Source: a virus
Lineage: Duplodnaviria > Caudoviricetes
IMG/VR virus record: IMGVR_UViG_2834368228_000004
Span: 96,001-160,000 of that record
DNA: 64,000 bases
Reading direction: 5' to 3' (one strand)
Shown here: positions 1 to 64,000 of the stretch, piece after piece
How positions within the stretch are numbered: position 1 is the first letter of the stretch
How the letters are laid out: every line of letters starts with the position of its first letter
Made by a program: the position numbers and the translations under genes
The notes under the pieces: generated by a model
Databases searched by the model: none
Told to the model about the DNA's origin: nothing
The model's input: only the letters and a program-made list of their open reading frames with translations

Positions 1-159
1 GATCCTTCAGTACGAGCCGCTGAAATGTTAAAGGTACATGAAGACATGGCTCGGATTGAACAAGAAGAGAAGGAAGCTGAATTAGCCTATTATAAAAAAA
101 TGAATTCAAGCATTCCCGATGTTATTGATGTAGAACCAATAGATTTTGAAAAGGAGTGA
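1..159 (+). CDS. 3' end of an unidentified phage protein (partial)
   Basis: Frame 1 is open from base 1 (DPSVRAAEMLK...DVIDVEPIDFEKE) to TGA at 157-159, overlapping the RBS of the next gene. Confidence 0.7.
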   Translation, partial: DPSVRAAEMLKVHEDMARIEQEEKEAELAYYKKMNSSIPDVIDVEPIDFEKE

Positions 160-164
160 GAAGA

Positions 165-488
165 ATGAATCCAAGACTTATTGCTAATCAAGCAGTTAAC
201 AGTTTTAGAAGCATGGGGAGAGATGTCCGTTCTACTTTTACAGGTGATGGTAAAGACTTAACTTATGCTTTTCGAACCCCAGAAGCAAGAGCGGCTTATG
301 ACAAACTTCCATTAGATCAAAGAGCAGGACATAAATGGGATAGAGGTAGCTTTAACCGAAGACGTGCTGCTGCCGCTGCAGGTGCCGCTTACGTAGGTGG
401 AGATGCAACTTACCGAACATTAAGTGGTGGTTCTGCTTATCGAAATAGCTCTGGAGAAAGTGACGTTGTTGGGATTCCAATGATATAG
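165..488 (+). CDS. Small basic Gly/Ala-rich hypothetical protein, possible internal virion protein
   Basis: AAGGAG RBS before ATG 165; hydrophobic stretch AAAAAGAAYVGG preceded by RRR. Confidence 0.6.
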   Translation: MNPRLIANQAVNSFRSMGRDVRSTFTGDGKDLTYAFRTPEARAAYDKLPLDQRAGHKWDRGSFNRRRAAAAAGAAYVGGDATYRTLSGGSAYRNSSGESDVVGIPMI

Positions 489-498
489 GGGTGAGACT

Positions 499-840
499 AT
501 GGCTAGGGCTGGAAGGTTTATACAAGGATTAAAAAGAGAGTTTAATCCAAAAGATCCTTTTATTAAAAAAGTAGACTATCGAAATGTAAATAACTTATGG
601 ACAGGTAGAGAAGTTGGTGGAAAAGGAAAAATTGCAATTGCAGCAAGTGCCATTGGCTTTGGTGGGCATCAAATTTATTCGGCTCCATATGAGCGTATTA
701 GGCAAGAAGCTGAAATGCAAGCTCCTCAATCACTTCCTGGAACACGTGGAGACATGCAAGAGTATACACCAAATATATCTAATATGGAAGTCAGCGGAGA
801 CTTAGCATTTGCTCTTCATAATTTAAGGCATGGCGGGTGA
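499..840 (+). CDS. Small hypothetical protein with a Gly/Ala-rich hydrophobic segment
   Basis: GGGGTG RBS; segment KIAIAASAIGFGG. Confidence 0.65.
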   Translation: MARAGRFIQGLKREFNPKDPFIKKVDYRNVNNLWTGREVGGKGKIAIAASAIGFGGHQIYSAPYERIRQEAEMQAPQSLPGTRGDMQEYTPNISNMEVSGDLAFALHNLRHGG

Positions 841-845
841 TATAA

Positions 846-1277
846 ATGGCAGTAAAACAAGAACCACAGAATGGAAAAGGTTCAATAAATAAATTAAATC
901 GTCTTAATGCTGGATTAGGGATTGGATTTGTTGGAGTAGATTCATACATGCGTATGCAAGAGGGAGAATCTGCCCCTGTTGCAGTAGGAAAAGCTTTATT
1001 AACAAATGCAGTGTGGGCAATGGCTCCTGGAGGAGTTTTAGGTGGACTGGCAATATCTGCAGGTGCCGCTGCCGTGCAAATCGCACCAGATCTAATTAAT
1101 AAAGCAGAACAGAAAAAAGCTGAATTTCATCAAAACTTAAACCGTTTTGGAAGTAACTATCAGTCAACAGCTGCTCAGCAATCCCTTCAACAACAAGGAA
1201 TTAATCAAATTCAGCAAGCAAGACAGCATGTCGCTAATGTAGCGAATCATGCCCGTGGAGCACAACGAGTTTATTAA
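846..1277 (+). CDS. Gly/Ala-rich membrane-tropic protein with a Gln-rich C-terminus
   Basis: Segments AGLGIGFVGV and PGGVLGGLAISAGAAAV; Q-rich helical tail. Confidence 0.65.
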   Translation: MAVKQEPQNGKGSINKLNRLNAGLGIGFVGVDSYMRMQEGESAPVAVGKALLTNAVWAMAPGGVLGGLAISAGAAAVQIAPDLINKAEQKKAEFHQNLNRFGSNYQSTAAQQSLQQQGINQIQQARQHVANVANHARGAQRVY

Positions 1278-1291
1278 AGGAGGATAAAAAC

Positions 1292-1705
1292 ATGTATATG
1301 GCAAGCAATGAAGCTTATAACCCTCAAGCAAGCAATCAGCCATACCAACGAGTTGATTCAGGAATTGGAGTGGGTGCTGTAGCGGGATCTTCTATTGCTT
1401 TAGCTTCAGCAGCTGCAACAGATTTTGGAATGAGTCGATTTAGACAAACCAGAGAAACTGGCAGAACAATGAGTAATGAAAATGGAAATATTAATATTGA
1501 TAGTAAAGCGTTACGTAAACTTTCTCCAGAAGATCGAAAGGCTATGGGAATTGATACGATGGCTCCTGTTGAAAAAAGAACAGTAATGGGTAATACTCGT
1601 GGAATGTTATTTGGTAATAGTAGACTTGGAAAAGTTGCAAGGTATGCGGGTTATGGACTGGCTGGGGGCGGCATTGGAGCTGTAGCTGGAATGTATTCAG
1701 AATAG
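1292..1705 (+). CDS. Glycine-zipper-like small protein
   Basis: AGGAGG RBS; GIGVGAVAGSSIALA near the N-terminus and YAGYGLAGGGIGAVAG at the C-terminus. Confidence 0.65.
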   Translation: MYMASNEAYNPQASNQPYQRVDSGIGVGAVAGSSIALASAAATDFGMSRFRQTRETGRTMSNENGNINIDSKALRKLSPEDRKAMGIDTMAPVEKRTVMGNTRGMLFGNSRLGKVARYAGYGLAGGGIGAVAGMYSE

Positions 1706-1715
1706 GCTGTAAGCA

Positions 1716-3500
1716 ATGGAAGCATTAGAGTCAGTAGATCTATCAGAACAAGAAATGGATGAAGTGGAGAGGGAAATACGGAGTGATCCTATTAAGTGGG
1801 CTTATTGGAAATTAAAAGACCCTAAAGGGAATCCGTGGAAAGCTCGATGGTACCAAAAACTCATGATTAAAGACATCATGGATGGTGATAGACGTATTGC
1901 GGCAAGGATGGGCCGACGTGTTGGGAAAACAGAAACAATGGTTGTATTTTGTTTATGGTATGCCTTTCACAACAAGAATTCTCGTCTTTTAATCGTTACT
2001 CCTTACGAGCATCAGGTTCGATTAATATTTATGAGACTTGCAGAGTTAGTTCGTGATTGCGATGAAATGGCTGGTGTGAATATAACCAAAAATCCATTTA
2101 TCGCAGATTTCCCAAATGGAGCCAAAATCATGGGCTTTACAGGTGGAGCCAATTCTGGTTCCCAATCAGGCGCCAGCGTTCGTGGGCAACGAGCTGATTT
2201 TATCTTCATGGATGAAATCGATTATATGAGTAGAGATGGTATTGACGCTGTAACAGCTATTGCAATGGAAGATCCTAAGAGAATAGGAATCTGGGTATCT
2301 AGTACACCAACTGGTAAGCGTGATTTTTTCTATGAAGTTTGTACAAATCCAGATACTGGTTATAAAGCTTATCATTTTCCTTCCATGGTTAACCCTGACT
2401 TTGATGACTCGATGGAAGCAGAGCTTCGTTCAACTATGACAGCTCAAGGTTATATTCATGAGGTAGAAGCTGAATTTGGTGAAGAGACTGTTGGAGTATT
2501 TAATAAGGCAGCAGTAGAAAAGGCTAAGTCACAATACTTATATTCTTACAGAGAACTGAATTCTTATGAGAAAGAACAGTATAAGAAACAGGGTATTAAT
2601 TTAAAAGATATAACGTACTTCCCTGAATATACAAAAAAGAATCCTGCACCACCTGCACATAGAATTGTAGGGGTTGATTGGGATAAATACGGAACGGCCA
2701 CTCAAATCATCGTAAATGAGTTCGATGAAGTGATTAAAAAGTTTCGAGTGGCTAAAAGATATGAGATTCCTAGAGGAGAATTCACCTATGATAATGCCGT
2801 AAATAAAATTATAGAAGTTAATGATATTTGGAGCCCTAAGTTTATCTATATTGATGCGGGGCATGGGGAATATCAGTACGAAGCATTGAGAAAGCATGGG
2901 AAAAACAATCCTGAAACAGGTATGTTAACTAAAGTGAAACGTATCCACTTTTCCCAAAATATTGAGATACGAGATCCAGCAACAAATGAAGTTTATAAAA
3001 AAGATGCAAAAAACTTTATGGTAAATCAGACAAGTATTGTGGTTGAACGGAACCAATTAGTCCTTTCTCCTTTTGATGATATGGTATGGAAACAAATGAT
3101 GGATTATCAGGTAGTTCGTATATCGAAAACTGGTAAGCCAGAGTATACATCAGAAAATGAACATGCACTGGATGCACTGATGTTAACTATCTTGGGTTTC
3201 ACCATTGAGTTTCCTGACATAACGAAGATACTTGATAAATTTGAGCCAGCACGAAAAGCATTTCGTAAAGATGGTTTACAATCAAAATCAGTACAAGAAA
3301 AGGTTTATGGCACTGAAAGTAGTGTATTTCATCATAAGAGTAAGAAGCGAGAATTGGAGCCTAGAGATAATCCGAACTGGCGATTAGAGAAAGTGCCTTT
3401 AGGATATTCGAAAAAGAGGTCTAATTCACGTAAAGCAACATCTCTGGCTATTGGTAGGAGAGGTGGAAGCTTAGGATCCTTTAAGAGATCGAGAATTTAA
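1716..3500 (+). CDS. terL: Terminase large subunit
   Basis: WYQ adenine-binding motif, Walker A MGRRVGKT, RGQRADFIFMDE Walker B, SSTPTG coupling motif, nuclease acidic motifs VGVDWD, IDAG and EHALDA. Confidence 0.95.
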   Translation: MEALESVDLSEQEMDEVEREIRSDPIKWAYWKLKDPKGNPWKARWYQKLMIKDIMDGDRRIAARMGRRVGKTETMVVFCLWYAFHNKNSRLLIVTPYEHQVRLIFMRLAELVRDCDEMAGVNITKNPFIADFPNGAKIMGFTGGANSGSQSGASVRGQRADFIFMDEIDYMSRDGIDAVTAIAMEDPKRIGIWVSSTPTGKRDFFYEVCTNPDTGYKAYHFPSMVNPDFDDSMEAELRSTMTAQGYIHEVEAEFGEETVGVFNKAAVEKAKSQYLYSYRELNSYEKEQYKKQGINLKDITYFPEYTKKNPAPPAHRIVGVDWDKYGTATQIIVNEFDEVIKKFRVAKRYEIPRGEFTYDNAVNKIIEVNDIWSPKFIYIDAGHGEYQYEALRKHGKNNPETGMLTKVKRIHFSQNIEIRDPATNEVYKKDAKNFMVNQTSIVVERNQLVLSPFDDMVWKQMMDYQVVRISKTGKPEYTSENEHALDALMLTILGFTIEFPDITKILDKFEPARKAFRKDGLQSKSVQEKVYGTESSVFHHKSKKRELEPRDNPNWRLEKVPLGYSKKRSNSRKATSLAIGRRGGSLGSFKRSRI

Positions 3501-3534
3501 GCGTATTGGAATATCTTAAATAATGCGTTGTTGT

Positions 3535-3621
3535 CCCCGCTATTTCTAGTGGGTGGAGGATAGAAACTCCCCTGTTTCATTTTTTTGCTTATTTCTCCCA
3601 AGGCGTAGTCTCTACTACGCC
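3535..3621 (+). other. Cluster of intergenic hairpins downstream of terL
   Basis: CCCGCTA-tttc-TAGTGGG, GGAG-n8-CTCC followed by a T-rich tract, and a perfect GGCGTAGT-ctct-ACTACGCC at 3602-3621. Confidence 0.5.
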
Positions 3622-3654
3622 ATACATAAATTTAAAAATAATGAGGTTAATAAA

Positions 3655-4890
3655 ATGGAGAATCATCAAAGATGGTATGGGAATAAAGGTATTGATACCC
3701 CATACGAAAGATCACTTATATATTATCGGCCCAATTTAGTTTTTCCAGAGAAAGAATCTAGTCATCCAATGACACTAGACGTAATCAGGCAAATTAGCCG
3801 ATCTCAAGATTTTATGATGACTTCTGCAATATTAGATTATCGTGCATTGGCTGAAAGGATACAGGAACTGCTAAATATGATTTTTGGCAGGGCAGAAAGT
3901 TCTTCATTTAGTGAATATTTAGAGCTGCTGAACGAGAACAAACTAACTGAAGTCATTGAATTTGAAAATAGCCATAATGGATATGATGGCACACTAGATT
4001 ATGAATTATATACAATGCTATATCTAATGAAGAAGTCAGTCGAAGAGCAAGCAGATTTTCTTGATGAAAACTATCGTACACAATACACAGATAAAACAGA
4101 AGATGAGCAAATGATAGAAGCAGAAGGAGAATCAATTAATAACTGGATTCGTACTGAGTATGATTTGTCAGCATTATATGATGAAGTAAGTCATGGAGCG
4201 GATTATGATCCTATCATTCAGGCAGAGATTGATGCATTAGAGAAGAAACGAAGAGACTTAGATCAATTGCATACAACAATTGCAGATTCAGCATACACAC
4301 ATCGGAATCGCTATCTAAACTTAGATGAGATTGTAGACAAAGCAGACATTCTTATTAATCAGCCACAACAGTTTATTGATGGCAATGTGGAGTTGTTGAT
4401 GAATCAATTAGCAAATGCAAACAATCTGCCAGATTTTCGCTCTCATTTAATTCTTAGTTTTAAAGAATATAAGCAAAAACATAATCTTATGAAAAACCAA
4501 TATATGATGATTGATGTACAGAAAGAAATATATGCTTCTGAAAGAAGTTATACTTACCAGCAAATTATGACCAAAACCAATGACAATATAAAAAATTGGT
4601 TATATGAGCAGCCGGAGGATACTGGGAAATCTTTTGACCTATTTGCTAATATCATGGTCGAATCTATCAAACAAACAAAGGAAGTATATGAAAATACGCT
4701 TGCAGATTTGATGAGTTTTTATCGACAAGAAGCAGTTTTTTATGGTCGCCAAATAACGCTTATCCAGAAAAAAGAGGAAATTAGACATTTTATTAGGATA
4801 ATTGAGGATTTAGAAGATGTGGTTAGACCATCCGAGGAATGGATTAAGGAGTACGTTCAGAACAAAGGATATGTGACTAGACAGACTTAG
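3655..4890 (+). CDS. Acidic alpha-helical/coiled-coil hypothetical protein between terminase and portal
   Basis: Long ORF; the GAGGT RBS supports ATG 3655 rather than GTG 3553. Confidence 0.75.
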   Translation: MENHQRWYGNKGIDTPYERSLIYYRPNLVFPEKESSHPMTLDVIRQISRSQDFMMTSAILDYRALAERIQELLNMIFGRAESSSFSEYLELLNENKLTEVIEFENSHNGYDGTLDYELYTMLYLMKKSVEEQADFLDENYRTQYTDKTEDEQMIEAEGESINNWIRTEYDLSALYDEVSHGADYDPIIQAEIDALEKKRRDLDQLHTTIADSAYTHRNRYLNLDEIVDKADILINQPQQFIDGNVELLMNQLANANNLPDFRSHLILSFKEYKQKHNLMKNQYMMIDVQKEIYASERSYTYQQIMTKTNDNIKNWLYEQPEDTGKSFDLFANIMVESIKQTKEVYENTLADLMSFYRQEAVFYGRQITLIQKKEEIRHFIRIIEDLEDVVRPSEEWIKEYVQNKGYVTRQT

Positions 4891-4895
4891 CTAAT

Positions 4896-4917
4896 TGTAA
4901 TGCATTTCATGTATAAT
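4896..4917 (+). promoter_or_regulatory. Palindromic box TGTAATGCATTTCA plus TATAAT upstream of the portal gene
   Basis: Box at 4896-4909, TATAAT at 4912-4917; the same motif recurs at 27621, 56220 and 62251. Confidence 0.7.
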
Positions 4918-4977
4918 GGTTTATGAAGAATTAACTTACACACCTATCTAGAGGTATGAGGAAGAGGAGGGACATTA

Positions 4978-7110
4978 TTGTCAAGACTGGTTTATAGTTT
5001 TATAAACAAACTGATTAGTAATGCGTCAGCTCCTTCCGCTCCATCTGGATCAACAAGAGGTGCTATTAATAGAGATCCAAAAGCTGTAAAAGCCAAGAGA
5101 GTCGGTTATCAAATAAGCAATGGCTCTGCTGGTGAAGCAGAAGAAATAGATATTGACTTAGAAGCGATTTCTCAGGCAATAAGGACAGATTCATATCTAA
5201 CACAAGGTGTTCTAACCTATCAGGAACTAATATTTAAATCAGGATGGACGCTACAGTCTAAAAATGAACAAGTATTAGATTATCTGAAGTTTCGATTAGA
5301 GATGATGCAAGTCGCTACAGGAATCAGTTTAGAGCAATTATTCGAGGGAATAGCAAGAGATATTGTTTGGTCAAGCAACTGCTTCATTGTTAAAGCAAGA
5401 GCTAGAAACGGTATTGGATTGCCACCTGGAGTAAGCTTAACTCCTGTTCTACCTTCAAAAGAACCGGTTGTTGGATATTTCTTATTACCTCCCCAAACAA
5501 TAAGTATAACGAGAGACGAAAATGGCACTGTAACTGGTTATACGCAAGAAGTTGAAGGTGGAGGCGATGCCATTGAATTTAAACCAGAAGATATAATTCA
5601 CATCAAAACAAATGTAAGGTCAGGTGCAGCATTTGGTGATCCTTGGATTGCCCCTGTTATAGAAGATATTCGTCTACTTCGTAAAATTGAAGAGAACATT
5701 TCCCTTCTTCTTTATAAACATATCTTCCCTGTATTGAAATATAAAATAGGAAATGACGAGCCAGGTCAAGAAGCTACTGATGAGGAAATAGAAGACGTTC
5801 AAGCTATGATTAATGGTATGGATAATGACAGTCTGTTTATAATGCCAAACCGACATGATGTTGACGCTCTAAATATCAATGCAATTGATGGAAAACCTTA
5901 CTTAGATTATTTTGAAAACCGTGTATTTTCGGGAATGGGATTGTCTCAAGTTGATTTCGGTAGAGGGGATACAGCTAACAGAAACACTGCAGATGCAATG
6001 ACAGGGAAGAAAGCGGACCGCATCAAAGGATGGCAACAAAGTCTCCAGTCTGCAATCGATTCTCTGATCATTGATGAATTATTAATTGAAGGTGGATTTG
6101 ATCCACTAGTGAATCCAGAATTTGATGTAGATTTTGTCTTCAATGAAATTGAGCAAGAACGATTGATAGCAAAAGAAAATCATGAGATTCACAAATTTAA
6201 TAGCAATCTTCAATCTTTTGAAGAGACACGAGCAGCGATTGGAAAAGATCCAACTGTTGATGAGTCCAGACTTCACTTTAATATGTTTGGAAACACAGCA
6301 AATGAAGCAGCTCAAGCAGCTACAGAGAATAAAAGTCAACCAGAGAACCAAAACGGAAAACGTGATGGTCCTAAAAGGCAGACAGAAAGTGAAAAGCATT
6401 ACAGTTTAGATGAATCAGATGAGCAAACACCTTTTCAATCTCTCTTAGAGAAAAATATTAAGCAGTCAGCTGACACATTAAGTCAGATATACGAGGATAT
6501 GAAGAAAAGCGTACTATATCAGATTGAAAGAAGAGAAAGTCGCAACACCTTCCCAATGAATATTAAATCAGGTATGATTCGATTCAATCAATTGGAGCAA
6601 GATCGTTTATCTAAGACTATGGAAAGTCATGCTAAAGAGATGCTTATGAGTGGAATCCTATCCGCACATGAATCTGTCAGCTCTTATAAACAGGTGAAAA
6701 TGTCAGTTGCACATGGTACAATTAGGACCTTTATCACTGAGAATAATAAGAGTTTAGAAGAAAGATTAAAAAAGGTAATCGATTCTCGTTTAAAGACGAT
6801 TACTTCCGAAAAAGAAGTAGGGTTAGCAATTCACTCTGTTTTTAAATCTCTTCAACATCAAATGATTTCAAGCGTAAAGAGTGCTTATGTGAAAAGCTAC
6901 AACTATGGTTACGCATTAGGTTTACTCAGTGCTGATGAGTCTTATGCTTCTGTTTATTATGAAGGTGAATGTAAATCTTGTTTATCACGCTCTAAAGAAA
7001 TTATAAACTTAAAACAATTTTCATCTTTAGATGAGATTGCTATATTTTATCGGATACCATCTTGGCATCCAAATTGCGAATGCGAATTGAAAAATGTTAA
7101 AGGAGGTTAG
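4978..7110 (+). CDS. Portal protein with a C-terminal MuF/SPP1 gp7-like Cys/His domain
   Basis: Position after terminase; portal-like motifs (FKPEDIIHIK, AFGDPWIAPV, GDTANRNTA); C-terminal CKSC...PSWHPNCEC; TTG start after GAGGAGG. Confidence 0.85.
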   Translation: MSRLVYSFINKLISNASAPSAPSGSTRGAINRDPKAVKAKRVGYQISNGSAGEAEEIDIDLEAISQAIRTDSYLTQGVLTYQELIFKSGWTLQSKNEQVLDYLKFRLEMMQVATGISLEQLFEGIARDIVWSSNCFIVKARARNGIGLPPGVSLTPVLPSKEPVVGYFLLPPQTISITRDENGTVTGYTQEVEGGGDAIEFKPEDIIHIKTNVRSGAAFGDPWIAPVIEDIRLLRKIEENISLLLYKHIFPVLKYKIGNDEPGQEATDEEIEDVQAMINGMDNDSLFIMPNRHDVDALNINAIDGKPYLDYFENRVFSGMGLSQVDFGRGDTANRNTADAMTGKKADRIKGWQQSLQSAIDSLIIDELLIEGGFDPLVNPEFDVDFVFNEIEQERLIAKENHEIHKFNSNLQSFEETRAAIGKDPTVDESRLHFNMFGNTANEAAQAATENKSQPENQNGKRDGPKRQTESEKHYSLDESDEQTPFQSLLEKNIKQSADTLSQIYEDMKKSVLYQIERRESRNTFPMNIKSGMIRFNQLEQDRLSKTMESHAKEMLMSGILSAHESVSSYKQVKMSVAHGTIRTFITENNKSLEERLKKVIDSRLKTITSEKEVGLAIHSVFKSLQHQMISSVKSAYVKSYNYGYALGLLSADESYASVYYEGECKSCLSRSKEIINLKQFSSLDEIAIFYRIPSWHPNCECELKNVKGG

Positions 7111-7117
7111 GTATGAA

Positions 7118-8563
7118 ATGCTTTACACATTAGAAGAGCACACTGCAAAGAAACTAGTTAGTGCTGCTCAGTTGAATGAAACTGCATCTATTGCTGCAAA
7201 GATCAGTGAGGAGAATGTGAAAGTCCTTCAGGAGTCAGCCAGTAATAAGAAGAAACGTAAGCTTATCGTTAAGATGGAAGCTATTCATACAGGTAGAACT
7301 AAAAACTTTACTTATTATACAGAAGAAGGATTAAAAGGCGGTTTAAAGTCTTGGACTACACCTTATAATAAGCCAGTTCTAACCCATCACAACTCTTATA
7401 ATGGAGAAGCTATTGGTCGAATTCTTAGTGCTGAATATAGTGACAGCACACTTTCTGGTAAAGGTGGATTAGTGTTTACTGTAGAAATTACAGATCCAAC
7501 TGCAATTGAGAAGGTTTTAGATGGACGATACCATACAGTATCTATTGGAGCATCAACAGATAAAGTTACATGTAATATCTGTGGAACAGATCGATCTCAA
7601 GAGTGGTGTGAACACTACCCAGGAAAGCAGTATGATGAACAGCAATGTCACTTTATTGTTGGAAACACCTATGGGAGAGAGGTTAGTTATGTAAATACTC
7701 CTGCTGATGAAAATGCTGGAAACCGCTCTGTAGAAGTCATCGATGAAAGTCAATCTAGCAGCACAAACGAGCATCAAAACTTAAAAATCTATCAAATGGC
7801 AGAGGGATTATATCAGGATGCAGATAATCCAGAAGTGAATCTATACGAACATTTAAGTGATGATGTTAAAGAAATGCTCAACTCTATGGCCGAAGCTAAA
7901 GAGGAGAAAAAAGATGACTTGGAAGATAAGGATAAAGAACTAAAAGACAAGGAAAAAGACAAGGTAGAAGAAAAGGACAAAGAGCCAGAAAAGGACAAAG
8001 AGCCAGAAAATCTAGAGGATCCAAAAGAACCTAAAGTTACTGAAAAAGATAAGGTTCCAAATGGAACAGAAGAAAAGGTCACTGAAAATCCTACTGCCCA
8101 AGTCGAAGAAGAATTAGATTCTGTAAAGCTTAATGAAAAAGTCATAAAGTTGCAAGCATCATTATCAGATCTACTTTTAAAAAATCAAAGGCTAGAAAAT
8201 AAACTAAGCACTGTTGAATCAGAAAATCAAGATCTACTGCTTGAAAAGTCAAAGCTTCTAGAAGATAAGCATTTACATTTAGCTGAAAAAGTTGTTGATT
8301 TAAAAATAAATCTTCGCAAAACAGATGTTATTGGAAAAGAGTATGACGAAGCAGTTTCTGAGCACACAAAACGCTCTGTTGATTCACTCAATGATTCATT
8401 AGTAGATTTATTAGCAGAATCTAAGTCACGCAAAACAATGGAACCAGGAGTTGTAAAAAATCCTGGGTTAAGTGAAGCGGATAAAGATGCAAAGCAAAAA
8501 GAGAAATTCAGTCTTGATGAAGGCGTAGAAGGCTTCTTGAAATTGTTAAGAAATAAAAAATAA
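7118..8563 (+). CDS. Prohead protease with a C-terminal scaffold region
   Basis: KPVLTHH...AIGRI, VLDGRYHTVSIG (candidate catalytic His/Ser), CNICG...CEH insert, EVSYVNTPAD; then a K/E/D/P-rich linker and coiled coil. Start could be 7094. Confidence 0.8.
   Translation: MLYTLEEHTAKKLVSAAQLNETASIAAKISEENVKVLQESASNKKKRKLIVKMEAIHTGRTKNFTYYTEEGLKGGLKSWTTPYNKPVLTHHNSYNGEAIGRILSAEYSDSTLSGKGGLVFTVEITDPTAIEKVLDGRYHTVSIGASTDKVTCNICGTDRSQEWCEHYPGKQYDEQQCHFIVGNTYGREVSYVNTPADENAGNRSVEVIDESQSSSTNEHQNLKIYQMAEGLYQDADNPEVNLYEHLSDDVKEMLNSMAEAKEEKKDDLEDKDKELKDKEKDKVEEKDKEPEKDKEPENLEDPKEPKVTEKDKVPNGTEEKVTENPTAQVEEELDSVKLNEKVIKLQASLSDLLLKNQRLENKLSTVESENQDLLLEKSKLLEDKHLHLAEKVVDLKINLRKTDVIGKEYDEAVSEHTKRSVDSLNDSLVDLLAESKSRKTMEPGVVKNPGLSEADKDAKQKEKFSLDEGVEGFLKLLRNKK
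7973..8008 (+). repeat. Exact 2 x 18-bp tandem repeat (KDKEPE x2) in the scaffold linker
   Basis: aaggacaaagagccagaa occurs twice in tandem. Confidence 0.85.
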
Positions 8564-8583
8564 GAAATAGGAGTTGAAATGAA

Positions 8584-9798
8584 ATGGCATTATTTGAAGG
8601 TATGAAGCCTGTAGAGGGCACAGCAGATCAATATGTTCGTTCTAATACGAAGTTGCAAGTGAGTACACACGATTCACCAGGTGAGAAGTTTTTGGTAGAC
8701 CCTCGTTTAAAACGATTGTTTCAATATCATTTCGGTGGTAATGGATGGGTAGTAATTCCAAAAGGTCGTATTGTAGCTCCATCTACAGATAATAATGGTG
8801 GAATTAAAAATGGTAATATTAAGGACTTTGATGGTAATGTATTTCGTCCAGTTCTTACTTTAGCAAACGGCGGTAAAGATGTCGTAGAGATTGGAAAAAC
8901 CGGTAAGGAACATACACGTGAAGCTAATACTCCAATTGGTGTATCTTATGCAAACATTTATGAAGAGTTTGTAGATGGATTTAATGGCATGCAGCCAACT
9001 ATTGAGAACGAAATTTACATTGAGTTACCTTACATTCCTAGTAGATCAGATGCTGAAGCAGTTGAGTGGGGAAGCCTTTATGACGCAGATCCAACAAAGC
9101 GAATCAAAAATGGCGATTACGTTATCTCTGATGAAAATGGTCGATTTATTAAAGCGGATTTTGAAACACAACGTGAAATTCTAAAAAATACAAATGCTTC
9201 TGCAGATGATAAATTCGCAGCACTTGCAGAGATTGCTAGATTACAAGAGCAAGTTCTTGGTCAAGTTTGGACAGTTGAAACAAATCTTCCACCACAGGGT
9301 TGGTTAGGAATGCTTGGATGGACTGATGAGCAACGTGCTCAGGACTGGAATCCAAATGGAATGACTGCAGATGATATTGATGATGAGTTCCCAGGTTATC
9401 CTTATGAAAGAACATATGCAAACACTGATGTTAAATCAAACAGATACTATCCTCAAGGAATCCCAGGATTAACAAATGGATCAAATCTTGAAATGCCTTT
9501 TGAAGACATTTTAATTGGTGAGATTAACCCAGGTCAAAAAGGTCGTCATGATTTCCGAATCCAACAAACTCCAGTAGTAGCAGGGTCACTTGTAGTGAAG
9601 ATTGATGGACAAGTAGTTGAACCAGACTATATTGATTATAAATCTGGCCTAGTTACATTAGTCGTTGAAACAAATGAAGGTGCAGCACCTCAAAAAGTGA
9701 CAGCTACATTTAAAGCAACTGGACAAACACCTGGTGTACCAACTGGATGGGACTTTAAAGGCGCTCAAGGAGCAGTTCGTATTTTACTTCAAAAATAA
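8584..9798 (+). CDS. Capsid-associated (decoration/stabilising) protein with an Ig-like insert
   Basis: Lies between protease and MCP; IKNGDYVISDENGRF motif seen in capsid cement proteins; beta-rich DYIDYKSGLVT module. Confidence 0.55.
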   Translation: MALFEGMKPVEGTADQYVRSNTKLQVSTHDSPGEKFLVDPRLKRLFQYHFGGNGWVVIPKGRIVAPSTDNNGGIKNGNIKDFDGNVFRPVLTLANGGKDVVEIGKTGKEHTREANTPIGVSYANIYEEFVDGFNGMQPTIENEIYIELPYIPSRSDAEAVEWGSLYDADPTKRIKNGDYVISDENGRFIKADFETQREILKNTNASADDKFAALAEIARLQEQVLGQVWTVETNLPPQGWLGMLGWTDEQRAQDWNPNGMTADDIDDEFPGYPYERTYANTDVKSNRYYPQGIPGLTNGSNLEMPFEDILIGEINPGQKGRHDFRIQQTPVVAGSLVVKIDGQVVEPDYIDYKSGLVTLVVETNEGAAPQKVTATFKATGQTPGVPTGWDFKGAQGAVRILLQK

Positions 9799-9839
9799 CA
9801 ATGAATTAATGAATTGATAGACATAAGGAGGAACACGTA

Positions 9840-10925
9840 ATGATTAATACAGACACGCTTGAATTAAGTGAATCGTCTCAAGATATTTTAAAACGCATGA
9901 CTCGTCAATTGAGTCTGGATGAGGATTGGAACCAGATTCCAAAATCAGAGCTTGTTACTGTGAAAGAAGCTTTAAATACACAAGATGCAAAAATATTAAT
10001 GCCACGTGTAATTTCTGGAATGATGAGAGAAGCGGCTGAGCCCAACTACATCGCAGCTGATTTTCTTCAAAAAGTTAGATTAACAGAGGGACGTTCAATT
10101 GAATTCCCATCTATGAGTGCATTAAGAGCTTTTGATATTGGAGAAACACAAGCGTATCCAGAAGACACTCCTAACTTCCAACTACACCGAAATCAAGAGG
10201 TTAAGGTTGGTAAGTCGGGGATGATCGTACGAATTTCTGATGAAATGATTACAGACTCTCAATGGGATGTAATTGGAATCTTGCTACGTCAAGCTGGATC
10301 AGCTATGGCTAGATTGAAAGAGGAAAAAGCATTTAGACAATTCTCTGCACACGGACATACAGTGTTTAATAACGAAATTCGTGAAAAGCACAAGGAAGCT
10401 GGTACGACTGGTATGGATATCGAAGGGAATTACAATAATACCATGTCTACAGAAGACTTAATCGACATGTTTATTGGTGTAATGGCTAATGGTTTCAACC
10501 CAACAGACATTATTATGCATCCACTAGCATGGTCTATGTTCTTTAAGAACGATATTATCAATAGTTTGACACATGCAGCACTTGGTGGATCTCAGATTAC
10601 AAATCTAAAGATTAATCCAGATCAAGTTCAAGGACGTATTCCTTTCGCAATTAACTTGAACTTTACACCATTTGCACCATTTAATCATGATGCGAAGATG
10701 TTCGACATGTATGTGATTGATCGAAATCATGTAGGGATTTTACTTGAAAAAGATCCGCTATCTACAGAGCAATTTGATGACCCTGAACGTGATATTCAAT
10801 CAATTAAAGTGAAAGAACGTTATGGTATTGGAATCTTAAATCAAGGTAAAGCGGTAGCCGCAGCTCGAAACATTGCATTCGATAAATCTTACCCTGCACC
10901 AGAACGTATTAAAGTTGTATCTTAA
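9840..10925 (+). CDS. Major capsid protein (HK97 fold)
   Basis: 361 aa; KSGMIVRISDEMITDSQWD, AMARLKE, IIMHP and KERYGIG motifs; strong AGGAGG RBS and a downstream terminator. Confidence 0.88.
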   Translation: MINTDTLELSESSQDILKRMTRQLSLDEDWNQIPKSELVTVKEALNTQDAKILMPRVISGMMREAAEPNYIAADFLQKVRLTEGRSIEFPSMSALRAFDIGETQAYPEDTPNFQLHRNQEVKVGKSGMIVRISDEMITDSQWDVIGILLRQAGSAMARLKEEKAFRQFSAHGHTVFNNEIREKHKEAGTTGMDIEGNYNNTMSTEDLIDMFIGVMANGFNPTDIIMHPLAWSMFFKNDIINSLTHAALGGSQITNLKINPDQVQGRIPFAINLNFTPFAPFNHDAKMFDMYVIDRNHVGILLEKDPLSTEQFDDPERDIQSIKVKERYGIGILNQGKAVAAARNIAFDKSYPAPERIKVVS

Positions 10926-10941
10926 TAAAAATAAATGACCG

Positions 10942-10975
10942 AAAGGGCGAGCGATAATGGTTGCTCGCCCTTTTT
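10942..10975 (+). terminator. Rho-independent terminator after the major capsid gene
   Basis: AAAGGGCGAGCGA-taatgg-TTGCTCGCCC-TTTTT. Confidence 0.85.
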
Positions 10976-10991
10976 CATAGGAGGAAAAGCA

Positions 10992-11387
10992 ATGCCTAAA
11001 TTAGTAGTAGGTTTATCAGGGAACACAAATAGCTATTATGATGCAAAAACAAACACATATATTACAAAGTTAAATCCAGTTCGTGAAATAACATATGGTC
11101 CAAATACAAACTTGTCAGGAATTTGCCATGCTGTAAATTCTCATATTCCAGCGCTAAATTTATATGAAGGTAAATTTCCTAAGAAAACATTAGATGCTTG
11201 GAAAGCTAAATATGGACTTGTAGGGAAGCAAGCTTTGAATAGGGCTGATGTGAATCAAGATAAGAGCAAGGATACTGATCCAGAGGAGCCAGAAGTTATT
11301 GAACCTCCAGTAGATGACCATGAAGAGCCTGAAGAACCAGAGGTTCCTGAAGATCCAGATGCAGAAGATCCTGAAGCAGGTGCTTAA
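10992..11387 (+). CDS. Small virion-module protein with an acidic Pro/Glu-rich tail
   Basis: GGAGG RBS before ATG 10992 (the track start at 10935 would run through the terminator); PEEPE repeats. Confidence 0.75.
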   Translation: MPKLVVGLSGNTNSYYDAKTNTYITKLNPVREITYGPNTNLSGICHAVNSHIPALNLYEGKFPKKTLDAWKAKYGLVGKQALNRADVNQDKSKDTDPEEPEVIEPPVDDHEEPEEPEVPEDPDAEDPEAGA

Positions 11388-11439
11388 TCATTCTTAATAT
11401 TTAGGTGGCACATAAAACAAAAGTAAGGGGGTGAGATGT

Positions 11440-13359
11440 ATGGAAGATAATATCTCACTCAAACCAGTGGCAAATGAAAAGCATATTGATCGACTATACC
11501 GAACAATTTCTTTACCTGATTATCATCCAAATGATAATATCCGTATAAAAGTTTTAGATTTTGAGAGAAATACAGTTGAAACTTTAAATCAAGTAAAAGT
11601 TGATTTAGGAATGGATAGTGGTTATGGTAGTCGCTATCGTGTACGAGCAAAGCTTTCAATGGCTGTTGCTGGTGTAAGAGAATCTTATTGGCTAGAACAG
11701 AAAGAAGAGGCAATAGCAGGAATAGATAAGATTAATCACTATCGCATTCGTGGTGTGTCGGATAAAAAGCTGCGAAGTGATTGGGTTTATTCTAATGTGA
11801 AAGATGATAAAAATGACACGGTTTTATATGAATTACTTCATGATATATTAGAAGTTTTACTGACAGCAAACGATGAAGACTTAGAGTATGTTATTGATAC
11901 GATGGCAGCAGACATGATGCAAAGTATTATGTTAGAGGAGGCACCAGAAATTCAAAGTCAATTCTCTGATGATGAAGAACTCAGTACCTCCATCAAATCT
12001 GCAAGTGCTTTATTAAGTTCTGTAATGAAAAGGGATTTTAATGAAAACTTAGTAAGTTCTGTTCAATCATTTGTCGAACTTCTTCGTTCATATAATGTTA
12101 TGGATAGGTTTGAAGAAAAACAGACTGACTTTATATATCTTCTTTTAGAATCCTTCTTAGAGGAGAAATTAGATAATATTGTAAAGAATGCAACCTATGA
12201 AGCTATTTTGAGAAATGACGAGGAAATTCACTTATTATTGCAAACAGCTTATGAGTTAGACGTTAAGGGTAGCCTAATCAATGCTCTTTACCGTACGAAT
12301 ATAGATGATCACTTTGTGTCTTTAGTGAATGATACAGTACAATTAATCTCAGAACCAATTGTCTACGAGGAGATTGTATATAAGCAAAATGAAACTTATT
12401 ACAATCTATTTAAAACAATGTTGGAAGAAATTTATTTGCCATTATTAGTGTTAGATCAACAATCGGTATTATTAGAGAGTGACTTAAAGGATAAGAACTT
12501 GTCTAGAGTTACAGAAACTCCAACAGAGATTGAATATATTCATCATAATCACATTGTTAAGGAGTCAATGGTGAGAGATATTATAGAACTTTTAATACAT
12601 GATTTTGATAAACCAATTCAAGACTTAACAATCGACTTTCTTGAACATATCATAACTCCTGCAAGAGAACACAAATTATCCTTATGGATAGAATATGCTC
12701 CTGTTGAATTGATTGAGTACATTACTTCAATTAGCTCAAAGACAAGTCTAGTTGATTCTACAAGTAGATTGACAATAAGTGAAAAGAAAACACCAGACGT
12801 ATTTGAAAACCTCCACAAGGTTGACACTCAAAAGCGAAAAAGTCTTTCTTATCAGTTTCAAAGTAATCTAGGCGATTTGATACAGATAGTGTCTACATCT
12901 GAAAGTCAACCTTATCAGCAAAAAGTCATCATGAGAGTTTTAGATCAATATTTATCTCAGCAACTGATTGATAAAAACATTCAAAATGATCGGAAATCTA
13001 TTTATTATCAGGATGATGTTAAAAGTAAACAAATCAAAGAAAGTAAGATAGCTAATCTATTTGAAAGAATTTGGTTTAGTGACCACTTGAAGGTAGATAG
13101 TAGAAATGAAATCCATGGAAATAGAGATAGATTAAATGCAAGTACTCAAATGAACTATCTAAATGTTTATTTGCCTTATCTCATGGATACTCACATTAAT
13201 GTTAGAAAAGACAATAATGAAGTTGTCGTTCATTCAATGCCTTCAGATATCTACTTAATGAAAGACATAGATGAAGTGCATTACACTACTGATAGTGTCA
13301 CAGGAAATTCTCCAATTGGTGAATTTGTGTTGGGTAGAAGCACACTTCAAGGGAGATAA
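11440..13359 (+). CDS. Hypothetical virion structural protein
   Basis: About 640-aa ORF; AAGGGGGTG RBS; C-terminal GEFVLGRSTL. Confidence 0.65.
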   Translation: MEDNISLKPVANEKHIDRLYRTISLPDYHPNDNIRIKVLDFERNTVETLNQVKVDLGMDSGYGSRYRVRAKLSMAVAGVRESYWLEQKEEAIAGIDKINHYRIRGVSDKKLRSDWVYSNVKDDKNDTVLYELLHDILEVLLTANDEDLEYVIDTMAADMMQSIMLEEAPEIQSQFSDDEELSTSIKSASALLSSVMKRDFNENLVSSVQSFVELLRSYNVMDRFEEKQTDFIYLLLESFLEEKLDNIVKNATYEAILRNDEEIHLLLQTAYELDVKGSLINALYRTNIDDHFVSLVNDTVQLISEPIVYEEIVYKQNETYYNLFKTMLEEIYLPLLVLDQQSVLLESDLKDKNLSRVTETPTEIEYIHHNHIVKESMVRDIIELLIHDFDKPIQDLTIDFLEHIITPAREHKLSLWIEYAPVELIEYITSISSKTSLVDSTSRLTISEKKTPDVFENLHKVDTQKRKSLSYQFQSNLGDLIQIVSTSESQPYQQKVIMRVLDQYLSQQLIDKNIQNDRKSIYYQDDVKSKQIKESKIANLFERIWFSDHLKVDSRNEIHGNRDRLNASTQMNYLNVYLPYLMDTHINVRKDNNEVVVHSMPSDIYLMKDIDEVHYTTDSVTGNSPIGEFVLGRSTLQGR

Positions 13360-13392
13360 GAATAACAATTATACTATGCGAGGTGTTTTAGC

Positions 13393-15486
13393 GTGAATTT
13401 AAAATCTTTAGAGAAACTAATTGCAGTAATGCCTGAAGGTGAAGGGAAAAAGCAATTGTATGCAAAACTTCATGCATACAAAAAGAAAGTTAATGAAAAG
13501 CCAGACGGACTGCATGATGAGTTTCATATGAAGCCAGAAGGCCACATTCAAATAGAAGCTATTAATAGTGAGGGTGAAGTGGTTGGTGTCTTAGCAGACC
13601 AGAAGAACCTAGTTGTTGATGGATCAGAAGAAATACTACTTCGAGCATTTAGTGGTGATCCAGCTCGAATTCTATATAAAAACCGAGTACCAAAAAATGG
13701 GATAAGCCACACTTATCATGCTCCATTAAATGAAATACTTTCCGTTGAAAATGAAAAGAACATTATTACGCATCATCCTAACGAGTTATGGAAAGTTGTA
13801 AATGATGATGACTTTGAAATTGAGTATGCGTATTATCCAAATACTCTTTATGTGAAAGAAGAAGTGTCAACAGAGCCTAATTTAAAAGCTTTCTCTATTC
13901 ATTCAGAGCAAAATACAAACACTGCTCCATTGACTGCTGAAATATACAGCACATTCTCTAATCTCTTTATTGGACTAGGCGATGGAGAAAATTATGCTAT
14001 AAATTTGAACGATGATCGATTGCAGTACGAAGGTTTTTCTGGAGATGGTGTTAAGCAAGCTAGTGAAGTAAACAGCCTGCTTTCATTTAAAGAAAAAATC
14101 AGCAACTTTGTTGTGGAATATAATGAACATAATAAAGGCGGTAAGCTTGGTGTTCATATCGATGGTGTCCTTGTTGATACAATTGATACTTACAATAGTG
14201 AATTGCAAGATGAAGAGGTATTGAAAAAATCTAAAAGATTTAATGTTCAGGACCATCAAACAGAAACAGAAGTCGATTTAGAGTTTACAGGTTTAAATGA
14301 TGAGCTAAGTGTAGGTAATCTCCAAATTGCTGGAATTAAATTTGATGCTTTTTCAAAAGACATGAATGGATTAATTCATGAATTTGAAAATCACACAAAT
14401 AAATTCCATACACCGACAGCTTATAACACAACTTCAGTTGCTCCATATACTATTAAGCTTGAACATGCTCCTGCTAAAAAAGAAACAATTAAAGTTACTT
14501 ATAATGAAATTGAATTGGAAGAAGTTGAGCAGCTTGACCAAGTAATAGAAGGTAAGTATTACGTTGATTATTATCATGGTTTGATTTACTTTAACCGTGC
14601 CATGACAGGATTAATGGTTTCCTTTGAGACAACTGGTCAAATTATGGAGCATAAAAAAGCAACTAACTTGGATGCAAAAGATGCATTTGTTACTATCACT
14701 GATGAAACTCCAATTGGAGATGTAGATGGTTCAAATAAAGTATTTAATTTAGTTCATGGAGATGTAACAGAGGTTTCAAAAGTTCTTCTTAACGGTGCAG
14801 AGGTTCCAGCAGGCACATCTGCAGGACAATATAGATTGAACATAAGTAATGGAACAGTTACTTTCAATACAGCACCAGATGAGGGCAGTGAGATTAAAGT
14901 TGATTACATCTTTAAAAAACAAGTTCTTGCCTTTACAGCGGAATACAAAATTGATGAAAATAAAGAAGTGATCTTGTTTGATCAGAATTTTAAGGAATTG
15001 ACAAAAGGTGGAGACACAAATGCCTTTGTTAACGATGGGGTATTTGTAATTGACACAACTGACAATACAAATAAAACAATCCTTATTGCTCAGAAAGATG
15101 ATGTTGGTGAACAAATCAGAGATTTGGAGCTATTCTACTATTCAGATGAAAAACCAGGTGTTCCAACAAATTACACCCGACAAGTTGTGTTGAAGCCAAA
15201 AGAAGTTAATCAGTATCCTTGGTACGCTTTAGATAAAGGTAGTATTCAGTTTGTTGCAGAGTTTGCAGAAGATGTTCCAAACAGCAGTATAACAGTTCGT
15301 GAAATGGGATTATTTGATGGTCCACGTATGGACGATCAAATTAAAGGATTCCCAGGGTACCCTGTAAAAGCATTTTCACTTGTTCGTGTAGGTGAAGCTA
15401 GAAAGGATACTGCAACCGGTCTTCGTGTTACTTGGACAATTACATTAACAAATGAAAATGGTGAACCGTTTAAGGGCGGCCTATAA
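13393..15486 (+). CDS. Beta-rich virion appendage protein, paralogue of 15506..17260
   Basis: KPEGHIQIE...KNLVV near the N-terminus, REMGLF...GLRVTWTIT at the C-terminus, Ig-like inserts (GDVDGSNKVF, GTVTFNTAP). Confidence 0.65.
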   Translation: MNLKSLEKLIAVMPEGEGKKQLYAKLHAYKKKVNEKPDGLHDEFHMKPEGHIQIEAINSEGEVVGVLADQKNLVVDGSEEILLRAFSGDPARILYKNRVPKNGISHTYHAPLNEILSVENEKNIITHHPNELWKVVNDDDFEIEYAYYPNTLYVKEEVSTEPNLKAFSIHSEQNTNTAPLTAEIYSTFSNLFIGLGDGENYAINLNDDRLQYEGFSGDGVKQASEVNSLLSFKEKISNFVVEYNEHNKGGKLGVHIDGVLVDTIDTYNSELQDEEVLKKSKRFNVQDHQTETEVDLEFTGLNDELSVGNLQIAGIKFDAFSKDMNGLIHEFENHTNKFHTPTAYNTTSVAPYTIKLEHAPAKKETIKVTYNEIELEEVEQLDQVIEGKYYVDYYHGLIYFNRAMTGLMVSFETTGQIMEHKKATNLDAKDAFVTITDETPIGDVDGSNKVFNLVHGDVTEVSKVLLNGAEVPAGTSAGQYRLNISNGTVTFNTAPDEGSEIKVDYIFKKQVLAFTAEYKIDENKEVILFDQNFKELTKGGDTNAFVNDGVFVIDTTDNTNKTILIAQKDDVGEQIRDLELFYYSDEKPGVPTNYTRQVVLKPKEVNQYPWYALDKGSIQFVAEFAEDVPNSSITVREMGLFDGPRMDDQIKGFPGYPVKAFSLVRVGEARKDTATGLRVTWTITLTNENGEPFKGGL

Positions 15487-15505
15487 AAATTAATGAGGTG
15501 ATAAA

Positions 15506-17260
15506 ATGGATACAACTTCTATGAATCCAAAAGGACATGTAAAATTAGAGCTTTATGATGAAAGTGGCGTATTTTTCACAAAAGAGAAAAAGAATCTTGT
15601 CGTAACTAGCTCTAATGAAATTGTAGCAAATATGATGTCAAATCCAGCTAAAACTAGTCGTCTACGTCAACAAGACGTAGGTGACACACCAGTTACAGCT
15701 AATGAAAATGGAATGTTCGTACTTGAATTAAGTACCAAAGAAAATCAAAAACGAACCGTTTCTCAAGATGTATTATCTACAAACACTGAGACCCTATTTA
15801 ACATACTTGATTTGAAGAGCATTACAGAAATATTAGAAGTAAAAGTAGGAGAAGAAATTCTTACTGTTGATGAAGAAGTTTTCTTACTAGATGCACAAGA
15901 AGGTATCTTAGAGTTTAAAGAAGCTCCTAAAAGCCCTATCCAAGTTAAGTTTTATGAATATGTAGATGAACAAGTATCTATTATTCGGGGTACTGAAAAG
16001 GTTCTTGTCGATGGGCAGGAATGGAAACGGGGCCTGACTCCTAATCATGCCGATAAGGTATATGCAGTTAACTATAAGACAGGAGAAGTTTACTTCCAAG
16101 AAGTCGTATCAAAAGCGCAAGTAACTTATGATATAACGAAGCATTATGGTCTTAGCTTTATGGGACTAGGCGGAAAGCCAGAAGGTCATCCTGAAAATCA
16201 GCCAGTTTCATTTTCTCAAACAGATAAAGCTTTAACTCGTATGGATAATGAATTTGAAAATGCTCGTATGCCTATTCTTTATCCTGCAGTTGTAGAGCAA
16301 GGAAAGCCAGAATTAGAAGTTCTTCCAACAAAGCGTATTGAACAAGAGGATCTCGTATTTACCCATACAGCTGAACAAGCAGGAGCGGACGTTGAATTAG
16401 AAGTACAAACGGGAAACAAAAAAATTCTAGAAATTATCTCAGCTACAAAAACAGTAGAAGATCCTAACAATCAAGGAGAAACGATTCAAACAGATTTAAT
16501 TGTTGATGAAGATATTGTCCTTAATGGTAATCAAGTAATTGTTCTTAGAGGTGAAGTTGCAGAGGGTGACACGTTTGAAGTGCATTTCAAACTTCAATCT
16601 AATAACTTGCATCTAAATTACCAGTTAGCGATGGCACCAATTGTTGAGCTTGTAAGTGTAGTTCATGAAGATGCAGCTACAAATACAGTAACTGCATACC
16701 AAATTCAAGATAGAGGTATGCGGATTGGTTCTGGTGATGTATGGATGATGAATGCAAATGCTGGTGTCCTTCAATTTAGCTCAGATCCAAGTAATGGAGT
16801 TCCTGTTCATACTCCAGGACAATTAACCATCGAATATAAAGTGAACTCTGGTACAGTCGTTAAATTTACTGCTGACTTCCCTAAAGGGGTGCCGGGACCA
16901 GTTACTTTAGAAAAGACAGATTCATTCACATCTCTTGGAGAAACAACATTTATCTTAAGTGATGTAGTAAATAAAGATGGTGAAGGAAACTTCCTTATTG
17001 AATCTGTTACACGTAATGGTGTAGATGAGACATTTACTGTACACCCAGATGGAACTCGTATTGATGTAGATAATGTTGCAAGTGGAGATATTATCGCAGT
17101 GACTTTCAAGTACAGCAAAAAAGCACACAATATTTATCAAGTAGCCATGTTTGACGAAAAAGACAGTACAAACAGTAAGATGTTTAACATATCCGGTATT
17201 GGACCTGTAACAAAGGATGAGAATACTGGTATGCGAATTACATGGTCTGTCACATTTTAA
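15506..17260 (+). CDS. Beta-rich virion appendage protein, paralogue of 13393..15486
   Basis: NPKGHVKLE...KNLVV at the N-terminus, GMRITWSVTF at the C-terminus, repeated Ig-like modules. Confidence 0.65.
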   Translation: MDTTSMNPKGHVKLELYDESGVFFTKEKKNLVVTSSNEIVANMMSNPAKTSRLRQQDVGDTPVTANENGMFVLELSTKENQKRTVSQDVLSTNTETLFNILDLKSITEILEVKVGEEILTVDEEVFLLDAQEGILEFKEAPKSPIQVKFYEYVDEQVSIIRGTEKVLVDGQEWKRGLTPNHADKVYAVNYKTGEVYFQEVVSKAQVTYDITKHYGLSFMGLGGKPEGHPENQPVSFSQTDKALTRMDNEFENARMPILYPAVVEQGKPELEVLPTKRIEQEDLVFTHTAEQAGADVELEVQTGNKKILEIISATKTVEDPNNQGETIQTDLIVDEDIVLNGNQVIVLRGEVAEGDTFEVHFKLQSNNLHLNYQLAMAPIVELVSVVHEDAATNTVTAYQIQDRGMRIGSGDVWMMNANAGVLQFSSDPSNGVPVHTPGQLTIEYKVNSGTVVKFTADFPKGVPGPVTLEKTDSFTSLGETTFILSDVVNKDGEGNFLIESVTRNGVDETFTVHPDGTRIDVDNVASGDIIAVTFKYSKKAHNIYQVAMFDEKDSTNSKMFNISGIGPVTKDENTGMRITWSVTF

Positions 17261-17275
17261 TTAGGGGGTTATCAA

Positions 17276-17785
17276 ATGGAAGCACCCAAACACATGGAGC
17301 GAATTAGCTTTTTAGATGGACAAATTTTACATGATTTCCATTTAAATAATATGCAACGTAATATAGCAGAATCTGTAAAAGTAAATGCAACGAAGGAGAG
17401 ATACGACATTTTAATGCTCGTATCTCCCTATAACTTCTATTTTGCTGAGCCTTTTGTTAATACGAAATACAGGCATCAATCAAGTACAGCAAATTTAAAT
17501 ACATTAACATTTTCCATTAACCAAGACCAATGGATTACACCAGTTATGGAGTTGCCAGAATCTACGAATGAAATGTATTTATATGCAGAGTATGTTGACA
17601 ATCCAGAAGATAAGAGCTTTGTAGATTTTTACTACCGAACAGGTGAGGGAAATAATTGGATTAAAGTAGATGTAGATACTCCTATATATATGCCAGCAAC
17701 AAAATATATACAGCTGCGGATTGATTGTAAATATGAAGGCACAACAAGGCCTACAATTTATGACTTTGCGGCAATGTTTAAATAA
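17276..17785 (+). CDS. Hypothetical virion protein
   Basis: AGGGGG RBS; N-terminal RISFLDGQIL; beta-sandwich-like C-terminus (KYIQLRI). Confidence 0.6.
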   Translation: MEAPKHMERISFLDGQILHDFHLNNMQRNIAESVKVNATKERYDILMLVSPYNFYFAEPFVNTKYRHQSSTANLNTLTFSINQDQWITPVMELPESTNEMYLYAEYVDNPEDKSFVDFYYRTGEGNNWIKVDVDTPIYMPATKYIQLRIDCKYEGTTRPTIYDFAAMFK

Positions 17786-17796
17786 GGAGGGATCTT

Positions 17797-18102
17797 ATGG
17801 CTTTAGTTAGACCTTATCCTGGATTTCCTCAATTTAGAAGGAAAACAGGTGTAATGACAGACTTTTCTGGTTCACGGTTTTCTGACCAAGAGAAACCTTA
17901 TGGAGATCAGAATGGTATAAATCGTGTATTTGTTTTATTACATCAGCCGCTATCAGACAGCTTACAAGTCTTTAAGGATGGCATGTTGATGACTAAAAAT
18001 GTTGATTACACATTAAATATACAAGAGAAACGCATTACTTTTTCAGAAAAACAAATTCCGCAAGAAGCATCTGTAATAACTGTTTCTTACAAACACTACT
18101 AG
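17797..18102 (+). CDS. Small stand-alone Ig-like virion module
   Basis: GDQNGINRVF...DYT...ITF...VSY resembles the insert in 13393..15486. Confidence 0.6.
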   Translation: MALVRPYPGFPQFRRKTGVMTDFSGSRFSDQEKPYGDQNGINRVFVLLHQPLSDSLQVFKDGMLMTKNVDYTLNIQEKRITFSEKQIPQEASVITVSYKHY

Positions 18103-18117
18103 ATTGGAGGGGATGTT

Positions 18118-19032
18118 ATGAATTTTGTAAGTAAAAGTGTACCCCATCATTTGCAAGAAAAAGTAGCTACTGACCAGCAAATAGATATTTTCTTCTTTAT
18201 AGATATTCATAAAGGTTCATTAACAGCTGATAAAGTAATCTTATTTAACCTAACTGAAGAGCGAAGCGAAGATATTGCATTTGAATATTCAAATCGAAGG
18301 TTGATTATTCGCCCACGTAAACACCTATCTCAAAACACACACTATCAGATTCAATTGATTGGTGGAAGAGAAGGGATTAAAGATATTACGGGTCGAGTGA
18401 TGGCTGAATCATATCAGAGCGAATTTTATACAAGTGTAGCTACAACCATTCAGCCGCCAACAATTACATCCCCTACTGACTTGGTTGAGATAAGTGGAGA
18501 TGTATCGTTTAAATGGACTCCTTCACCTGGCGCTGCTTACTATGAAGTTGAAGTATCACGAACCAATACATTTCAAAATTTAGTCTGGCCAGCAAGTGAA
18601 GTGAAGATATATGAAACAGAAGTAAGCCCCTATATTAATTATGAAAAAGGCTTGTATTATATGCGAGCACGTTCTGTGAATGCAGAGGGAAAAAAGAGTC
18701 ATTATACAAAAGCAATTCAATATTATTATAGCGGGCTGCCACAGACGAATAACCGAATCGTCAAAGAGATCAATCCACCTCCTCATATCTTATTAGAAAC
18801 GAGCGCAAGAGTCATAAGTAACGAGACACCTATCAATGTATTGCAGCAGCACTTTATAAATGAATTAGGGGAACAGAAGAAAGCTTCATTTCACCTGATT
18901 CGCAGCAAACCAAAACATAAAGGAACAAATCTTACATTGAACAATAATGAAATTGTGCTTACTTTTAATCAAGAAATAGATCCTGATAGCGTATCAAGTG
19001 AAGCGGTTTATGTGTTGGCTGAAAGGAATTAG
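18118..19032 (+). CDS. Ig-like (Big_5/SbsA-type) plus FN3-like domain protein
   Basis: LIIRP..LSQNTHY...GIKDITG; FKWTPSPGAAYYEVEVS...YYMRARSVN. Confidence 0.7.
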   Translation: MNFVSKSVPHHLQEKVATDQQIDIFFFIDIHKGSLTADKVILFNLTEERSEDIAFEYSNRRLIIRPRKHLSQNTHYQIQLIGGREGIKDITGRVMAESYQSEFYTSVATTIQPPTITSPTDLVEISGDVSFKWTPSPGAAYYEVEVSRTNTFQNLVWPASEVKIYETEVSPYINYEKGLYYMRARSVNAEGKKSHYTKAIQYYYSGLPQTNNRIVKEINPPPHILLETSARVISNETPINVLQQHFINELGEQKKASFHLIRSKPKHKGTNLTLNNNEIVLTFNQEIDPDSVSSEAVYVLAERN

Positions 19033-19050
19033 AAAGCAGGTGAAATTTCG

Positions 19051-20157
19051 ATGAAGGATTTAGGAGTATTAAATAGCGATTCCACGATTTTACTTGAAAT
19101 ACTAACTAAAGATGCATCTGGTAATGCCATAGATATGGATCAACCTGTCATAGCAAGGATTGAAAGGCAAAACGGAGATGGTGTTGTAGCTGTTGATAGT
19201 GTTACACTAAATACATCAGAAGATAGGCTGATACACAGCTATTCTTATGCATTATCCTCATCTTTAGAAAAGGGAAAATACTATATTACTTATCAAGTTT
19301 CTATCAATAATCAAGTTTATCATAAAGTAGAAACATTTCAGATACAAGAAGCTGTAACTGAAGAAATAGTAGATAATTCGGATAGTGTTTCGTATGGGGA
19401 TAAATTGAAGCATGTAATGCCTTCTGATTTTCAAACTCCATCAACCTTAGAAGTAGATGGTAAGAAGTTAATAATAAGGTTAGAAGAACCTCTAAATATG
19501 AATCATACGTATCAAGTAATCATAACGGATGAGTTAGTCTCAGAACAGTCTCAAAGCCCAATTGATGGAACGTATGGTATCCATTTTACATCAGAGTATA
19601 GTCCAATTTATGCGACGCCTTTAGAAGTAAAATCTATACTAAAGAATGTGTTTTTTTACTTTGAGATCGAAGAAGTATATCAAGCTCTTCGTAATGCTGC
19701 CCAGAAAGCGCATCAGCTTCTTAGAATGGCAGCTGATCCAAATGAGACTGAATTTGAATTAATAGAAACAGATGAATCTACATATTTTCCTGCAGGAAAG
19801 TTTACCGCATATCAAGCATCTATTCAGTTGCTAAATCAATTAGTTATAAAAATGGTTTATGCGAATAGTCAGGATTATTTAGATAATGATGATGTGTCCA
19901 TTATTCAAGAAGGTGTTGACAGCTTTACACTTGGTGATTTAACCGTTAGTAAAAAATCCTCTACATCTGATAGCTCAACTTCTGTAGAAGAGGAGCCTTT
20001 AGAAGTGTCTGTGATTCAACGATTAATAAGAAGCTACCAAGAAGAATTGAAATTCTGGACAGATGCACTGATGGGCAGAAATGCAAGAGGATATGCAAAT
20101 GCAATTACAGCAACAAGTAAAGGTTCTGTCACTGTACCAGGAAGTAGGGATATTTAG
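19051..20157 (+). CDS. Ig-like domains plus a putative head-tail adaptor
   Basis: Beta-rich N-terminal part; helical C-terminal domain with YAT..EV and SFTLGDLTVS; synteny. Confidence 0.5.
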   Translation: MKDLGVLNSDSTILLEILTKDASGNAIDMDQPVIARIERQNGDGVVAVDSVTLNTSEDRLIHSYSYALSSSLEKGKYYITYQVSINNQVYHKVETFQIQEAVTEEIVDNSDSVSYGDKLKHVMPSDFQTPSTLEVDGKKLIIRLEEPLNMNHTYQVIITDELVSEQSQSPIDGTYGIHFTSEYSPIYATPLEVKSILKNVFFYFEIEEVYQALRNAAQKAHQLLRMAADPNETEFELIETDESTYFPAGKFTAYQASIQLLNQLVIKMVYANSQDYLDNDDVSIIQEGVDSFTLGDLTVSKKSSTSDSSTSVEEEPLEVSVIQRLIRSYQEELKFWTDALMGRNARGYANAITATSKGSVTVPGSRDI

Positions 20158-20639
20158 TGGATATAAGGAGAGACATATCTGAAATTCTTAAGAAGTATGG
20201 ACACGAAGCTATTTATATCAGGCGAAATAAAAAGTTTCGATGTGACTGCTATTCAGAAAGAAGTGGAGGGCAATCTTATGATAATTGTCCAAAATGCTTT
20301 GGAACTGGTTATACAGTTACAATTGAAAAGATACGTACAAGAAGACAGATATCATCAGTCCCTGAATCTCTAGTGAGAGCTCGAAAGCAATATGAGCATG
20401 GTTATGTTGCTGCAAATGCATATGTTTATTATTTGGAACAACAAGCAAATCCGAAAGATGGAGATTTGATATTAGAAGTCGATTGGAGAAATGGAGTTCC
20501 AGTTAGTGTTAATGAAAAAAATATAATTAGTGTTGGTGATCCATTGCGTGGCAGTGGCGGGCGTATAGAGTTTTATAAAGTGTACTCTCGCTTCGAGCCA
20601 ACAAGGAAGAGTGATAATAATGCCATCACCTACCATTGA
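20157..20639 (+). CDS. Putative head-closure/neck protein with a Zn ribbon
   Basis: CDC...CPKCFGTG and PKDGDLILE motifs; position before the tail genes. Confidence 0.6.
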   Translation: MDIRRDISEILKKYGHEAIYIRRNKKFRCDCYSERSGGQSYDNCPKCFGTGYTVTIEKIRTRRQISSVPESLVRARKQYEHGYVAANAYVYYLEQQANPKDGDLILEVDWRNGVPVSVNEKNIISVGDPLRGSGGRIEFYKVYSRFEPTRKSDNNAITYH

Positions 20640-21651
20640 ATATACACCTTATGAATTTATTGAAAATCTCCCTTCATTATCTATCGGGAAACGAATAGTC
20701 ATTGTAGGGGAATCTCATGATGGACCATATTATGAACCAATAATAGTTCATAACATGAAGGTTGCAGAAGGTATTTATCAATATGGCCCTTTACTTGAAC
20801 GATATAGAGATGCATTGCAAGTAGATGATTCAATTGAAGTGATATTTCTACGCATTGAAGAAAATCGTTTTGATAAAGCTTATCAAGTCCTTCTGTCTTA
20901 TACCTTTGATCTAATCTACTTTGATAATTTCAATTTTGGGAAATCAGAAGAAGATATTCAAAAATATCTGGACTTTGCAGGTGAGAAGGAATATCAAGGT
21001 GAGTTGGTGCATGGTTTCTTCTCTATAGAGCCACATGATGACTTAGACAAGATCAATTCTATTATCAGCTCATTTACATTTGATAACTCCATTGATATTC
21101 AAGAAATGGGAAAATATATTAGCTTAGTTTTGAATCAGACATCTGGATATGTTGGTGCAATGATTTATGCAGCACTTGTGACTTCCCTTAATCCTGAAGT
21201 GTCTCCTGTTAACAAACAGCTTGATATTTACTTGCACACAGAATATACAAAGAATGAATTATTGCAATTCCAGAAACAAGGGATAGTAGCGTTTCGTAGC
21301 AGTATCTTAAATGGCAATGTGATTTCAAATGCTACATGTGCAGTACAAACACCAGGTAGTGTTCATAAAAGTATTTCAAACTTTAGAATTAGCCAACATC
21401 TTATAAATGAATTAAGTAATGTATTTCATAACGAAATTGGCGAAGTTCAAAACGAGATACAAATAAATAGGATACAAGCATTGATTGAAGAAAAACTACA
21501 AGATTTTATTGATTTAAATCGTATACGACAAGGTGATTACACTATTATTGCTAACAACATTCAAGGTGAGATCAATATCGAATTAGAATTTGTTCCTATT
21601 TTTACAACATCTACAATGACAGGACATACAAAGCTAAATATTTACCGCTAA
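20611..21651 (+). CDS. Short tail-sheath-like paralogue
   Basis: IVIVGESHDGP (compare ILILGTAIDGP in the sheath), SPVNK, and C-terminal INIELEFVPIF (compare ITLEIVPEF). Confidence 0.7.
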   Translation: MIIMPSPTIEYTPYEFIENLPSLSIGKRIVIVGESHDGPYYEPIIVHNMKVAEGIYQYGPLLERYRDALQVDDSIEVIFLRIEENRFDKAYQVLLSYTFDLIYFDNFNFGKSEEDIQKYLDFAGEKEYQGELVHGFFSIEPHDDLDKINSIISSFTFDNSIDIQEMGKYISLVLNQTSGYVGAMIYAALVTSLNPEVSPVNKQLDIYLHTEYTKNELLQFQKQGIVAFRSSILNGNVISNATCAVQTPGSVHKSISNFRISQHLINELSNVFHNEIGEVQNEIQINRIQALIEEKLQDFIDLNRIRQGDYTIIANNIQGEINIELEFVPIFTTSTMTGHTKLNIYR

Positions 21652-22265
21652 TGGAGGTGATGAATTTGAGTAATGATGCTTATCAAGATGACAGGATGAG
21701 ATCCGATAGAGGAGCTAATTTTCTTGATTTTATAGATGTTATAAAGAAGCTTTGGGAAGCTGCTGGAAGGAAAGGAAAAATCACTCGCAACTATACAAAA
21801 GAAGATGTAAGTGATTATCCAATTATAACGTATCACGTTGTAAATCGTGCTCCTCATCCTGCTTTTAAAGAAGTGAAACCAAGGCCTCGTCAAACATTAT
21901 ATCATCCAACTGACCCAAATAAATATGAAGAAATTCTTGGTCAGAAACAGCTTGTATGTATTTGTTTCACACTTATAGCTCAAAGCGATGATGTAGCAGA
22001 TGAGTTGATGTTTGACTTTGAAGATTTCTTATTTATGTATCGTTCACACTTTATGGGAAATGGTGTAAGTGAAATGCTTTTCAATGCGCAGGGAGAAGAT
22101 ACGACTGATAGTAGTCATGGCGTATCTCTTTCAAAAAGAAAAGTCTATTATGATGTAACATTTGATGTTAACCGAGTTAATTATCTAAATCAAATTGATC
22201 AACTGGCAGTAAAAGCCGGTATTCAAGATAAATTGAAAAAGAATAAGGAGGGCTACACATGGTAA
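21651..22265 (+). CDS. Putative tail terminator/completion protein
   Basis: YPIITY motif, size, and position directly before the sheath gene. Confidence 0.5.
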   Translation: MEVMNLSNDAYQDDRMRSDRGANFLDFIDVIKKLWEAAGRKGKITRNYTKEDVSDYPIITYHVVNRAPHPAFKEVKPRPRQTLYHPTDPNKYEEILGQKQLVCICFTLIAQSDDVADELMFDFEDFLFMYRSHFMGNGVSEMLFNAQGEDTTDSSHGVSLSKRKVYYDVTFDVNRVNYLNQIDQLAVKAGIQDKLKKNKEGYTW

Positions 22266-25105
22266 ACCCGTTAGATAGACATGAAAATCTGCCTGGTGTA
22301 AGAGTAGAATATGAAAATGGAAATCTTTACTCTGATCAGCAAAATATTAATGCAAATACCAAATCAATCTTGATTTTGGGAACTGCTATCGATGGTCCAG
22401 TAGGAGAACCAGTATCTGTACAAGCTATTGGAGGTCCAAAGGCAGCCGAAAGACTTTTCGGTGGAATGCTTCAAAAAAAGGAAGTAGAAACAGGACAACC
22501 TGATCCAAATACAGGAGCGCCAGTAACCCAAACTGTTAAAGTCCCACATGAAGGAACATTAATTCGTTCCATGTATGAAGTATTAGCTGCAGGAAATGAA
22601 GATGTTCGATTAATGCGTGTTAGTGGAAATCAGGCAAAAACAGAATTAGTTGTCCATGATATTGAGAAGGCATTAGAACAGACTCTAGGAGTTAGTGGCG
22701 GTAACGTTTCCTTCTCTAAGCGAATTGAGTTTGGAGACACAGGAAGACTATCAACTTCTCCAATTCAACATATCCGTGAAAAAAGAGAAGATGGAACGTT
22801 AGTAAAAGAATTTGCTGGAGCTGTTGCTATTCAAAATGCTGTTCTAAGTGTTGATGCTACATCTGGCCAAGAAACAGTATTCTTTAAGCCAAACGTATTC
22901 CGACCTGGAAACAAAATTGAAGTTCAATTTAACTTCAATAAGCGTACGTATTACGAAGTGTTGCGTTCTGATGAGGATGGACGATTAACACAAGATCCTT
23001 CTAAGCCTAACTATTTTGGAAGTGAACATAGCTTCTTCTCTGATGATGTGGCTTCTGGGCATACAATTAATGTCTATGTGAATGGAATTGGTATTCCTCA
23101 AATGAGTCCTAATGGTCAATGGTTATGGAGACCTGGTAAAGAAGATCCAAGCATTTCAAACCCGCTTACAGATGCCTATACAGCTTTAGAATATGAGCAA
23201 GGCGGCATTCGTTTTACAGAAGCGTATCAAGTGGAGGTTGCAAACGGAACTTACCCAGAGTTAAATAGCTCTGCTGAAGTCGTAGCAGATTACTTCTATT
23301 ACGATGAAGTTGCATTGCCAACAAATAATGAATATGTCGTTCCAGGTGAAGATGCTACGTATACATTAGACTATCTTCCTAAACAAGAAGGTTTTAGTGT
23401 TTTTTATGAAATAGCCGGACAAAAATATGAGCTAACACCTAGATCCACAGAAAACCCAAATGGAGATTTCTCAATGATTTTTCCAGGAGAAGGTTCATCT
23501 GTCAATACAAGAGTTGTAATTAAAGCTGGTTCCGTGCCTGTAGGAGTTACATTGAAAGCTTCCTACGCAACAAATCAAACAACTTCAGTTAATCCTAAAA
23601 TCATTGTTGAGGCAGCTTATGCAGGAGAAGATTATGCAAAAGTGAAGGACATTTCTAACCCAGATAGTATTGAAGGTATTGCAATTGATATTCGTCACGA
23701 CATTACTGCAGAAGACCCTTCTGGTAAAGAGAAGATTATTCATTTCATTAAGCCAGTTAATAAACGTCAATCTGTTCGAGATGAATTTATTGAATATCGA
23801 ACAAGGGACTTGAAAGGCATTACAAATATAGGAGAGTTTGCAAACTTTGTTAATAATGACTCTCGAAATAACATTGTACGTTTAGTAGTTCCTGAAGGAA
23901 GCACAGTACCAATGCAAGGCATTGCAGCGACAAATGGCTTGGTGTATCTTGGTCAGAAATATAATGATGCATTAGGTGAATATGAAACATTTGTAGATTT
24001 AGATAAAAAAGTAGATGATCCAAAGCGTTATCCTTGGGTTGGTTCTAACGGTTTCTTTGATCGAAATAGCTTGACTAGCATGATGGAATTATATGAAGTG
24101 CTAGGTGGAGTTTTTGAACCAAATCCAACTGCTTATGATGAATACCGCTTAGTGAAGCAAGGTGTCTATAACAAGATTGAGAACTATCCAGTTGACTCTA
24201 TTGTAATGGCTGAAGCTTATATCAATACACCAATTGGAAGAGAGACATATGGAACAAATGGTCAAATCGTTGTTGTTGAGGACAAATTTAAAAACTTTGC
24301 TACTCAATTAGCACAGCATTGTGCAGTAGCAACTGCAAAAGTGAGAGAAACTATTGGATTTATTGGTGTAGAACCAGTTCGTAATGCTAGTTTACTAAGT
24401 ATTCAAGAGTATATCGAAGAGCTTGCATCCTCCAAAGTGAATGATCACTACTTGTATAACGATAGTACACACGAACACATCTTAAATGATGAGGGAGATC
24501 TTATCGATATTGGTCATTATATCAACGTCGTATTTGGGCCAGAAGTTGGATTAGTGAACGATAAGCTTGGAAACTACATTACAAACGGTGTAAGCATCTA
24601 TGCAGGGTTAAACTCTGTATTGCCAGCTGAAGTTGCTACAACCAATAAAGAGATTTCCGTTCATGGTTTACGTTATCACTTGTCTGAATCACAGCACAAT
24701 TTATTAGCTGGTGCTAGATTCGTTACATTTGATGAGCGAATTGCTACTAATGGCACAAGACAAATCAAAGTGAAAGACGGCGTGACTGCTGGTCAGCCAA
24801 ACTCTGATTATACTCGATTGTCTACCGTGAATATTACACATTTTACATCTCAAATTGTTCGATCTGTTGCAGAGCCGTTCATTGGAATGCCAAATGGTCT
24901 GGCTCAACAGAATTCAATGTCTACTGAAATTCAAGCTGGTTTAGATCGACTTAAAGAGAATGGTGTATTGCAAGACTTTAAGTTTACGATTTTCACTAGT
25001 CCAAATGAAAAAGTTCTAGGCAATGCCTTCATAACTTTAGAGATTGTTCCTGAATTTGAAACTAGACGCATTCACACAAGTGTGGCACTTCGTACAAGCC
25101 TTTAA
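22259..25105 (+). CDS. Contractile tail sheath protein with large insertions
   Basis: LPGVRVE, ILGTAIDGP at the N-terminus; SDYTRLST...EPFIG...ITLEIVPEFETRRI sheath C-terminus. Confidence 0.9.
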   Translation: MVNPLDRHENLPGVRVEYENGNLYSDQQNINANTKSILILGTAIDGPVGEPVSVQAIGGPKAAERLFGGMLQKKEVETGQPDPNTGAPVTQTVKVPHEGTLIRSMYEVLAAGNEDVRLMRVSGNQAKTELVVHDIEKALEQTLGVSGGNVSFSKRIEFGDTGRLSTSPIQHIREKREDGTLVKEFAGAVAIQNAVLSVDATSGQETVFFKPNVFRPGNKIEVQFNFNKRTYYEVLRSDEDGRLTQDPSKPNYFGSEHSFFSDDVASGHTINVYVNGIGIPQMSPNGQWLWRPGKEDPSISNPLTDAYTALEYEQGGIRFTEAYQVEVANGTYPELNSSAEVVADYFYYDEVALPTNNEYVVPGEDATYTLDYLPKQEGFSVFYEIAGQKYELTPRSTENPNGDFSMIFPGEGSSVNTRVVIKAGSVPVGVTLKASYATNQTTSVNPKIIVEAAYAGEDYAKVKDISNPDSIEGIAIDIRHDITAEDPSGKEKIIHFIKPVNKRQSVRDEFIEYRTRDLKGITNIGEFANFVNNDSRNNIVRLVVPEGSTVPMQGIAATNGLVYLGQKYNDALGEYETFVDLDKKVDDPKRYPWVGSNGFFDRNSLTSMMELYEVLGGVFEPNPTAYDEYRLVKQGVYNKIENYPVDSIVMAEAYINTPIGRETYGTNGQIVVVEDKFKNFATQLAQHCAVATAKVRETIGFIGVEPVRNASLLSIQEYIEELASSKVNDHYLYNDSTHEHILNDEGDLIDIGHYINVVFGPEVGLVNDKLGNYITNGVSIYAGLNSVLPAEVATTNKEISVHGLRYHLSESQHNLLAGARFVTFDERIATNGTRQIKVKDGVTAGQPNSDYTRLSTVNITHFTSQIVRSVAEPFIGMPNGLAQQNSMSTEIQAGLDRLKENGVLQDFKFTIFTSPNEKVLGNAFITLEIVPEFETRRIHTSVALRTSL

Positions 25106-25109
25106 TAGT

Positions 25110-25131
25110 TAGGAGGGGATCTCCCCTCCTA
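25110..25131. other. GC-rich hairpin without a U-tract between sheath and tube genes
   Basis: TAGGAGGGGA-tc-TCCCCTCCTA. Confidence 0.7.
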
Positions 25132-25164
25132 CAAAATATAGAAATAATTAAGGAGTGAATAGAA

Positions 25165-25884
25165 TTGAATATGACAACTGAAGAATACTCTCGTACATTT
25201 TCTTCCTATTCAGGAGCAGATATTGTCGCATCTTTTAATGGTCGAGTAATTGGTGAGTTGCAGGCTTTAAGTTATTCTGTAAGTCGTGAGGTCGCACCAA
25301 TTTACACAATGGGTTCAGCAGACGCAAGATCTTATTCTCGTGGGAAGCGTGGAATTAGTGGCTCATTAGTGTTTGTAACATTTGATCGTGATGCACTGAT
25401 GGAGGAAATGAAAAAAGATTATTCTGGAAAAGCACCTGCAATGATGCAATATCAAACATTCCAAGCAAATGCAGGATCTCTAGAAAATCAGATTTTAAGT
25501 GGATTAAGGTCCAGAGCAGCTGATGGTCAAAGCACATATGGGATATCTACTTGGGATGACCAAATGACAAACCTTGGATATGGACCATCTGGTGATTTCA
25601 ATCCAGATAATTTAACTGGATTCTATGACCCAGAATACGCTGACCAATTAATGCCTTTCAACATTACGGTAACCATGGCAAACGAATTTGGTAATCGATC
25701 TGGAATGGAAATTTACGGCATCCAATTACTAAATGAAGGCTCTGGATTCTCTATCGATGATGTAGTAACTGCTAAAGCATATTCTTTTGTGGCACGTAAA
25801 ATCAAAGGAATTCAGAAGAAAGATAGTTTACGTCAAGAAGGACGTGCTAGCGCTAGGCCAGTATCAGGTGACTTGCTAAGATAA
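25165..25884 (+). CDS. Major tail tube protein
   Basis: Follows the sheath gene; SYSGADI...GELQALSYSVSRE...RGKRGISGSL; followed by a terminator. Confidence 0.75.
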   Translation: MNMTTEEYSRTFSSYSGADIVASFNGRVIGELQALSYSVSREVAPIYTMGSADARSYSRGKRGISGSLVFVTFDRDALMEEMKKDYSGKAPAMMQYQTFQANAGSLENQILSGLRSRAADGQSTYGISTWDDQMTNLGYGPSGDFNPDNLTGFYDPEYADQLMPFNITVTMANEFGNRSGMEIYGIQLLNEGSGFSIDDVVTAKAYSFVARKIKGIQKKDSLRQEGRASARPVSGDLLR

Positions 25885-25894
25885 TCAAAAAATG

Positions 25895-25932
25895 AAAAGA
25901 GACAGCCTACTTGGTAAGCTGTCTCTTTTTTT
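25895..25932 (+). terminator. Rho-independent terminator after the tail tube gene
   Basis: AAAAGAGACAGC-loop-GCTGTCTC-TTTTTTT. Confidence 0.88.
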
Positions 25933-25946
25933 AAAGGAGTGATTAA

Positions 25947-26837
25947 ATGAGACTAGTTATAGAAGCCCTTTTAATGATGATTCGAAACAGTGACTATGAA
26001 CTATATGTAAAGCAAGGAACTGTTCGCTTAAATTTAGAAAAGAATGTCATGAAAGCTTTAACAGATATGGATGAAAGAGGGTGGCAGTGGGCGATATCTA
26101 ATATTATTGAAATCATAAAAAGCATGGTTGGTTTAGAAAATACTTACTACGCATTACAAAGATCATTAGCGGAATACAGTACTGAATTAAGCGAAGAACA
26201 GTCTGCTTGGCTCACTCAGCAAGTAAATCAAATCAGAAGCGATTTAAGAGATAGAGGTGTAAACACAGATAGACCTAGAAGCGCAGCAAGAAATGCTGTT
26301 AATGGCTCAGATATTCGTGTCGCAAATAAAACTATCCCTAATAAAATTAATGAAAAGCTATATAAACCAGAAACTAATAACAGTTATGCAGGGTCAGATA
26401 TCGTAGCATCTATTAATATCCCAGGAAAAGGACCAGTCATTTTTGGAGAATTGACGAATGTGTCCTACTCCATTTTCAGAGAAAAGGTTCCAGTTCGATC
26501 TTTAGGTTCTGTAACAATGAGAGGTTATACAAGAGGGATGAGAACAGTTTCTGGAATTCTAAGTTTTACAGTATTTGACGAGAGTGTTGTGTATCAATGC
26601 CTAGAAGACTTAAAGAAATTAGGTTATCGCCCTCTAATGGATGAAATGCCTCTTTTTGATGTAACAATTACAATGGCTAATGAATTTGGTAGTCGGTCTA
26701 ATCTAACAATCTATGGTGTTACAACTTTTACAGAAGGAATGGTATTAAGTGTTGACGATTTGATGACTCAAAATGTATATGAATTTTATGCAATCGATGT
26801 AGATCCAATAGCAAAGCTGGAAAGCAAGGAGAGATAG
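25947..26837 (+). CDS. Tail tube paralogue with a helical N-terminal extension
   Basis: SYAGSDIVAS...GELTNVSYS...RGMRTVSG...ITMANEFG aligns by eye with 25165..25884. Confidence 0.75.
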   Translation: MRLVIEALLMMIRNSDYELYVKQGTVRLNLEKNVMKALTDMDERGWQWAISNIIEIIKSMVGLENTYYALQRSLAEYSTELSEEQSAWLTQQVNQIRSDLRDRGVNTDRPRSAARNAVNGSDIRVANKTIPNKINEKLYKPETNNSYAGSDIVASINIPGKGPVIFGELTNVSYSIFREKVPVRSLGSVTMRGYTRGMRTVSGILSFTVFDESVVYQCLEDLKKLGYRPLMDEMPLFDVTITMANEFGSRSNLTIYGVTTFTEGMVLSVDDLMTQNVYEFYAIDVDPIAKLESKER

Positions 26838-26838
26838 T

Positions 26839-27600
26839 ATGAATAGACAAATGAGAGGTTTTGCTCCGCAGCGAGACTTATATAACCGTAGGGATACACG
26901 TGTTGAATACCAGTTATTTAGCCAAGAATATTTTTCGGGAGCAGACATGCACATATATTTTGGTGATATATGGGTGGATGAAATCACAGACTTATCATTT
27001 CAAATGCAAGAAGAAGTGCTACCTATCTATGGTTATAATTCCTACACCTTCGATGAGTTGGCGAGAGGGAGAAGAATGATATCTGGAATGTTTACAATGA
27101 ACTTTACATCTGTCGGTTATCTTCAAAAAATATTAGATCACGCAGACGCCATTAATCATGTGGTAGGTGCAGCTGCTGGTGCTAATCCAATTAATATTAA
27201 AAACTATGATAAGTATCGATTGGATGAGATTCTTGCACTTTATGGCAAAGATAGTTTTGAGCAAATTGCAAATGAATATGAAGAGGCCATTTGGGGTAAG
27301 TCTGAAATGAGTGAGTCTAATGCACTTAGCCTACCCAATCAACCATATTTTCAACGAAACAATAAAGATGGCTTTGACATTAGAATACATTATGGTCCTG
27401 TAGAAGAAACATATAGAAATAATAGTGTCTATCGAGTAGATTCTCAACGTATGAAGCCAAACTTAACTGTTGAAAGTTTAAATGGGGTTCAAATAACAGG
27501 ATTACAAAAAAGCGCAGGAACATCTGGACAGGGAGCACCTGTTCAAGAGACTTATACATTTATAGCGCAGGATCTAAATAGGACTTCCATTAAAGGTTAA
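26839..27600 (+). CDS. Tail tube paralogue (possible tube initiator)
   Basis: YFSGADM...PIYGY...RGRRMISG...YTFIAQD. Confidence 0.7.
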   Translation: MNRQMRGFAPQRDLYNRRDTRVEYQLFSQEYFSGADMHIYFGDIWVDEITDLSFQMQEEVLPIYGYNSYTFDELARGRRMISGMFTMNFTSVGYLQKILDHADAINHVVGAAAGANPINIKNYDKYRLDEILALYGKDSFEQIANEYEEAIWGKSEMSESNALSLPNQPYFQRNNKDGFDIRIHYGPVEETYRNNSVYRVDSQRMKPNLTVESLNGVQITGLQKSAGTSGQGAPVQETYTFIAQDLNRTSIKG

Positions 27601-27607
27601 AAACATC

Positions 27608-27634
27608 TATAATATTAATATGAAATGCATTACA
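27608..27634 (+). promoter_or_regulatory. TATAAT plus palindromic box TGAAATGCATTACA upstream of the chaperone and giant-ORF cluster
   Basis: TATAAT at 27608-27613, box at 27621-27634. Confidence 0.7.
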
Positions 27635-27651
27635 TTCAAAGGAGAATTGAA

Positions 27652-28089
27652 ATGGAAGAAAATAATAATCAAGAAGTAGCCGTTGTAGAAGAAGCTGTAA
27701 AAGAGGAGGATGTAAAAACTGTCCTCACAGAACGTGGAGAAAAGTTTACAGAAGAAGAGTGGAAATCGCCAGTATTTAAAAATGGCCCAACTAGGGAACA
27801 AGTTGAAGCCTGGAAGGATAAATATGAAGATATATATTTCACACCATTTGATGGTGAAACATATATCTGGAGAACATTATATAGAGAAGAATACAGAGAA
27901 GTTGTTTCAAAAGCAGATATGACAGTATTTGATAAAGAGGAAACATTTACAGATCTTTGTGTATTATTTCCTTTAAATTATAGTAGTATCAGTGCTCGAC
28001 AAAAGAAAGCAGGTATTCCAACTACGTTGTTTTCAATGATTATGGATAAGTCTGGATTTGTCGCACAAACAGCTCCAATTAAGTTGTAA
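27652..28089 (+). CDS. Tail assembly chaperone-like protein
   Basis: AAAGGAG RBS before ATG 27652; acidic; WRTLYREEY...LCVLFP; position between tube genes and tape-measure-sized genes. Confidence 0.6.
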   Translation: MEENNNQEVAVVEEAVKEEDVKTVLTERGEKFTEEEWKSPVFKNGPTREQVEAWKDKYEDIYFTPFDGETYIWRTLYREEYREVVSKADMTVFDKEETFTDLCVLFPLNYSSISARQKKAGIPTTLFSMIMDKSGFVAQTAPIKL

Positions 28090-28104
28090 TTAGCAGGTGA
28101 TAAT

Positions 28105-28821
28105 ATGGCTCTTCCTTTAAAAGAAATAGAAGAATTTAAAACTAAATATGAAGACATATATGAAATTACTATTGGCGATAAAGAAGGAGAATTTTCATAT
28201 ACATTCATTTATCGATTGATTGGAAAGAAAGAGTATAACGACATTATGGATGATGAAGTGGATATTCTACAAAGCCAGGAAAGAGTATGTAATCTCTGCA
28301 TACTTTATCCTGAATATGATTTTACAGAGGGGTTAGCAGGAATTGCAGAAGTTTTATCTAATCATATCATTCATTCATCCTCTTTAATGCAAGGTCAGCA
28401 AGTAGAATTGCTAAGTAACTATCGTGAAGAGATGATGATTTTTGATTATCAAATTGACTGTATTATTCATGAAGCGTTTCCTGAATATCCTATTGAAGAA
28501 ATAGGTAACTGGACTATTGATAAAACGATGTATTATCTGTCACGAGCAGAATATATCTTAAAAGAACTTAGAGGTGTTCCGCTTCAATATATACCTCAAG
28601 AAGAAGCAATTCCTCAAGAGCAGCAATATCAGAACACCTTTCATGCTAATAAAAATGATGTATCTCCATCTCAAATGGAAGATGAAGGTCTAAAATTGAT
28701 TATGGAAAATGAAACGAAAAAAGGAAAACAAATCAACACTGAATTAAGTAATGTTAATGACATGATGCCAGAGTTGTCCTGGTTTGCATCAGAAGAAAAT
28801 CTAAAAGGTGAGTTTGATTAA
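28105..28821 (+). CDS. Second tail assembly chaperone-like protein (paralogue with an extra C-terminal part)
   Basis: YRLIGKKEY...LCILYP matches the preceding gene. Confidence 0.6.
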   Translation: MALPLKEIEEFKTKYEDIYEITIGDKEGEFSYTFIYRLIGKKEYNDIMDDEVDILQSQERVCNLCILYPEYDFTEGLAGIAEVLSNHIIHSSSLMQGQQVELLSNYREEMMIFDYQIDCIIHEAFPEYPIEEIGNWTIDKTMYYLSRAEYILKELRGVPLQYIPQEEAIPQEQQYQNTFHANKNDVSPSQMEDEGLKLIMENETKKGKQINTELSNVNDMMPELSWFASEENLKGEFD

Positions 28822-28824
28822 TAG

Positions 28825-31800
28825 GTGGGTGTTTCTGTGGAAGAAGTAAGAGTTGAAGATTATCAGAATAGAGAACATGACTATCGACGTTTTCTTGCTT
28901 CAGAAGCAGAACGTAATGAAATGCCATTTTATCAAAAATTAGGCCTTGGAGTTGCGGCTGCAGCTGGAGCATTAGCGGTAGGATATAGAACAGGTGCTAT
29001 GCGCCATATGGCAAGATATCTTGATGATGTTGTTGCACCAACCAGGCAGGCAGTACGTGAAGTCTCTTCAGAGGAATCACCAATACTGAAAAACTTAAGC
29101 TTGGATGGTTTAAGAGATCGTGGATTGAAGATACAAGACAGACGAAATGAATTAATGCAATTGCGTCAAGAACAATCAAACTTATTAGATCGTAGAGAGT
29201 TTGATATGGTTCGTTACCTTCGTCAACGAGATACGCTAATCAATAAGGACGTTCCTGAATATATCTCTGAAGGACTTCGTTTTCAGTCTGTGATGCGTGA
29301 TATTAGAAACTCACCTTCTATAAAAAGGGAAACTGCTAATCAGATTGAGAAAGGATTGGCATCAGGGTATACCGGCATCTTAAAACGTGGAAGTGCTTCC
29401 GATATCAATCACCTATTAAGACAGTCAGGTGTTCAAGATAAAGATGTTCTTGATGTTGTGCATGACGCTAGAAAGAATAACCGGGATCAAGACTTTTCTA
29501 GAAGATCTGAAGAAGGAAGAGCTTGGATTGAAAACGTTCAAGAAAAATTAAGGCAGTCAACAGCTCAAGACATTGAATCTATCACAAAGCAAAATAATCC
29601 AATTAAGCAGTCTCTTTTAGGTAAGAGTCAACGTCAAGCTACCATTCAAGACGTATTAGAGCTACATAAATCAAAACAAATTGTTTTAAATGAAGATGTA
29701 CTTGGTCAGATTAAAGATGTAACCAAACACAATAAAGGGTTTCAGGATGCAATTTTTGATAACAATCTATATGTCACATTGAAAGATGGAAAAGTATCAG
29801 GCTATGCTGATTATAAGGCATTTGATAATGTCGGAAGAAACACTATGGAGTGGTGGTCACATACGATGCCTGGTGGATTAATGCATTTTCGTGACATGAT
29901 TAATATGCGAACAGCTAGAGAGCAGTCAAGCTTCCGTATTTTTAAAAGAGGTAGTATTCAACCTATGTTGAATGCTCACATGAATATTAATCCAGGTGAA
30001 GCTCTGACAGAAGATGTAGTCTTTTCTGGTGGAAGATTCATGCGATTATTTGATGATAACGCAATTAATAGTAATCAACCGCTTGAAGTGTTAAATCCAA
30101 ATAGAGAGATGTATCTTACTTCTTCTCGATATGGTACTGTTTCCACAATCACTCGACAAGCAAGTGGTGTTATGACAGATGGTACCCGCAGTGTTATGGG
30201 AGTCGATGTAACGAATAATAGACTTTTTAAATCCTTGGATATAGGTGGTCAAGAGAAAGACCCAATTGCATCAGAAGGTTTTAGTGTTTTTAGTAAGTTC
30301 TTTGACCCGGAATGGGACAGAAATCGTATTAATAAGGCTTTATCTAAAGGTATTGATTCACCTGAAGAGTATCATTTCTTACAGAGATTTTTAGATGAAA
30401 ATACGATTGGACTATCACCTAGAGTATTAAATCAAATAGAATCACATTTACCACAGTCATTACAGACTGAAATTAAAGATATGGGAATTCATTTTGGACG
30501 AGACGAAGATATGCTTAAGCTATTTAAGCATCTTGGTGAAGGGAATTATCGGACAAGTTTTGAATTCAATCAATTGTATAGAAACTTTGATCGAAACCCG
30601 GAAGAAGTCTTAAATAGAACAATGCCCAGAGGAAGAACAAGTGTCATCTTAGGCGGCAGCATAGAAGTTAAAACAGGAATGGATCAAATCAATCAAGAGA
30701 TTGGTAAAGAATTGGTTCGCCAAATAGCACAGCATGAATCGATTACTTCAGGTGTCCCTGTTCGAGAAGCACAGCATACTTTACGTAACATATTGAAAGA
30801 CAAAAGTAGTGAAGGACTTTTAACAAAACCTGAATTTCAAAACGCTGAAAGATTAATAAATCAACAAATGTTTGAGCAAGCTGGAAAGAGTTTAAGAGGA
30901 AACTATGAGCACCTCATTAGTGAAACCAACCAATTATTGTTAGGCAAAGATAATATCAATCAAACATTCCAACAAGGACTAGATACTTTATCTAAACAAG
31001 TAAATCCATTGCTTCATAAAAGCACAAATGCAAACCATGTCAATCAAATTGCAGATGAATACGTAGCAGTTAATAAGTCAAATGTTTGGGATAACTTAAA
31101 AAGTATTGATGGAATTAGAGATTTAGGTAGACAATTAAGTTTACGTACTGGTTCTCGAAATATGGAAGACATGACTACATTATCTATCTTTGGATCTTAT
31201 TATCCAGCATATCGTTTACAAGAAGCTTTAGGCAGTCTTGGACTAGGTTTATCTGGAGCTTCTATGGGAAGTCCGTTGCAAATATGGAGCTCCTTGCTTT
31301 TAAAGCGTGGACTTCCGATTGTCGCAGGTGTTGAAGGTTATCAGTACGCTGACTATTTGATGGATGAATATACAGGAGCAGGATTTTCGGAAAGATGGGA
31401 AAACTATAAAGCTCATCAGCGGTTAGCTGATGCTGGTGCTAGGGAAGAATTCGATTCAATAGCTGACTTAGAAAGACAACGTATGCTGCGTCCTGGAATT
31501 GAACATTTTGAAGCAATGCCATCTATTCATTTACCTGGATTTGGTGAAGTAGGTCCTGGTGTTCTTCTTAATCAAATGATGGGAGCTGTAACTGGAATAT
31601 CTTCTCCATTATCTGATAAAGATACAATGACAGTAGAAGAGACATACGATGATATCCTCCATGGTACAGATGAGATTCGTAAAGGTCGATGGTGGGCAAT
31701 CGGGTCACGGACTGCTTATCGTGGAGACCGTATCATTGAATTTGCTCCTAATAGTTATAGGCAAGCCCACAGTGATTGGGAGTATACCAATGTTATTGGA

Positions 31801-34677
31801 AGCGGAGAAGAGCAGTATGCTCATTCCTTATTTCCAACGTTTGAAAACCCACTAGGAGCTCTTTCCTTTCTAATTGGAACTAGAGATCCTTACTGGTTTG
31901 AGAAAAAGCATTATTATGATCGGCCTTATCTTTTAACAGGTGATTTCTTCAATAGTAATACTCCTTTCATTGGAGATATTGGAAATATGACCATAGGACA
32001 GATTTTAAAGCCAACACGAGAAATGCATGGAGAGTACTGGGCTGAACCAGAAATCATTCAGGAAAGTGCTGATAGTTTAGGTGAACGGCCATCAAGACCA
32101 GTAACAACTCGTATTTCTCCTTCAGGTCGTGTTGAATATAATGTTGAAGCATCAATTCAAGACTATGGAGCGGAAGCACCTATTTATGTTGCCAGAAGAA
32201 GAATTGATTCAGAGACGAATGAAGAAACAGGCGACATGATTATTGGTGATTTGCAATCAGGAAAAACAATTTATCTTCCAAGTAGAATGAATGGTGCATA
32301 TGTTGACTTAGATAGTGCTTTTATTGCTTCTGAGCAAAACATGGAGCGAATGATTGAAACGAGTCCACAAGGGCTGTTTGCACCAACTTATGAGTACCAA
32401 AAAGAAGTAGATCGCAGGAAATTAGCAGAATTAAATGACCCTCGAAGTGCACAATGGAGAGCGCAAGAGATGGCAAGTAACTGGCTGGAGCCACACGGTG
32501 TATATAACTGGATTTTCATGGATGAGCTACTTGGAAGAGATCCTTATGCAGGAAAAGAAGTTATAGCAAAAGCAGACCAAGCTTATAATGCATCTAACGC
32601 TTTCTGGGACTCTGAATTAGGTTCTCTAGGAGGAAGTCTTTCAGAGATTGGCAGACGTTTCATACGAAGAGATAGCGGGCAATTAGAGCATTATAATCCC
32701 ATTCGAAATCAAATGCCTGACTGGTTACCAGGAGGAAATTATTTTATTAATTTCCAGACAGGTGATCCTTATTCTTTAATACCAAATGGAGTATATCGTT
32801 TACCAGGAGAAGCTTATGAAGCGATGAACCCATTACATCCTGATGAAACAGGAAGATATGGAGCTTTTGATAAGCTTAAGATACTGGCAGATGTTGCACC
32901 ATGGTCAGATGAATATCGTTTCTGGAAAGACTATGTAACAGAGTATGAAGATGACCCAGAAATAAGAAAGCAAGCAGCTGAAATTAAACGTCAAGTATCT
33001 CAACGGAATCGAAAATATGAATTCCATGACTATATGTACAAGGATGCAGAACTTGAAAAGGAAAAAGTAACAGTAACAAAATTTTTAGATGATTACACCT
33101 TCCTCGCCAAAGAATATGGCGACCAGCCTATTCGATTAGCGGGCATCGATGCTAGATCAAATGCTGAAGGTGTATTAGAGAAATACATCGATGTTGGTGA
33201 TCGCATCACTATTGGTGTTGATGCTGATGAGAATCATCGTATTTCTGACGACACTTATGGAACAATGAGAGCAGTTGTCTTTAAAGGAATAGAAAGCCTA
33301 AATAGGCAAATTATTGAACGAGGAGAAATGAAAGAATCTCAAACAGATTTCTCTGCCCCTGGTGTGTGGGCAAGGTTTACTCCAGAAGAAATTGCTGCAG
33401 GTGCAAGATGGGAAACAGTAGCTCACGCAGAAACAGCATTTAATACTAAGTTTTTACAAGTCAGAACCGCTCTAGAAGAATATGAAAGAGACCAAATTTA
33501 TTTGCAAGACTGGTCAACGTGGCAAAACTTTGGTGTCACTGACTATGCTATTCCTGCCGTTCAACGATTAGCTGGTCGTGACAATCCATTAATTGCAGGT
33601 GTTGCAGGCGCTGCATTTGGTGGAACCATTGGTAGAATCTTCTTAGGTGGGGGATCAAGAACCAAAGGTGGGGCACTTATTGGTGCGATTGGTGGAATTG
33701 GTGCCAATCTTTATGGAAAAGCTTATGAGTATTCAACTGGTGAAAGATGGATACCAGAGCGTAGGCGTATTGAACATGATATTAATGAGTATTTTGATGT
33801 ATTAGAGTATATGAAATACACAGGACTCTATGAAAAAGCTAAAGTTGAATTATCTCATATGGGATATGATGCTGAAGAGTTTTTAAATTATGTAGAAGAA
33901 AAAGAAGGAAAAACAAAGCAGCGTCGCAGTGAGCTTGAAGAAAGAAAACAAGAACTTTATCTTACTCAACCGAATGGATGGGAAGAAGAACGAAAAGAAA
34001 TTAATCGGGAGTTGGCTAAGCTAACAGAACAGTGGGATGAATTACAACTTCCAGAGCCAGTTGCTCAAGCATTATATTATAAAGAACAAGCAGAAACTAC
34101 GTTATATGCTATTGATCCGTTTGAAGATCGACTTAATATAATGCAGGCTTTACCATATAAAGATCGTTGGTTCTTTAATGATTTTGCAAATGCACGAACA
34201 AAAGATCGAGATGAGATTTTAGAGTTGATTCCTGAGAACCAACGAAGAATTTATCAAGCCCTGTGGGGAATGGAAACTGAGGAAAGAAAACCTTTATCAT
34301 ATTATGCAGAAAAGTATGCAATACCAGATGCAGATTGGGAAGGATGGAGTCCTCAATACTCATTAGAAGATATAAAGGTTCAAGTTGTTCAAGATAGCGG
34401 ATTAAACCTATCTGATTTTAACTTTTGGGAAGATGATGTAGAAGCATCTAAATATGCTCCTAGGTTGCCAGACTCATATGATACACCAAGGTTTGGAGGA
34501 TTTAAGCAAGTTGAAGATAGTATTAGACAAGTATTGGAAGGACAAGGGCTGCATGATGTTCAAGTGACTGTTCATCCAAATAACGGTTCTGAAACACATG
34601 CAAGAGTGAATTATCAAAAAGACCGAAGCCAAGAAATTGAAGATGAATTCCGTTACCATATGGATGACTATTTGTAG
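28825..34677 (+). CDS. Giant tape-measure/ejection-type protein with hydrophobic segments and a degenerate SNase-like domain
   Basis: 1950 aa; LGLGVAAAAGALAVG and Gly-rich hydrophobic hairpins; VTKFLDDYT...IRLAGIDA...DTYG...LNRQIIERG. Confidence 0.6.
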   Translation: MGVSVEEVRVEDYQNREHDYRRFLASEAERNEMPFYQKLGLGVAAAAGALAVGYRTGAMRHMARYLDDVVAPTRQAVREVSSEESPILKNLSLDGLRDRGLKIQDRRNELMQLRQEQSNLLDRREFDMVRYLRQRDTLINKDVPEYISEGLRFQSVMRDIRNSPSIKRETANQIEKGLASGYTGILKRGSASDINHLLRQSGVQDKDVLDVVHDARKNNRDQDFSRRSEEGRAWIENVQEKLRQSTAQDIESITKQNNPIKQSLLGKSQRQATIQDVLELHKSKQIVLNEDVLGQIKDVTKHNKGFQDAIFDNNLYVTLKDGKVSGYADYKAFDNVGRNTMEWWSHTMPGGLMHFRDMINMRTAREQSSFRIFKRGSIQPMLNAHMNINPGEALTEDVVFSGGRFMRLFDDNAINSNQPLEVLNPNREMYLTSSRYGTVSTITRQASGVMTDGTRSVMGVDVTNNRLFKSLDIGGQEKDPIASEGFSVFSKFFDPEWDRNRINKALSKGIDSPEEYHFLQRFLDENTIGLSPRVLNQIESHLPQSLQTEIKDMGIHFGRDEDMLKLFKHLGEGNYRTSFEFNQLYRNFDRNPEEVLNRTMPRGRTSVILGGSIEVKTGMDQINQEIGKELVRQIAQHESITSGVPVREAQHTLRNILKDKSSEGLLTKPEFQNAERLINQQMFEQAGKSLRGNYEHLISETNQLLLGKDNINQTFQQGLDTLSKQVNPLLHKSTNANHVNQIADEYVAVNKSNVWDNLKSIDGIRDLGRQLSLRTGSRNMEDMTTLSIFGSYYPAYRLQEALGSLGLGLSGASMGSPLQIWSSLLLKRGLPIVAGVEGYQYADYLMDEYTGAGFSERWENYKAHQRLADAGAREEFDSIADLERQRMLRPGIEHFEAMPSIHLPGFGEVGPGVLLNQMMGAVTGISSPLSDKDTMTVEETYDDILHGTDEIRKGRWWAIGSRTAYRGDRIIEFAPNSYRQAHSDWEYTNVIGSGEEQYAHSLFPTFENPLGALSFLIGTRDPYWFEKKHYYDRPYLLTGDFFNSNTPFIGDIGNMTIGQILKPTREMHGEYWAEPEIIQESADSLGERPSRPVTTRISPSGRVEYNVEASIQDYGAEAPIYVARRRIDSETNEETGDMIIGDLQSGKTIYLPSRMNGAYVDLDSAFIASEQNMERMIETSPQGLFAPTYEYQKEVDRRKLAELNDPRSAQWRAQEMASNWLEPHGVYNWIFMDELLGRDPYAGKEVIAKADQAYNASNAFWDSELGSLGGSLSEIGRRFIRRDSGQLEHYNPIRNQMPDWLPGGNYFINFQTGDPYSLIPNGVYRLPGEAYEAMNPLHPDETGRYGAFDKLKILADVAPWSDEYRFWKDYVTEYEDDPEIRKQAAEIKRQVSQRNRKYEFHDYMYKDAELEKEKVTVTKFLDDYTFLAKEYGDQPIRLAGIDARSNAEGVLEKYIDVGDRITIGVDADENHRISDDTYGTMRAVVFKGIESLNRQIIERGEMKESQTDFSAPGVWARFTPEEIAAGARWETVAHAETAFNTKFLQVRTALEEYERDQIYLQDWSTWQNFGVTDYAIPAVQRLAGRDNPLIAGVAGAAFGGTIGRIFLGGGSRTKGGALIGAIGGIGANLYGKAYEYSTGERWIPERRRIEHDINEYFDVLEYMKYTGLYEKAKVELSHMGYDAEEFLNYVEEKEGKTKQRRSELEERKQELYLTQPNGWEEERKEINRELAKLTEQWDELQLPEPVAQALYYKEQAETTLYAIDPFEDRLNIMQALPYKDRWFFNDFANARTKDRDEILELIPENQRRIYQALWGMETEERKPLSYYAEKYAIPDADWEGWSPQYSLEDIKVQVVQDSGLNLSDFNFWEDDVEASKYAPRLPDSYDTPRFGGFKQVEDSIRQVLEGQGLHDVQVTVHPNNGSETHARVNYQKDRSQEIEDEFRYHMDDYL

Positions 34678-34688
34678 GATGTGATTAA

Positions 34689-37600
34689 ATGGATGAGATG
34701 AAAGAGAGATTAGAATCACTTGGATTAACATATTTGCCACCAGCTCAAGGTAATCAAGAGTTGGTGGCAATGTTCAACCCAGTTCAAAGAAGAGATTATT
34801 ACCATAATTATAACTATCAAGATAATGTGCAAAAAATGGCCCAAGTTGTGAATCAAAACAATAACAGTAAAGACATTTTTGACAACCAACAAACATATCG
34901 GTTGTTGAATAGTTCGCATAGTCGTATGGGGCAAGATCAAATGCGAAAATTTCAAGACTTCTCAACTGCAAATCAATTTTTCACATTTGATATTGAAACA
35001 CTTGGAAATGCTCTTCATGGTGATAACTTCAGCATTTCTGAAATTGCAGTACAAGGGTTCCAGCGAAATGGAAATAAATTTAAGCCATCTAACCAAAGCT
35101 TAACACTTGTTGGATCACCATCGCAGTCTGTACAAAATGATATGATTCAAGTTATCACTCAATTACGTCAGGATCCATATCAATTCAATAAGTTGGAAGA
35201 TTGGAAGAAGCGTACGCTTGTTGACTTAACAAGATATTCAACTCGAACCGATGGCGGAGTAACACCTGCTGTTTTTGAAAGTCAAAATGGCAATATGATT
35301 AACTTTGGTCATAACAGTTTAGCTAATACCTTCTTTAAAGATGAAAGAATGATTGCTTCAAGAGTTATTGAGAAGATGAGTAATGTGTTACAACATGCAG
35401 AGTCAGGTTTAGAAAATCTAAGCGAAAATAAATATGGATTAAACTCTAATCAAATGATTGATCAATTCAATAAATTTGTTCATCAAAACAATGATAGTTA
35501 TTTCATATCCTACAATGGAGATTCATTTGATATTCCAAAATTAAAGGCTTTTGGAGAGCAAGCAGGAAATAATCCTATGCTGACTCCCAATAAACATTTA
35601 GACTACTTTCGTGTTATTCAAACAACATTCCCTAATCCTTTAGATTTACATCGCTTATTAAATCAAGATGCAAGCAGACCTAGTACTGGGATGACAAAAC
35701 TACAAGCATTCCGCAGTACTTTAGGATACGATACGGAAGCAGCGCACAGTGCTACTCACGATATTGGGTTAGAAGGATTAGCTGGAGTTATACAAGAAAG
35801 TAATCCTCATATTCAAGATAGAATTCAAAATGGCAAAACAAGCATTGGAGATGGATTTAATTTTCAAACTGAAAAGTTTAGTTGGAATGATGCACCAGTA
35901 GAGAGAGGACAGACTTTATTTGCTTTGGGTGGAGTTCGAGCAAGAAGAGATGGCGAATTATCCTTTGCAGCAAAGTTTGATCCAGAAACAGGTGTGTACA
36001 ATCCGATTAATGATTCTTTTAATACAACTATCATTAATGCAAAAACATTCTATGATCTGGAAGGAATCGTTGATTTATCTGATGGAAATACGAATCGATA
36101 TGGATTAAAACTTTACGATCAGGATAGAGATTTACACAACTTTATTATTCGTGAAGGCGACAATGCATTACATGAGATTCAAGACTTTATGCAAAATCGT
36201 TTCTATAATTGGGATGGTTTAGATAAAGAAACACGTAGAAGAGTATCAGATGCTCGATTAACAGATAGTGCTAGACGGCAGTATGAACGATTGTTTAGTT
36301 TGGAGAAAGCAGGAACTGGAAGGACAGGTGGGTTTAATGCTGCTCAGCGAACGTATCAAAATGCAAAAGTTCTAGAAGAACGTCTTAGTGGAAAAGATAA
36401 AAACATACAAGGACCTGATTATCATGCGTTAAGGCAGAATCGTATCACTCATGAAAGTATGATGGAGCAGCTTCGTTCTGGATTCGACAGCTTATGGAAT
36501 CCTGAAACAAAGTCGTGGGTAAAAAATGAGAGAGAAATGGAAAACTTCTTCCGTATGGGAGAAAGACTTATTTCAGAACGGCCAGCCTTTGAACCTGCCC
36601 TAAAATATATTGAAAGTCATTTGTCTGAGCCGACACAAAGGGATTTAGCTTGGAATCTATATACAAAGAAAGTAAATGAAGCATTCCCTATGGCAAAAGA
36701 GACTATTCCTCTACAAGAATTTGAAAACCGAAGAGTTGGATATACAGACTTTAATACAAATACAAAACACTCTTTAGATATGAGTTCATGGAGCTCAACT
36801 GAGCAAAGCATAAGTCGATATGTTTACAGTAGAGATATAAGTCAAAATGGAGATTTAACGCCTGAATTGAGAGAAGATCGATACCGGGAGCGAATGAACC
36901 AATTTTTAAAAACATTACAAGGTAACGATGTTATAAATGAAAATACAGCTAACGAATTAATTAATATTAATAATCAAAGCGCTACAGTTAGAAATGCCAT
37001 TATCGAAGCAACAGACATTTTGCAAAGTAAGGTCTTTGACTTTGATAGCACTGTTCAACAAATATCACTTGGATATAATAATGCTATTCAGCAAATGGAT
37101 TTAGCAACAAATGAAATAATGTTCCAAGAAGCGGTCAAACAAGTTAGATCCATGAATCAGGTTCGAATCAACCCACAGCAAGTAACAGGTTCAAAAGTTG
37201 AATTCAGTCCAGAGGTAGAAAGAGCACTTCAGCGATTAGATCAATCTCGTTTAAGTGGATTGTCACCGAACAACAGACAAGCGTTAGAAAGTGTTTTGTC
37301 TAGTGTTGTAGGAAACAGCAAATTTAATCAACATCATGTTGCTTTAAGCATGGACCAGCAAACAGCTAATGCTAGAATTTCCATTTACAATCCATCAAAT
37401 AGTACAAGCGTGATTGACGCTATCAGCAGTGGACAGGAGCACCCCAATGCCCTAAGCATTAATGTTCCTTTAGTTGGAGAACATGGTGTACATCAAATTG
37501 GAAATAGACGTATTAACGCAAGAAGATACATGGATTATCAAGATGGCCAGTTTGTAGTAAGGTCTTCCACTCAACAGCTTGCAGATAATTATACTCGTAA

Positions 37601-40600
37601 TATGAACCGAATCTTAAGAGATTTTGATGAAGGGGATATCGAAGGTGCCAATAATCGTGCCAGAAGAGTTCTAAATGAAAGCTTAAGAAATCTTTCTGGA
37701 ATACAGAGAAACTTAACATCTAATGATAGCTTCAACATGAACAATAACCAATCTGACTTTTTCAAACAAGGAAATGTTGAAGTTGATACAGCAATGGTTA
37801 AAGATTTATATGCAAGAAACAGACTGACAAATGATGATTTTTATACAACAGCATTTGAAGGTGGAAGGTTAAGGCCAGATGTATCAGTAAATGATTTAAA
37901 GCCTGCCAAAGCATATGAAGTTTCATTAGCAGCTGGAGATTGGTTAAGAGATAACAATTTAAATCTCTTTGCAGGAACAAATAAAGGTGAACATGTATCT
38001 CAAATGATGTTTAACGAACTGGATATTCGAGAATTTCTACCTTATGGTCATTATACGTTCCAAGGTCGAGATAACTCTGTTCAGTTACAAAATGCTCATT
38101 TATTAAACGCTCAAGTGCAAGAAAACATCTTAAATAATACAGAAGGCTATGTGAGCTTTAATGAACTAGTTGCTACTAATAAACAACGAGAATGGGTTAA
38201 TCATTGGAGACAAACAAATCCTTCAGACGCAGCAGGAATGCAAATAAAAACAGCCTTCATTAACGATGGAACATTAATGGATCGAATAAACTCACTTTCT
38301 GAAACAGAAAAAGGTTTAGATCTTCTGCGAGAAGAGGGAATTATCAATGCAGATGGATCATGGAACCACACAAAAATCCCACGTATATATGAACAACAAG
38401 GATTGATTTCTCAGGACTTACAAGAGCAGGTTAAAGTAACAGAGCAGAAGATTTTATCTGAAACGGACGATGTAACACTATTTCGTAATTCAAGAAATGG
38501 AGATACTGTTCAACCGGGGCAGGCAATAGGATATGAAATGATTAATGGGTATCAAAGAGAGTTGCGATATCAAGGTCCTAACCCAGGTACCGTTATCCAG
38601 CAGAATGGTCGTGTAGGTGTTGCGTGGGAAGAAGATGCCTTCAAGTATATCGTTGAAGGGGAGAAAATGACAGATGTTCCTATCAGCAGACGTTTAATGT
38701 CCGCTATAACCGGTGATGATTCCGTCAGTATGATTCTTAACCCAAACATTAAAAAGCACCGTGACTATGGTATGTTCTTGTCAGGAAAAGCAAAAATATT
38801 AGCAGACTATGCGCATCAATTAAGTAATGATTTAGTTCAAGCTACAATAGATGCTCCTGTAACAGATAAAGCAAGCAGAAAAGCGTTAAGACGTATGGAG
38901 TTAGAGACTCAGTTTAACCGAACCATAAATCTCGCTTCAACAGTTGGTCTTCATTGGGATGCAAGTAGTAGGTCATTCATTCAAGAAGGAAACCCAAATA
39001 TACCAGCAAATAGTTTTGAAAATATATTTGAAGAGCTCGGTTTGGTGGATAGGGATGAGCAAGGAAATGTTCTCCGAAGAATCGACCAATCATCTTTAGG
39101 TGACGAACTTGCGATTCTTGAAGCAAGAGTAAGTAAAGTAAGTAATCACAGTAAAATGATAGATGAAACAGGCCGAATCGTTTTAGAAGTGGGTCATGAT
39201 AGAGATGGTAATATAACGAAGAAATACCGTCGTAATGATTTAGGACAGTTTGAGCATGGTGGAGTGAGCTGGGGTCATCGAGAAATGGGGGTCTTTAAAG
39301 ACCTAAATCTCACTGAAACCTATAATAAAGTATATGAAACGATGATGACTCAAGCTCAACAGAATAATAGATTAAATGAAACAAAGAGTATGATTGCAGC
39401 TGTTAGTGGAGCTGTCAATGAAAACCATACATTGGTTTCTGATGCTTCGACATTAAGTGTTGATGATTTTAGATCTCTTCCTGAAATTGATCGTGATACA
39501 AATACGTATCAACAGACTATTTTTGATCGAGACTACATTGAACGACTGCATGGTAATAATAATGCTCACGGATTTTGGTTGGAGCTCCCAGGTGTTCAGC
39601 AAACAAATGGCGACACAAGAAGAGTGACTGCAAACATAAATGGAAGCAGTGGGGAAAGACAAGCATTAAATCGAATTTTCATTCCATTTACTAACTTAGA
39701 AGGAGCTAATGGAGAAGTTCACTTAAGAGAGCTTCAACGTAGCATTGGTGACATTTACAGGAGAGCAGCAGATGTAATTGGCGCAGGTTCCATTGATGAA
39801 CGAGCACGCTCGATGGACGGTTTGCAGGGTGCTGTGGATCGATACTTTGATCAAACAGTAAAAGATATCACTTCTTCTAAAGGACAAACAGGGAGCAGTG
39901 TATTGAAAGCTAGCATGCCTTCATCTGGAAGCGGCCTGTTTAAATTATTAGATCCATCTGTATCAATGGCGCTTGAAGGTGAATTTACATTTATTTCACC
40001 AGATGATGCGAAGGCGCTAGGTGTTTATGATAAGTTAAAAACAATTGAGGAGCAGCGGGTAGCTGGAAAGAGTATAGATGATTTAATGGTGATGAATACT
40101 CGTTATCCAGTGTTCCATAGTGATGCTGTTCAGATTTCAAAATTGCGTGTAAGTGAAGACGCAAGAAAAGGAGAGTTTTTAACTACTTCTTGGCAATCTG
40201 ATTTAATGAAGGCTGACTCCGATGGTGACTATAACAACATTGTTGTCTTAGATGATGATAACATCCAAAAAGAGTGGAGAAGACAATATAATTTACAAGA
40301 ACAAAATCGAGAACAAGCATATCTGGAACAGCTAGGAGATTCTGCTAGAAGCGGACGAGGATTTAATGCAGAGTATGTGCTTGGAGATAATGATGCATTT
40401 CGTCCTTTTGATCCAAATACGCAAGAGGAAATGGCAGCGAAAATTGGTAAACGGGTAGTTGGTTCTGCATCTAACTTAAACTTATATATGAGACAAGTTG
40501 CTGACCAATATCTAAATCATGGTTCAGAAGAGCGCAGAGCTATTTACGAAATGGGTCAGGATTTAGAGCAAAAGCTTATTTCTTCAAAACATGGATTAAC

Positions 40601-41492
40601 CGTAGAAGAGGGTCGTGCTCCTGCTATTGAAATGATTAATTCGGTATACAATAATAACTTCAGTGAAGCCAGAAAAATACAGCAAAAGTATTTTAAAGAA
40701 GACTTCAATTTAGAAATGATGGAAAAAGCTTTCTCTGGTTTAAGTAAAGCATATGAAAACCTAGACCAAGGCCTATATAATCCTTCACTAAAGTTTGGTA
40801 CATCACGAGGATTGAACACAGATGTCGGATTAAAAAATATCCATGACTTACTTCAAGGAGAAGCGGCCATGCATGAGACTGTTCAAACGAACAGCACATT
40901 GCGAATGCTTCAAAACATTTTAGGAGTAGATAATCAGCAAACATTTACAGACATGGAAGGGAACTCTCATGTTCGAGTAGACCCATATGAATCCAGAAAC
41001 GCCCATATGCGTTCTGATCGATTAGGTGGCATGCAAGGAGCTATTCAGGAATATGGAGTAGATTTATCCGGCGGCTCTGAAGGATTTGGAAACAAGATTT
41101 CAGATTTGATGGATACTGTTAATAATAATCGAAACTTTAAGTGGGGAATTATTGGAGCGGGGCTTGCACTTGGAGCTCTGGGAGGATACAATATTCTTAG
41201 ACATAAAGATCCAATCGAGGCTCCACAAGATGAAATGCATTACACAGTTAACAACTCACCTGTTCAGCCAGCAATAGATATGAATCAAGGGAGCTATTCA
41301 GCAAATGCTGATATAAGTGTTAATGCACGAGGTGGATCTTTAAATGACAACGAATTGGCACATATGATAAATCAAGGAATGGTAGATTCACAAATGAATC
41401 CTAGCAATCCACGAATAACAATTAACACAACTGATAATACACAGCAGCTTAATCGTTTCTGGTATAGAGATAAGATTGAGGAGAATGTGTAA
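34689..41492 (+). CDS. Putative single-chain two-barrel DNA-dependent RNA polymerase (fused beta/beta'-like) with an N-terminal DEDDh exonuclease; probably virion-associated
   Basis: Exonuclease: FDIET, YNGDSFD, HSATHD. RNAP-like motifs in canonical order: K-x6-K, ILNPxxxxxR, GGVSWGHREM, SSKGQ, RYPVFH, ADSDGD, QKLISSKH. C-terminal hydrophobic segment. Confidence 0.8.
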   Translation: MDEMKERLESLGLTYLPPAQGNQELVAMFNPVQRRDYYHNYNYQDNVQKMAQVVNQNNNSKDIFDNQQTYRLLNSSHSRMGQDQMRKFQDFSTANQFFTFDIETLGNALHGDNFSISEIAVQGFQRNGNKFKPSNQSLTLVGSPSQSVQNDMIQVITQLRQDPYQFNKLEDWKKRTLVDLTRYSTRTDGGVTPAVFESQNGNMINFGHNSLANTFFKDERMIASRVIEKMSNVLQHAESGLENLSENKYGLNSNQMIDQFNKFVHQNNDSYFISYNGDSFDIPKLKAFGEQAGNNPMLTPNKHLDYFRVIQTTFPNPLDLHRLLNQDASRPSTGMTKLQAFRSTLGYDTEAAHSATHDIGLEGLAGVIQESNPHIQDRIQNGKTSIGDGFNFQTEKFSWNDAPVERGQTLFALGGVRARRDGELSFAAKFDPETGVYNPINDSFNTTIINAKTFYDLEGIVDLSDGNTNRYGLKLYDQDRDLHNFIIREGDNALHEIQDFMQNRFYNWDGLDKETRRRVSDARLTDSARRQYERLFSLEKAGTGRTGGFNAAQRTYQNAKVLEERLSGKDKNIQGPDYHALRQNRITHESMMEQLRSGFDSLWNPETKSWVKNEREMENFFRMGERLISERPAFEPALKYIESHLSEPTQRDLAWNLYTKKVNEAFPMAKETIPLQEFENRRVGYTDFNTNTKHSLDMSSWSSTEQSISRYVYSRDISQNGDLTPELREDRYRERMNQFLKTLQGNDVINENTANELININNQSATVRNAIIEATDILQSKVFDFDSTVQQISLGYNNAIQQMDLATNEIMFQEAVKQVRSMNQVRINPQQVTGSKVEFSPEVERALQRLDQSRLSGLSPNNRQALESVLSSVVGNSKFNQHHVALSMDQQTANARISIYNPSNSTSVIDAISSGQEHPNALSINVPLVGEHGVHQIGNRRINARRYMDYQDGQFVVRSSTQQLADNYTRNMNRILRDFDEGDIEGANNRARRVLNESLRNLSGIQRNLTSNDSFNMNNNQSDFFKQGNVEVDTAMVKDLYARNRLTNDDFYTTAFEGGRLRPDVSVNDLKPAKAYEVSLAAGDWLRDNNLNLFAGTNKGEHVSQMMFNELDIREFLPYGHYTFQGRDNSVQLQNAHLLNAQVQENILNNTEGYVSFNELVATNKQREWVNHWRQTNPSDAAGMQIKTAFINDGTLMDRINSLSETEKGLDLLREEGIINADGSWNHTKIPRIYEQQGLISQDLQEQVKVTEQKILSETDDVTLFRNSRNGDTVQPGQAIGYEMINGYQRELRYQGPNPGTVIQQNGRVGVAWEEDAFKYIVEGEKMTDVPISRRLMSAITGDDSVSMILNPNIKKHRDYGMFLSGKAKILADYAHQLSNDLVQATIDAPVTDKASRKALRRMELETQFNRTINLASTVGLHWDASSRSFIQEGNPNIPANSFENIFEELGLVDRDEQGNVLRRIDQSSLGDELAILEARVSKVSNHSKMIDETGRIVLEVGHDRDGNITKKYRRNDLGQFEHGGVSWGHREMGVFKDLNLTETYNKVYETMMTQAQQNNRLNETKSMIAAVSGAVNENHTLVSDASTLSVDDFRSLPEIDRDTNTYQQTIFDRDYIERLHGNNNAHGFWLELPGVQQTNGDTRRVTANINGSSGERQALNRIFIPFTNLEGANGEVHLRELQRSIGDIYRRAADVIGAGSIDERARSMDGLQGAVDRYFDQTVKDITSSKGQTGSSVLKASMPSSGSGLFKLLDPSVSMALEGEFTFISPDDAKALGVYDKLKTIEEQRVAGKSIDDLMVMNTRYPVFHSDAVQISKLRVSEDARKGEFLTTSWQSDLMKADSDGDYNNIVVLDDDNIQKEWRRQYNLQEQNREQAYLEQLGDSARSGRGFNAEYVLGDNDAFRPFDPNTQEEMAAKIGKRVVGSASNLNLYMRQVADQYLNHGSEERRAIYEMGQDLEQKLISSKHGLTVEEGRAPAIEMINSVYNNNFSEARKIQQKYFKEDFNLEMMEKAFSGLSKAYENLDQGLYNPSLKFGTSRGLNTDVGLKNIHDLLQGEAAMHETVQTNSTLRMLQNILGVDNQQTFTDMEGNSHVRVDPYESRNAHMRSDRLGGMQGAIQEYGVDLSGGSEGFGNKISDLMDTVNNNRNFKWGIIGAGLALGALGGYNILRHKDPIEAPQDEMHYTVNNSPVQPAIDMNQGSYSANADISVNARGGSLNDNELAHMINQGMVDSQMNPSNPRITINTTDNTQQLNRFWYRDKIEENV

Positions 41493-41504
41493 GGAGGTTC
41501 TTTA

Positions 41505-44500
41505 ATGGCTACAACATTAGCAGTTGATGACCGGGATTCCCGTTATGGGGTCCTCGGTGATCATTATATGCGTATTGGAGATACACAGTTTTATTTACCT
41601 CCAACAGATATAAAAGTACATCGAATGATGAAGAATCAAAAGGTTTCTGTAATGCGAGGGAAAAACAGCTTGCCGAAAGAGTCTGGCTATTTTGATCGAG
41701 TAATAACACTAACTATCTTCTTCCCAGATGTAAGGTCTATAAATGATGAGTTAAGACCTCTATTGGCACAAAGTAAAAAGTGCCCATTTTTACCAATAGA
41801 AAACACTTATTTAAATGATGCACATAAGGTAGAAGCAATTACAATACAGAATGTTACAGTGCAAACCACACCAGGTTTTCCTAATACATTGCAGGCAATT
41901 ATTCAATGTTATGCATTTGAACCAGCTGCGTACATATATGGTTCTACTGAAAAGACATTTGATGAGATGTTTCATTGGCCATTATTTAGATGGTATTATG
42001 GCAGGCATTTAAAAAAGGTAAAAGTTGTTGATCCTGTCTTCAAGCAATTGTTTGGCAGTAATTCAGATAAGCAATTAACTTACTTTGAGCCTGTAAGTGG
42101 AGAGGTGACAAACGATTTTCAGTTTCGTATTGTAGCTGAAGATGATTTGTTAGCAATACGTGAATGGAACAAAGAGAAGAAAGAGCTAATTAAGGCTTGG
42201 CAGGAAGATAAGAATGGGTCTAGCTTAGGTGATTTCTTCAAAAATGCTATCAGTTCAAAGAAAGATGGAGCTAAGCCTATAACGAAAAAAGGCAAAGAAC
42301 AACAGTTTAATGAAGAATATGATGAGTTATATTCAAAAGCAATGTATGAATATGATTTGCATTATGAAACTTGGGACTTAGGAAGAATGGAGCTAGAAGA
42401 CTTTAGCATAAGTTTTGAAAACTCTATTTCATCTTATCAATTGCAGATGCATCAATCTCCTGCACACCAATATTTAGGTTCTCAGGATACTGTAATTGTA
42501 GCACGATTTAAGACAGATGATATGGAGTCTGTTGCCAGTTTAGAAGATCTTATGAGAAGGACATCCTATCTGACACGTGAATACCACAAAGAAGTTTCAA
42601 ATGGTTTCCTTGAGATTGACCATCAATTAGCAAGGCTCTATGGAGTGAAAAGTGTTGTCATTGATGATGTAAGTATCAATACAATAGAAGGTATGCCAGG
42701 TGTGTATGACATTACATTGACCTTAATGGCTTATAATCGTGCTGAAAAGAAAATGCATGAAGTAAGTGCAATGACTTTGGGGTTAGACTGGGATGCAAGT
42801 GGTACTATTGTAAATCCATACTTACAAAATGCGATGGCAGGATTTAAGAAAATACACACGTCTATTGGAATACAGCAAAATGCAGAACAACAAGCTATTT
42901 ATAATGAACATGTTATTAATGCTTTTCGTGCGGCAGAACTTTATCCAGACTTAGAGCTTCCAACATATGATGAAGTAAGAGAAGCTGGATTTAGTTTAAT
43001 AAATAATAACAATGGAGTCTTTGTAGATCCAGACTTTTTTATAAAGTATGATAGTTTTCAAGACTATGCTCAGCTATTAAGCGAATCTATTGATTCAGGA
43101 AGCAGCGACATCAAAATGTATGATGCCACTGGAGGAACTGCTACGGTTACTAAAGGTGGATTAAAGCTTGATGAAGTTGCTGATAGAAAAGTAGAAGAAA
43201 TGAAGACTATTACAAAAAACAGTGTTCCGAATCTGGGTGTTTCTGAAAACGTCAATGCAAATCAAGATACTACAAATCGTTCTACCCTTGAGATGGAAGC
43301 CTTAATAAGAAAATCTGCACAGGTATATGAAATTCCTGAAATCTATCCAATAGCTTTTGCGAAAGCATTTGACTCCAAGTTAAGGCATTTTTATGAAGTG
43401 GGAGACAATCCTGAACTTGGTGGGATCTATAATAGTAGTGCTGGCTCTCCAATTTTTATGGGGTCCAATTTAAACCTTCTAGGTGGAGATAGATCTGCGG
43501 ATTATGCAGGTGTTATGCGTGTTTCCAATCAATATGGGGATGCTAAATTAATTAGTAAAAGCATAGAGTATAATGTTGATGTTGGAATGCGTTACATGAA
43601 GTACTATTGGGAAGTTGCAGGTTCCATGATGGAAGATGAGAGAATTAATACAGATCGCTTGCATCAAATGTTAGATATTCCTAATACGAGTTTAGACGAT
43701 AGCTACAAAGCGCAATTCATTCTTATGTCTGCTCTCTATTTGCAACATGACCGAGAAATTCTTGCAGTGATGAATAAAGGGCAAGAACCGAGAGCAAGTA
43801 TCCTTCGTATTTATGAGCACTTACTAGATGTATTGGATGGAACAGAAGCATGGGGATATGAAAAGTTGCAGAAAGAGTATGGGAAGCTAAAAGTGCAAGA
43901 TTACAAGGCCACCATCTATACCGTTGATGATGACAATCCAACTCTTAATATTAAGCAATCTGATATCGATATTGAAGATACAACAGAGTTAGAAAAAACA
44001 ATGATGCATGATATGCTTGAATATGACCGTAGAGGGAGACTTGTTAGGGCTTTCCCAACATTTTTTATGACATTTATTGATGAAGGACAATTTGTAGGAA
44101 GTGCAAAAATGTCAGACCAGTACTTTCACTACAGAGCAATTAGTGACATTACATACAATAATAGTCGGAAGCAAGCTTCCAGTACACTAGTGTGTGAATT
44201 AAGTAATGTATTCGGCTCCTTAAGTGATAGTGAGAAAGCACAAGATTTAACGCATACTTCATTTGGCGATATGTTCCTTGCATCAATTATGCCAGGCGCT
44301 GTTGCAAAAGCTCAAGAGAGAAGCAGACATCGAAATTCTAACTTCTATAAGAGTATTTATCTTCGTACAGGTGTTAGGGTTCACATGAGAATGGGATATG
44401 GAGCAAACGCTGCTGAACTGCCAACTATCATGAATGGAACTATAACAAGTCTTCAAAATAATGGAGCAACCATAACAATGATTGCTCAAGACGATGGAAT

Positions 44501-47500
44501 AGAGCTTACGAATAAATTAAATGCAATGATGGATATTGATCCACAAGATGAAACCAGTGGATTTTTAAGCTCCAAAAAAGAGCCAACGGAAATTATCGAT
44601 GAGCTATTAACTGACTCACGAGGATTATGGTCAAACATTTCTGCATCACTAAGCAACAAAGAATATCAAGATCATGCACTTGGTGTAATGCATTTCGGTG
44701 AAACTGGATTACCTCAAGGAATTGCAGACTTTAAAGATTTATTTACACTTGGAATTATGGAGAGCAGGGATCGGGCTGAAGTAAATATGAATGTTTATCA
44801 GACGACGGGGCTCCTTCATGAAGATCAAAGCAAATGGTACAACCGATTAAAGGATGGTCTTGGAATTGGAGAATCAGATGAGGTAAATATTAATATTAAC
44901 CTTTATGATAAGACGATATGGGATGTTCTAAACATTGGAGCATCAGTCGGGTCTGACATGATAACAGCGGTCCATCCATTTGGTTTAAGAAGTACTATCT
45001 TTTTAGGGAAACCATACTTCCCAATCACCTATGGATATAAAGTTGACTTAGAATCAGAAAAAGTTGTTGGTGAGAAAATCAAGTCGTTCAAACAACTGCA
45101 TTCTTACGATAGTTACACATCCATTATTAGTAATGGGATTAAAGCTACGGAAGACAATATGTATACTGTTGCAGTAGGGGCATATAACAATGAGGGTAAA
45201 CTGAATGTAACCCCACCAGTTTATGTAGATAGTAATATATGGCCAGAGAAACAAAAGACAGTAAATATTGATACAACATTGAATGCTAAAGGAGTAGCAG
45301 CGTTAGGGGCAGTTCCCTTTATTGGAGATATGTTAAATAAACCAGCTAAATGGTTCTTTGATGAAGGTGTTGCACTTAAAATAACTGCTGCAGGACTACG
45401 TGATTTTGTAAAAGATATGTATGATGGTTATTTGACGGTTCCTGGTGATCCCTCTGTGAAGCCTTACGACACAATGCTACTTCAAGACTTTTATACAGAT
45501 ATGGTTGGTCCCGCAGATATGAAGGAGATTATTCACGTTATGAATCACGATGTAGGATTCATAACAATGATAAAACCTGATGTAATTGCCTACAATGAAG
45601 ATCAAACTATTTTTAATACCATTGCACGAGCGATGACAGTTGTAGCTTATGCTGCCACTAGAATGATTGCCCACAATATTTTAAAAGCAAAAGGATATAC
45701 AGGTTCATTTCCTATTTTAAACGCAGTCTGGTCAAGCACAAAAGAAAAGATGGGTAAAGCTCATCGAACATTTAAAGGAACCGCTTCTAAGGTAACAAAT
45801 AGAATACCGCAGCTTGATATTGACCGATGGAAGAAAAATGGAACATTTGATAGTCTCTCTAAATCCTTTGGTAATGTTTCTAAGAAAGACTTAGAAGACC
45901 TGTTGAAGAAAGGGCAATTAAATGCATCTAAAACAATAAAAGATTTCAATAAGAAGTATCCTAACTTAAATAAAAAAGCAAGTACAGTTTTATTGAAGGG
46001 TGAAAAGGGAGCTAAGAAAGTTTTGAGTGGTGGAAAGGCTTTGGGATCTGTAGTTAAAGGAGCTTGGAAAGCAAAGCACGCTTTATTAGGACCTGCAGGT
46101 ATTGTAACTTTAGCAATAGAAAGTGTAGTTGTATCAGCTCTTAGCTCAACAGTTGGTGAGTTTACTGAAAGATTTTTAATGAATAGGCAAGCTGTAATTA
46201 TTGTTCCTCTGAAAAAAGATGGATTTGAGTTCACTGCAGGTATAAATGGAAATAAAGGTTCAGTCGAATCCATACCAGAAGATTTAACAAAGTTTTATGA
46301 ACATCTTCCTGGACCGCTTTTAGATATGTATATAAGTGCAGAAAGTGCAAACAGTGAAGATGCAGGAGCTAGATTATTTTCAATTCGAAGTGCTTCATCT
46401 CAAAAAACAGTTGATTTAAGCACCATTTTGAATGGACGGATATCTTCCAGTCATATGTATAAAGATAATGGACTTATTGAAGAGATGTATAAAACAGATG
46501 TAGCAGCAGCAGAGAAAGAGATTGCAGAGCGCTTAGAATATTTAGTTAGCATGACACAAGAAGCTCAAAATGTTCAATATACTCATCTTCAAGAAAAGGA
46601 TTTGAGTGCTCAAAGTATTTTCTCTAACTTCCTCAATCTGTTGTTTAAGGGCAGTGATACAGAGACCGAGCAGTGGGATGGTACAGGAAGTATTTCACTT
46701 AATGGTAAAGCTGTTAATCTATCAAAGTATTTTAATAAGCTTGGACCGATGATCGATAAAGAAACAGAAAGACAAGGTGTTCCCCAGTATGCGGAAATAT
46801 TAAAAGCAAAAACAATGCAAGAATCTGGTGGTAATTATGAACGATATCCAGATGTCATGCAGTCATCAGAAAGCTTAGGACTCCCTCGAAACTCTATCGG
46901 TTTAAGTCGAAGTTTAGAGCAAGGTGTAAAATACTTCATACAGATGATGAATTCAGCAGGTGGAGATGTCGCCCTAGCTATGCAAGCTTATAACTATGGT
47001 GGTGGATTTATCAACTATGTTAAAGAGCGTGGTGGAGCATGGACACAAGAATTAGCAAATGCTTTCTCTGACATGAAAGCAAGCCAATTGGGTTGGAAAA
47101 GATATGGAGATAAAAATTACATTAAAAATATCATGCGCTACTATGAATATCCAAAAGGTGGAACAGATGACGCACCATCCACAATCGGGTCAGAAGGAAG
47201 GTCAAAATATCGATTGAGTTTAAGTCAAGCTAAAAGTCAATTGATTGAAGCTAGAGAAGCTAATGATAGAAAGTTTAATGTTACATTAGTTGGATCAAGT
47301 ACAAGCTTGATGAGAAAAGGCACATTTGATTTATTAAATCAAATAGCTCAGGATTATAAAAAGTCTACAGGGAAAACAATTAATATTACAAGTGCTTATC
47401 GAGCAAATGATCCAAACTGGCATGGTACTGGATATGGGGTAGATATTGATACCCCCAATACAATGAGAAGACTTTCTGGAGGAAAGCTTGGATTTCCAAA

Positions 47501-47687
47501 CGGTAATGATAAAAATGAAGCAGTCAAGTTGATTGAAGCATCTATTAAAGCAGGTTTTAGTGGAATTTATTTTGGAGATTGGTTCATTATTGAAAATATG
47601 AAACGCAAATATCCCAAAGTACAATTCACCTATGAACCAAATAATCATCATAATCACTTGCACTTATCATACCCTCTCAAAGGATAG
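41505..47687 (+). CDS. Baseplate hub/tail-associated lysin with SLT-like, CwlT-type lysozyme and M15 peptidase domains
   Basis: Hub-like motifs (GVRVHMRMGYG, GDPSVKPYD); MQESGG...DVMQSSES...AYNYGGG; SAYR...HGTGYGVD...HLH. Confidence 0.8.
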   Translation: MATTLAVDDRDSRYGVLGDHYMRIGDTQFYLPPTDIKVHRMMKNQKVSVMRGKNSLPKESGYFDRVITLTIFFPDVRSINDELRPLLAQSKKCPFLPIENTYLNDAHKVEAITIQNVTVQTTPGFPNTLQAIIQCYAFEPAAYIYGSTEKTFDEMFHWPLFRWYYGRHLKKVKVVDPVFKQLFGSNSDKQLTYFEPVSGEVTNDFQFRIVAEDDLLAIREWNKEKKELIKAWQEDKNGSSLGDFFKNAISSKKDGAKPITKKGKEQQFNEEYDELYSKAMYEYDLHYETWDLGRMELEDFSISFENSISSYQLQMHQSPAHQYLGSQDTVIVARFKTDDMESVASLEDLMRRTSYLTREYHKEVSNGFLEIDHQLARLYGVKSVVIDDVSINTIEGMPGVYDITLTLMAYNRAEKKMHEVSAMTLGLDWDASGTIVNPYLQNAMAGFKKIHTSIGIQQNAEQQAIYNEHVINAFRAAELYPDLELPTYDEVREAGFSLINNNNGVFVDPDFFIKYDSFQDYAQLLSESIDSGSSDIKMYDATGGTATVTKGGLKLDEVADRKVEEMKTITKNSVPNLGVSENVNANQDTTNRSTLEMEALIRKSAQVYEIPEIYPIAFAKAFDSKLRHFYEVGDNPELGGIYNSSAGSPIFMGSNLNLLGGDRSADYAGVMRVSNQYGDAKLISKSIEYNVDVGMRYMKYYWEVAGSMMEDERINTDRLHQMLDIPNTSLDDSYKAQFILMSALYLQHDREILAVMNKGQEPRASILRIYEHLLDVLDGTEAWGYEKLQKEYGKLKVQDYKATIYTVDDDNPTLNIKQSDIDIEDTTELEKTMMHDMLEYDRRGRLVRAFPTFFMTFIDEGQFVGSAKMSDQYFHYRAISDITYNNSRKQASSTLVCELSNVFGSLSDSEKAQDLTHTSFGDMFLASIMPGAVAKAQERSRHRNSNFYKSIYLRTGVRVHMRMGYGANAAELPTIMNGTITSLQNNGATITMIAQDDGIELTNKLNAMMDIDPQDETSGFLSSKKEPTEIIDELLTDSRGLWSNISASLSNKEYQDHALGVMHFGETGLPQGIADFKDLFTLGIMESRDRAEVNMNVYQTTGLLHEDQSKWYNRLKDGLGIGESDEVNININLYDKTIWDVLNIGASVGSDMITAVHPFGLRSTIFLGKPYFPITYGYKVDLESEKVVGEKIKSFKQLHSYDSYTSIISNGIKATEDNMYTVAVGAYNNEGKLNVTPPVYVDSNIWPEKQKTVNIDTTLNAKGVAALGAVPFIGDMLNKPAKWFFDEGVALKITAAGLRDFVKDMYDGYLTVPGDPSVKPYDTMLLQDFYTDMVGPADMKEIIHVMNHDVGFITMIKPDVIAYNEDQTIFNTIARAMTVVAYAATRMIAHNILKAKGYTGSFPILNAVWSSTKEKMGKAHRTFKGTASKVTNRIPQLDIDRWKKNGTFDSLSKSFGNVSKKDLEDLLKKGQLNASKTIKDFNKKYPNLNKKASTVLLKGEKGAKKVLSGGKALGSVVKGAWKAKHALLGPAGIVTLAIESVVVSALSSTVGEFTERFLMNRQAVIIVPLKKDGFEFTAGINGNKGSVESIPEDLTKFYEHLPGPLLDMYISAESANSEDAGARLFSIRSASSQKTVDLSTILNGRISSSHMYKDNGLIEEMYKTDVAAAEKEIAERLEYLVSMTQEAQNVQYTHLQEKDLSAQSIFSNFLNLLFKGSDTETEQWDGTGSISLNGKAVNLSKYFNKLGPMIDKETERQGVPQYAEILKAKTMQESGGNYERYPDVMQSSESLGLPRNSIGLSRSLEQGVKYFIQMMNSAGGDVALAMQAYNYGGGFINYVKERGGAWTQELANAFSDMKASQLGWKRYGDKNYIKNIMRYYEYPKGGTDDAPSTIGSEGRSKYRLSLSQAKSQLIEAREANDRKFNVTLVGSSTSLMRKGTFDLLNQIAQDYKKSTGKTINITSAYRANDPNWHGTGYGVDIDTPNTMRRLSGGKLGFPNGNDKNEAVKLIEASIKAGFSGIYFGDWFIIENMKRKYPKVQFTYEPNNHHNHLHLSYPLKG

Positions 47688-47699
47688 GAGGTAAAAGCT

Positions 47700-48116
47700 T
47701 TGAGTCGTTTAAGAGAAAGTATATCGAAAGAAGGAGCAAAGCAGTCAAAGGAAGAGAGTTCACATGGTCTAATCGGCCATGTGATTCGCTACCATCCTGA
47801 ATCATTTAAATGTTACTGTGATGAGCATAAAGATCAAGAGTTCAAAGATACAGAAAGACATACAGCAGATGTCAAAGTATATCGTGGGAAAAAAGATGAG
47901 ATATTAAAACGTGTCCCTTGTATGGTATACTCCCAAGGAATAATTTCAAATGGGTTAGTAAAAGGAGATCGAGTATGGGTTCAGTTTATTAATGGAGATA
48001 CTGCTTTCCCAGTTATCACAGGTTACTATCGTGAACCTTCTCAATGGGAATTGACAAAGAACACATTTCAATATGCTGCTGCAGACTTTTTAGGTGGACT
48101 TTTAGGAGGTGATTAA
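47700..48116 (+). CDS. Baseplate spike OB-fold-like (gp5/GpV N-terminal type) protein
   Basis: KGDRVWVQFINGD...PVITG motif; follows the hub gene. Confidence 0.6.
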   Translation: MSRLRESISKEGAKQSKEESSHGLIGHVIRYHPESFKCYCDEHKDQEFKDTERHTADVKVYRGKKDEILKRVPCMVYSQGIISNGLVKGDRVWVQFINGDTAFPVITGYYREPSQWELTKNTFQYAAADFLGGLLGGD

Positions 48117-48118
48117 CT

Positions 48119-48466
48119 TTGGCTAAATGGAAAGACGATTTATATGAGTTTGACCAAAATGTAGATTCCAATATTAATGATTTAGATACGGAGCGAACAG
48201 AAGCTAAAGTTAATGATATTGGGATGATTAATCAATCGAATGGTGTTGGCATATTAGCACGAGACAATGGACGATTAGAAGGTTACGCAGATTATGGATT
48301 AGGTTTTCGTATGGATCCTGAGACACAGAGTCTTTCAATTTTCGCACCTAATCTAAGAATCTTCAGCAATAGTGTGGAAACACATGATTTTAATAAGCAA
48401 GTTACTTTCATAAAAAATGAATACAAAGATGTTCTTCAAATCATACACCAAAAGGAGGATAATTAA
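48119..48466 (+). CDS. Small beta-rich baseplate/spike protein
   Basis: Short beta-strand periodicity; synteny; AGGAGG RBS with TTG start. Confidence 0.45.
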   Translation: MAKWKDDLYEFDQNVDSNINDLDTERTEAKVNDIGMINQSNGVGILARDNGRLEGYADYGLGFRMDPETQSLSIFAPNLRIFSNSVETHDFNKQVTFIKNEYKDVLQIIHQKEDN

Positions 48467-49089
48467 TGGCTGGTAATTATAGTGAAACGGATATTTCTTT
48501 TTTTGGACAAGAAATGATTAGAGATTTTGAAGTCATTCCTCATGAAAAAGGATTCTTCCTTCAGTGGGAAAAGTCTGAAGAAGCAGGAGGTTACTCCATT
48601 TATCGTAAACCTATGGGAACAGAGGGATGGGAACTAGTAGTGACATTAGAAGATGGAATAACAAGTTACTTAGACAGTAAACCTCCAATTGACCTACCTT
48701 ACGATTATCGTTTGTATCGTATTCTTGAAGGAGATTTTATGCTAGGTGAAGCTGATAATGCAGGCGGTGTTGACTTTAAGATGACCACAGGACATGAATC
48801 AGGAGCACAGGACGCTACTAATCGGTTACGGACACAGAAAGGTGATTGGAGGTCTCATCCAAATTTAGGAGCTAATTTAGAGCTGTTGGAAGGAGAGTCA
48901 AACACACGAGAAACCGGTGAAAGAGGCGTGGAACAAATAAAGGATGCTTTGACATATGATTCACGATTCTCAGATAGTGATGTAACTGTTCGTGCTGTTC
49001 CAACTTCTATTGAGCAAATTGATTTCTACGCTATCATAGATAGTGATAACAGAGAGCCAATAGTAGTTAAAGATACATTAAATTTATAA
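48466..49089 (+). CDS. Baseplate wedge gp25/GpW-like protein with an FN3-like insert
   Basis: RLRTQKGDWRSHPNLGA and ALTYDSRF; N-terminal LQW...YSIYR...SYLD...YDYR. Confidence 0.75.
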   Translation: MAGNYSETDISFFGQEMIRDFEVIPHEKGFFLQWEKSEEAGGYSIYRKPMGTEGWELVVTLEDGITSYLDSKPPIDLPYDYRLYRILEGDFMLGEADNAGGVDFKMTTGHESGAQDATNRLRTQKGDWRSHPNLGANLELLEGESNTRETGERGVEQIKDALTYDSRFSDSDVTVRAVPTSIEQIDFYAIIDSDNREPIVVKDTLNL

Positions 49090-49100
49090 AGGAGTGATGG

Positions 49101-49946
49101 GTGATGTTAGTTAAGAAAAGCGGCCAAGAAATCATACGTGATGCAATGAATTTAATAGCAGAAAATACACCAATCACGAATCTGAACTCTGGAAGTATTG
49201 CAAGATCAATTGTTGAAGCAACAGCTGGCGAATATGAGAATCTGTATGAATTTGCAGAAGCAGTTCTTCATAATGGCTATTTAAGCAGAGCAGATGAGGA
49301 GCATTTATTATATTTTGGTGAGTTATTTAATTACCCTAGAAGGATAGAAGTTGTCATTGACCCCGAAACAGGGGATAGAATAGAACAGCTTATTACATTA
49401 GACACCTATCGTTATGAGCTTTCAAAACAAGTAACAGCTGCAGTGTCTTCCAATGAAGAAGCTTTGCGATTAGCAATCTTACCAATATCAGGTGTGCAAT
49501 CAATTGTTGGTAAAGAGTATACACATGGTACTGGTAGCTTCAGTTTCATCATAACAACACTTTATGGATTTGATGCAGAAGCAGTTAAGGTTGATGTTGA
49601 GAATGCAATACAAGAGAAGAAAGGCTTTGGAGTTAGGCCAGAGGTTGTGTTGCCAGCAGATATCCCACTTGAAATGCAGCTGCAGATTATTTTTAAAGAG
49701 AGCACCCCACAGAAAGATAGCATACGCTATAAAATTCAATCAGGATTAATGAATTACTTCGGTAATTTCAAAACAGATCAAGACTTTATTTATAATGATT
49801 TTGTAAAAGAAGTAATGGATATGGACGAAAATATTGTGGATTTTAAGCTTAACTATTTCTACCTTAATGATATGCCCGCCTTGCTTACAAATCACACGGT
49901 ATTAGAGGAAGAGCGCATTCGACCACGTTTAATCGATGTTTTATAA
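49101..49946 (+). CDS. Baseplate J-like wedge protein
   Basis: ITNLNSGSIARSIVEA, LSRA...L..FG, ISGV, GTGS, KGFGV. Confidence 0.78.
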   Translation: MMLVKKSGQEIIRDAMNLIAENTPITNLNSGSIARSIVEATAGEYENLYEFAEAVLHNGYLSRADEEHLLYFGELFNYPRRIEVVIDPETGDRIEQLITLDTYRYELSKQVTAAVSSNEEALRLAILPISGVQSIVGKEYTHGTGSFSFIITTLYGFDAEAVKVDVENAIQEKKGFGVRPEVVLPADIPLEMQLQIIFKESTPQKDSIRYKIQSGLMNYFGNFKTDQDFIYNDFVKEVMDMDENIVDFKLNYFYLNDMPALLTNHTVLEEERIRPRLIDVL

Positions 49947-49972
49947 TTAAAATATACTAGGAGGGATATGTT

Positions 49973-50407
49973 TTGAGTAATCCAACGAAAATATTAGAAT
50001 ATGATTTAGGAATTGAGCTGCAGAATTTATTAGATGAATTAAAGCTTGTGAATGAAGATATTAAACTCGCAAACGCAGAAAGTGGCAAGAAAATATCCCA
50101 ACGTTTAAAAGAAATTGAAGAAAATGTAATGTCTTTCAATATGAATAAATTAGAGACAGGAAACTTCAATGAATTCTTTACGTACGATGCTGACAGTAAT
50201 GTTATTCAACATGAAGTTACTGGTGATAATCCTTCTGTAACAGAATATGGTTATAAAGAAGATGGAAGCGGAGAGTTGAAAGATTCAACTAAAACTTTTA
50301 TAGATACAAATGGTAATACAATAACAATCCATAAAACGTATATGTATACCGATGGAAATATTACAGGTATTGCAACAAGTACAACTGTAACACTACCAGA
50401 AGCATAA
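49973..50407 (+). CDS. Hypothetical tail-region protein with YD-like beta hairpins
   Basis: Coiled-coil N-terminus; TYDADSN, YGY and YTDGNIT. Confidence 0.55.
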   Translation: MSNPTKILEYDLGIELQNLLDELKLVNEDIKLANAESGKKISQRLKEIEENVMSFNMNKLETGNFNEFFTYDADSNVIQHEVTGDNPSVTEYGYKEDGSGELKDSTKTFIDTNGNTITIHKTYMYTDGNITGIATSTTVTLPEA

Positions 50408-50419
50408 AGAGGTGATTGT

Positions 50420-51562
50420 ATGGACGTAGTTTCACTTGGAAAAGCAATGAGTACATTGCGAAGTATTCAAGAATTAAATGATGCAATTATTGGCCAGAAA
50501 GCAGAAGGGCATTTCAAAACTGTCGATCATCGGTTGGATTGGATAGAAGGACAAGCGGAGAAATTGATTGTGAAAGGAAGCAAGCAAATTGGTTTAAATC
50601 AAGGTTTGTCTTATAACACTGAGGTAGATAATAATAAAATAAAACTACAAGTAGTGGGAAAAACTATAATAAATTCAGAGACGAATTTGTTATTAAATAA
50701 CTTAAACAAAACCTTTGGATTTAGTTTTTCTCCTAATTTGTTTCGGTTTAGTAATCAGGGAGAAAGTGCAATGTTTGATGGTGATCTAGGAAATTTGGGA
50801 GCCAACTCCTCTATAAGCTCAACTTTTCCTGGATGGTTTCAAATTTCTTTTCATGAAGCTAAAAATCTCTCCAAAATGAGATTTATTTATAATGGGTATG
50901 GAAAACCAAGAGAATGGAAAGTAGAAGGAAGCAATGATGAAATAGAATTCGATCTTATTTATCATGAAACAAATGAAACCAAAACAGAAATTGACATATT
51001 AATAGAAGACCCAGTTCCTTATCAGTACTATCGCATAACATGGAACAGTATAAGATCTGGAAATAGAATGACAGTTAATGAAGTTGAATTTTACGAGCAA
51101 GAAGAAATAAACACATATTTTCCACAAGGAACATGGACTTCTCCTGTTATAGATTTAGGTATAGGATGGAAAGAAACAAAGTTAGTGGATGTGTTGAAGC
51201 AAGAAACAGCAAATGCTACGGTTACACTAGAAGTGGCCACCTCCACAGATGGAGTGTCTTTTACACCATTCACACTTTTAGATGAGTCCAATCCACAACA
51301 ATCAAGATACGTAAAGATACGTGCAACACTATCAGCAGATGCCGACATTGGTGGAGAAGATAAGACTCACGACTTTGACCAGTCCAGTGAAGAAAACAGA
51401 TTCACCTTGAATGATTATGTAGAAGCTAACGGTGAATTAAAACTTGTAACGTCTTACACAAGCATAGATGAAACACCTACACCAGAAGGAGTAGGGCAAG
51501 TATATGAGTATGTCATTGATAAGAGCAAGTTTAAGAAAATAGAAAGCATTTCAGTAAACTAA
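50420..51562 (+). CDS. Tail fibre/receptor-binding module protein with an F5/8 type C (discoidin-like) domain
   Basis: MFDG...WFQI...PREWKVEGSND...YQYYRI...EVEFY; N-terminus shared with 56265 and 61097. Confidence 0.7.
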   Translation: MDVVSLGKAMSTLRSIQELNDAIIGQKAEGHFKTVDHRLDWIEGQAEKLIVKGSKQIGLNQGLSYNTEVDNNKIKLQVVGKTIINSETNLLLNNLNKTFGFSFSPNLFRFSNQGESAMFDGDLGNLGANSSISSTFPGWFQISFHEAKNLSKMRFIYNGYGKPREWKVEGSNDEIEFDLIYHETNETKTEIDILIEDPVPYQYYRITWNSIRSGNRMTVNEVEFYEQEEINTYFPQGTWTSPVIDLGIGWKETKLVDVLKQETANATVTLEVATSTDGVSFTPFTLLDESNPQQSRYVKIRATLSADADIGGEDKTHDFDQSSEENRFTLNDYVEANGELKLVTSYTSIDETPTPEGVGQVYEYVIDKSKFKKIESISVN

Positions 51563-51577
51563 AAGGAGAGATATAAA

Positions 51578-51985
51578 ATGTCTATAGATGAAACTTATTC
51601 GAGAACATATATAGCATTCTGTGGTGCAGATTTAATGGTAACAATTAACGGTGAAATCGTAGGAGAATTACAAGAGCTAAATTGGGAAGAAGATTTCTTT
51701 GCTTCAGACGAGTATACAATTAATGGGGAAGCTTTATTCGTTACTTTTGAATACGAGCTTGATCTATATAAACTAGCTAAAGAAAAAAGAGAATTCAATA
51801 TCTGCATTGCTTATGCAGCTGAATATGGTAAAAAAATGTATTACAGAATTTATGATTGCTTACTAACAAAGCGAGCAGGAAAACATGCTGTAGATGATAT
51901 CGTCATTAATGAAAAGTATTACTTCAAAGCAAAGAGAATTGAAAAGATAACAGGTGAAAAAGCAGATTTTATATTAAGTAAGTAG
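51578..51985 (+). CDS. Minimal tail-tube-like paralogue inside the fibre cassette
   Basis: YSRTYIAFCGADL...GEIVGELQ...AAEYG...VDDIV...YYFKAKRI parallels the major tube protein. Confidence 0.7.
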   Translation: MSIDETYSRTYIAFCGADLMVTINGEIVGELQELNWEEDFFASDEYTINGEALFVTFEYELDLYKLAKEKREFNICIAYAAEYGKKMYYRIYDCLLTKRAGKHAVDDIVINEKYYFKAKRIEKITGEKADFILSK

Positions 51986-51997
51986 AGGTGAATTGAT

Positions 51998-53122
51998 ATG
52001 CCAGTACCAGCTACAACGGGTAGTTTAAAAACAAGCATTCACGATATGGAGATAGGGGATTATATAGTTGCAAGTTCTCATAGAGCAAGCTCTTCATCTG
52101 TACCAAGGTTAAATACTAACATGGGAAATGAACATGTGTTAAATAGCGGTAGCTATGAAGATGTGTATTCAGGAACAACAACTGGATCTATTCTTTTCTA
52201 TTACGTGAAAGTAGCAAAAGGTTTGCTTATAAGTGATCGTGTAATTTACCATACTATTTCGTGGGATTTACTGAATACAAATAAACTTATACAAGAATTA
52301 CCTTGGGACAATGGAAACATTATCCCCATTATGACAAGTAATAATTCTCCTAGTGGAGTGGCTAGTGCGAGTGGGGAATATGTAGAGCCTCTTAATAACA
52401 GTAAGGTTTACAGAGCATGGGAAGCTTTTCATGATAATTATACTGGTTGGTTATCAGATACTCCTGGAAGAGGTTGGCTTTCATATCAGTTCGCCAAAGC
52501 AGAGATTGTAAACGGCTATAAATTTAAATCCTCAGGTTCTATGTATAATTTAGAGCAAGCACCTAAATCATGGACATTTGAAGGCTTTGATGGTGAGAAC
52601 TGGGTCATACTTGATGAACAAAAAGATGTAACAAATTGGATTGAAGGTGAATATAAGTCATTCAGTTTTTCAAATTCAACTCCTTATTTAACTTATAGAA
52701 TACTTGTCACAGAAAACCAGAATACCAGTAGAGTTGTTAATATAGGGCATTTAGAAATGTATGACACAGCAGGCACTATACGCTCCCTTACAGGAGGAGT
52801 AGCTTATGCAGATGAGAATGGAAATAAAAGTACAATGGATCAAAGCTTTGGAGCATGGCCGACCAATAATGAATGGGATCGTTATATTGTAAACTTTCCT
52901 GAAGAGAAGATACAAGTAGGTAAGACACTAGATGATGTGTTTCATTCGAGTAATATTAGAGCGTGGACTCAAGACACTCCAGATGTAAACCTATCTTCAG
53001 GAAGTCCTTCTAGTAGGGTTACAAGAGGAGGAGGAAGTGGGGTAGAAAATGTTGTATTCTACACATCAAGTGGAGCCACTACAACAAATGGATTTCGTCC
53101 GTGTTTTGAGTATAAAGAATAA
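51998..53122 (+). CDS. Receptor-binding protein: CLec-like domain with an inserted discoidin domain
   Basis: DRVIYHTISWDLLN; discoidin APKSWTFEG; C-terminal NEWD...WTQD...RVTRG...GFRP. Confidence 0.65.
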   Translation: MPVPATTGSLKTSIHDMEIGDYIVASSHRASSSSVPRLNTNMGNEHVLNSGSYEDVYSGTTTGSILFYYVKVAKGLLISDRVIYHTISWDLLNTNKLIQELPWDNGNIIPIMTSNNSPSGVASASGEYVEPLNNSKVYRAWEAFHDNYTGWLSDTPGRGWLSYQFAKAEIVNGYKFKSSGSMYNLEQAPKSWTFEGFDGENWVILDEQKDVTNWIEGEYKSFSFSNSTPYLTYRILVTENQNTSRVVNIGHLEMYDTAGTIRSLTGGVAYADENGNKSTMDQSFGAWPTNNEWDRYIVNFPEEKIQVGKTLDDVFHSSNIRAWTQDTPDVNLSSGSPSSRVTRGGGSGVENVVFYTSSGATTTNGFRPCFEYKE

Positions 53123-53139
53123 AGGTAGGTGAATAAAGA

Positions 53140-56100
53140 ATGGCAACAGTAGGAGAACAATTACTTCAGCCAGAGAGTGGTTGGAGAAGATATGATGATA
53201 CACATGAATCTATTAAGTATCATGACTTAGTAAATATAGGAGCTTCTTTGTCAGGAGCATACAATGGAACTTATTCTTCATACAATATTCCTGAAGGAGA
53301 AACATTTGCTAGTTTTAAGTTTATTGGCAGTAAGATTAGATGGACTGCAAGAATAAATATAGGTTACTCCGAGAAGGCAGATATATATATAGATGGTAAC
53401 AATATTGGATCTGCAAGTCTTCAAGGAGATAATGCATATCAAATTTTAGTGTTTGATTTTTCAAACTTAGAATACAAAGAACATATCGTAAAGATAGTGC
53501 TTCCTCAAGGTGGTACTGTTAATTTAGATGCTATTGATATAGACGAAACAGGAGAACTCCTTCCACCACCTGCTCAAGTAGGCGACCAACTTCTTGATCC
53601 AGAAGAAGGTTGGAAAAGATATGATGATAGACATCCTGCTATTAAGTATGAGGGAAATTGGATTCGAAGTAATATAACGGGTTACTTTAACGGAACAACT
53701 ACAGGGACAGATTCAAATGGCGAGGATTCGTACAGCTTTAAATTTATCGGAACAAAAATAAGACTAGTTGATGCTTTAGCAGAAAATCGCAGTTCAAGTG
53801 TTAGAGTAATAATAGATGGGGTTGAGGAATCCTATTCAGCTTATGGCCCATCAACAGCAAGAGCTACTCTAGTTTATGAAAAAACAGGGTTAGAATTTAA
53901 AGAGCATACGGTAGAAGTGATAAATAGTCTAACAAGATTTATTGCTCTTGATGCTATCGACATAGACGAAAATGGTAGATTCCTTCATGAATCGGAAGCC
54001 CTGACACCAGATGAATTAACAATCGGAAAGCGCATCCGAGCACACTACTCAGCTCCCACAAGTGGTCAAGTAGGAATCTTCTCTAATCTAGGAGAAGAAA
54101 CATATGTAGATGGAATTAATGATTTTATTCCACCAGAAAGTAGCACTACACCTGATGGGGATTTCTATTATATTTGCGTAGATGAATATAATGGGAAGAA
54201 GATACTTGTTGCAGATCGAAATATTCAACACTCAATTTCCTGGGACACATTGAACAGTGAAGGAATTCCAAATACGGGTTTGCCTATCACGATTGAAGAA
54301 TATGATCCATCTTTATACTCCTTTACTACTCGTCTATTAACAGGGGGAATTTCAAGTTCCGATAAAGACAATGAATGGGATAAATATATTGTAGAAGGAA
54401 CAGGTAATGGAAGATATGTAGCGGGTGATGATGAGGTGTGGCATTGGGACATTAGTGTAGGTAATCAAAATACCTGGTTTCCTAGAACATGGACTTCATC
54501 AACTCCGTCATCAAATGCTCAACATCGTGTGTTAAGAGGACAATCTTTATCTGGAATAAGCCCAGCGGGGGTTGATGCTTTTTACACAGCTCTTTCAAAT
54601 GAAGCGTCTAATGTTAGAGCTTTCCGTCCCGTCCTAGAAATAGAATCACTTACTCCTCCTTCTATTAATAAATATTTATTTGAAGATAATGGAGAAGTGA
54701 AGAAGTGGGATAGTCTAAATAATATTTGGATTACTATTTCACCTGCTCCAGCAACCGAACAACTCTTCCTAGAACAAGGAATGGATAACTTGGACGAAAT
54801 AACCGATGAAGGATTACAACAACTTGTATCGTCGAGTCCAAAACTACTTCATTATACAGATGATGCAAGTAAAGAAAGTTCTACTATGAGTATACAAGCT
54901 GTACCACATGGACAATTAGTGTTTCCTGAAGGAGATATAGAGGTCTCTGGGGGAGTAGAAAATATAAATATAAATATAGAATTTGAACCCTATGTGTTTG
55001 AAGGCTTAATACCAACATTAAATTCTAATCAATCTAATATTGGAGAAGTTATATATAACCATGAGTATAGTTCAGGTTATAGAGGATGGATGGCTTTTGA
55101 CGATAATGATAATACCAGGTGGGCTGGTTCAACTAATCCAATAGGATATATCGGTTTTCGTTTTATTGAACCTCAAGTAGTATCTAAATATTACTTTAAA
55201 GCATTAGCTCAAAAGCCATATAACTACCAATTCGAAGGTCGCAATGACAATAGTAATTGGGAAATATTACATGAAGTAAAAGGTGAAACATGGTTGAGCG
55301 ATGAGATTGATAAAACACATATAATTGATAACAATGAAAGCTATTCGCACTATAGACTTCATATTTTAAATTCAAATGAATTCGGCCCTTCTATTTCGGA
55401 GCTAAAAATGTATAAGAAAAATAGTTATTTAAATCTGAATTGCATAGTTAGTCCAGATCAAAGTTTTACATGGTACAGCTTTAATGGAGAATGGCAGCCT
55501 ATCGAGCCAACTAAGGAATCAGTCAAACTAAACGGCATGACTCCTGACGTTGTAAGCAACCTTACAAAAGAACAAATTGATTCTCTTTTAAATGGCTCAA
55601 CCACGTTACGTTTTGCTTACTACCTGGAACAGGAAGAGTTAACTGACACTGTATACGTAGACACACTCACTATTTCTTCTCCACCGGCAGCAAGCGAAAC
55701 ACCTGTATTAGAAGGAATAAACTTAACGTACGATGAACTAACCATTGAAGGTCGTATGAAAGACTTAGAGAAAACTAATGCCATCAATATGGCTAAGCTA
55801 AATTTTAAAGCAAATGCATTAATACAATCTGAAAGATACAATCTACATGATTTAGTTATCGACACTTTTGAAGATACTACAGGTGTAGAAAGTATGACCG
55901 CTACTTATAGTAATGAGGAGAAGGCGTTCACAGGTACAGGTGAAGTCATTCTTCTCCCAGAACAGGTGGATGTGTCACCTCATACACTATGGATAGCTAC
56001 AGAAGGGAGTAACGATTTAGTCTTTGAATATTTAAGTGATAATCAAACATGGGTAGAAATTGCAGAAAATAACCTCCATGAATTAAATGAAGTAAATATT

Positions 56101-56175
56101 ACAGAACTAAAAATAAAAATTAAACTTCCAAGTAGCAACTCCAAACTTTCAGCAGTTTCAGTTGGTTGGGCTTAA
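53140..56175 (+). CDS. Multidomain tail fibre/receptor-binding protein
   Basis: Two N-terminal repeats (VGxQLLxPExGWxRYDD), CLec-like domain (DRNIQHSISWD...RVLRG...AFRP), discoidin domain, C-terminal attachment module. Confidence 0.72.
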   Translation: MATVGEQLLQPESGWRRYDDTHESIKYHDLVNIGASLSGAYNGTYSSYNIPEGETFASFKFIGSKIRWTARINIGYSEKADIYIDGNNIGSASLQGDNAYQILVFDFSNLEYKEHIVKIVLPQGGTVNLDAIDIDETGELLPPPAQVGDQLLDPEEGWKRYDDRHPAIKYEGNWIRSNITGYFNGTTTGTDSNGEDSYSFKFIGTKIRLVDALAENRSSSVRVIIDGVEESYSAYGPSTARATLVYEKTGLEFKEHTVEVINSLTRFIALDAIDIDENGRFLHESEALTPDELTIGKRIRAHYSAPTSGQVGIFSNLGEETYVDGINDFIPPESSTTPDGDFYYICVDEYNGKKILVADRNIQHSISWDTLNSEGIPNTGLPITIEEYDPSLYSFTTRLLTGGISSSDKDNEWDKYIVEGTGNGRYVAGDDEVWHWDISVGNQNTWFPRTWTSSTPSSNAQHRVLRGQSLSGISPAGVDAFYTALSNEASNVRAFRPVLEIESLTPPSINKYLFEDNGEVKKWDSLNNIWITISPAPATEQLFLEQGMDNLDEITDEGLQQLVSSSPKLLHYTDDASKESSTMSIQAVPHGQLVFPEGDIEVSGGVENININIEFEPYVFEGLIPTLNSNQSNIGEVIYNHEYSSGYRGWMAFDDNDNTRWAGSTNPIGYIGFRFIEPQVVSKYYFKALAQKPYNYQFEGRNDNSNWEILHEVKGETWLSDEIDKTHIIDNNESYSHYRLHILNSNEFGPSISELKMYKKNSYLNLNCIVSPDQSFTWYSFNGEWQPIEPTKESVKLNGMTPDVVSNLTKEQIDSLLNGSTTLRFAYYLEQEELTDTVYVDTLTISSPPAASETPVLEGINLTYDELTIEGRMKDLEKTNAINMAKLNFKANALIQSERYNLHDLVIDTFEDTTGVESMTATYSNEEKAFTGTGEVILLPEQVDVSPHTLWIATEGSNDLVFEYLSDNQTWVEIAENNLHELNEVNITELKIKIKLPSSNSKLSAVSVGWA

Positions 56176-56205
56176 AAAGCCCTTCCTTCTTTTTATTTGA
56201 TACGT

Positions 56206-56233
56206 TATAATATTAACAGTGAAATGCACTACA
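56206..56233 (+). promoter_or_regulatory. TATAAT plus palindromic box variant TGAAATGCACTACA
   Basis: TATAAT at 56206-56211, box at 56220-56233; the spacer resembles that of the 27608 site. Confidence 0.65.
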
Positions 56234-56264
56234 TTATTAAACCACCTTACAGAGGAGGTATTAA

Positions 56265-58217
56265 ATGGACGTAATTAGTTATCAGAAGGCAAGTAAAGCA
56301 AAAGAAGAAATTAGAAACACACAGGATCGACTAGGCATGAATGGAACAGAGCAAGAGTTAGATATACGTGATATTTACAATAATGTCGATGAGCGAATAG
56401 CTGAATTAGAAAAGAAAAATCCAGAAGTAGAACTATATAATAGAGTATCTGATGTTTCAGCTCACACCATGATTAATTTAAACAAACACAATTTACGTGT
56501 AAGCTCTCTGTTAAATCAATCACGATATAGCTTATCAGACATGATAGTTGATGACTTTATCGATGAATCAGGTATAGACAAAAGTATGTCTGTAAATTAT
56601 TTGTATGATGGTTTAAACAACATCATTAAGATTGCTGAAGGGGAGTCACAAGCAGAAATTGTTACTGTTGTTGAAGAAGTTGAAAATATCCCCTTACAGA
56701 TAGTTGTGTCTCAAGCTACAATTGAACAGCATCTTAAATTACAATTAATTAACTTTGAAGATGGAATGCATGACAATACGATAATTAATGGCGATAAAAT
56801 TGAGCTAAGAAAGATTGGTCAATATGAATCTCCTGATTTACAAAACCTAATACCAAAAATGACAAGTGATACAAGTCCAGAAGGATTTGTTTTCGCAAGC
56901 AGCCACTATTCAAATAGATACCCTTGGTTAGCTTTCAATCACGATGGCTCAGATTTTTGGAACACTACAAGTCTAAACAACTATGTTGGATATCAATTTA
57001 CAGAACCTAAGAAGATTGAAGAAGTAGCAATCACAGCAAGAAACGATACTACCCCAGACAGAACTCCAAGTGAATTCATTATACAAGCATCTTCTAATAC
57101 TACAGATGGAACTAATGGAGAATGGGTAGACCTTGTTCAATTTAATAATGAAACAAATTGGGAACTAGGGGAAAGAAGGATTTTTTCAATAGATAATGAG
57201 TCTTCTTTTATAGCTTATAGAGTACTAATTTTAAATGCTGTACGAGCTGATTATCCTTCAATTGCAGAGATTGATTTTTTAGGAAAAATAATAAAAGATA
57301 TATATATTCCTAATGGAATATATGAATCAAACACTATTGATTTAGGTAATAGTCCAAAGAAAATATCTATATATCAAGATGATCGAAGCTTAGTCCCTAA
57401 AATGAACTCTTATGCAGACCCAGAGGGGCTTGTCTTTGCAAGTGATTACTACACTCACATTAATGAACCTAGATATCCTTGGTTAGCTTTCAATCAGGAA
57501 CCATCAGATTTTTGGAATAGCGAGGGTGTAGGTGGTTATGTTGGGTATAAATTTAAAACTCCTAAAGTGGTTACTAAAATATCTATGACAGCAAGGAATG
57601 ACTCAAGTCCAAATAGGACACCTAGTAGTTTTTTAGTTCAAGCATCAAATGATACTACAGACGGACACGATGGAAACTGGTTCGATATTCAAAGAGTATA
57701 TGGAGAAAATGATTGGGCACTAGGAGAAATAAGAGAATTTGATATTGATAATAGGAATCTCTATAACGCCTATCGAGTAAAGGTGTTAAGAGCAGATCGG
57801 GAAGACTTTCCAACAATTGCAGAGTTACAATTCATCGGATATGGAACATTGGATTTAAAAGAAGAGGATATAAATATATCTATAGCTAATTCCTTAGATG
57901 ATGTTATTTTTTCTGATTATGAGTCAATAGGCTCAGATGGGTCAATAAATTCTCCTGATAGATTCATAAAGATAAAAGTAGAACTTGCTGCTGAAGGAGA
58001 AAAATTAGAAACACTTGTACATGATTTTACAGAAGAAGAGAAAGCTGATTTTGAAGAGAATAATTTTATTGAATTTGATGAAGCAGCTAAATTAAAAACT
58101 TCCTATAGTGATCCAATGGAAGTAGATACTTATTTTACAGGAGAAGGGGCATTACTAAAAAAGGCTATTAATAAAATTAAATTTAAAGCCATTGAGAAAG
58201 TAGAGGTAATTAAGTAA
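56265..58217 (+). CDS. Tail fibre module protein with two tandem discoidin-like domains
   Basis: Two copies of LxPKMxS...PEGxVFAS...RYPWLAFN...TARND...YRV. Confidence 0.72.
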   Translation: MDVISYQKASKAKEEIRNTQDRLGMNGTEQELDIRDIYNNVDERIAELEKKNPEVELYNRVSDVSAHTMINLNKHNLRVSSLLNQSRYSLSDMIVDDFIDESGIDKSMSVNYLYDGLNNIIKIAEGESQAEIVTVVEEVENIPLQIVVSQATIEQHLKLQLINFEDGMHDNTIINGDKIELRKIGQYESPDLQNLIPKMTSDTSPEGFVFASSHYSNRYPWLAFNHDGSDFWNTTSLNNYVGYQFTEPKKIEEVAITARNDTTPDRTPSEFIIQASSNTTDGTNGEWVDLVQFNNETNWELGERRIFSIDNESSFIAYRVLILNAVRADYPSIAEIDFLGKIIKDIYIPNGIYESNTIDLGNSPKKISIYQDDRSLVPKMNSYADPEGLVFASDYYTHINEPRYPWLAFNQEPSDFWNSEGVGGYVGYKFKTPKVVTKISMTARNDSSPNRTPSSFLVQASNDTTDGHDGNWFDIQRVYGENDWALGEIREFDIDNRNLYNAYRVKVLRADREDFPTIAELQFIGYGTLDLKEEDINISIANSLDDVIFSDYESIGSDGSINSPDRFIKIKVELAAEGEKLETLVHDFTEEEKADFEENNFIEFDEAAKLKTSYSDPMEVDTYFTGEGALLKKAINKIKFKAIEKVEVIK

Positions 58218-60316
58218 TGAATGAGTATAGACCTGGATTATTGTATGACAAAACAACAATAACAGGAGAGAAAAATATGACTGATGGTGATATAAATACA
58301 TCTGATTTAATTACAAATGAAGGACTTATATTTATATTAGATAAAGTTACTTTTGTAGAGAAAGTATTTATGGCTGAAAGTCATCCTTGGAGAACTAAAG
58401 TTGAGTTTTATCGTGATATCGAATTAAATGAATTAATCACGTACATCGATCCTTCAAACGCAAATATGTCAATAACAGGAGCCTTTTATAATGTACATGC
58501 AGATAAAGTAAAAGCCATTAAAATTCTTTCTGTTTCTGCTGATTTTACTAGAAATATAACGATGTTTGACATCTATGGAGTTCAAGAAGTTCTAGATAAA
58601 TACCTCTTCCAAGATGGAGAAGAGATAAAGAAGTATATAGATATTATAGGAGATTATATTCCAGTTATTCCTACAATGTCTTCCAATAACAGCCCTGACG
58701 AGTATGTTGTAAAGTCTATACAGGGGGTCCAGACTTCTTCTTATGCATATAAAATTTTCGATAATGACAGTGAGACCTCTCCTGGATATAGTGGTGGTAA
58801 TGGAGTTATTGCCATTAGTCTTCCTGAAGAAAAAAGAATTCGTTCAACTGAAATTTCAAACATAGGCATTGATAACGCCCCTGACTCGTACATTTTGGAG
58901 GGAAGCAATGATGAGGTAAATTGGGATATATTATTTGAAAATCATGAGTTAACTTGGAATCAATTAGAAGTTAAAAAATTTAATTTCTTTAACGATAACT
59001 TTTATAAGTATTATAAATTTACTGTCAGTAGGATCAGAACTCCATACACCAGGGTTGCAAGTATTCAAATATATGAGAACAAAACAATTAAGACTTGGCA
59101 AACTATCGGGACAGCTCCCGCCACCAAAGAAATGTTCGACACTCATGGTATGACTGATCTATCTATAATAGATAATGAAGCTATACAAGGTTTAGTATCA
59201 GATACACCAGAGTTATTGTGTTGGACAGATGATAGTATGACAGTAAGCGAAGCTGACATCATACCAAAAATGGGGCCTTCTAATATAAATGAAGACTGTA
59301 CAGTGTCAGCTTCTTCATTTAGCGGCAGTGGTGAAAGTTTTGGTCCTTGGAGAGCATTTGATGATAAGAATGATTCCACGGAGGCTTGGCTTTCTAATAA
59401 TGAAAATGCTGGAGCGTGGTTGAAAGTAGAATTCACAGATCCCAAAATTATTAGAAAATATGTGATTGAGTCAAGAAGAGATACCTGGGGAGGAAGAGGT
59501 GCACCTAATTCCTGGAGTTTTGAAGGAAGTCATGACAATGAAGAATGGGTTGTTTTAGACACACAAGTAGGACATGATGATTGGGGAAACTTTGTTACTC
59601 GTAAAGAGTTCAATATAAGCAATAGTGTTTTCTATAAGTATTACAGAATACTCGTATTGTCAACAAATGGAAGTAGCGCCGCTATAGGCGAGATGGAATT
59701 ATATGAATTATCTCAAGTAAGTCGAAAAGTTAACTTAACAGCTATCCCACACCCTCAACTACTTCTCCCTAAAGAAAATATAGAAGTAGGAGATATAGAG
59801 AGTGTAAAGTTAGAGTCAACGGTTTCAGATCAAGGAGTACTTAAAATTATTGCAAGTGGAGATAGTGGAAGCAATTGGCATGGTTTATCTGAAGTGATTG
59901 GTTATGGTAATCTTTCAAATTTGCCTTTAGTAAAAGACATCGGATTTACGCTGGAAGAATTTAATGTTCTTACAAAAGATGAGTTGTCAGCAATCTTCCC
60001 AAATGGAAGAGCAAGATTTGCATTCTATCTAGAGCAAGAATCCTTAACAGACGTAGTGGAAATAAACTCACTCACCATCAATGAAAAGCAATACACCATG
60101 ACACCAAGTGTTGAAAGTTTATCTGTCATGTATGAGCTTCTAGAAGCAGATAAGCCCACATTATATGTTTCTCGTGATGATGGGGAAACCTGGACTCAAG
60201 TAAAAGACGATAAATTAACAGATATATCAAGTCAGCCAGAAGGCAATAAGCTTCGTGTGAAAGCAGTATTAGAAAATGGACAAGAAATACATGGATTAAG
60301 TTATGCATGGATATAA
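58217..60316 (+). CDS. Tail fibre module protein with discoidin-like domains
   Basis: LEGSND...YKYYKF and APNSWSFEGS...YKYYRI; shares KYLFxD, APAT..F...GM and RFAxYLEQE blocks with 53140..56175. Confidence 0.72.
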   Translation: MNEYRPGLLYDKTTITGEKNMTDGDINTSDLITNEGLIFILDKVTFVEKVFMAESHPWRTKVEFYRDIELNELITYIDPSNANMSITGAFYNVHADKVKAIKILSVSADFTRNITMFDIYGVQEVLDKYLFQDGEEIKKYIDIIGDYIPVIPTMSSNNSPDEYVVKSIQGVQTSSYAYKIFDNDSETSPGYSGGNGVIAISLPEEKRIRSTEISNIGIDNAPDSYILEGSNDEVNWDILFENHELTWNQLEVKKFNFFNDNFYKYYKFTVSRIRTPYTRVASIQIYENKTIKTWQTIGTAPATKEMFDTHGMTDLSIIDNEAIQGLVSDTPELLCWTDDSMTVSEADIIPKMGPSNINEDCTVSASSFSGSGESFGPWRAFDDKNDSTEAWLSNNENAGAWLKVEFTDPKIIRKYVIESRRDTWGGRGAPNSWSFEGSHDNEEWVVLDTQVGHDDWGNFVTRKEFNISNSVFYKYYRILVLSTNGSSAAIGEMELYELSQVSRKVNLTAIPHPQLLLPKENIEVGDIESVKLESTVSDQGVLKIIASGDSGSNWHGLSEVIGYGNLSNLPLVKDIGFTLEEFNVLTKDELSAIFPNGRARFAFYLEQESLTDVVEINSLTINEKQYTMTPSVESLSVMYELLEADKPTLYVSRDDGETWTQVKDDKLTDISSQPEGNKLRVKAVLENGQEIHGLSYAWI

Positions 60317-60332
60317 AAAAGGAGAGAATAAG

Positions 60333-60800
60333 ATGAATAAATTTAGATTTAATAATGGAAAATATGGCATTAATAATGGACATGTTGCTTTATCTTGGGA
60401 GAATAAAGGTGAAGTAATTTTTGTAGACTCATTGAATCGCTTCCTATCAGTTGAAGAATTAGAAGAGAAAATGAAAATATTCCCTGAAGGACATCAAAAT
60501 AGTTTGCATGGTACAATCATTTCTAAAATGTTAAAAGAATATTATGAGACAGAATTATACCAAGAGGAAGAAATTGAAGGAGATCAAGATACAGACAAAG
60601 TTTCACTTTACCCTATTTTCACAGTGTATGACAAAGACAAAAATGAGAAATTCATCGTGAAGAGAAATAAAGACAATGTGTTAATTGAAGGGAAGCTAAT
60701 TCCTGAGTTGCAGAATATAGCTTGGAGACCAGTCTTTGACGAGAAACTTATTGCCTTATTTGCTGAATCTGAAAAACAATCAATTTTAGAGGTGAAATAG
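60333..60800 (+). CDS. Hypothetical protein
   Basis: AAGGAG RBS before ATG 60333. Confidence 0.6.
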   Translation: MNKFRFNNGKYGINNGHVALSWENKGEVIFVDSLNRFLSVEELEEKMKIFPEGHQNSLHGTIISKMLKEYYETELYQEEEIEGDQDTDKVSLYPIFTVYDKDKNEKFIVKRNKDNVLIEGKLIPELQNIAWRPVFDEKLIALFAESEKQSILEVK

Positions 60801-60802
60801 AA

Positions 60803-61072
60803 ATGAGTAAATATAAAAGTCAATTAAGAATACCAACTGAACAGTTATCAAGAATATTAGGGCTTGAAGAAAAGAGAGTAAAAATTACACATGTTGAATA
60901 TAATCATGAACGGGATCTAATTCAATTTATATTTGAGGGAGAAGAAGAAACTAACTTAACTCCATTAGTCGGTGAGTTTCAGACTATACCTGCTATTAAT
61001 GGAGACTGCTTAAATGAAATATTAACAAATCACTTCAATAAAATAAATGACCAAAGCATTGGTGAAAAATAG
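60803..61072 (+). CDS. Hypothetical protein
   Basis: GAGGTG RBS; 89-aa ORF. Confidence 0.6.
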   Translation: MSKYKSQLRIPTEQLSRILGLEEKRVKITHVEYNHERDLIQFIFEGEEETNLTPLVGEFQTIPAINGDCLNEILTNHFNKINDQSIGEK

Positions 61073-61096
61073 TCTTACTACAAGAGGTGGTTATAA

Positions 61097-61696
61097 ATGG
61101 ATATTCTTTCATATGGAACAGCAAGTAAAGCCAGTAAAGAAGAAAGCAACACACGAAATAAAGTATTAGGAGAGGGAGTTACAGGATCCTTCTCCACCGT
61201 AAAAGAGCGTATAGATAATATTGATAATGCTATTGGAAATGTAACTAAGCAAGCAGATAACTTAATCATCAAGAATGCTGTCAACATTATGAAAGCAAAT
61301 GCAAAATTAAATGCAGTAGCTCAAAGTAAAAAATATGAAATGCATAACATGATATTTGATGACCTACTTGATTTAAGTGGAATTGACACTGAGAAAAGTA
61401 GGGATTATACACATGATTCAGTGACTGGTCTAATTACAGCTGGTGAAGATTGTGTGATTGAGACGAAAGAAGAGATAACTCAAATAATCCCTGAACAAAT
61501 TGTTTTACACATCGAACACGTAGGAACATTGCTATGCTCCATATCCCGAAACAATGGGACTACATGGGAGTCAATTATTCCAAATGAGCTCTTCTATTTT
61601 AATGATTCTGTTAGTTTATCAGGTAATAAGATTCGCATTAAGGTGAAACTGTCAGTAAGAACAAAGCTATTAAATTACGCCTTAACTTGGACATAA
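61097..61696 (+). CDS. Short fibre-attachment module protein
   Basis: MDILSYGTASKA N-terminus and IFDDLLDLSGID block shared with 56265; no discoidin insert. Confidence 0.65.
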   Translation: MDILSYGTASKASKEESNTRNKVLGEGVTGSFSTVKERIDNIDNAIGNVTKQADNLIIKNAVNIMKANAKLNAVAQSKKYEMHNMIFDDLLDLSGIDTEKSRDYTHDSVTGLITAGEDCVIETKEEITQIIPEQIVLHIEHVGTLLCSISRNNGTTWESIIPNELFYFNDSVSLSGNKIRIKVKLSVRTKLLNYALTWT

Positions 61697-61711
61697 GGAG
61701 GAAAACAAATA

Positions 61712-62161
61712 GTGGTTAGAGAACACATTAGTTTCATTCCCGCAGAAAAGAAAGAACAAAAACAAATAGAAAGTATGATTAAGACTGGTGAAATTAATCA
61801 TAGTAATTATAAGACGTTAACACCAGGACAACAAGAAGAAGTTAATGAAATTTTATTCAATATTGCTGAAAGCCAAATCACCCTAAGTCAAGGAGTATCT
61901 GCTGTTGAATTTGTTTTATATGCACATATTCGATTAATGCGTAAAAAAGTTGAAGGGATAGCATTGTCCGCTCAAGATAAAAAGATTGAAGAAGGGTTAC
62001 AAAAAGTGTTAGACCTTCATGAGATTACAACAGAAAATATTTCAATCGATGATTGGCTTTTTGATTATATGTCATATGCTGAAAATGCAGCGAAGAAAAT
62101 ACTTAAAAATCGAGAAGAACATGTTTTACGTAAAAGAAATGTTACTGGACAGGTTCAATAA
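61712..62161 (+). CDS. Hypothetical helical protein (possible fibre assembly factor)
   Basis: AGGAGG RBS; last gene before the terminator. Confidence 0.55.
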   Translation: MVREHISFIPAEKKEQKQIESMIKTGEINHSNYKTLTPGQQEEVNEILFNIAESQITLSQGVSAVEFVLYAHIRLMRKKVEGIALSAQDKKIEEGLQKVLDLHEITTENISIDDWLFDYMSYAENAAKKILKNREEHVLRKRNVTGQVQ

Positions 62162-62203
62162 ATGATTAACGGCTTTCCTTAAAAAAGAAATAGTTATTTA
62201 AAT

Positions 62204-62239
62204 AAAGGTGTACTTGCTGTATCGTCAAGTACACCTTTT
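62204..62239 (+). terminator. Probable rho-independent terminator
   Basis: AAAGGTGTACTTG-n9-CAAGTACACC-TTTT. Confidence 0.75.
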
Positions 62240-62241
62240 CG

Positions 62242-62265
62242 TGTTATAATTGTAATGCATTACAA
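62242..62265 (+). promoter_or_regulatory. Extended -10 (TGnTATAAT) abutting the perfect palindrome TTGTAATGCATTACAA
   Basis: TG-T-TATAAT at 62242-62250; 16-bp perfect palindrome at 62250-62265. Confidence 0.75.
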
Positions 62266-62277
62266 GGAGAACGGAGT

Positions 62278-63786
62278 GTGTTAGATATGCCTGATTTAGA
62301 CGAACAAAAATATGTGCGAGTAGGCGAATCAACAGATACAGACTTAATTATTAAGGGACCTCAAAATATCATTGTAAATCAAGTTGTTTTAGACTTTGAA
62401 GAAACCTATATTTTTCCTAAAGAGCCATCTTTATATCAGAGTGAAGAGCCAACTAACTTACAGTTTCACTTAGAGAATATAAATGAAAAAACATCTGTGA
62501 CAATTCCATATCGTAATCGATTGACCCATACGGAAGCAAAGTATGCATCACTCTACCAATATGATATTGAGCTAAATAAATGGGAAACAATTGATTTCTT
62601 CCATAATCAAGAGGAGAAGACATTCGAGTGTGAAGTAGCCAAAGATGGATATTTAGTTGTATTCACAAACACATATTGGTACTCAACAATCACGCAAAAG
62701 CTTGCAGATGAATATCCTCAATGGACAAGGATTCGTAAATACAAGGAAAGTATAGGACAGCAGTTTCTAAACTTCTATGGAATGAATTTTGAAGAAGTCG
62801 AATCCTGGTTAAATTGGATTGATGACCAAAAGCATCTAACAAAGACAGATGTTCATGTTTTAGATTGGGTCTATGTATACCCATTAATAGAAGTTAAACA
62901 AAATGATATCATTCAATTGTTTTACCAAAAAGAGAGTCAGACACATATTATTCCAATCATCGAAGATATTAAGGGCTTCTTTAATAACGACACAAACCAG
63001 GGTGGAATGATTGATTATGAGGATCGTAGGTTTTATTCAAAATCAATGATTGATGAAATTAGAGGGATAGTTCGAAATGAGAATGGTATCAAAGAATTTA
63101 AATCAAACCCTATACCCTATCACATCTGGAATACCTTTGATGAATTTGGATTGCTCTTAAATGTAAAACGTCTTCATCTAGAGAACAATAAAGATTTCAA
63201 GGAAAGATTGTTAGATGTATTCCGATATCCTGCAAATAGTTCTAAGACAGGTATTGGACATGGCATAGCAAGAGAGTTAAATCTCATTAAGCGAACGAAT
63301 GGAAAAGAGCTCCTTTGGGAGAACGATCAAAAATCATTGCTGATACATAATAGGAGCGGGCTTCCGATTGACATTGATAGCCTACGAGTAGACTATCAGC
63401 CGTTAAGCGACGATCAATATGAGATTCTTAATAACAAGCATATTTTAATTCATCCATTAAGGAGATATCAAAAGCATATTATCAGCTTCATTTATGGATT
63501 AGATAAGCATGAATTGCATAATAAGAATGATATTAATTTACAAAAGATGATGTATCAAGAAAACGGCCAAGCAACTGGTAAGCTAATCGAATGGGTGTCT
63601 TATATCAATACGGTGGCTCCAATAATGTGGAATCGGTTTAAATGGGATGAAGGATACTGGGATACCGTTTCTAAAGAATTATCAGGGCTTGGCTATATTC
63701 CAAACATGTGGGATAGTGACATGTCAGTTTGGAAAGATTATAAGTTTCTTATTAATAGATGGGAGGATGGGCAGATATGGAAATAG
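62278..63786 (+). CDS. Putative baseplate wedge (gpI/gp7-like) protein
   Basis: FDEFGLLLNVKRLHLENNKDFKERL...SKTGI resembles the LD..G....R...E.D..YR.R wedge motif. Confidence 0.5.
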   Translation: MLDMPDLDEQKYVRVGESTDTDLIIKGPQNIIVNQVVLDFEETYIFPKEPSLYQSEEPTNLQFHLENINEKTSVTIPYRNRLTHTEAKYASLYQYDIELNKWETIDFFHNQEEKTFECEVAKDGYLVVFTNTYWYSTITQKLADEYPQWTRIRKYKESIGQQFLNFYGMNFEEVESWLNWIDDQKHLTKTDVHVLDWVYVYPLIEVKQNDIIQLFYQKESQTHIIPIIEDIKGFFNNDTNQGGMIDYEDRRFYSKSMIDEIRGIVRNENGIKEFKSNPIPYHIWNTFDEFGLLLNVKRLHLENNKDFKERLLDVFRYPANSSKTGIGHGIARELNLIKRTNGKELLWENDQKSLLIHNRSGLPIDIDSLRVDYQPLSDDQYEILNNKHILIHPLRRYQKHIISFIYGLDKHELHNKNDINLQKMMYQENGQATGKLIEWVSYINTVAPIMWNRFKWDEGYWDTVSKELSGLGYIPNMWDSDMSVWKDYKFLINRWEDGQIWK

Positions 63787-64000
63787 ATGAAAATGTTAAT
63801 CCTGATTCATTTGAAAGAGACGATGCTTATGAATTGGGACGAAACGATGAAGATTTTGAAATAGATCCTTGGGAAGATAAAAGAAGCAGGAAGGACCCTA
63901 TTACTTCTAAAGGTCAATCAACATTACTTCACACTCAAGGAAAAGAGAGCTATGAAGAAGTTAATGCCATTCGTTCAGGGATAGGAGATAACGATGATTT
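63777..64000 (+). CDS. 5' part of a further virion-module gene (partial)
   Basis: GGAGG RBS, ATG 63777, open to the window end (MEIDENVNP...SGIGDNDD). Confidence 0.7.
   Translation, partial: MEIDENVNPDSFERDDAYELGRNDEDFEIDPWEDKRSRKDPITSKGQSTLLHTQGKESYEEVNAIRSGIGDNDD

Follow-up and report, generated by a model that had tools for sequence, protein, structure and literature searches.

A putative single-chain two-barrel RNA polymerase in a giant protein at the tape-measure position of a 0305phi8-36-like phage

In the Thermus phage P23-45, the tape measure protein gp96 bears a two-barrel virion RNA polymerase (vRNAP), i.e. a tape measure and an active RNA polymerase (RNAP) are found within one chain (PMC10770324). 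The gp66 protein of the crAss phage phi14:2 is a further precedent for the concept of a virion polymerase. In the Bacillus phage 0305phi8-36, gp145 and gp146 are virion proteins by mass spectrometry (record annotation), and gp146 is annotated as 'hypothetical tape measure protein'. According to Hardies et al., gp146 aligns with its BtI1/BwK1 counterparts over the last 60 residues only, and gp147 is a baseplate hub of the T4 gp27 type that carries cell-wall lytic domains (PMC2147016).

The window analysed here is a 64-kb stretch of phage DNA with a module in the order sheath, two-gene chaperone, three giant genes and baseplate (Table 1). The sheath gene product was 29–30% identical to the sheaths of Moorella phage MTATph1 and 0305phi8-36, and its presence means a contractile tail. 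The chaperone pair was located directly upstream of the giant genes and was syntenic with gp143/gp144 ('tail chaperonin') of 0305phi8-36. The first giant product matched gp145 in BLASTP (38% identity over 638 aa, E 1e-115; second segment, E 7e-57). The third matched gp147 (E 2e-61) and had a Pfam Lysozyme_like domain at aa 1747–1881. Together, this supports a contractile-tailed relative of 0305phi8-36 of Bacilli (Bacillota) as the source phage.

The middle giant gene is open over 2,267 codons and has its own AGGA-type ribosome-binding site upstream. Its stop is followed after 12 nt by the start of the downstream gene, which is preceded by GGAGG. The gene belongs to the late structural operon, occupies the interval from chaperones to hub at 11–12 nt from each neighbour, and is the positional counterpart of gp146. 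The synteny around it was maintained in B. cereus-group and Virgibacillus contigs. The original prediction had placed it at the tape-measure position of a contractile-tailed Bacillota phage and had expected an automated label of 'hypothetical' or 'tape measure'. Both points were borne out, the position by the sheath, the chaperones, the three giant genes, the baseplate and the gp146 slot. The domain order of the protein is exonuclease, central region, single-chain two-barrel RNAP, hydrophobic segment and conserved C-terminal tail, as far as models and motifs indicate. Homologues formed 28 close and ~120 distant clusters, with sizes of nearly all members between 2,100 and 3,300 aa.

Table 1. 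Predicted features of the 2,267-aa protein and its neighbouring genes (positions in the window)
Feature	Position	Strand	Basis
Tail sheath gene	22259..25105	+	phrog_16991, E 2e-186
Two-gene tail chaperone pair	27625..28821	+	both phrog_29362
First giant gene, 1,950 aa, gp145 orthologue	28825..34677	+	BLASTP
Whole gene, 2,267-aa multidomain protein	34689..41492	+	ORF list, translation, homologues
DEDDh (DnaQ/RNase T-type) 3'-5' exonuclease, aa 92–381	34962..35831	+	motifs, AF2, VIA, Foldseek
Central region, aa 382–1073, mixed alpha/beta domains	35832..37907	+	AF2, mostly pLDDT 80–90
Beta/Rpb2-like half, aa 1074–1560	37908..39368	+	VIA matches, conservation
Beta-half motifs LPYGHYTFQGR (R1127), YEQQ (E1235), NP..KH (1351–1357), GHRE (1529–1532)	within 37908..39368	+	
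Lysine pair K1319/K1326 of beta-like half	38640–38666	+	
Beta'/Rpb1-like half, aa 1573–2077	39405..40919	+	VIA matches, RxP and DxDGD conservation
Double-psi barrel of beta'-like half, ~aa 1743–1870	39915–40298	+	
NTRYPVFH (in double-psi barrel)	40095–40118	+	
DSDGD (in double-psi barrel)	40215–40229	+	
KRVVGSASN, bridge-helix-like segment	40449–40475	+	
EQKLISSKHG, trigger-loop-like segment	40566–40595	+	
Gly-rich hydrophobic segment FKWGIIGAGLALGALGGYNIL, aa 2150–2170	41136..41198	+	sequence, family consensus
Conserved C-terminal tail, aa 2215–2267 (..DNTQQLNRFWYRDKIEENV)	41331..41489	+	hhalign vs gp146
Third giant gene, 2,060 aa, gp147 orthologue	41505..47687	+	phrog_20474 full length

Structure prediction supported a single-chain two-barrel RNAP core at aa ~1074–2077, beta-like and then beta'-like. 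The template-free AlphaFold2 (AF2) model of aa 1060–2100 reached a pLDDT of 86.6 and a pTM of 0.81. Foldseek found at least 294 PDB matches at E≤1e-3, and the best 50 were all RNAP beta' or second-largest subunits. In an exhaustive VIA-align run on this model, the N-terminal half matched beta/Rpb2 chains with Z 12–15 (model residues 15–501: phiKZ nvRNAP 7ogp_C, 15.0; X. oryzae beta, 14.4; Pol I A135, 14.3; AR9 nvRNAP 7s00_C, 13.9). The C-terminal half matched beta'/Rpb1 chains with Z ~9–10 (model residues 514–1018: Pol II Rpb1, 9.8; Pol I A190, 9.7; archaeal A', 9.4; M. tuberculosis beta', 8.9). Generic DPBB domains fitted model residues 684–811 (Z 6–8), and a clamp-like element was matched by 3qqc (Z 7.6). 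The whole-length matches were single-chain enzymes: RDR2 (Z 8.8), QDE-1 (8.7), P74 gp62 (6.8), crAss gp66 (5.8) and P23-45 gp96 (5.5). The AlphaFold and Foldseek check that had been proposed for this region thus agreed with the predicted fused beta+beta' polymerase, as did the order of the halves in VIA and the family-wide conservation of the motifs.

All motifs quoted in the original prediction were found at the residues given: LPYGHYTFQGR (1117–1127), YEQQG (1234–1238), FKYIVEGEK (1318–1326), MILNPNIKKHRDYG (1348–1361), GGVSWGHREM (1524–1533), NTRYPVFH (1803–1810), DSDGD (1843–1847), KRVVGSASN (1921–1929) and EQKLISSKHG (1960–1969). The distance from R1805 to the first catalytic-motif Asp (D1843) was 38 residues, also as predicted. 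The pattern RxP(25–60 aa)DxD[GA]D had a single occurrence in all six frames of the whole window. Conservation was checked in 113 homologues, each the representative of a 50%-identity cluster and 1,600 aa or longer. R1805, P1807, D1843, D1845 and D1847 were each present in 113 of 113, so the proposed check of RxP and DxDGD gave invariant positions, and both lysines were near-invariant (K1319 in 98 of 104 aligned homologues; K or R at position 1326 in 103 of 104). K1967 was found in 103 of 103, H or K at position 1968 in 93 of 103, and E or D at position 1235 in 89 of 102. N1351 and R1358, which had been singled out, did not hold up: N1351 was kept in only 50 of ~100 homologues and R1358 was variable, and their neighbours K1356 and H1357 are the conserved ones. 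Judged from sequence, these motifs are far beyond chance. The core conserves an apparent RxP...DxDGD metal site, the second-barrel lysine pair and a Glu at the beta 'ED' position, and it also keeps bridge-helix-like and trigger-loop-like segments, the latter ending K-H-G.

PDB and Pfam sequence searches gave nothing above threshold; among family members, the top Pfam family was RNA_pol_Rpb1_2, below threshold. The nearest stand-alone relative was P0140, a fused enzyme of 1,161 aa, with 645 columns aligned to the family profile (hhalign probability 93%, E 2.6e-7). This alignment pairs DSDGD with DFDGD and YEQQ with FEDQ. P0140 itself was above the Pfam cut-off for RNA_pol_Rpb2_6 (28.5 bits) and just short of it for RNA_pol_Rpb1_2 (24.6 vs 25.3 bits). 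In this alignment, Gln1236 takes the place of the Asp that is universal in beta (E. coli D814), and the adjacent Glu alone is kept. Neither E. coli beta nor beta' gave a significant match in a direct profile comparison (probability <1%); the best beta' alignment nonetheless landed on NRAPTLH...NADFDGD.

The exonuclease carries the motifs ExoI FDIET (D101, E103), ExoII YNGDSFD (N276, D281) and ExoIII HSATHD (H353, D358), with catalytic residues invariant or nearly so in 25–28 homologues. Its AF2 model (pLDDT 82.6) matched Pol III epsilon in VIA with Z 14.6 and an rmsd of 2.5 over 167 aa, followed by DinG exo, 3'hExo, TREX1 and RNase T. Foldseek matches were RNase T and ExoI, and Pfam RNase_H_2 was weak. 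By motifs and model, the DEDDh domain is predicted to be intact. It would work where the polymerase does, with a 3' end as its substrate: it may trim or proofread transcripts, replacing Gre/TFIIS-type factors, or it may resect the incoming DNA end and expose a single-stranded template.

The central region was modelled with confidence and had no Pfam, PHROG or Atlas-feature match and no assigned fold. The fold-search match lists were occupied by the exonuclease domain. Residues 68–734 have a counterpart in the Bacillus phages Edson and vB_BceM_WH1. The hydrophobic segment (family consensus GGGLALGGLxGYNIL) is below the Kyte-Doolittle cut-off of 1.6 and is possibly membrane-inserting or tube-lining. 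In hhalign against gp146, the tail alone aligned, with low confidence (probability 27.6%, E 6.5e-4); it is likely a virion-assembly or attachment module. The gp146 protein (2,537 aa) is without any DxDxD. Given this and the weak C-terminal match, virion presence is transferred by position, not by enzyme homology. The distant member WH1 gp095 was deposited as 'virion structural protein', a label that may be by analogy only.

We consider it about 70% probable that the gene product is a large virion-module protein with several domains, from a ~195-kb 0305phi8-36-like contractile-tailed Bacilli phage, and that its RNAP is packaged, ejected and transcribes early. From gene context and models we infer packaging, ejection and activity; the protein is probably in the virus particle and would start transcription on entry. 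The C-terminal module would serve to build it into the virion, the likeliest place being within or next to the tail lumen. It would then be ejected into the cell before the DNA or together with it, and refold. The compact, globular shape predicted for each half speaks against this, since the protein would have to unfold to pass a tail tube. The refolded enzyme would need no host RNAP to transcribe the pre-early genes, the first to enter, and its targets may include the gene for a separate YonO-like polymerase of the phage. A separate PF05183 (YonO-type) ORF of ~1,160 aa was present in three of four complete IMG/VR relatives; there was none within the window. The giant polymerase and the YonO-like enzyme would parallel the tape-measure-fused vRNAP and the nvRNAP of P23-45, and crAss-like phages parallel the proposed delivery.

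An active two-barrel polymerase could also be made late and act within the cell, in late transcription or priming, with its tail-operon position incidental. YonO and P23-45 gp64 are phage RNAPs outside the virion, and the virion proteomics comes from 0305phi8-36, whose gp146 has no DxDxD. This is unlikely, given that the chaperone-hub placement with 11–12 nt gaps was kept in every relative examined, that the C-terminal module is common with the proven virion protein gp146 (a weak match), and that relatives already own a stand-alone YonO-like polymerase for an intracellular role. Moreover, members are nearly all giant, as expected of virion-borne enzymes. Quite unlikely is a protein that is chiefly a tail tape measure or ejection protein, with the polymerase-like region a non-catalytic structural relic. 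The 0305phi8-36 tape-measure slot, a length close to that of gp146, the weakly matching tail, the hydrophobic segment near the end and the lack of a recognised tape-measure domain in any other gene of the module speak for it. However, a relic would not retain RxP and three Asp in all 113 clusters at 20–50% overall identity, alongside both second-barrel lysines and the K-H of the trigger-loop-like segment. Both halves are also predicted as mixed alpha/beta without long helices, and look globular rather than tape-like in AF2. The single chain of P23-45 means that the two roles are not exclusive (PMC10770324).

The two-barrel core may have another substrate, as a DNA polymerase/primase-like enzyme or as an RNA-templated polymerase like QDE-1. 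Archaeal PolD, a DNA polymerase, is built on two barrels, and DNA polymerases are the usual partners of DEDDh exonucleases. The best exonuclease match to Pol III epsilon and the fit of QDE-1 and RDR2 to the whole model are in line with this, and sequence does not reveal sugar or template specificity. Another substrate is nevertheless very unlikely: the top structural matches were subunits of DNA-dependent RNAPs, the K-H-G ending and the NADFDGD-like motif are of RNAP type, and P0140 passes a Pfam RNAP model.

In the literature, we found no description of this protein family or of an exonuclease-RNAP fusion. The P23-45 precedent makes the concept less novel, and the novelty of the family is unaffected (PMC10770324). 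A virion-carried polymerase would be a strategy that is known from a few other phages and is not described for this protein family.

The middle of three giant ORFs in the window encodes a 2,267-aa product, here called the giant polymerase protein, which carries a two-barrel polymerase core on one chain. The core looks intact, is strictly conserved and has a fixed place in the tail module. The window is one long late operon of a tailed phage, and its genes are co-oriented. The middle giant ORF is open over its 2,267 codons, and all motifs that the original prediction of a fused RNA polymerase (RNAP) had read from it were found in the translation at the residues named. In a six-frame translation of the whole window, RxP followed 25-60 residues on by DxD[GA]D occurred only once.

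Features of the late operon and their positions in the window
Feature	Position (nt)	Length or remark
Large terminase	1716-3500	
Capsid gene	9840-10925	
First sheath gene	20611-21651	346 aa
Second sheath gene	22259-25105	948 aa
Tube paralogues		
Small proteins matching phrog_9206	25165-27600 and 51578-51985	
Tail chaperone, first gene	27625-28089	
Tail chaperone, second gene	28105-28821	
First giant ORF		1,950 aa
Middle giant ORF (giant polymerase gene)	34689-41492 (+)	2,267 aa
Third giant ORF		2,060 aa
Baseplate and fibre genes		same late operon
Fibre/receptor-binding region	50420-61696	

The two sheath-like genes are separated by a virion-protein gene, as they are in Bacillus phage 0305phi8-36 (ORF137/ORF139) and in Moorella phage MTATph1. 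Several small proteins matched phrog_9206 ('major head protein'), and a copy of this domain was also found among the baseplate genes. The syntenic genes in 0305phi8-36 (ORF140/141) are noted as 'tail tube' and 'tail tube paralog', and the 'major head protein' label of the PHROG and of the GenBank product is probably wrong. Both chaperone candidates had phrog_29362 in common; this shared domain is in line with what has been published for gp143/gp144, a 'G/GT without frameshift' arrangement. In the fibre/receptor-binding region, repeated modules (phrog_17517, 16348, 10667 and 38477) were found in four consecutive genes.

The polymerase region (residues 1060-2100) was modelled with AlphaFold2 without templates from a 28-sequence alignment (mean pLDDT 86.6, pTM 0.81). 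Foldseek gave at least 294 PDB matches at E≤1e-3, and the first 50 were all beta' chains or second-largest RNAP subunits. An exhaustive VIA-align search, with Z values well over the tool's quoted noise level, split the model into two halves. Model residues 15-501 (protein ~1074-1560) matched beta/Rpb2-type chains, among them phiKZ nvRNAP (7ogp_C, Z 15.0), plastid PEP (8qma_A, Z 14.6), X. oryzae beta (Z 14.4), Pol I A135 (Z 14.3) and AR9 nvRNAP (Z 13.9). Model residues 514-1018 (protein ~1573-2077) matched Rpb1/beta' chains (Z 8.9-9.8), and the part containing DSDGD (model residues 684-811) was matched by isolated double-psi barrels (Cdc48-N and designed DPBB proteins). Single-chain enzymes matched over the whole model: RDR2 (Z 8.8), QDE-1 (Z 8.7), P74 gp62 (Z 6.8), crAss phi14:2 gp66 (Z 5.8) and P23-45 gp96 (Z 5.5). 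PolD was absent among the structural matches listed, which carries no weight as evidence.

On the predicted structure, the claim of a fused beta+beta' two-barrel polymerase held: a beta/Rpb2-like half (Z 12-15) is followed by a beta'/Rpb1-like half (Z 9-10), and both double-psi-barrel-containing halves were recovered from the AlphaFold2 model. By these scores, the resemblance of the core to multisubunit-type beta appears greater than that to the YonO/QDE-1 clade. Long helices occupy model residues 853-909, and the alignment to Rpb1 extends to model residue 1016; a clamp-like element appears to be present in the model. A full flap insert is unlikely because only ~84 residues separate the ED-like motif from the lysine pair.

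In the viral structure library (BFVD), the best match was an unnamed protein segment (TM 0.53), which from its accession series we take to be possibly gp095 of Bacillus phage vB_BceM_WH1 (WH1). The next was a metagenomic 'minor tail protein' (Siphoviridae sp. ctnpt50, TM 0.50), followed by uncharacterised proteins of Acinetobacter jumbo phage vB_AbaM_ME3 (two) and Microcystis phage MaMV-DC and, after these, by giant-virus RNAP subunits. The ME3, MaMV-DC and ctnpt50 proteins share the polymerase fold (Foldseek E 1e-8 to 1e-19). Going by such predicted structures, polymerases of the two-barrel type may lie hidden in tail modules more widely.

Word-indexed searching gave 28 relatives over the full length (21-98% identity, 2,226-2,683 aa), many of them on contigs of ~190-225 kb. 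Where source names were given, these were Virgibacillus salexigens, the Bacillus cereus group, B. velezensis and Priestia megaterium. The cluster of the window protein itself consists of Bacilli MAG proteins from 194-198 kb contigs, named 'hypothetical protein'. When the profile was run exhaustively against 1.84 billion cluster representatives, it gave 120 clusters at E≤1e-3, nearly all of 2,100-3,300 aa, with the profile match at ~residues 1,000-2,200. With tblastn against 50,697 phage records, the N-terminal region only was found, in Bacillus phages Edson and WH1. The profile search located the polymerase also in WH1 gp095 (E 1.9e-14, with NRYP...ADHDGD), which is deposited as 'virion structural protein'.

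Conservation was counted in 113 members of at least 1,600 aa (clusters at 50% identity) aligned to the family profile. R1805, P1807, D1843, D1845 and D1847 were identical in 113/113. K1967 was found in 103/103, K1319 in 98/104 and R1127 in 95/103; K1326 was K or R in 103/104, H1968 was H or K in 93/103 and E1235 was E or D in 89/102. DxDGD, both lysines and RxP, on whose conservation the original prediction had staked the enzyme, were thus invariant or near-invariant in the 113 giant homologues. N1351 and R1358, put forward as further motif positions, did not hold up; K1356 and H1357 are conserved instead. The expectation that automated annotation would overlook the polymerase proved right, as relatives are called 'hypothetical' or 'ribonuclease H-like domain-containing'. 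The metal-binding triad lies in ADSDGD at 1842-1847, and its first Asp is 38 residues from the Arg of NTRYPVFH. K1319 and K1326 are spaced 7 residues apart, versus 8 in beta, and lie on adjacent strands in the polymerase model. After the catalytic barrel, where a bridge helix and a trigger loop would be expected, K1918/K1921/G1925 and E1960-Q-x-x-I-x-x-K-H are conserved.

Searches of Pfam, PHROG and PDB sequences with the single protein gave nothing above threshold (weak DEDD-exonuclease hints only), and a PDB search with the family profile gave noise only. The hhalign comparison of the family profile with E. coli beta and beta' was not significant (probability <1%). RNA_pol_Rpb1_2 was the Pfam family matched by the largest number of members (7 of 28), always sub-threshold (best E 0.006). 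The family profile aligned over 645 columns (hhalign probability 93%, E 2.6e-7) with P0140, a 1,161-aa metagenomic fused beta-beta' enzyme that passes the Pfam RNA_pol_Rpb2_6 cut-off and nearly passes Rpb1_2. This alignment paired DSDGD with DFDGD, RYP with RFP and YEQQ with FEDQ. With the N-terminal 300 aa of P0140 alone, hhalign gave no significant alignment, though the DIRxxxPYG motif lined up. The sub-threshold Rpb1_2 matches and the P0140 alignment are two weaker, sequence-level lines that agree with the fold. The fourth invariant beta-side Asp of two-barrel RNAPs is D814 in E. coli beta and D837 in Rpb2. By the P0140 alignment, this position would correspond to Gln1236, with the neighbouring Glu alone kept (E1235 on the Glu of FEDQ).

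The N-terminal part (second AlphaFold2 model, residues 1-1080, pLDDT 82.6) carries an intact DEDDh exonuclease at residues 92-381. It matched Pol III epsilon with a VIA Z of 14.6 (rmsd 2.5 over 167 aa, 19% identity), followed in order by DinG-exo, 3'hExo, TREX1 and RNase T; the target-normalised Foldseek TM-scores to RNase T were 0.55-0.62. The ExoI D-x-E, ExoII D and ExoIII H-x4-D set of the DEDDh class is present in full on an RNase H-like fold. D101, E103, D281 and D358 were invariant in the 28-sequence alignment, and H353 was nearly invariant there and invariant in a 25-sequence N-terminal alignment. The exonuclease could stand in for transcript-cleavage factors, or it could act on the DNA end. 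The second model shows residues 382-1073 folded with confidence, and an ESM Atlas feature search with the central region (residues 385-1075) found nothing. Behind the polymerase, there is one conserved Gly-rich hydrophobic segment (2150-2170) and then a short conserved tail ending LNRFWYRDK.

The sheath and the flanking genes place the phage with 0305phi8-36, whose three giant genes gp145, gp146 and gp147 have equivalents in the same order in the window. The first giant gene is the orthologue of gp145 (E 1e-115), and the third is the orthologue of gp147 (E 2e-61) and carries a lytic domain; gp147 has been described as a T4 gp27-like hub with lytic domains (Hardies et al., PMC2147016). The giant polymerase gene is the middle one of the three, between the tail chaperones and the baseplate hub and directly upstream of the hub orthologue. 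With a tail sheath present, this is the tape-measure position of a contractile-tailed phage, as originally proposed. The arrangement is kept in B. cereus-group and Virgibacillus contigs and in WH1. The gp145 orthologue was split into ORFs of 1,637 and 429 aa in one B. cereus-group relative (JAKUEG010000011.1, L003:2783-9985) and had 2,019 aa at another locus (L002). A 277-aa ORF with a faint LAGLIDADG_3 match lies between both pieces, and the split looks like a homing-endonuclease, intron or intein-type insertion.

The slot is occupied in 0305phi8-36 by gp146, a 2,537-aa protein that carries the annotation 'hypothetical tape measure protein' and that mass spectrometry has detected in virions. 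It shares with the giant polymerase protein the place between the gp145 and gp147 orthologues, a similar length, homologous last ~50 residues and a preceding hydrophobic segment. In contrast, it has no polymerase, and the remainder is unrelated: gp146 contains no DxDxD and gave no polymerase-profile match, RxP..DxDGD was not found in gp145, gp146 or gp147, and neither 0305phi8-36 nor Moorella phage MTATph1 matched the polymerase profile. The alignment of gp146 with the giant polymerase family is weak and covers the last ~50 residues only (hhalign probability 27.6%, E 6.5e-4). From this we conclude that the lineage keeps the slot and the C-terminal module and exchanges the protein body. The BtI1/BwK1 counterparts likewise align with gp146 at the C-terminal end only and were taken for fast-diverging tape measures (PMC2147016). 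The long, mostly alpha-helical extended chain of a tape measure was not seen in the giant polymerase protein, as both modelled halves are compact alpha/beta (pLDDT 83-87), and the protein matched no tape-measure family in Pfam or PHROG. In gp146 (L001:16624-24234), YLDIETTGLS at ~residue 1,200 resembles the ExoI motif of DEDD exonucleases, with no Pfam match; judged by this motif, both lineages may have an exonuclease in the slot protein.

A second polymerase is known from this lineage: 0305phi8-36 encodes the YonO-like RNAP gp99 in its non-structural arm (PMC2147016, PMC2919709, PMC7824862). A separate ORF of ~1,160 aa passing PF05183 (YonO/RdRP) was found far from the tail module in three of the four complete IMG/VR relatives carrying the giant polymerase gene. 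The fourth, of 206 kb, gave no YonO-like match, and no PF05183-type gene was found within the window. The giant polymerase protein itself did not match PF05183, nor was this family among those most matched by the 28 homologues, even at E≤10. The hhalign comparison with the YonO-like ORF of the closest relative aligned only the RxP..DxDGD core (probability 0.6%), meaning that the two enzymes are not close paralogues. Both YonO of SPbeta and gp99 are, like the giant polymerase protein, two-barrel single-chain enzymes from phages of Bacillota, gp99 from the same phage lineage. They differ in being encoded by another gene, in the non-structural arm, with ~1,160 aa and a passing Pfam RdRP match, which the giant polymerase protein lacks.

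The virion- or tape-measure-associated two-barrel RNAP is already a known concept. In Thermus phage P23-45, an active virion RNAP forms the N-terminus of the 5,002-residue tape measure gp96, and it transcribes the gene for gp64, a second RNAP of the non-virion type (Chaban et al. 2024, PMC10770324; PDB 8h2n; P74 gp62 8f5m). As in P23-45, a phage with a very long tail encodes, at its tape-measure locus, a giant protein that contains a single-chain two-barrel RNAP with DxDGD; ordinary sequence search misses the enzyme, and related phages have a stand-alone second two-barrel RNAP elsewhere in their genomes. The differences are that no sequence relation was detected and the structural similarity is low (Z only 5.5 for gp96 and 6.8 for P74 gp62, versus 12-15 to multisubunit beta), that the window phage has a contractile tail and hosts among the Bacillota, and that its polymerase follows a DEDDh exonuclease and takes up the C-terminal half. 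Among the profile matches, a minority of which were identified one by one, none stood out as P23-45-type. The lytic domain is on the same chain in gp96, whereas it is on the separate hub protein in the window phage; a gp96-type tape measure with membrane and peptidase domains on the polymerase chain was not seen, only the hydrophobic segment and the short tail. Moreover, gp96 is flat and clamp-less, which its authors tie to passage through the tail (PMC10770324), whereas a clamp-like element is apparent in the model of the window polymerase.

The gp66 of crAss-like phage phi14:2 (PDB 6vr4) is a virion protein of ~2,200 residues and, like the presumed virion protein of the window, has a single-chain two-barrel RNAP with an Asp triad and other giant genes adjoining. 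It differs as podovirus capsid cargo of the QDE-1/YonO-like clade without an exonuclease domain (Z 5.8 only). In structure, the beta-like half was matched best by the multisubunit RNAPs, namely the phiKZ and AR9 nvRNAPs (PDB 7ogp, 7s00) and cellular beta (Z 13.9-15.0), and the beta'-like half, among cellular enzymes, by beta' (Z 9-10). The motif set is of the beta/beta' type (PF..H....R, ED-like, K..K, NP, G..E, NRxP, DxDGD and a putative trigger-loop His). In contrast to multisubunit RNAPs, both halves are on one chain, beta then beta', within a much larger protein, and the sequence has diverged beyond the reach of Pfam and of hhalign with the E. coli subunits. The nearest stand-alone relatives by profile are P0140 and P0131, short metagenomic fused enzymes of 1,050-1,160 aa (E ~1e-3 in the library search, hhalign probability 93-94%). 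Their motif order is identical, but they are without exonuclease, central region and C-terminal virion module, and they keep canonical Pfam-recognised motifs (K..HGNKG, FED, DFDGD). Yeast killer-plasmid Orf6 is a comparison case for such enzymes (PMC2919709).

By gene position, transferred from the non-homologous gp146, we infer that the giant polymerase protein is a virion component. It would be assembled into the virion via its C-terminal module, be expelled at infection and transcribe pre-early genes independently of the host, before the YonO-like enzyme would take over. This order, a virion RNAP first and a second RNAP later, is the scheme demonstrated for P23-45 (PMC10770324). In the fullest form of this reading, to which we give a probability of only about 0.3, the component of the tape-measure slot and the enzyme pair are one: the protein would wait in the tail lumen in an unfolded or extended state, anchored C-terminally, be expelled through the tube at contraction and refold at the membrane. 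The exonuclease would prepare the DNA end or edit transcripts, and an RNAP of the beta/beta' clade, not the YonO clade, would start host-independent transcription, helping to draw in the ~195-kb genome. A mechanical question is how ~2,300 residues of globular enzyme would exit through the tail tube. What makes this puzzling is the globular look of both halves and the apparent clamp-like element of the model, set against the flat gp96 of P23-45.

If the polymerase were a catalytically dead relic within a tape measure, a metal site conserved in all 113 members would be hard to explain. The polymerase may have its role outside the virion, but this sits poorly with an operon position that is conserved, a protein of giant size and the separate stand-alone polymerase. 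As far as the sequence goes, the enzyme may also have DNA-polymerase or RNA-templated activity.

To our knowledge, virion-delivered two-barrel RNAPs have so far been documented in crAss-like podoviruses, in phiKZ/AR9-type jumbo phages (multisubunit) and in one group of Thermus siphoviruses. In the searchable literature, including searches for WH1 and KLEB27-3, there was no description of the giant polymerase family, and nothing on its occurrence in contractile-tailed Bacillota phages, its closeness to the multisubunit clade or its fused DEDDh exonuclease. The supplementary survey of Chaban et al. (PMC10770324) has no DSDGD entry and no 0305phi8-36 entry.

For a DEDDh exonuclease fused to an RNAP chain, no precedent was found, and the fusion raises the question of proofreading versus template processing. 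The compact single-chain enzyme of ~1,000 aa, structurally nearer to cellular beta/beta' than to YonO or QDE-1 in the model, may be useful for the question of a minimal cellular-type RNAP core. The finding would revise the published assignment of the BtI1/BwK1 gp146 counterparts as diverged tape measures (PMC2147016). If the full reading is true, this would be the first RNAP coupled to an exonuclease and, in a myovirus, the first to be delivered by the tail, and the 0305phi8-36 lineage would swap whole 'ejected enzyme' cassettes in the tape-measure slot. With this family, which has ~120 clusters at 50% identity, the virion-RNAP strategy would reach long-tailed myoviruses from Bacillota, among them Bacillus, Virgibacillus and Priestia, and gut or rumen Bacilli MAGs.

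Follow-up and report, generated by a model that had tools for sequence, protein, structure and literature searches.

RNA polymerases (RNAPs) that enter the host cell together with the phage DNA are, to our knowledge, confined to a few systems, namely N4, the phiKZ-like phages, the crAss-like phages and P23-45. In the Thermus phage P23-45, the tail module encodes gp96 (PMC10770324; PDB 8h2n/8h2m), a single-chain two-barrel RNAP followed by hydrophobic segments; this enzyme has been proposed to transcribe the pre-early genes at the entry pore. [quoted passage not shown] The 'NCgl1702-like' fusions include a 2,169-aa, prophage-encoded, distant beta::beta' fusion, which is described as being of like size and kind (PMC2919709, PMC7824862).

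Association of a 3'-5' exonuclease with a non-classical polymerase is likewise seen in coronavirus nsp14/nsp12 and in the DP1/DP2 subunits of the archaeal PolD. The exonuclease nsp14 is of the DEDDh type and nsp12 is a right-hand RNA-dependent enzyme, while in PolD the two-barrel subunit DP2 is accompanied by DP1, a calcineurin-like phosphoesterase and not a DEDD enzyme; in both cases the two activities reside on separate polypeptides, unlike the arrangement reported here. The combination of a two-barrel catalytic subunit and a 3'-5' exonuclease subunit in PolD is given in PMC4996933.

The present analysis concerns an open reading frame (ORF) for a protein of 2,267 aa (34689..41492, + strand) in the window, a stretch of 64,000 nucleotides from a Caudoviricetes record in IMG/VR (IMGVR_UViG_2834368228_000004, positions 96,001 to 160,000). 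Its product very probably represents a fusion of a DEDDh 3'-5' exonuclease and a two-barrel RNAP, an identification of the domains that is based on sequence motifs and predicted folds.

Architecture of the 2,267-residue protein

The exonuclease at the N-terminus is followed along the chain by approximately 700 aa, a beta-type module, a beta'-type module, a hydrophobic segment and a conserved tail, and this layout is kept in 71 relatives. The ORF is uninterrupted, and the same layout, with a length of ~2,230-2,360 aa, is repeated in independent assemblies; matching length and gene order were observed in NCBI, JGI, ENA, Logan and IMG/VR assemblies, metagenomes among them, and in three isolated Bacillus jumbo phages. 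The entire protein is devoid of cysteine.

The middle region (residues ~378-1079; 35820..37925, + strand) is conserved in the family according to the conservation profile, and part of it may belong to the beta-like module as its N-terminal lobes. It has no match in Pfam or PHROG, and an atlas search for structural look-alikes with residues 400-1080 gave no usable match. Downstream of the polymerase modules lies a Gly-rich hydrophobic segment, WGIIGAGLALGALGGYNIL (residues 2152-2170; 41142..41198, + strand), a putative membrane segment that can be called only transmembrane-like, since its mean hydropathy is below the threshold of 1.5. The C-terminal tail, ...DNT..LNRFWYRDK (41439..41489, + strand), is invariant at columns 2249-2261.

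The N-terminal exonuclease domain

The exonuclease domain was delimited to residues ~94-377 (34968..35819, + strand) with VIA-align, Foldseek, secondary structure and pLDDT. A preliminary description of the region, made from the sequence, had placed an intact DEDDh exonuclease at 34974-35765 (residues 96-359 of the ORF) with the motifs FFTFDIETLG (D101, E103), SYNGDSFDIP (D281) and AHSATHD (H353, D358), all of which are read in the translation exactly as claimed. The presence of the five catalytic residues of the DnaQ/RNase T family was also borne out; these are invariant across the 71 full-length relatives. In ExoI, D101-I-E103 (34989..34997, + strand), both acidic residues are found in 71/71 sequences; in ExoII, N276-G-D-S-F-D281 (35514..35531, + strand), the Asn is present in 70/71 and D281 in 71/71; and in ExoIII, H353-S-A-T-H-D358 (35745..35762, + strand), His and Asp are both present in 71/71, the H-x4-D spacing, in place of Y-x3-D, marking the 'h' subtype. 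The five residues are unchanged in five close homologues and are retained in full-length members that are only ~20% identical overall. The five-residue match is far above chance expectation.

Weak, consistent matches were obtained over residues 250-360 with the Pfam families RNase_H_2, DNA_pol_B_exo1/2 and RNase_T and, in PHROG, with 'DNA polymerase exonuclease subunit'. In the Pfam comparison proposed in the preliminary description, RNase_T is among the matches, the window protein scoring below the gathering cut-off (16 bits for PF00929, against 24). A homologue, P0019, exceeds the cut-offs of both RNase_T (24.7 versus 24) and RNase_H_2 (24.7 versus 22). A phmmer search of the PDB with the single whole-protein sequence gave insignificant matches only. 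When the family profile was compared with the PDB, the sequence-level relatives of the domain were all DNA exonucleases (PolB exo, TREX2, PolC, T7 DNAP exo).

The AlphaFold2 model of residues 60-460 is of moderate quality (mean pLDDT 62.7); over model residues 21-250 the block means range from 63 to 95 and are mostly 72-95. Its best Foldseek matches in the PDB are DEDDh enzymes, namely RNase T, TREX2, REXO2 and epsilon (probability 1.0, E-values 8e-5 to 4e-3), and VIA-align matched it with ExoI, Orn/REXO2, ERI, 3'hExo and epsilon at Z 9-10.4 and rmsd 3.5-5, with 156-190 residues aligned over model residues 35-318; nanoRNases and the CBASS-associated Cap18 are among the VIA-align matches. The RNase H-like DEDD fold on which the preliminary description depended is therefore predicted, the model superposing on solved DEDDh enzymes with Z ~10. 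Motifs and predicted fold together support the assignment of the N-terminal domain to the DEDDh-type 3'-5' exonucleases. As the sequence-level relatives are all DNA exonucleases, DNA rather than RNA may be the substrate, though the structural neighbours include RNA exonucleases too.

The five catalytic residues in the three canonical motifs are common to the ORF and to RNase T, TREX1/2, oligoribonuclease/REXO2, ExoI and Pol III epsilon (PF00929), and the forms of ExoII (NGDxFDxP) and ExoIII (HSAxxD) are also alike. However, identity to the solved DEDDh chains is only 8-17%, and the domain is more than 100 residues longer than the solved enzymes of 175-210 residues. The additional residues lie largely between ExoI and ExoII, in a partly helical insertion that measures some 100 residues or more and contains a conserved KRTLVDLxRYS.

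The polymerase modules

Residues 1080-2080 were modelled with high confidence (pLDDT 88.9). VIA-align identified the first part, residues 1080-1554 (37926..39350, + strand), as a beta-subunit-like module containing the first double-psi barrel. Subunits of the beta/Rpb2 type are matched by model residues 1-475 at Z 12-14.8 (7ogp_C 14.8, 7s00_C 14.4, 6j9e_C 14.4, 4c2m_B 13.7), with ~300-337 residues aligned. K1319...K1326 (38643..38666, + strand), a candidate basic pair of this barrel, is conserved as K in 68/71 and as K/R in 70/71 relatives, respectively; the two residues may be the catalytic lysines of the beta-type barrel.

The second part, residues 1573-2077 (39405..40919, + strand), resembles beta'/Rpb1 with its catalytic double-psi barrel in both Foldseek and VIA-align. 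More than 500 Foldseek matches had E-values below 1e-3, the top ones being all beta' chains, and VIA-align gave 7ob9_A (Z 11.4), 9mu7_A (11.0) and 6edt_D (9.6), with ~390-400 residues aligned. The metal-binding motif D1843-S-D-G-D1847 (40215..40229, + strand), with its three Asp present in 71/71 relatives, aligns with DFDGD of the phiKZ nvRNAP beta', around which the family profile matches that subunit (E 2e-4). Similarly, the R-x-P motif R1805-Y-P1807 (40101..40109, + strand; 71/71) aligns with 'RNPT' of phiKZ gp55. The two motifs are separated by 35 residues, which fits the filter applied to two-barrel RNAPs, [RK]-x-P 20-100 residues ahead of D-x-D-x-D (PMC10770324); the R and P are listed as invariant in two-barrel RNAPs in PMC2919709. 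[quoted passage not shown] The zinc-binding cysteine clusters of the cellular beta' are absent from the 2,267 residues, and in the absence of any cysteine the protein is not an orthodox beta', its core fold notwithstanding.

The claim of the preliminary description that a DEDDh exonuclease and a putative RNAP occur on one chain is hence upheld by motifs, conservation and the predicted folds of both modules.

Genomic context and probable presence in the virion

The ORF lies in the myovirus tail module of a large phage of the Bacillus type, in which sheath, tube-like and chaperone-position genes are followed by three giant proteins and then by baseplate genes. The setting is reminiscent of the virion RNAP that P23-45 carries fused to its tape measure. 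Immediately upstream is a giant protein of 1,950 aa at the tape-measure position (28825..34677, + strand), which follows two chaperone-position genes and is syntenic with WH1 gp096, itself preceded by the 'tail chaperonin' genes of WH1. Downstream is a giant protein of 2,060 aa (41505..47687, + strand) with a Lysozyme_like domain (PF13702, E 2e-32; PHROG 20474). This arrangement is kept in the relatives. The depositors' labels in the isolated phages WH1 and KLEB27-3 are consistent with the position of the gene, WH1 gp095 being called 'virion structural protein' and KLEB27-3 gp034 'structural protein', both after tail chaperonins, and the best named viral structural match is a 'Minor tail protein'. 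Gene position and these annotations suggest that the product is probably carried in the virion and ejected. By analogy with tape-measure proteins, the C-terminus is taken to lie at the tail tip. A crAss-like phage was considered as the source of the sequence and is excluded by the sheath and baseplate genes and by the relatives in Bacillota.

Distribution of the family

The protein belongs to a large, apparently unrecognised family of Bacillota phages, prophages and phage-like plasmids, with ~70 clusters at 50% identity. A survey of domain architecture in homologues, which the preliminary description had called for, found the exonuclease-polymerase fusion in 71/71 full-length relatives. Furthermore, the exonuclease motifs are present in all 30 relatives that were retrieved by the polymerase core on its own, and no relative lacking the exonuclease was found among the family members. 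In an exhaustive profile search, the exonuclease domain occurred almost exclusively at the N-terminus of proteins of 2,100-2,730 aa, and relatives of 550-2,200 aa did not turn up. Plasmid-like or provirus records of the relatives are of 105-215 kb. A profile search of genome contigs (alignment A1, C-terminal-tail pattern) identified one locus only, on a B. thuringiensis plasmid, and a megablast comparison of 20 kb with phages gave no match. A YonO-like polymerase is present in the records of three of nine relatives and absent from WH1 and KLEB27-3. The only 'complete' relative is the 'DTR' record G002; this assembly is permuted, and both its ends fall within a single long arm on the minus strand.

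The relatives have been named 'hypothetical', 'structural protein', 'ribonuclease H-like domain-containing protein' or 'DNA polymerase III epsilon subunit-like protein'. Among these annotation names, the nuclease domain is flagged in some and an RNA polymerase in none.

Comparison with known RNA polymerases

The ORF differs from P23-45 gp96 in several respects. It is a separate gene beside the one at the tape-measure position, whereas gp96 is fused to the tape measure; it comes from a myovirus of Bacillota and carries the polymerase near the C-terminus, whereas that of gp96 is at the N-terminus; and it is nearer to the multisubunit beta/beta' (Z 12-15) than to gp96 (Z 7.2). The structural matches to gp96 and gp62/gp64 are at Z 7.2-7.3, in comparison with 12-15 for multisubunit beta. 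It also has a DEDDh exonuclease, whereas the report on gp96 (PMC10770324) nowhere uses the word 'exonuclease'.

The same word is missing from the report on gp66 (bioRxiv 10.1101/2020.03.07.982082), a member of the QDE-1-like clade that differs from the ORF in host and virion type as well, and PDB searches with the ORF and the family gave no sequence match to gp66. The closest similarity is to the non-virion multisubunit RNAPs (nvRNAPs) of the jumbo phages phiKZ and AR9 (7ogp, 7s00), to which the beta-like half is structurally most similar (Z 14.8 and 14.4), with phiKZ gp55 as the best sequence match of the family (E 2e-4, around R-x-P...DFDGD). However, these enzymes consist of four or five polypeptides, are encoded outside tail modules and have no exonuclease, in contrast to the beta/beta' fusion on one chain described here.

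No two-barrel RNAP with a DEDDh domain on the same chain was found in the literature searched, the primary papers on the NCgl1702-like fusions aside, and with that proviso the search agrees with the preliminary description, which knew of no such characterised enzyme. Nor did the literature searched contain a paper that brings together DPBB, DnaQ, RNA polymerase and phage. There is an even chance that the family is the first DNA-templated, cellular-type two-barrel RNAP with a dedicated 3'-5' exonuclease acting on its substrate, either in RNA proofreading or rescue outside the active site or in making a single-stranded template, and delivered by a contractile tail.

Possible roles of the exonuclease

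The reading preferred here, tentatively and with a probability of roughly 0.3, is that resection of the 3' end of the incoming genome exposes a single-stranded template for the attached RNAP. Its ranking against the roles put forward in the preliminary description, namely transcript proofreading or trimming, processing of incoming genome ends and degradation of host defence oligonucleotides at injection, is drawn from indirect arguments. The protein would travel with or just ahead of the genome during ejection, and its C-terminal hydrophobic segment and conserved tail would stay at the entry site, as has been proposed for the P23-45 RNAP, and the N-terminal exonuclease would then encounter the end of the phage DNA that enters first. 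Once in the cytoplasm, where Mg is present, it would digest the 3'-ended strand, and on the single-stranded template thus exposed the attached polymerase could start pre-early transcription without host factors. The obligatory coupling of exonuclease and polymerase suggests that the two work in cis. The virion RNAP of phage N4 requires single-stranded hairpin promoters. In addition, gp66 transcribes single-stranded or denatured DNA efficiently and double-stranded DNA hardly at all (bioRxiv 10.1101/2020.03.07.982082), and gp96 provides a precedent for an RNAP of the tail lumen at the entry pore (PMC10770324). Against resection, only the template of genes pointing towards the entering end would be exposed. 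Moreover, most DEDDh enzymes favour single-stranded or frayed 3' ends, and we know of no long double-strand resection by them.

Almost as likely as resection is a role in editing RNA 3' ends, in which misincorporated or backtracked transcript ends would be removed, or transcripts trimmed or terminated, thereby standing in for Gre/TFIIS-type cleavage, which a divergent phage polymerase working without factors is unable to recruit. The strict co-inheritance of exonuclease and polymerase is in line with this possibility, as are the RNA-specific DEDDh enzymes among the structural neighbours (Orn/REXO2, RNase T, ERI, 3'hExo) and the proofreading of an RNA polymerase by the DEDDh exonuclease nsp14 of coronaviruses. 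YonO, a single-chain two-barrel RNAP, is error-prone and without detectable transcript hydrolysis, indicating that simplified RNAPs can lose intrinsic proofreading (PMC5467207). However, few early transcripts would gain little from high fidelity, the sequence-level relatives are DNA exonucleases and ~700 residues intervene between the exonuclease and the polymerase core. Further, the backtracked 3' end of two-barrel RNAPs lies in a narrow secondary channel, where no separate nuclease domain is known.

It appears unlikely that the domain is an independent effector hitch-hiking on the polymerase and directed, at the time of injection, against host or defence nucleic acids such as the 3' ends of host RNA, single-stranded defence DNA or short signalling oligonucleotides. 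If the protein is ejected, such an effector would be delivered at time zero, and nanoRNases and the CBASS-associated Cap18 belong to the DEDDh enzymes and are structural matches. Hitch-hiking domains, however, are usually swapped between relatives, whereas this one is kept, with its catalytic residues, down to ~20% identity and is almost confined to this family of giant proteins; cyclic signalling nucleotides, moreover, have no free 3' end.

More doubtful still is a processing of the genome ends apart from transcription, by which both terminally redundant ends would be trimmed or resected for annealing, circularisation or protection. At injection, free DNA 3' ends are present on the phage genome only, terminally redundant phage DNA has classically been annealed in vitro after exonuclease treatment of the 3' ends, and relatives are found as plasmid-like or provirus records. 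Such processing would, however, leave the obligatory fusion to a polymerase unexplained, and the trailing end follows the protein into the cell only after a long delay.

There is little to recommend the view that the enzyme is no transcriptase but a proofreading two-barrel DNA polymerase or primase comparable to the archaeal PolD. The pairing of a polymerase with a 3'-5' exonuclease is a hallmark of replicative DNA polymerases, and the two-barrel fold is shown by PolD to be capable of DNA synthesis (PMC4996933, PMC7281927). Nevertheless, the best structural matches are RNAP beta/beta' subunits and RNA-silencing RNAPs, and the gene is situated among tail genes, not replication genes; PolD chains are absent among the 50 best structural matches listed, which does not amount to an exclusion.

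That the fusion is an artefact, arising from a chance motif match or from an assembly or sequencing error, is practically negligible: the window protein does score under the Pfam cut-offs, but the joining of two genes, raised as a possibility in the preliminary description, is ruled out by an unbroken ORF and by equal length and order in the independent records and three isolated phages mentioned above, and chance is countered by the fold matches at Z ~10 and the invariant catalytic residues.

Conclusion

The analysis corrects the annotation of the family, whose members carry a predicted RNA polymerase besides the nuclease already flagged in some. It bears on the manner in which ejected RNAPs come by a usable template within seconds of the start of infection, and the joining of exonuclease and polymerase can be probed directly by point mutations in the three Bacillus phages that have been isolated and can be cultured. 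Should the nuclease edit RNA, it would represent a new way of transcription proofreading; should it resect DNA, this would account for the ability of a factor-less polymerase to begin transcription on a double-stranded genome as it enters the cell.

The DEDDh exonuclease domain

The continuous 2,267-aa ORF at 34689-41492 (plus strand) of the window had been described, from its sequence, as carrying an intact DEDDh 3'-5' exonuclease at 34974-35765, which corresponds to residues 96-359 of the protein. Translation of the ORF bears out all five catalytic residues, in FFTFDIETLG (D101, E103), SYNGDSFDIP (D281) and AHSATHD (H353, D358). Each of them is present in 71/71 aligned full-length family members, among which identity drops to about 20%, and all five are kept in four homologues of 29-58% identity (from Virgibacillus salexigens, a second NCBI genome, a Logan assembly and a JGI metagenome). 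The Pfam search proposed in the preliminary description gave a divided outcome: the window protein itself remains sub-threshold, with mutually consistent Pfam and PHROG matches over residues ~250-360 (RNase_H_2, DNA_pol_B_exo1/2, RNase_T, 'DNA polymerase exonuclease subunit' and 'exonuclease'), whereas P0019, its homologue from the Bacillus cereus group, passes the Pfam cut-offs for RNase_T (24.7 bits against 24) and RNase_H_2. The domain is already flagged by automatic annotation in some relatives, which two sources name 'DNA polymerase III epsilon subunit-like protein' and 'ribonuclease H-like domain-containing protein'.

An AlphaFold2 model of residues 60-460 has a moderate overall pLDDT of 62.7, with 10-residue block means of 63-95, mostly 72-95, over model residues 21-250. 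Its top Foldseek matches are RNase T, TREX2, REXO2 and Pol III epsilon (probability 1.0, E from 8e-5). VIA-align, with 156-190 residues aligned, places it with ExoI, oligoribonucleases, ERI, 3'hExo, Cap18, TREX1 and epsilon over model residues 35-318 (protein 94-377); the possibility raised earlier, of a chain lacking the DEDD fold, was not borne out, as the model matches solved DEDDh exonucleases at Z 9-10.4. Compared with these enzymes the aligned span is >100 residues longer, mostly owing to an inserted, partly helical segment that separates ExoI from ExoII and holds a conserved KRTLVDLTRYS. From sequence and predicted structure, the DEDDh domain is established as far as computation allows.

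The polymerase core

The rest of the chain has no Pfam match, and no Pfam polymerase model matches the family (window protein and P0019 scanned). R1805-x-P1807, followed 35 residues on by D1843-S-D-G-D1847, is invariant (71/71), and an R-x-P ... DxDGD-type pattern serves to recognise two-barrel RNAPs (PMC10770324, PMC2919709). A 26-sequence family profile searched against the PDB found as best match gp55, the beta'-like subunit of the phiKZ non-virion RNAP (E 2e-4), aligning RYPTF...ADSDGDY with RNPT...ADFDGDQ, followed by the beta' of phage AR9 (E 0.05).

Residues 1080-2080, modelled with AlphaFold2 on the 26-sequence family alignment, gave a confident model (pLDDT 88.9, pTM 0.83) with >500 PDB matches below E 1e-3 in Foldseek, with bacterial beta' chains on top. 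In the independent VIA-align search, model residues 1-475 are of beta/Rpb2 type (about 300-337 residues aligned; phiKZ 7ogp_C Z 14.8, AR9 7s00_C 14.4, bacterial beta 14.4; second-largest subunits of Pol I, Pol IV, vaccinia and ASFV 12-13.7) and model residues 494-998 of Rpb1/beta' type (Z 9.6-11.4, about 390-400 residues aligned), while single-chain two-barrel enzymes align over the whole model (RDR2 Z 11.2, QDE-1 9.1, P74-26 gp62 7.3, P23-45 gp96 7.2). On the strength of the invariant motifs, the profile match and the predicted structure, the carrier is therefore assigned as a putative fused beta-beta' two-barrel polymerase, nearer to the multisubunit enzymes than to the YonO/QDE-1 clade. K1319 (K in 68/71) and K1326 (K or R in 70/71) may form the two basic residues of the beta-type barrel, and the protein, having no cysteine, lacks the zinc sites found in cellular beta'.

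The exonuclease is linked to this core by ~700 conserved residues (~400-1080; window 35886-37928, plus strand), which have no match in Pfam, PHROGs or the atlas feature search and in which D526, R529, R530, G548, R626 and E630 are strongly conserved. The distant homologue P0006 (L004:10001-17080) carries two ADSDGD motifs, NADSDGDYN at residue 1889 and LADSDGDFH at 1964, the second being absent from the other members inspected.

Position in the tail module

All genes of the window are transcribed in one direction. They make up the structural module of a phage with a contractile tail and include the large terminase (1716-3500), portal (4978-7110), major head protein (9840-10925), tail sheath (22259-25105), tube-like paralogues, two chaperone-position genes and baseplate genes that include a PHROG 'baseplate protein' family match and a wedge-subunit gene. 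Three giant genes, located after the chaperone-position genes and before those of the baseplate, encode proteins of 1,950, 2,267 and 2,060 aa, the third with a Lysozyme_like domain. The best named match of the core in the viral structure library, covering all of it, is a 'Minor tail protein' of an uncultured siphovirus (TMq 0.52, E 3e-19). The 2,267-aa protein also has a Gly-rich hydrophobic segment near its C-terminus (residues 2152-2170) and a strongly conserved C-terminal tail, ...LNRFWYRDK.

Three consecutive genes after the sheath (25165-27600, plus strand; 239, 296 and 253 aa) all match PHROG 9206 ('major head protein'), a label that seems misleading, as by position they look like tail-tube paralogues. 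The 2,060-aa giant (41505-47687, plus strand) has its Lysozyme_like domain at residues 1747-1881, a weak DUF6046 match near residue 370, a full-length match to PHROG 20474 ('endolysin') and, closing the last ~100 residues, ...HHNHLHLSYP, by appearance a metallopeptidase-type motif; it is probably a cell-wall-degrading protein of the tail tip or hub and not an endolysin. This neighbour has three cysteines, and the 1,950-aa (28825-34677, plus strand) and 2,267-aa proteins none, which may reflect unfolded passage through the tail or extracellular exposure.

Distribution of the fusion and of second polymerases

The same architecture was found in NCBI genomes, a JGI metagenome, a Logan assembly, eight IMG/VR contigs (78-216 kb), a 145-kb B. 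thuringiensis plasmid and three isolated jumbo Bacillus phages (vB_BceM_WH1 gp095, vB_BauM_KLEB27-3 gp034 and Edson), whose proteins retain the exonuclease and R-x-P...DxDGD motifs. The ORF is flanked in relatives by a ~1,940-1,970-aa gene on one side and a ~2,070-2,150-aa lysin-bearing gene on the other. A domain survey, suggested earlier, with the polymerase core alone retrieved 30 proteins (2,226-2,693 aa), 30/30 with the exonuclease motifs, and no shorter form of the family was found by a profile search admitting proteins of 550-4,713 aa. An exhaustive search of 1.84 billion representative proteins with a profile of residues 60-460 yielded only 69, nearly all of them 2,100-2,730 aa long and with the start of the domain no further in than roughly residue 270; the shorter hits resemble proteins cut off at contig ends. 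The recurrence of the continuous ORF and its flanks in many independent records, with no shorter form, excludes the sequencing or assembly artefact that had been a concern.

Members also lie on replicons deposited as plasmids (L007, NZ_CP186315.1, Bacillus thuringiensis p1, 145 kb; P0014, Paenibacillus urinalis), which suggests that large phages of the family persist as phage-plasmids. In WH1, two 'tail chaperonin' genes and a 2,025-aa 'virion structural protein' precede the homologue, itself labelled 'virion structural protein', and KLEB27-3 gp034, labelled 'structural protein', is followed by a 'putative baseplate protein' (depositors' annotations).

Three relatives carry elsewhere in the genome a second polymerase of YonO/RdRP type (~1,150 aa; PF05183, E about 1e-10), which was not found in WH1 or KLEB27-3; the family thus occurs with and without a second phage RNAP. 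The single-chain PF05183 polymerases of the close relatives G001 and G002 (L016, G001:C1:119792-123751; L017, G002:C1:13876-17805; ~1,160-1,180 aa) lie far from the tail module. The G002 record (IMG/VR, 215,870 bp) is classed as having direct terminal repeats; its ends (L018, L019) probably mark where the assembly opened a circular or permuted map, not physical termini, because the first and last 20 kb are both dense in minus-strand genes.

Relation to known systems

DEDDh nucleases, two-barrel RNAPs and tail-borne virion RNAPs are known kinds. Their combination, and the family as an RNAP family, appear undescribed in the literature searched, with the caveat that 'NCgl1702-like' proteins, giant beta::beta' fusions carried by mobile elements, were published in 2003 and 2012 (as mentioned in PMC2919709 and PMC7824862). 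In agreement with the preliminary description, no characterised two-barrel RNAP with a DEDDh domain was found there, nor any paper joining DPBB, DnaQ, RNA polymerase and phage, and the word 'exonuclease' is absent from the P23-45 (PMC10770324) and crAss (bioRxiv 10.1101/2020.03.07.982082) RNAP papers. In the closest published parallel, the Thermus phage P23-45, a two-barrel RNAP within the tape-measure protein transcribes the pre-early genes, among them that of a second, non-virion RNAP (PMC10770324); the second polymerase in three relatives agrees with this scheme.

Possible roles of the nuclease

In the preferred, still tentative, reading (probability about 0.3), the nuclease would resect the 3'-ended strand at the entering genome end, leaving a single-stranded template for the attached polymerase. 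The sequence-level relatives of the domain are all DNA exonucleases (Pfam, PHROG and PDB profile search), a DinG fusion is among its VIA-align matches, and DEDDh domains fused to DNA-tracking enzymes usually act on DNA 3' ends. N4 vRNAP requires single-stranded hairpin promoters. The crAss-like virion RNAP depends on single-stranded or denatured DNA (bioRxiv 10.1101/2020.03.07.982082). An arrangement of the protein in the tail similar to that of a tape measure would bring its N-terminus closest to the DNA end. Against resection, unmasking would be limited to genes pointing towards the genome end, and most DEDDh enzymes are single-strand-specific.

Only slightly less probable is a second reading coupled to the polymerase, the removal of backtracked or misincorporated RNA 3' ends. 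In its favour, RNA-specific enzymes occur among the structural neighbours of the exonuclease model and YonO, a simplified RNAP, is without intrinsic cleavage (PMC5467207), but secondary-channel geometry and the small benefit of accuracy in early transcripts weigh against it. Anti-defence or host attack by the nuclease is unlikely, end processing for genome circularisation more so, and a PolD-like DNA polymerase very improbable.

The nuclease site is intact, strongly selected and permanently tied to the polymerase in a tail-module protein, and so strict a coupling speaks for a nuclease in the service of the polymerase and against a free-riding effector.
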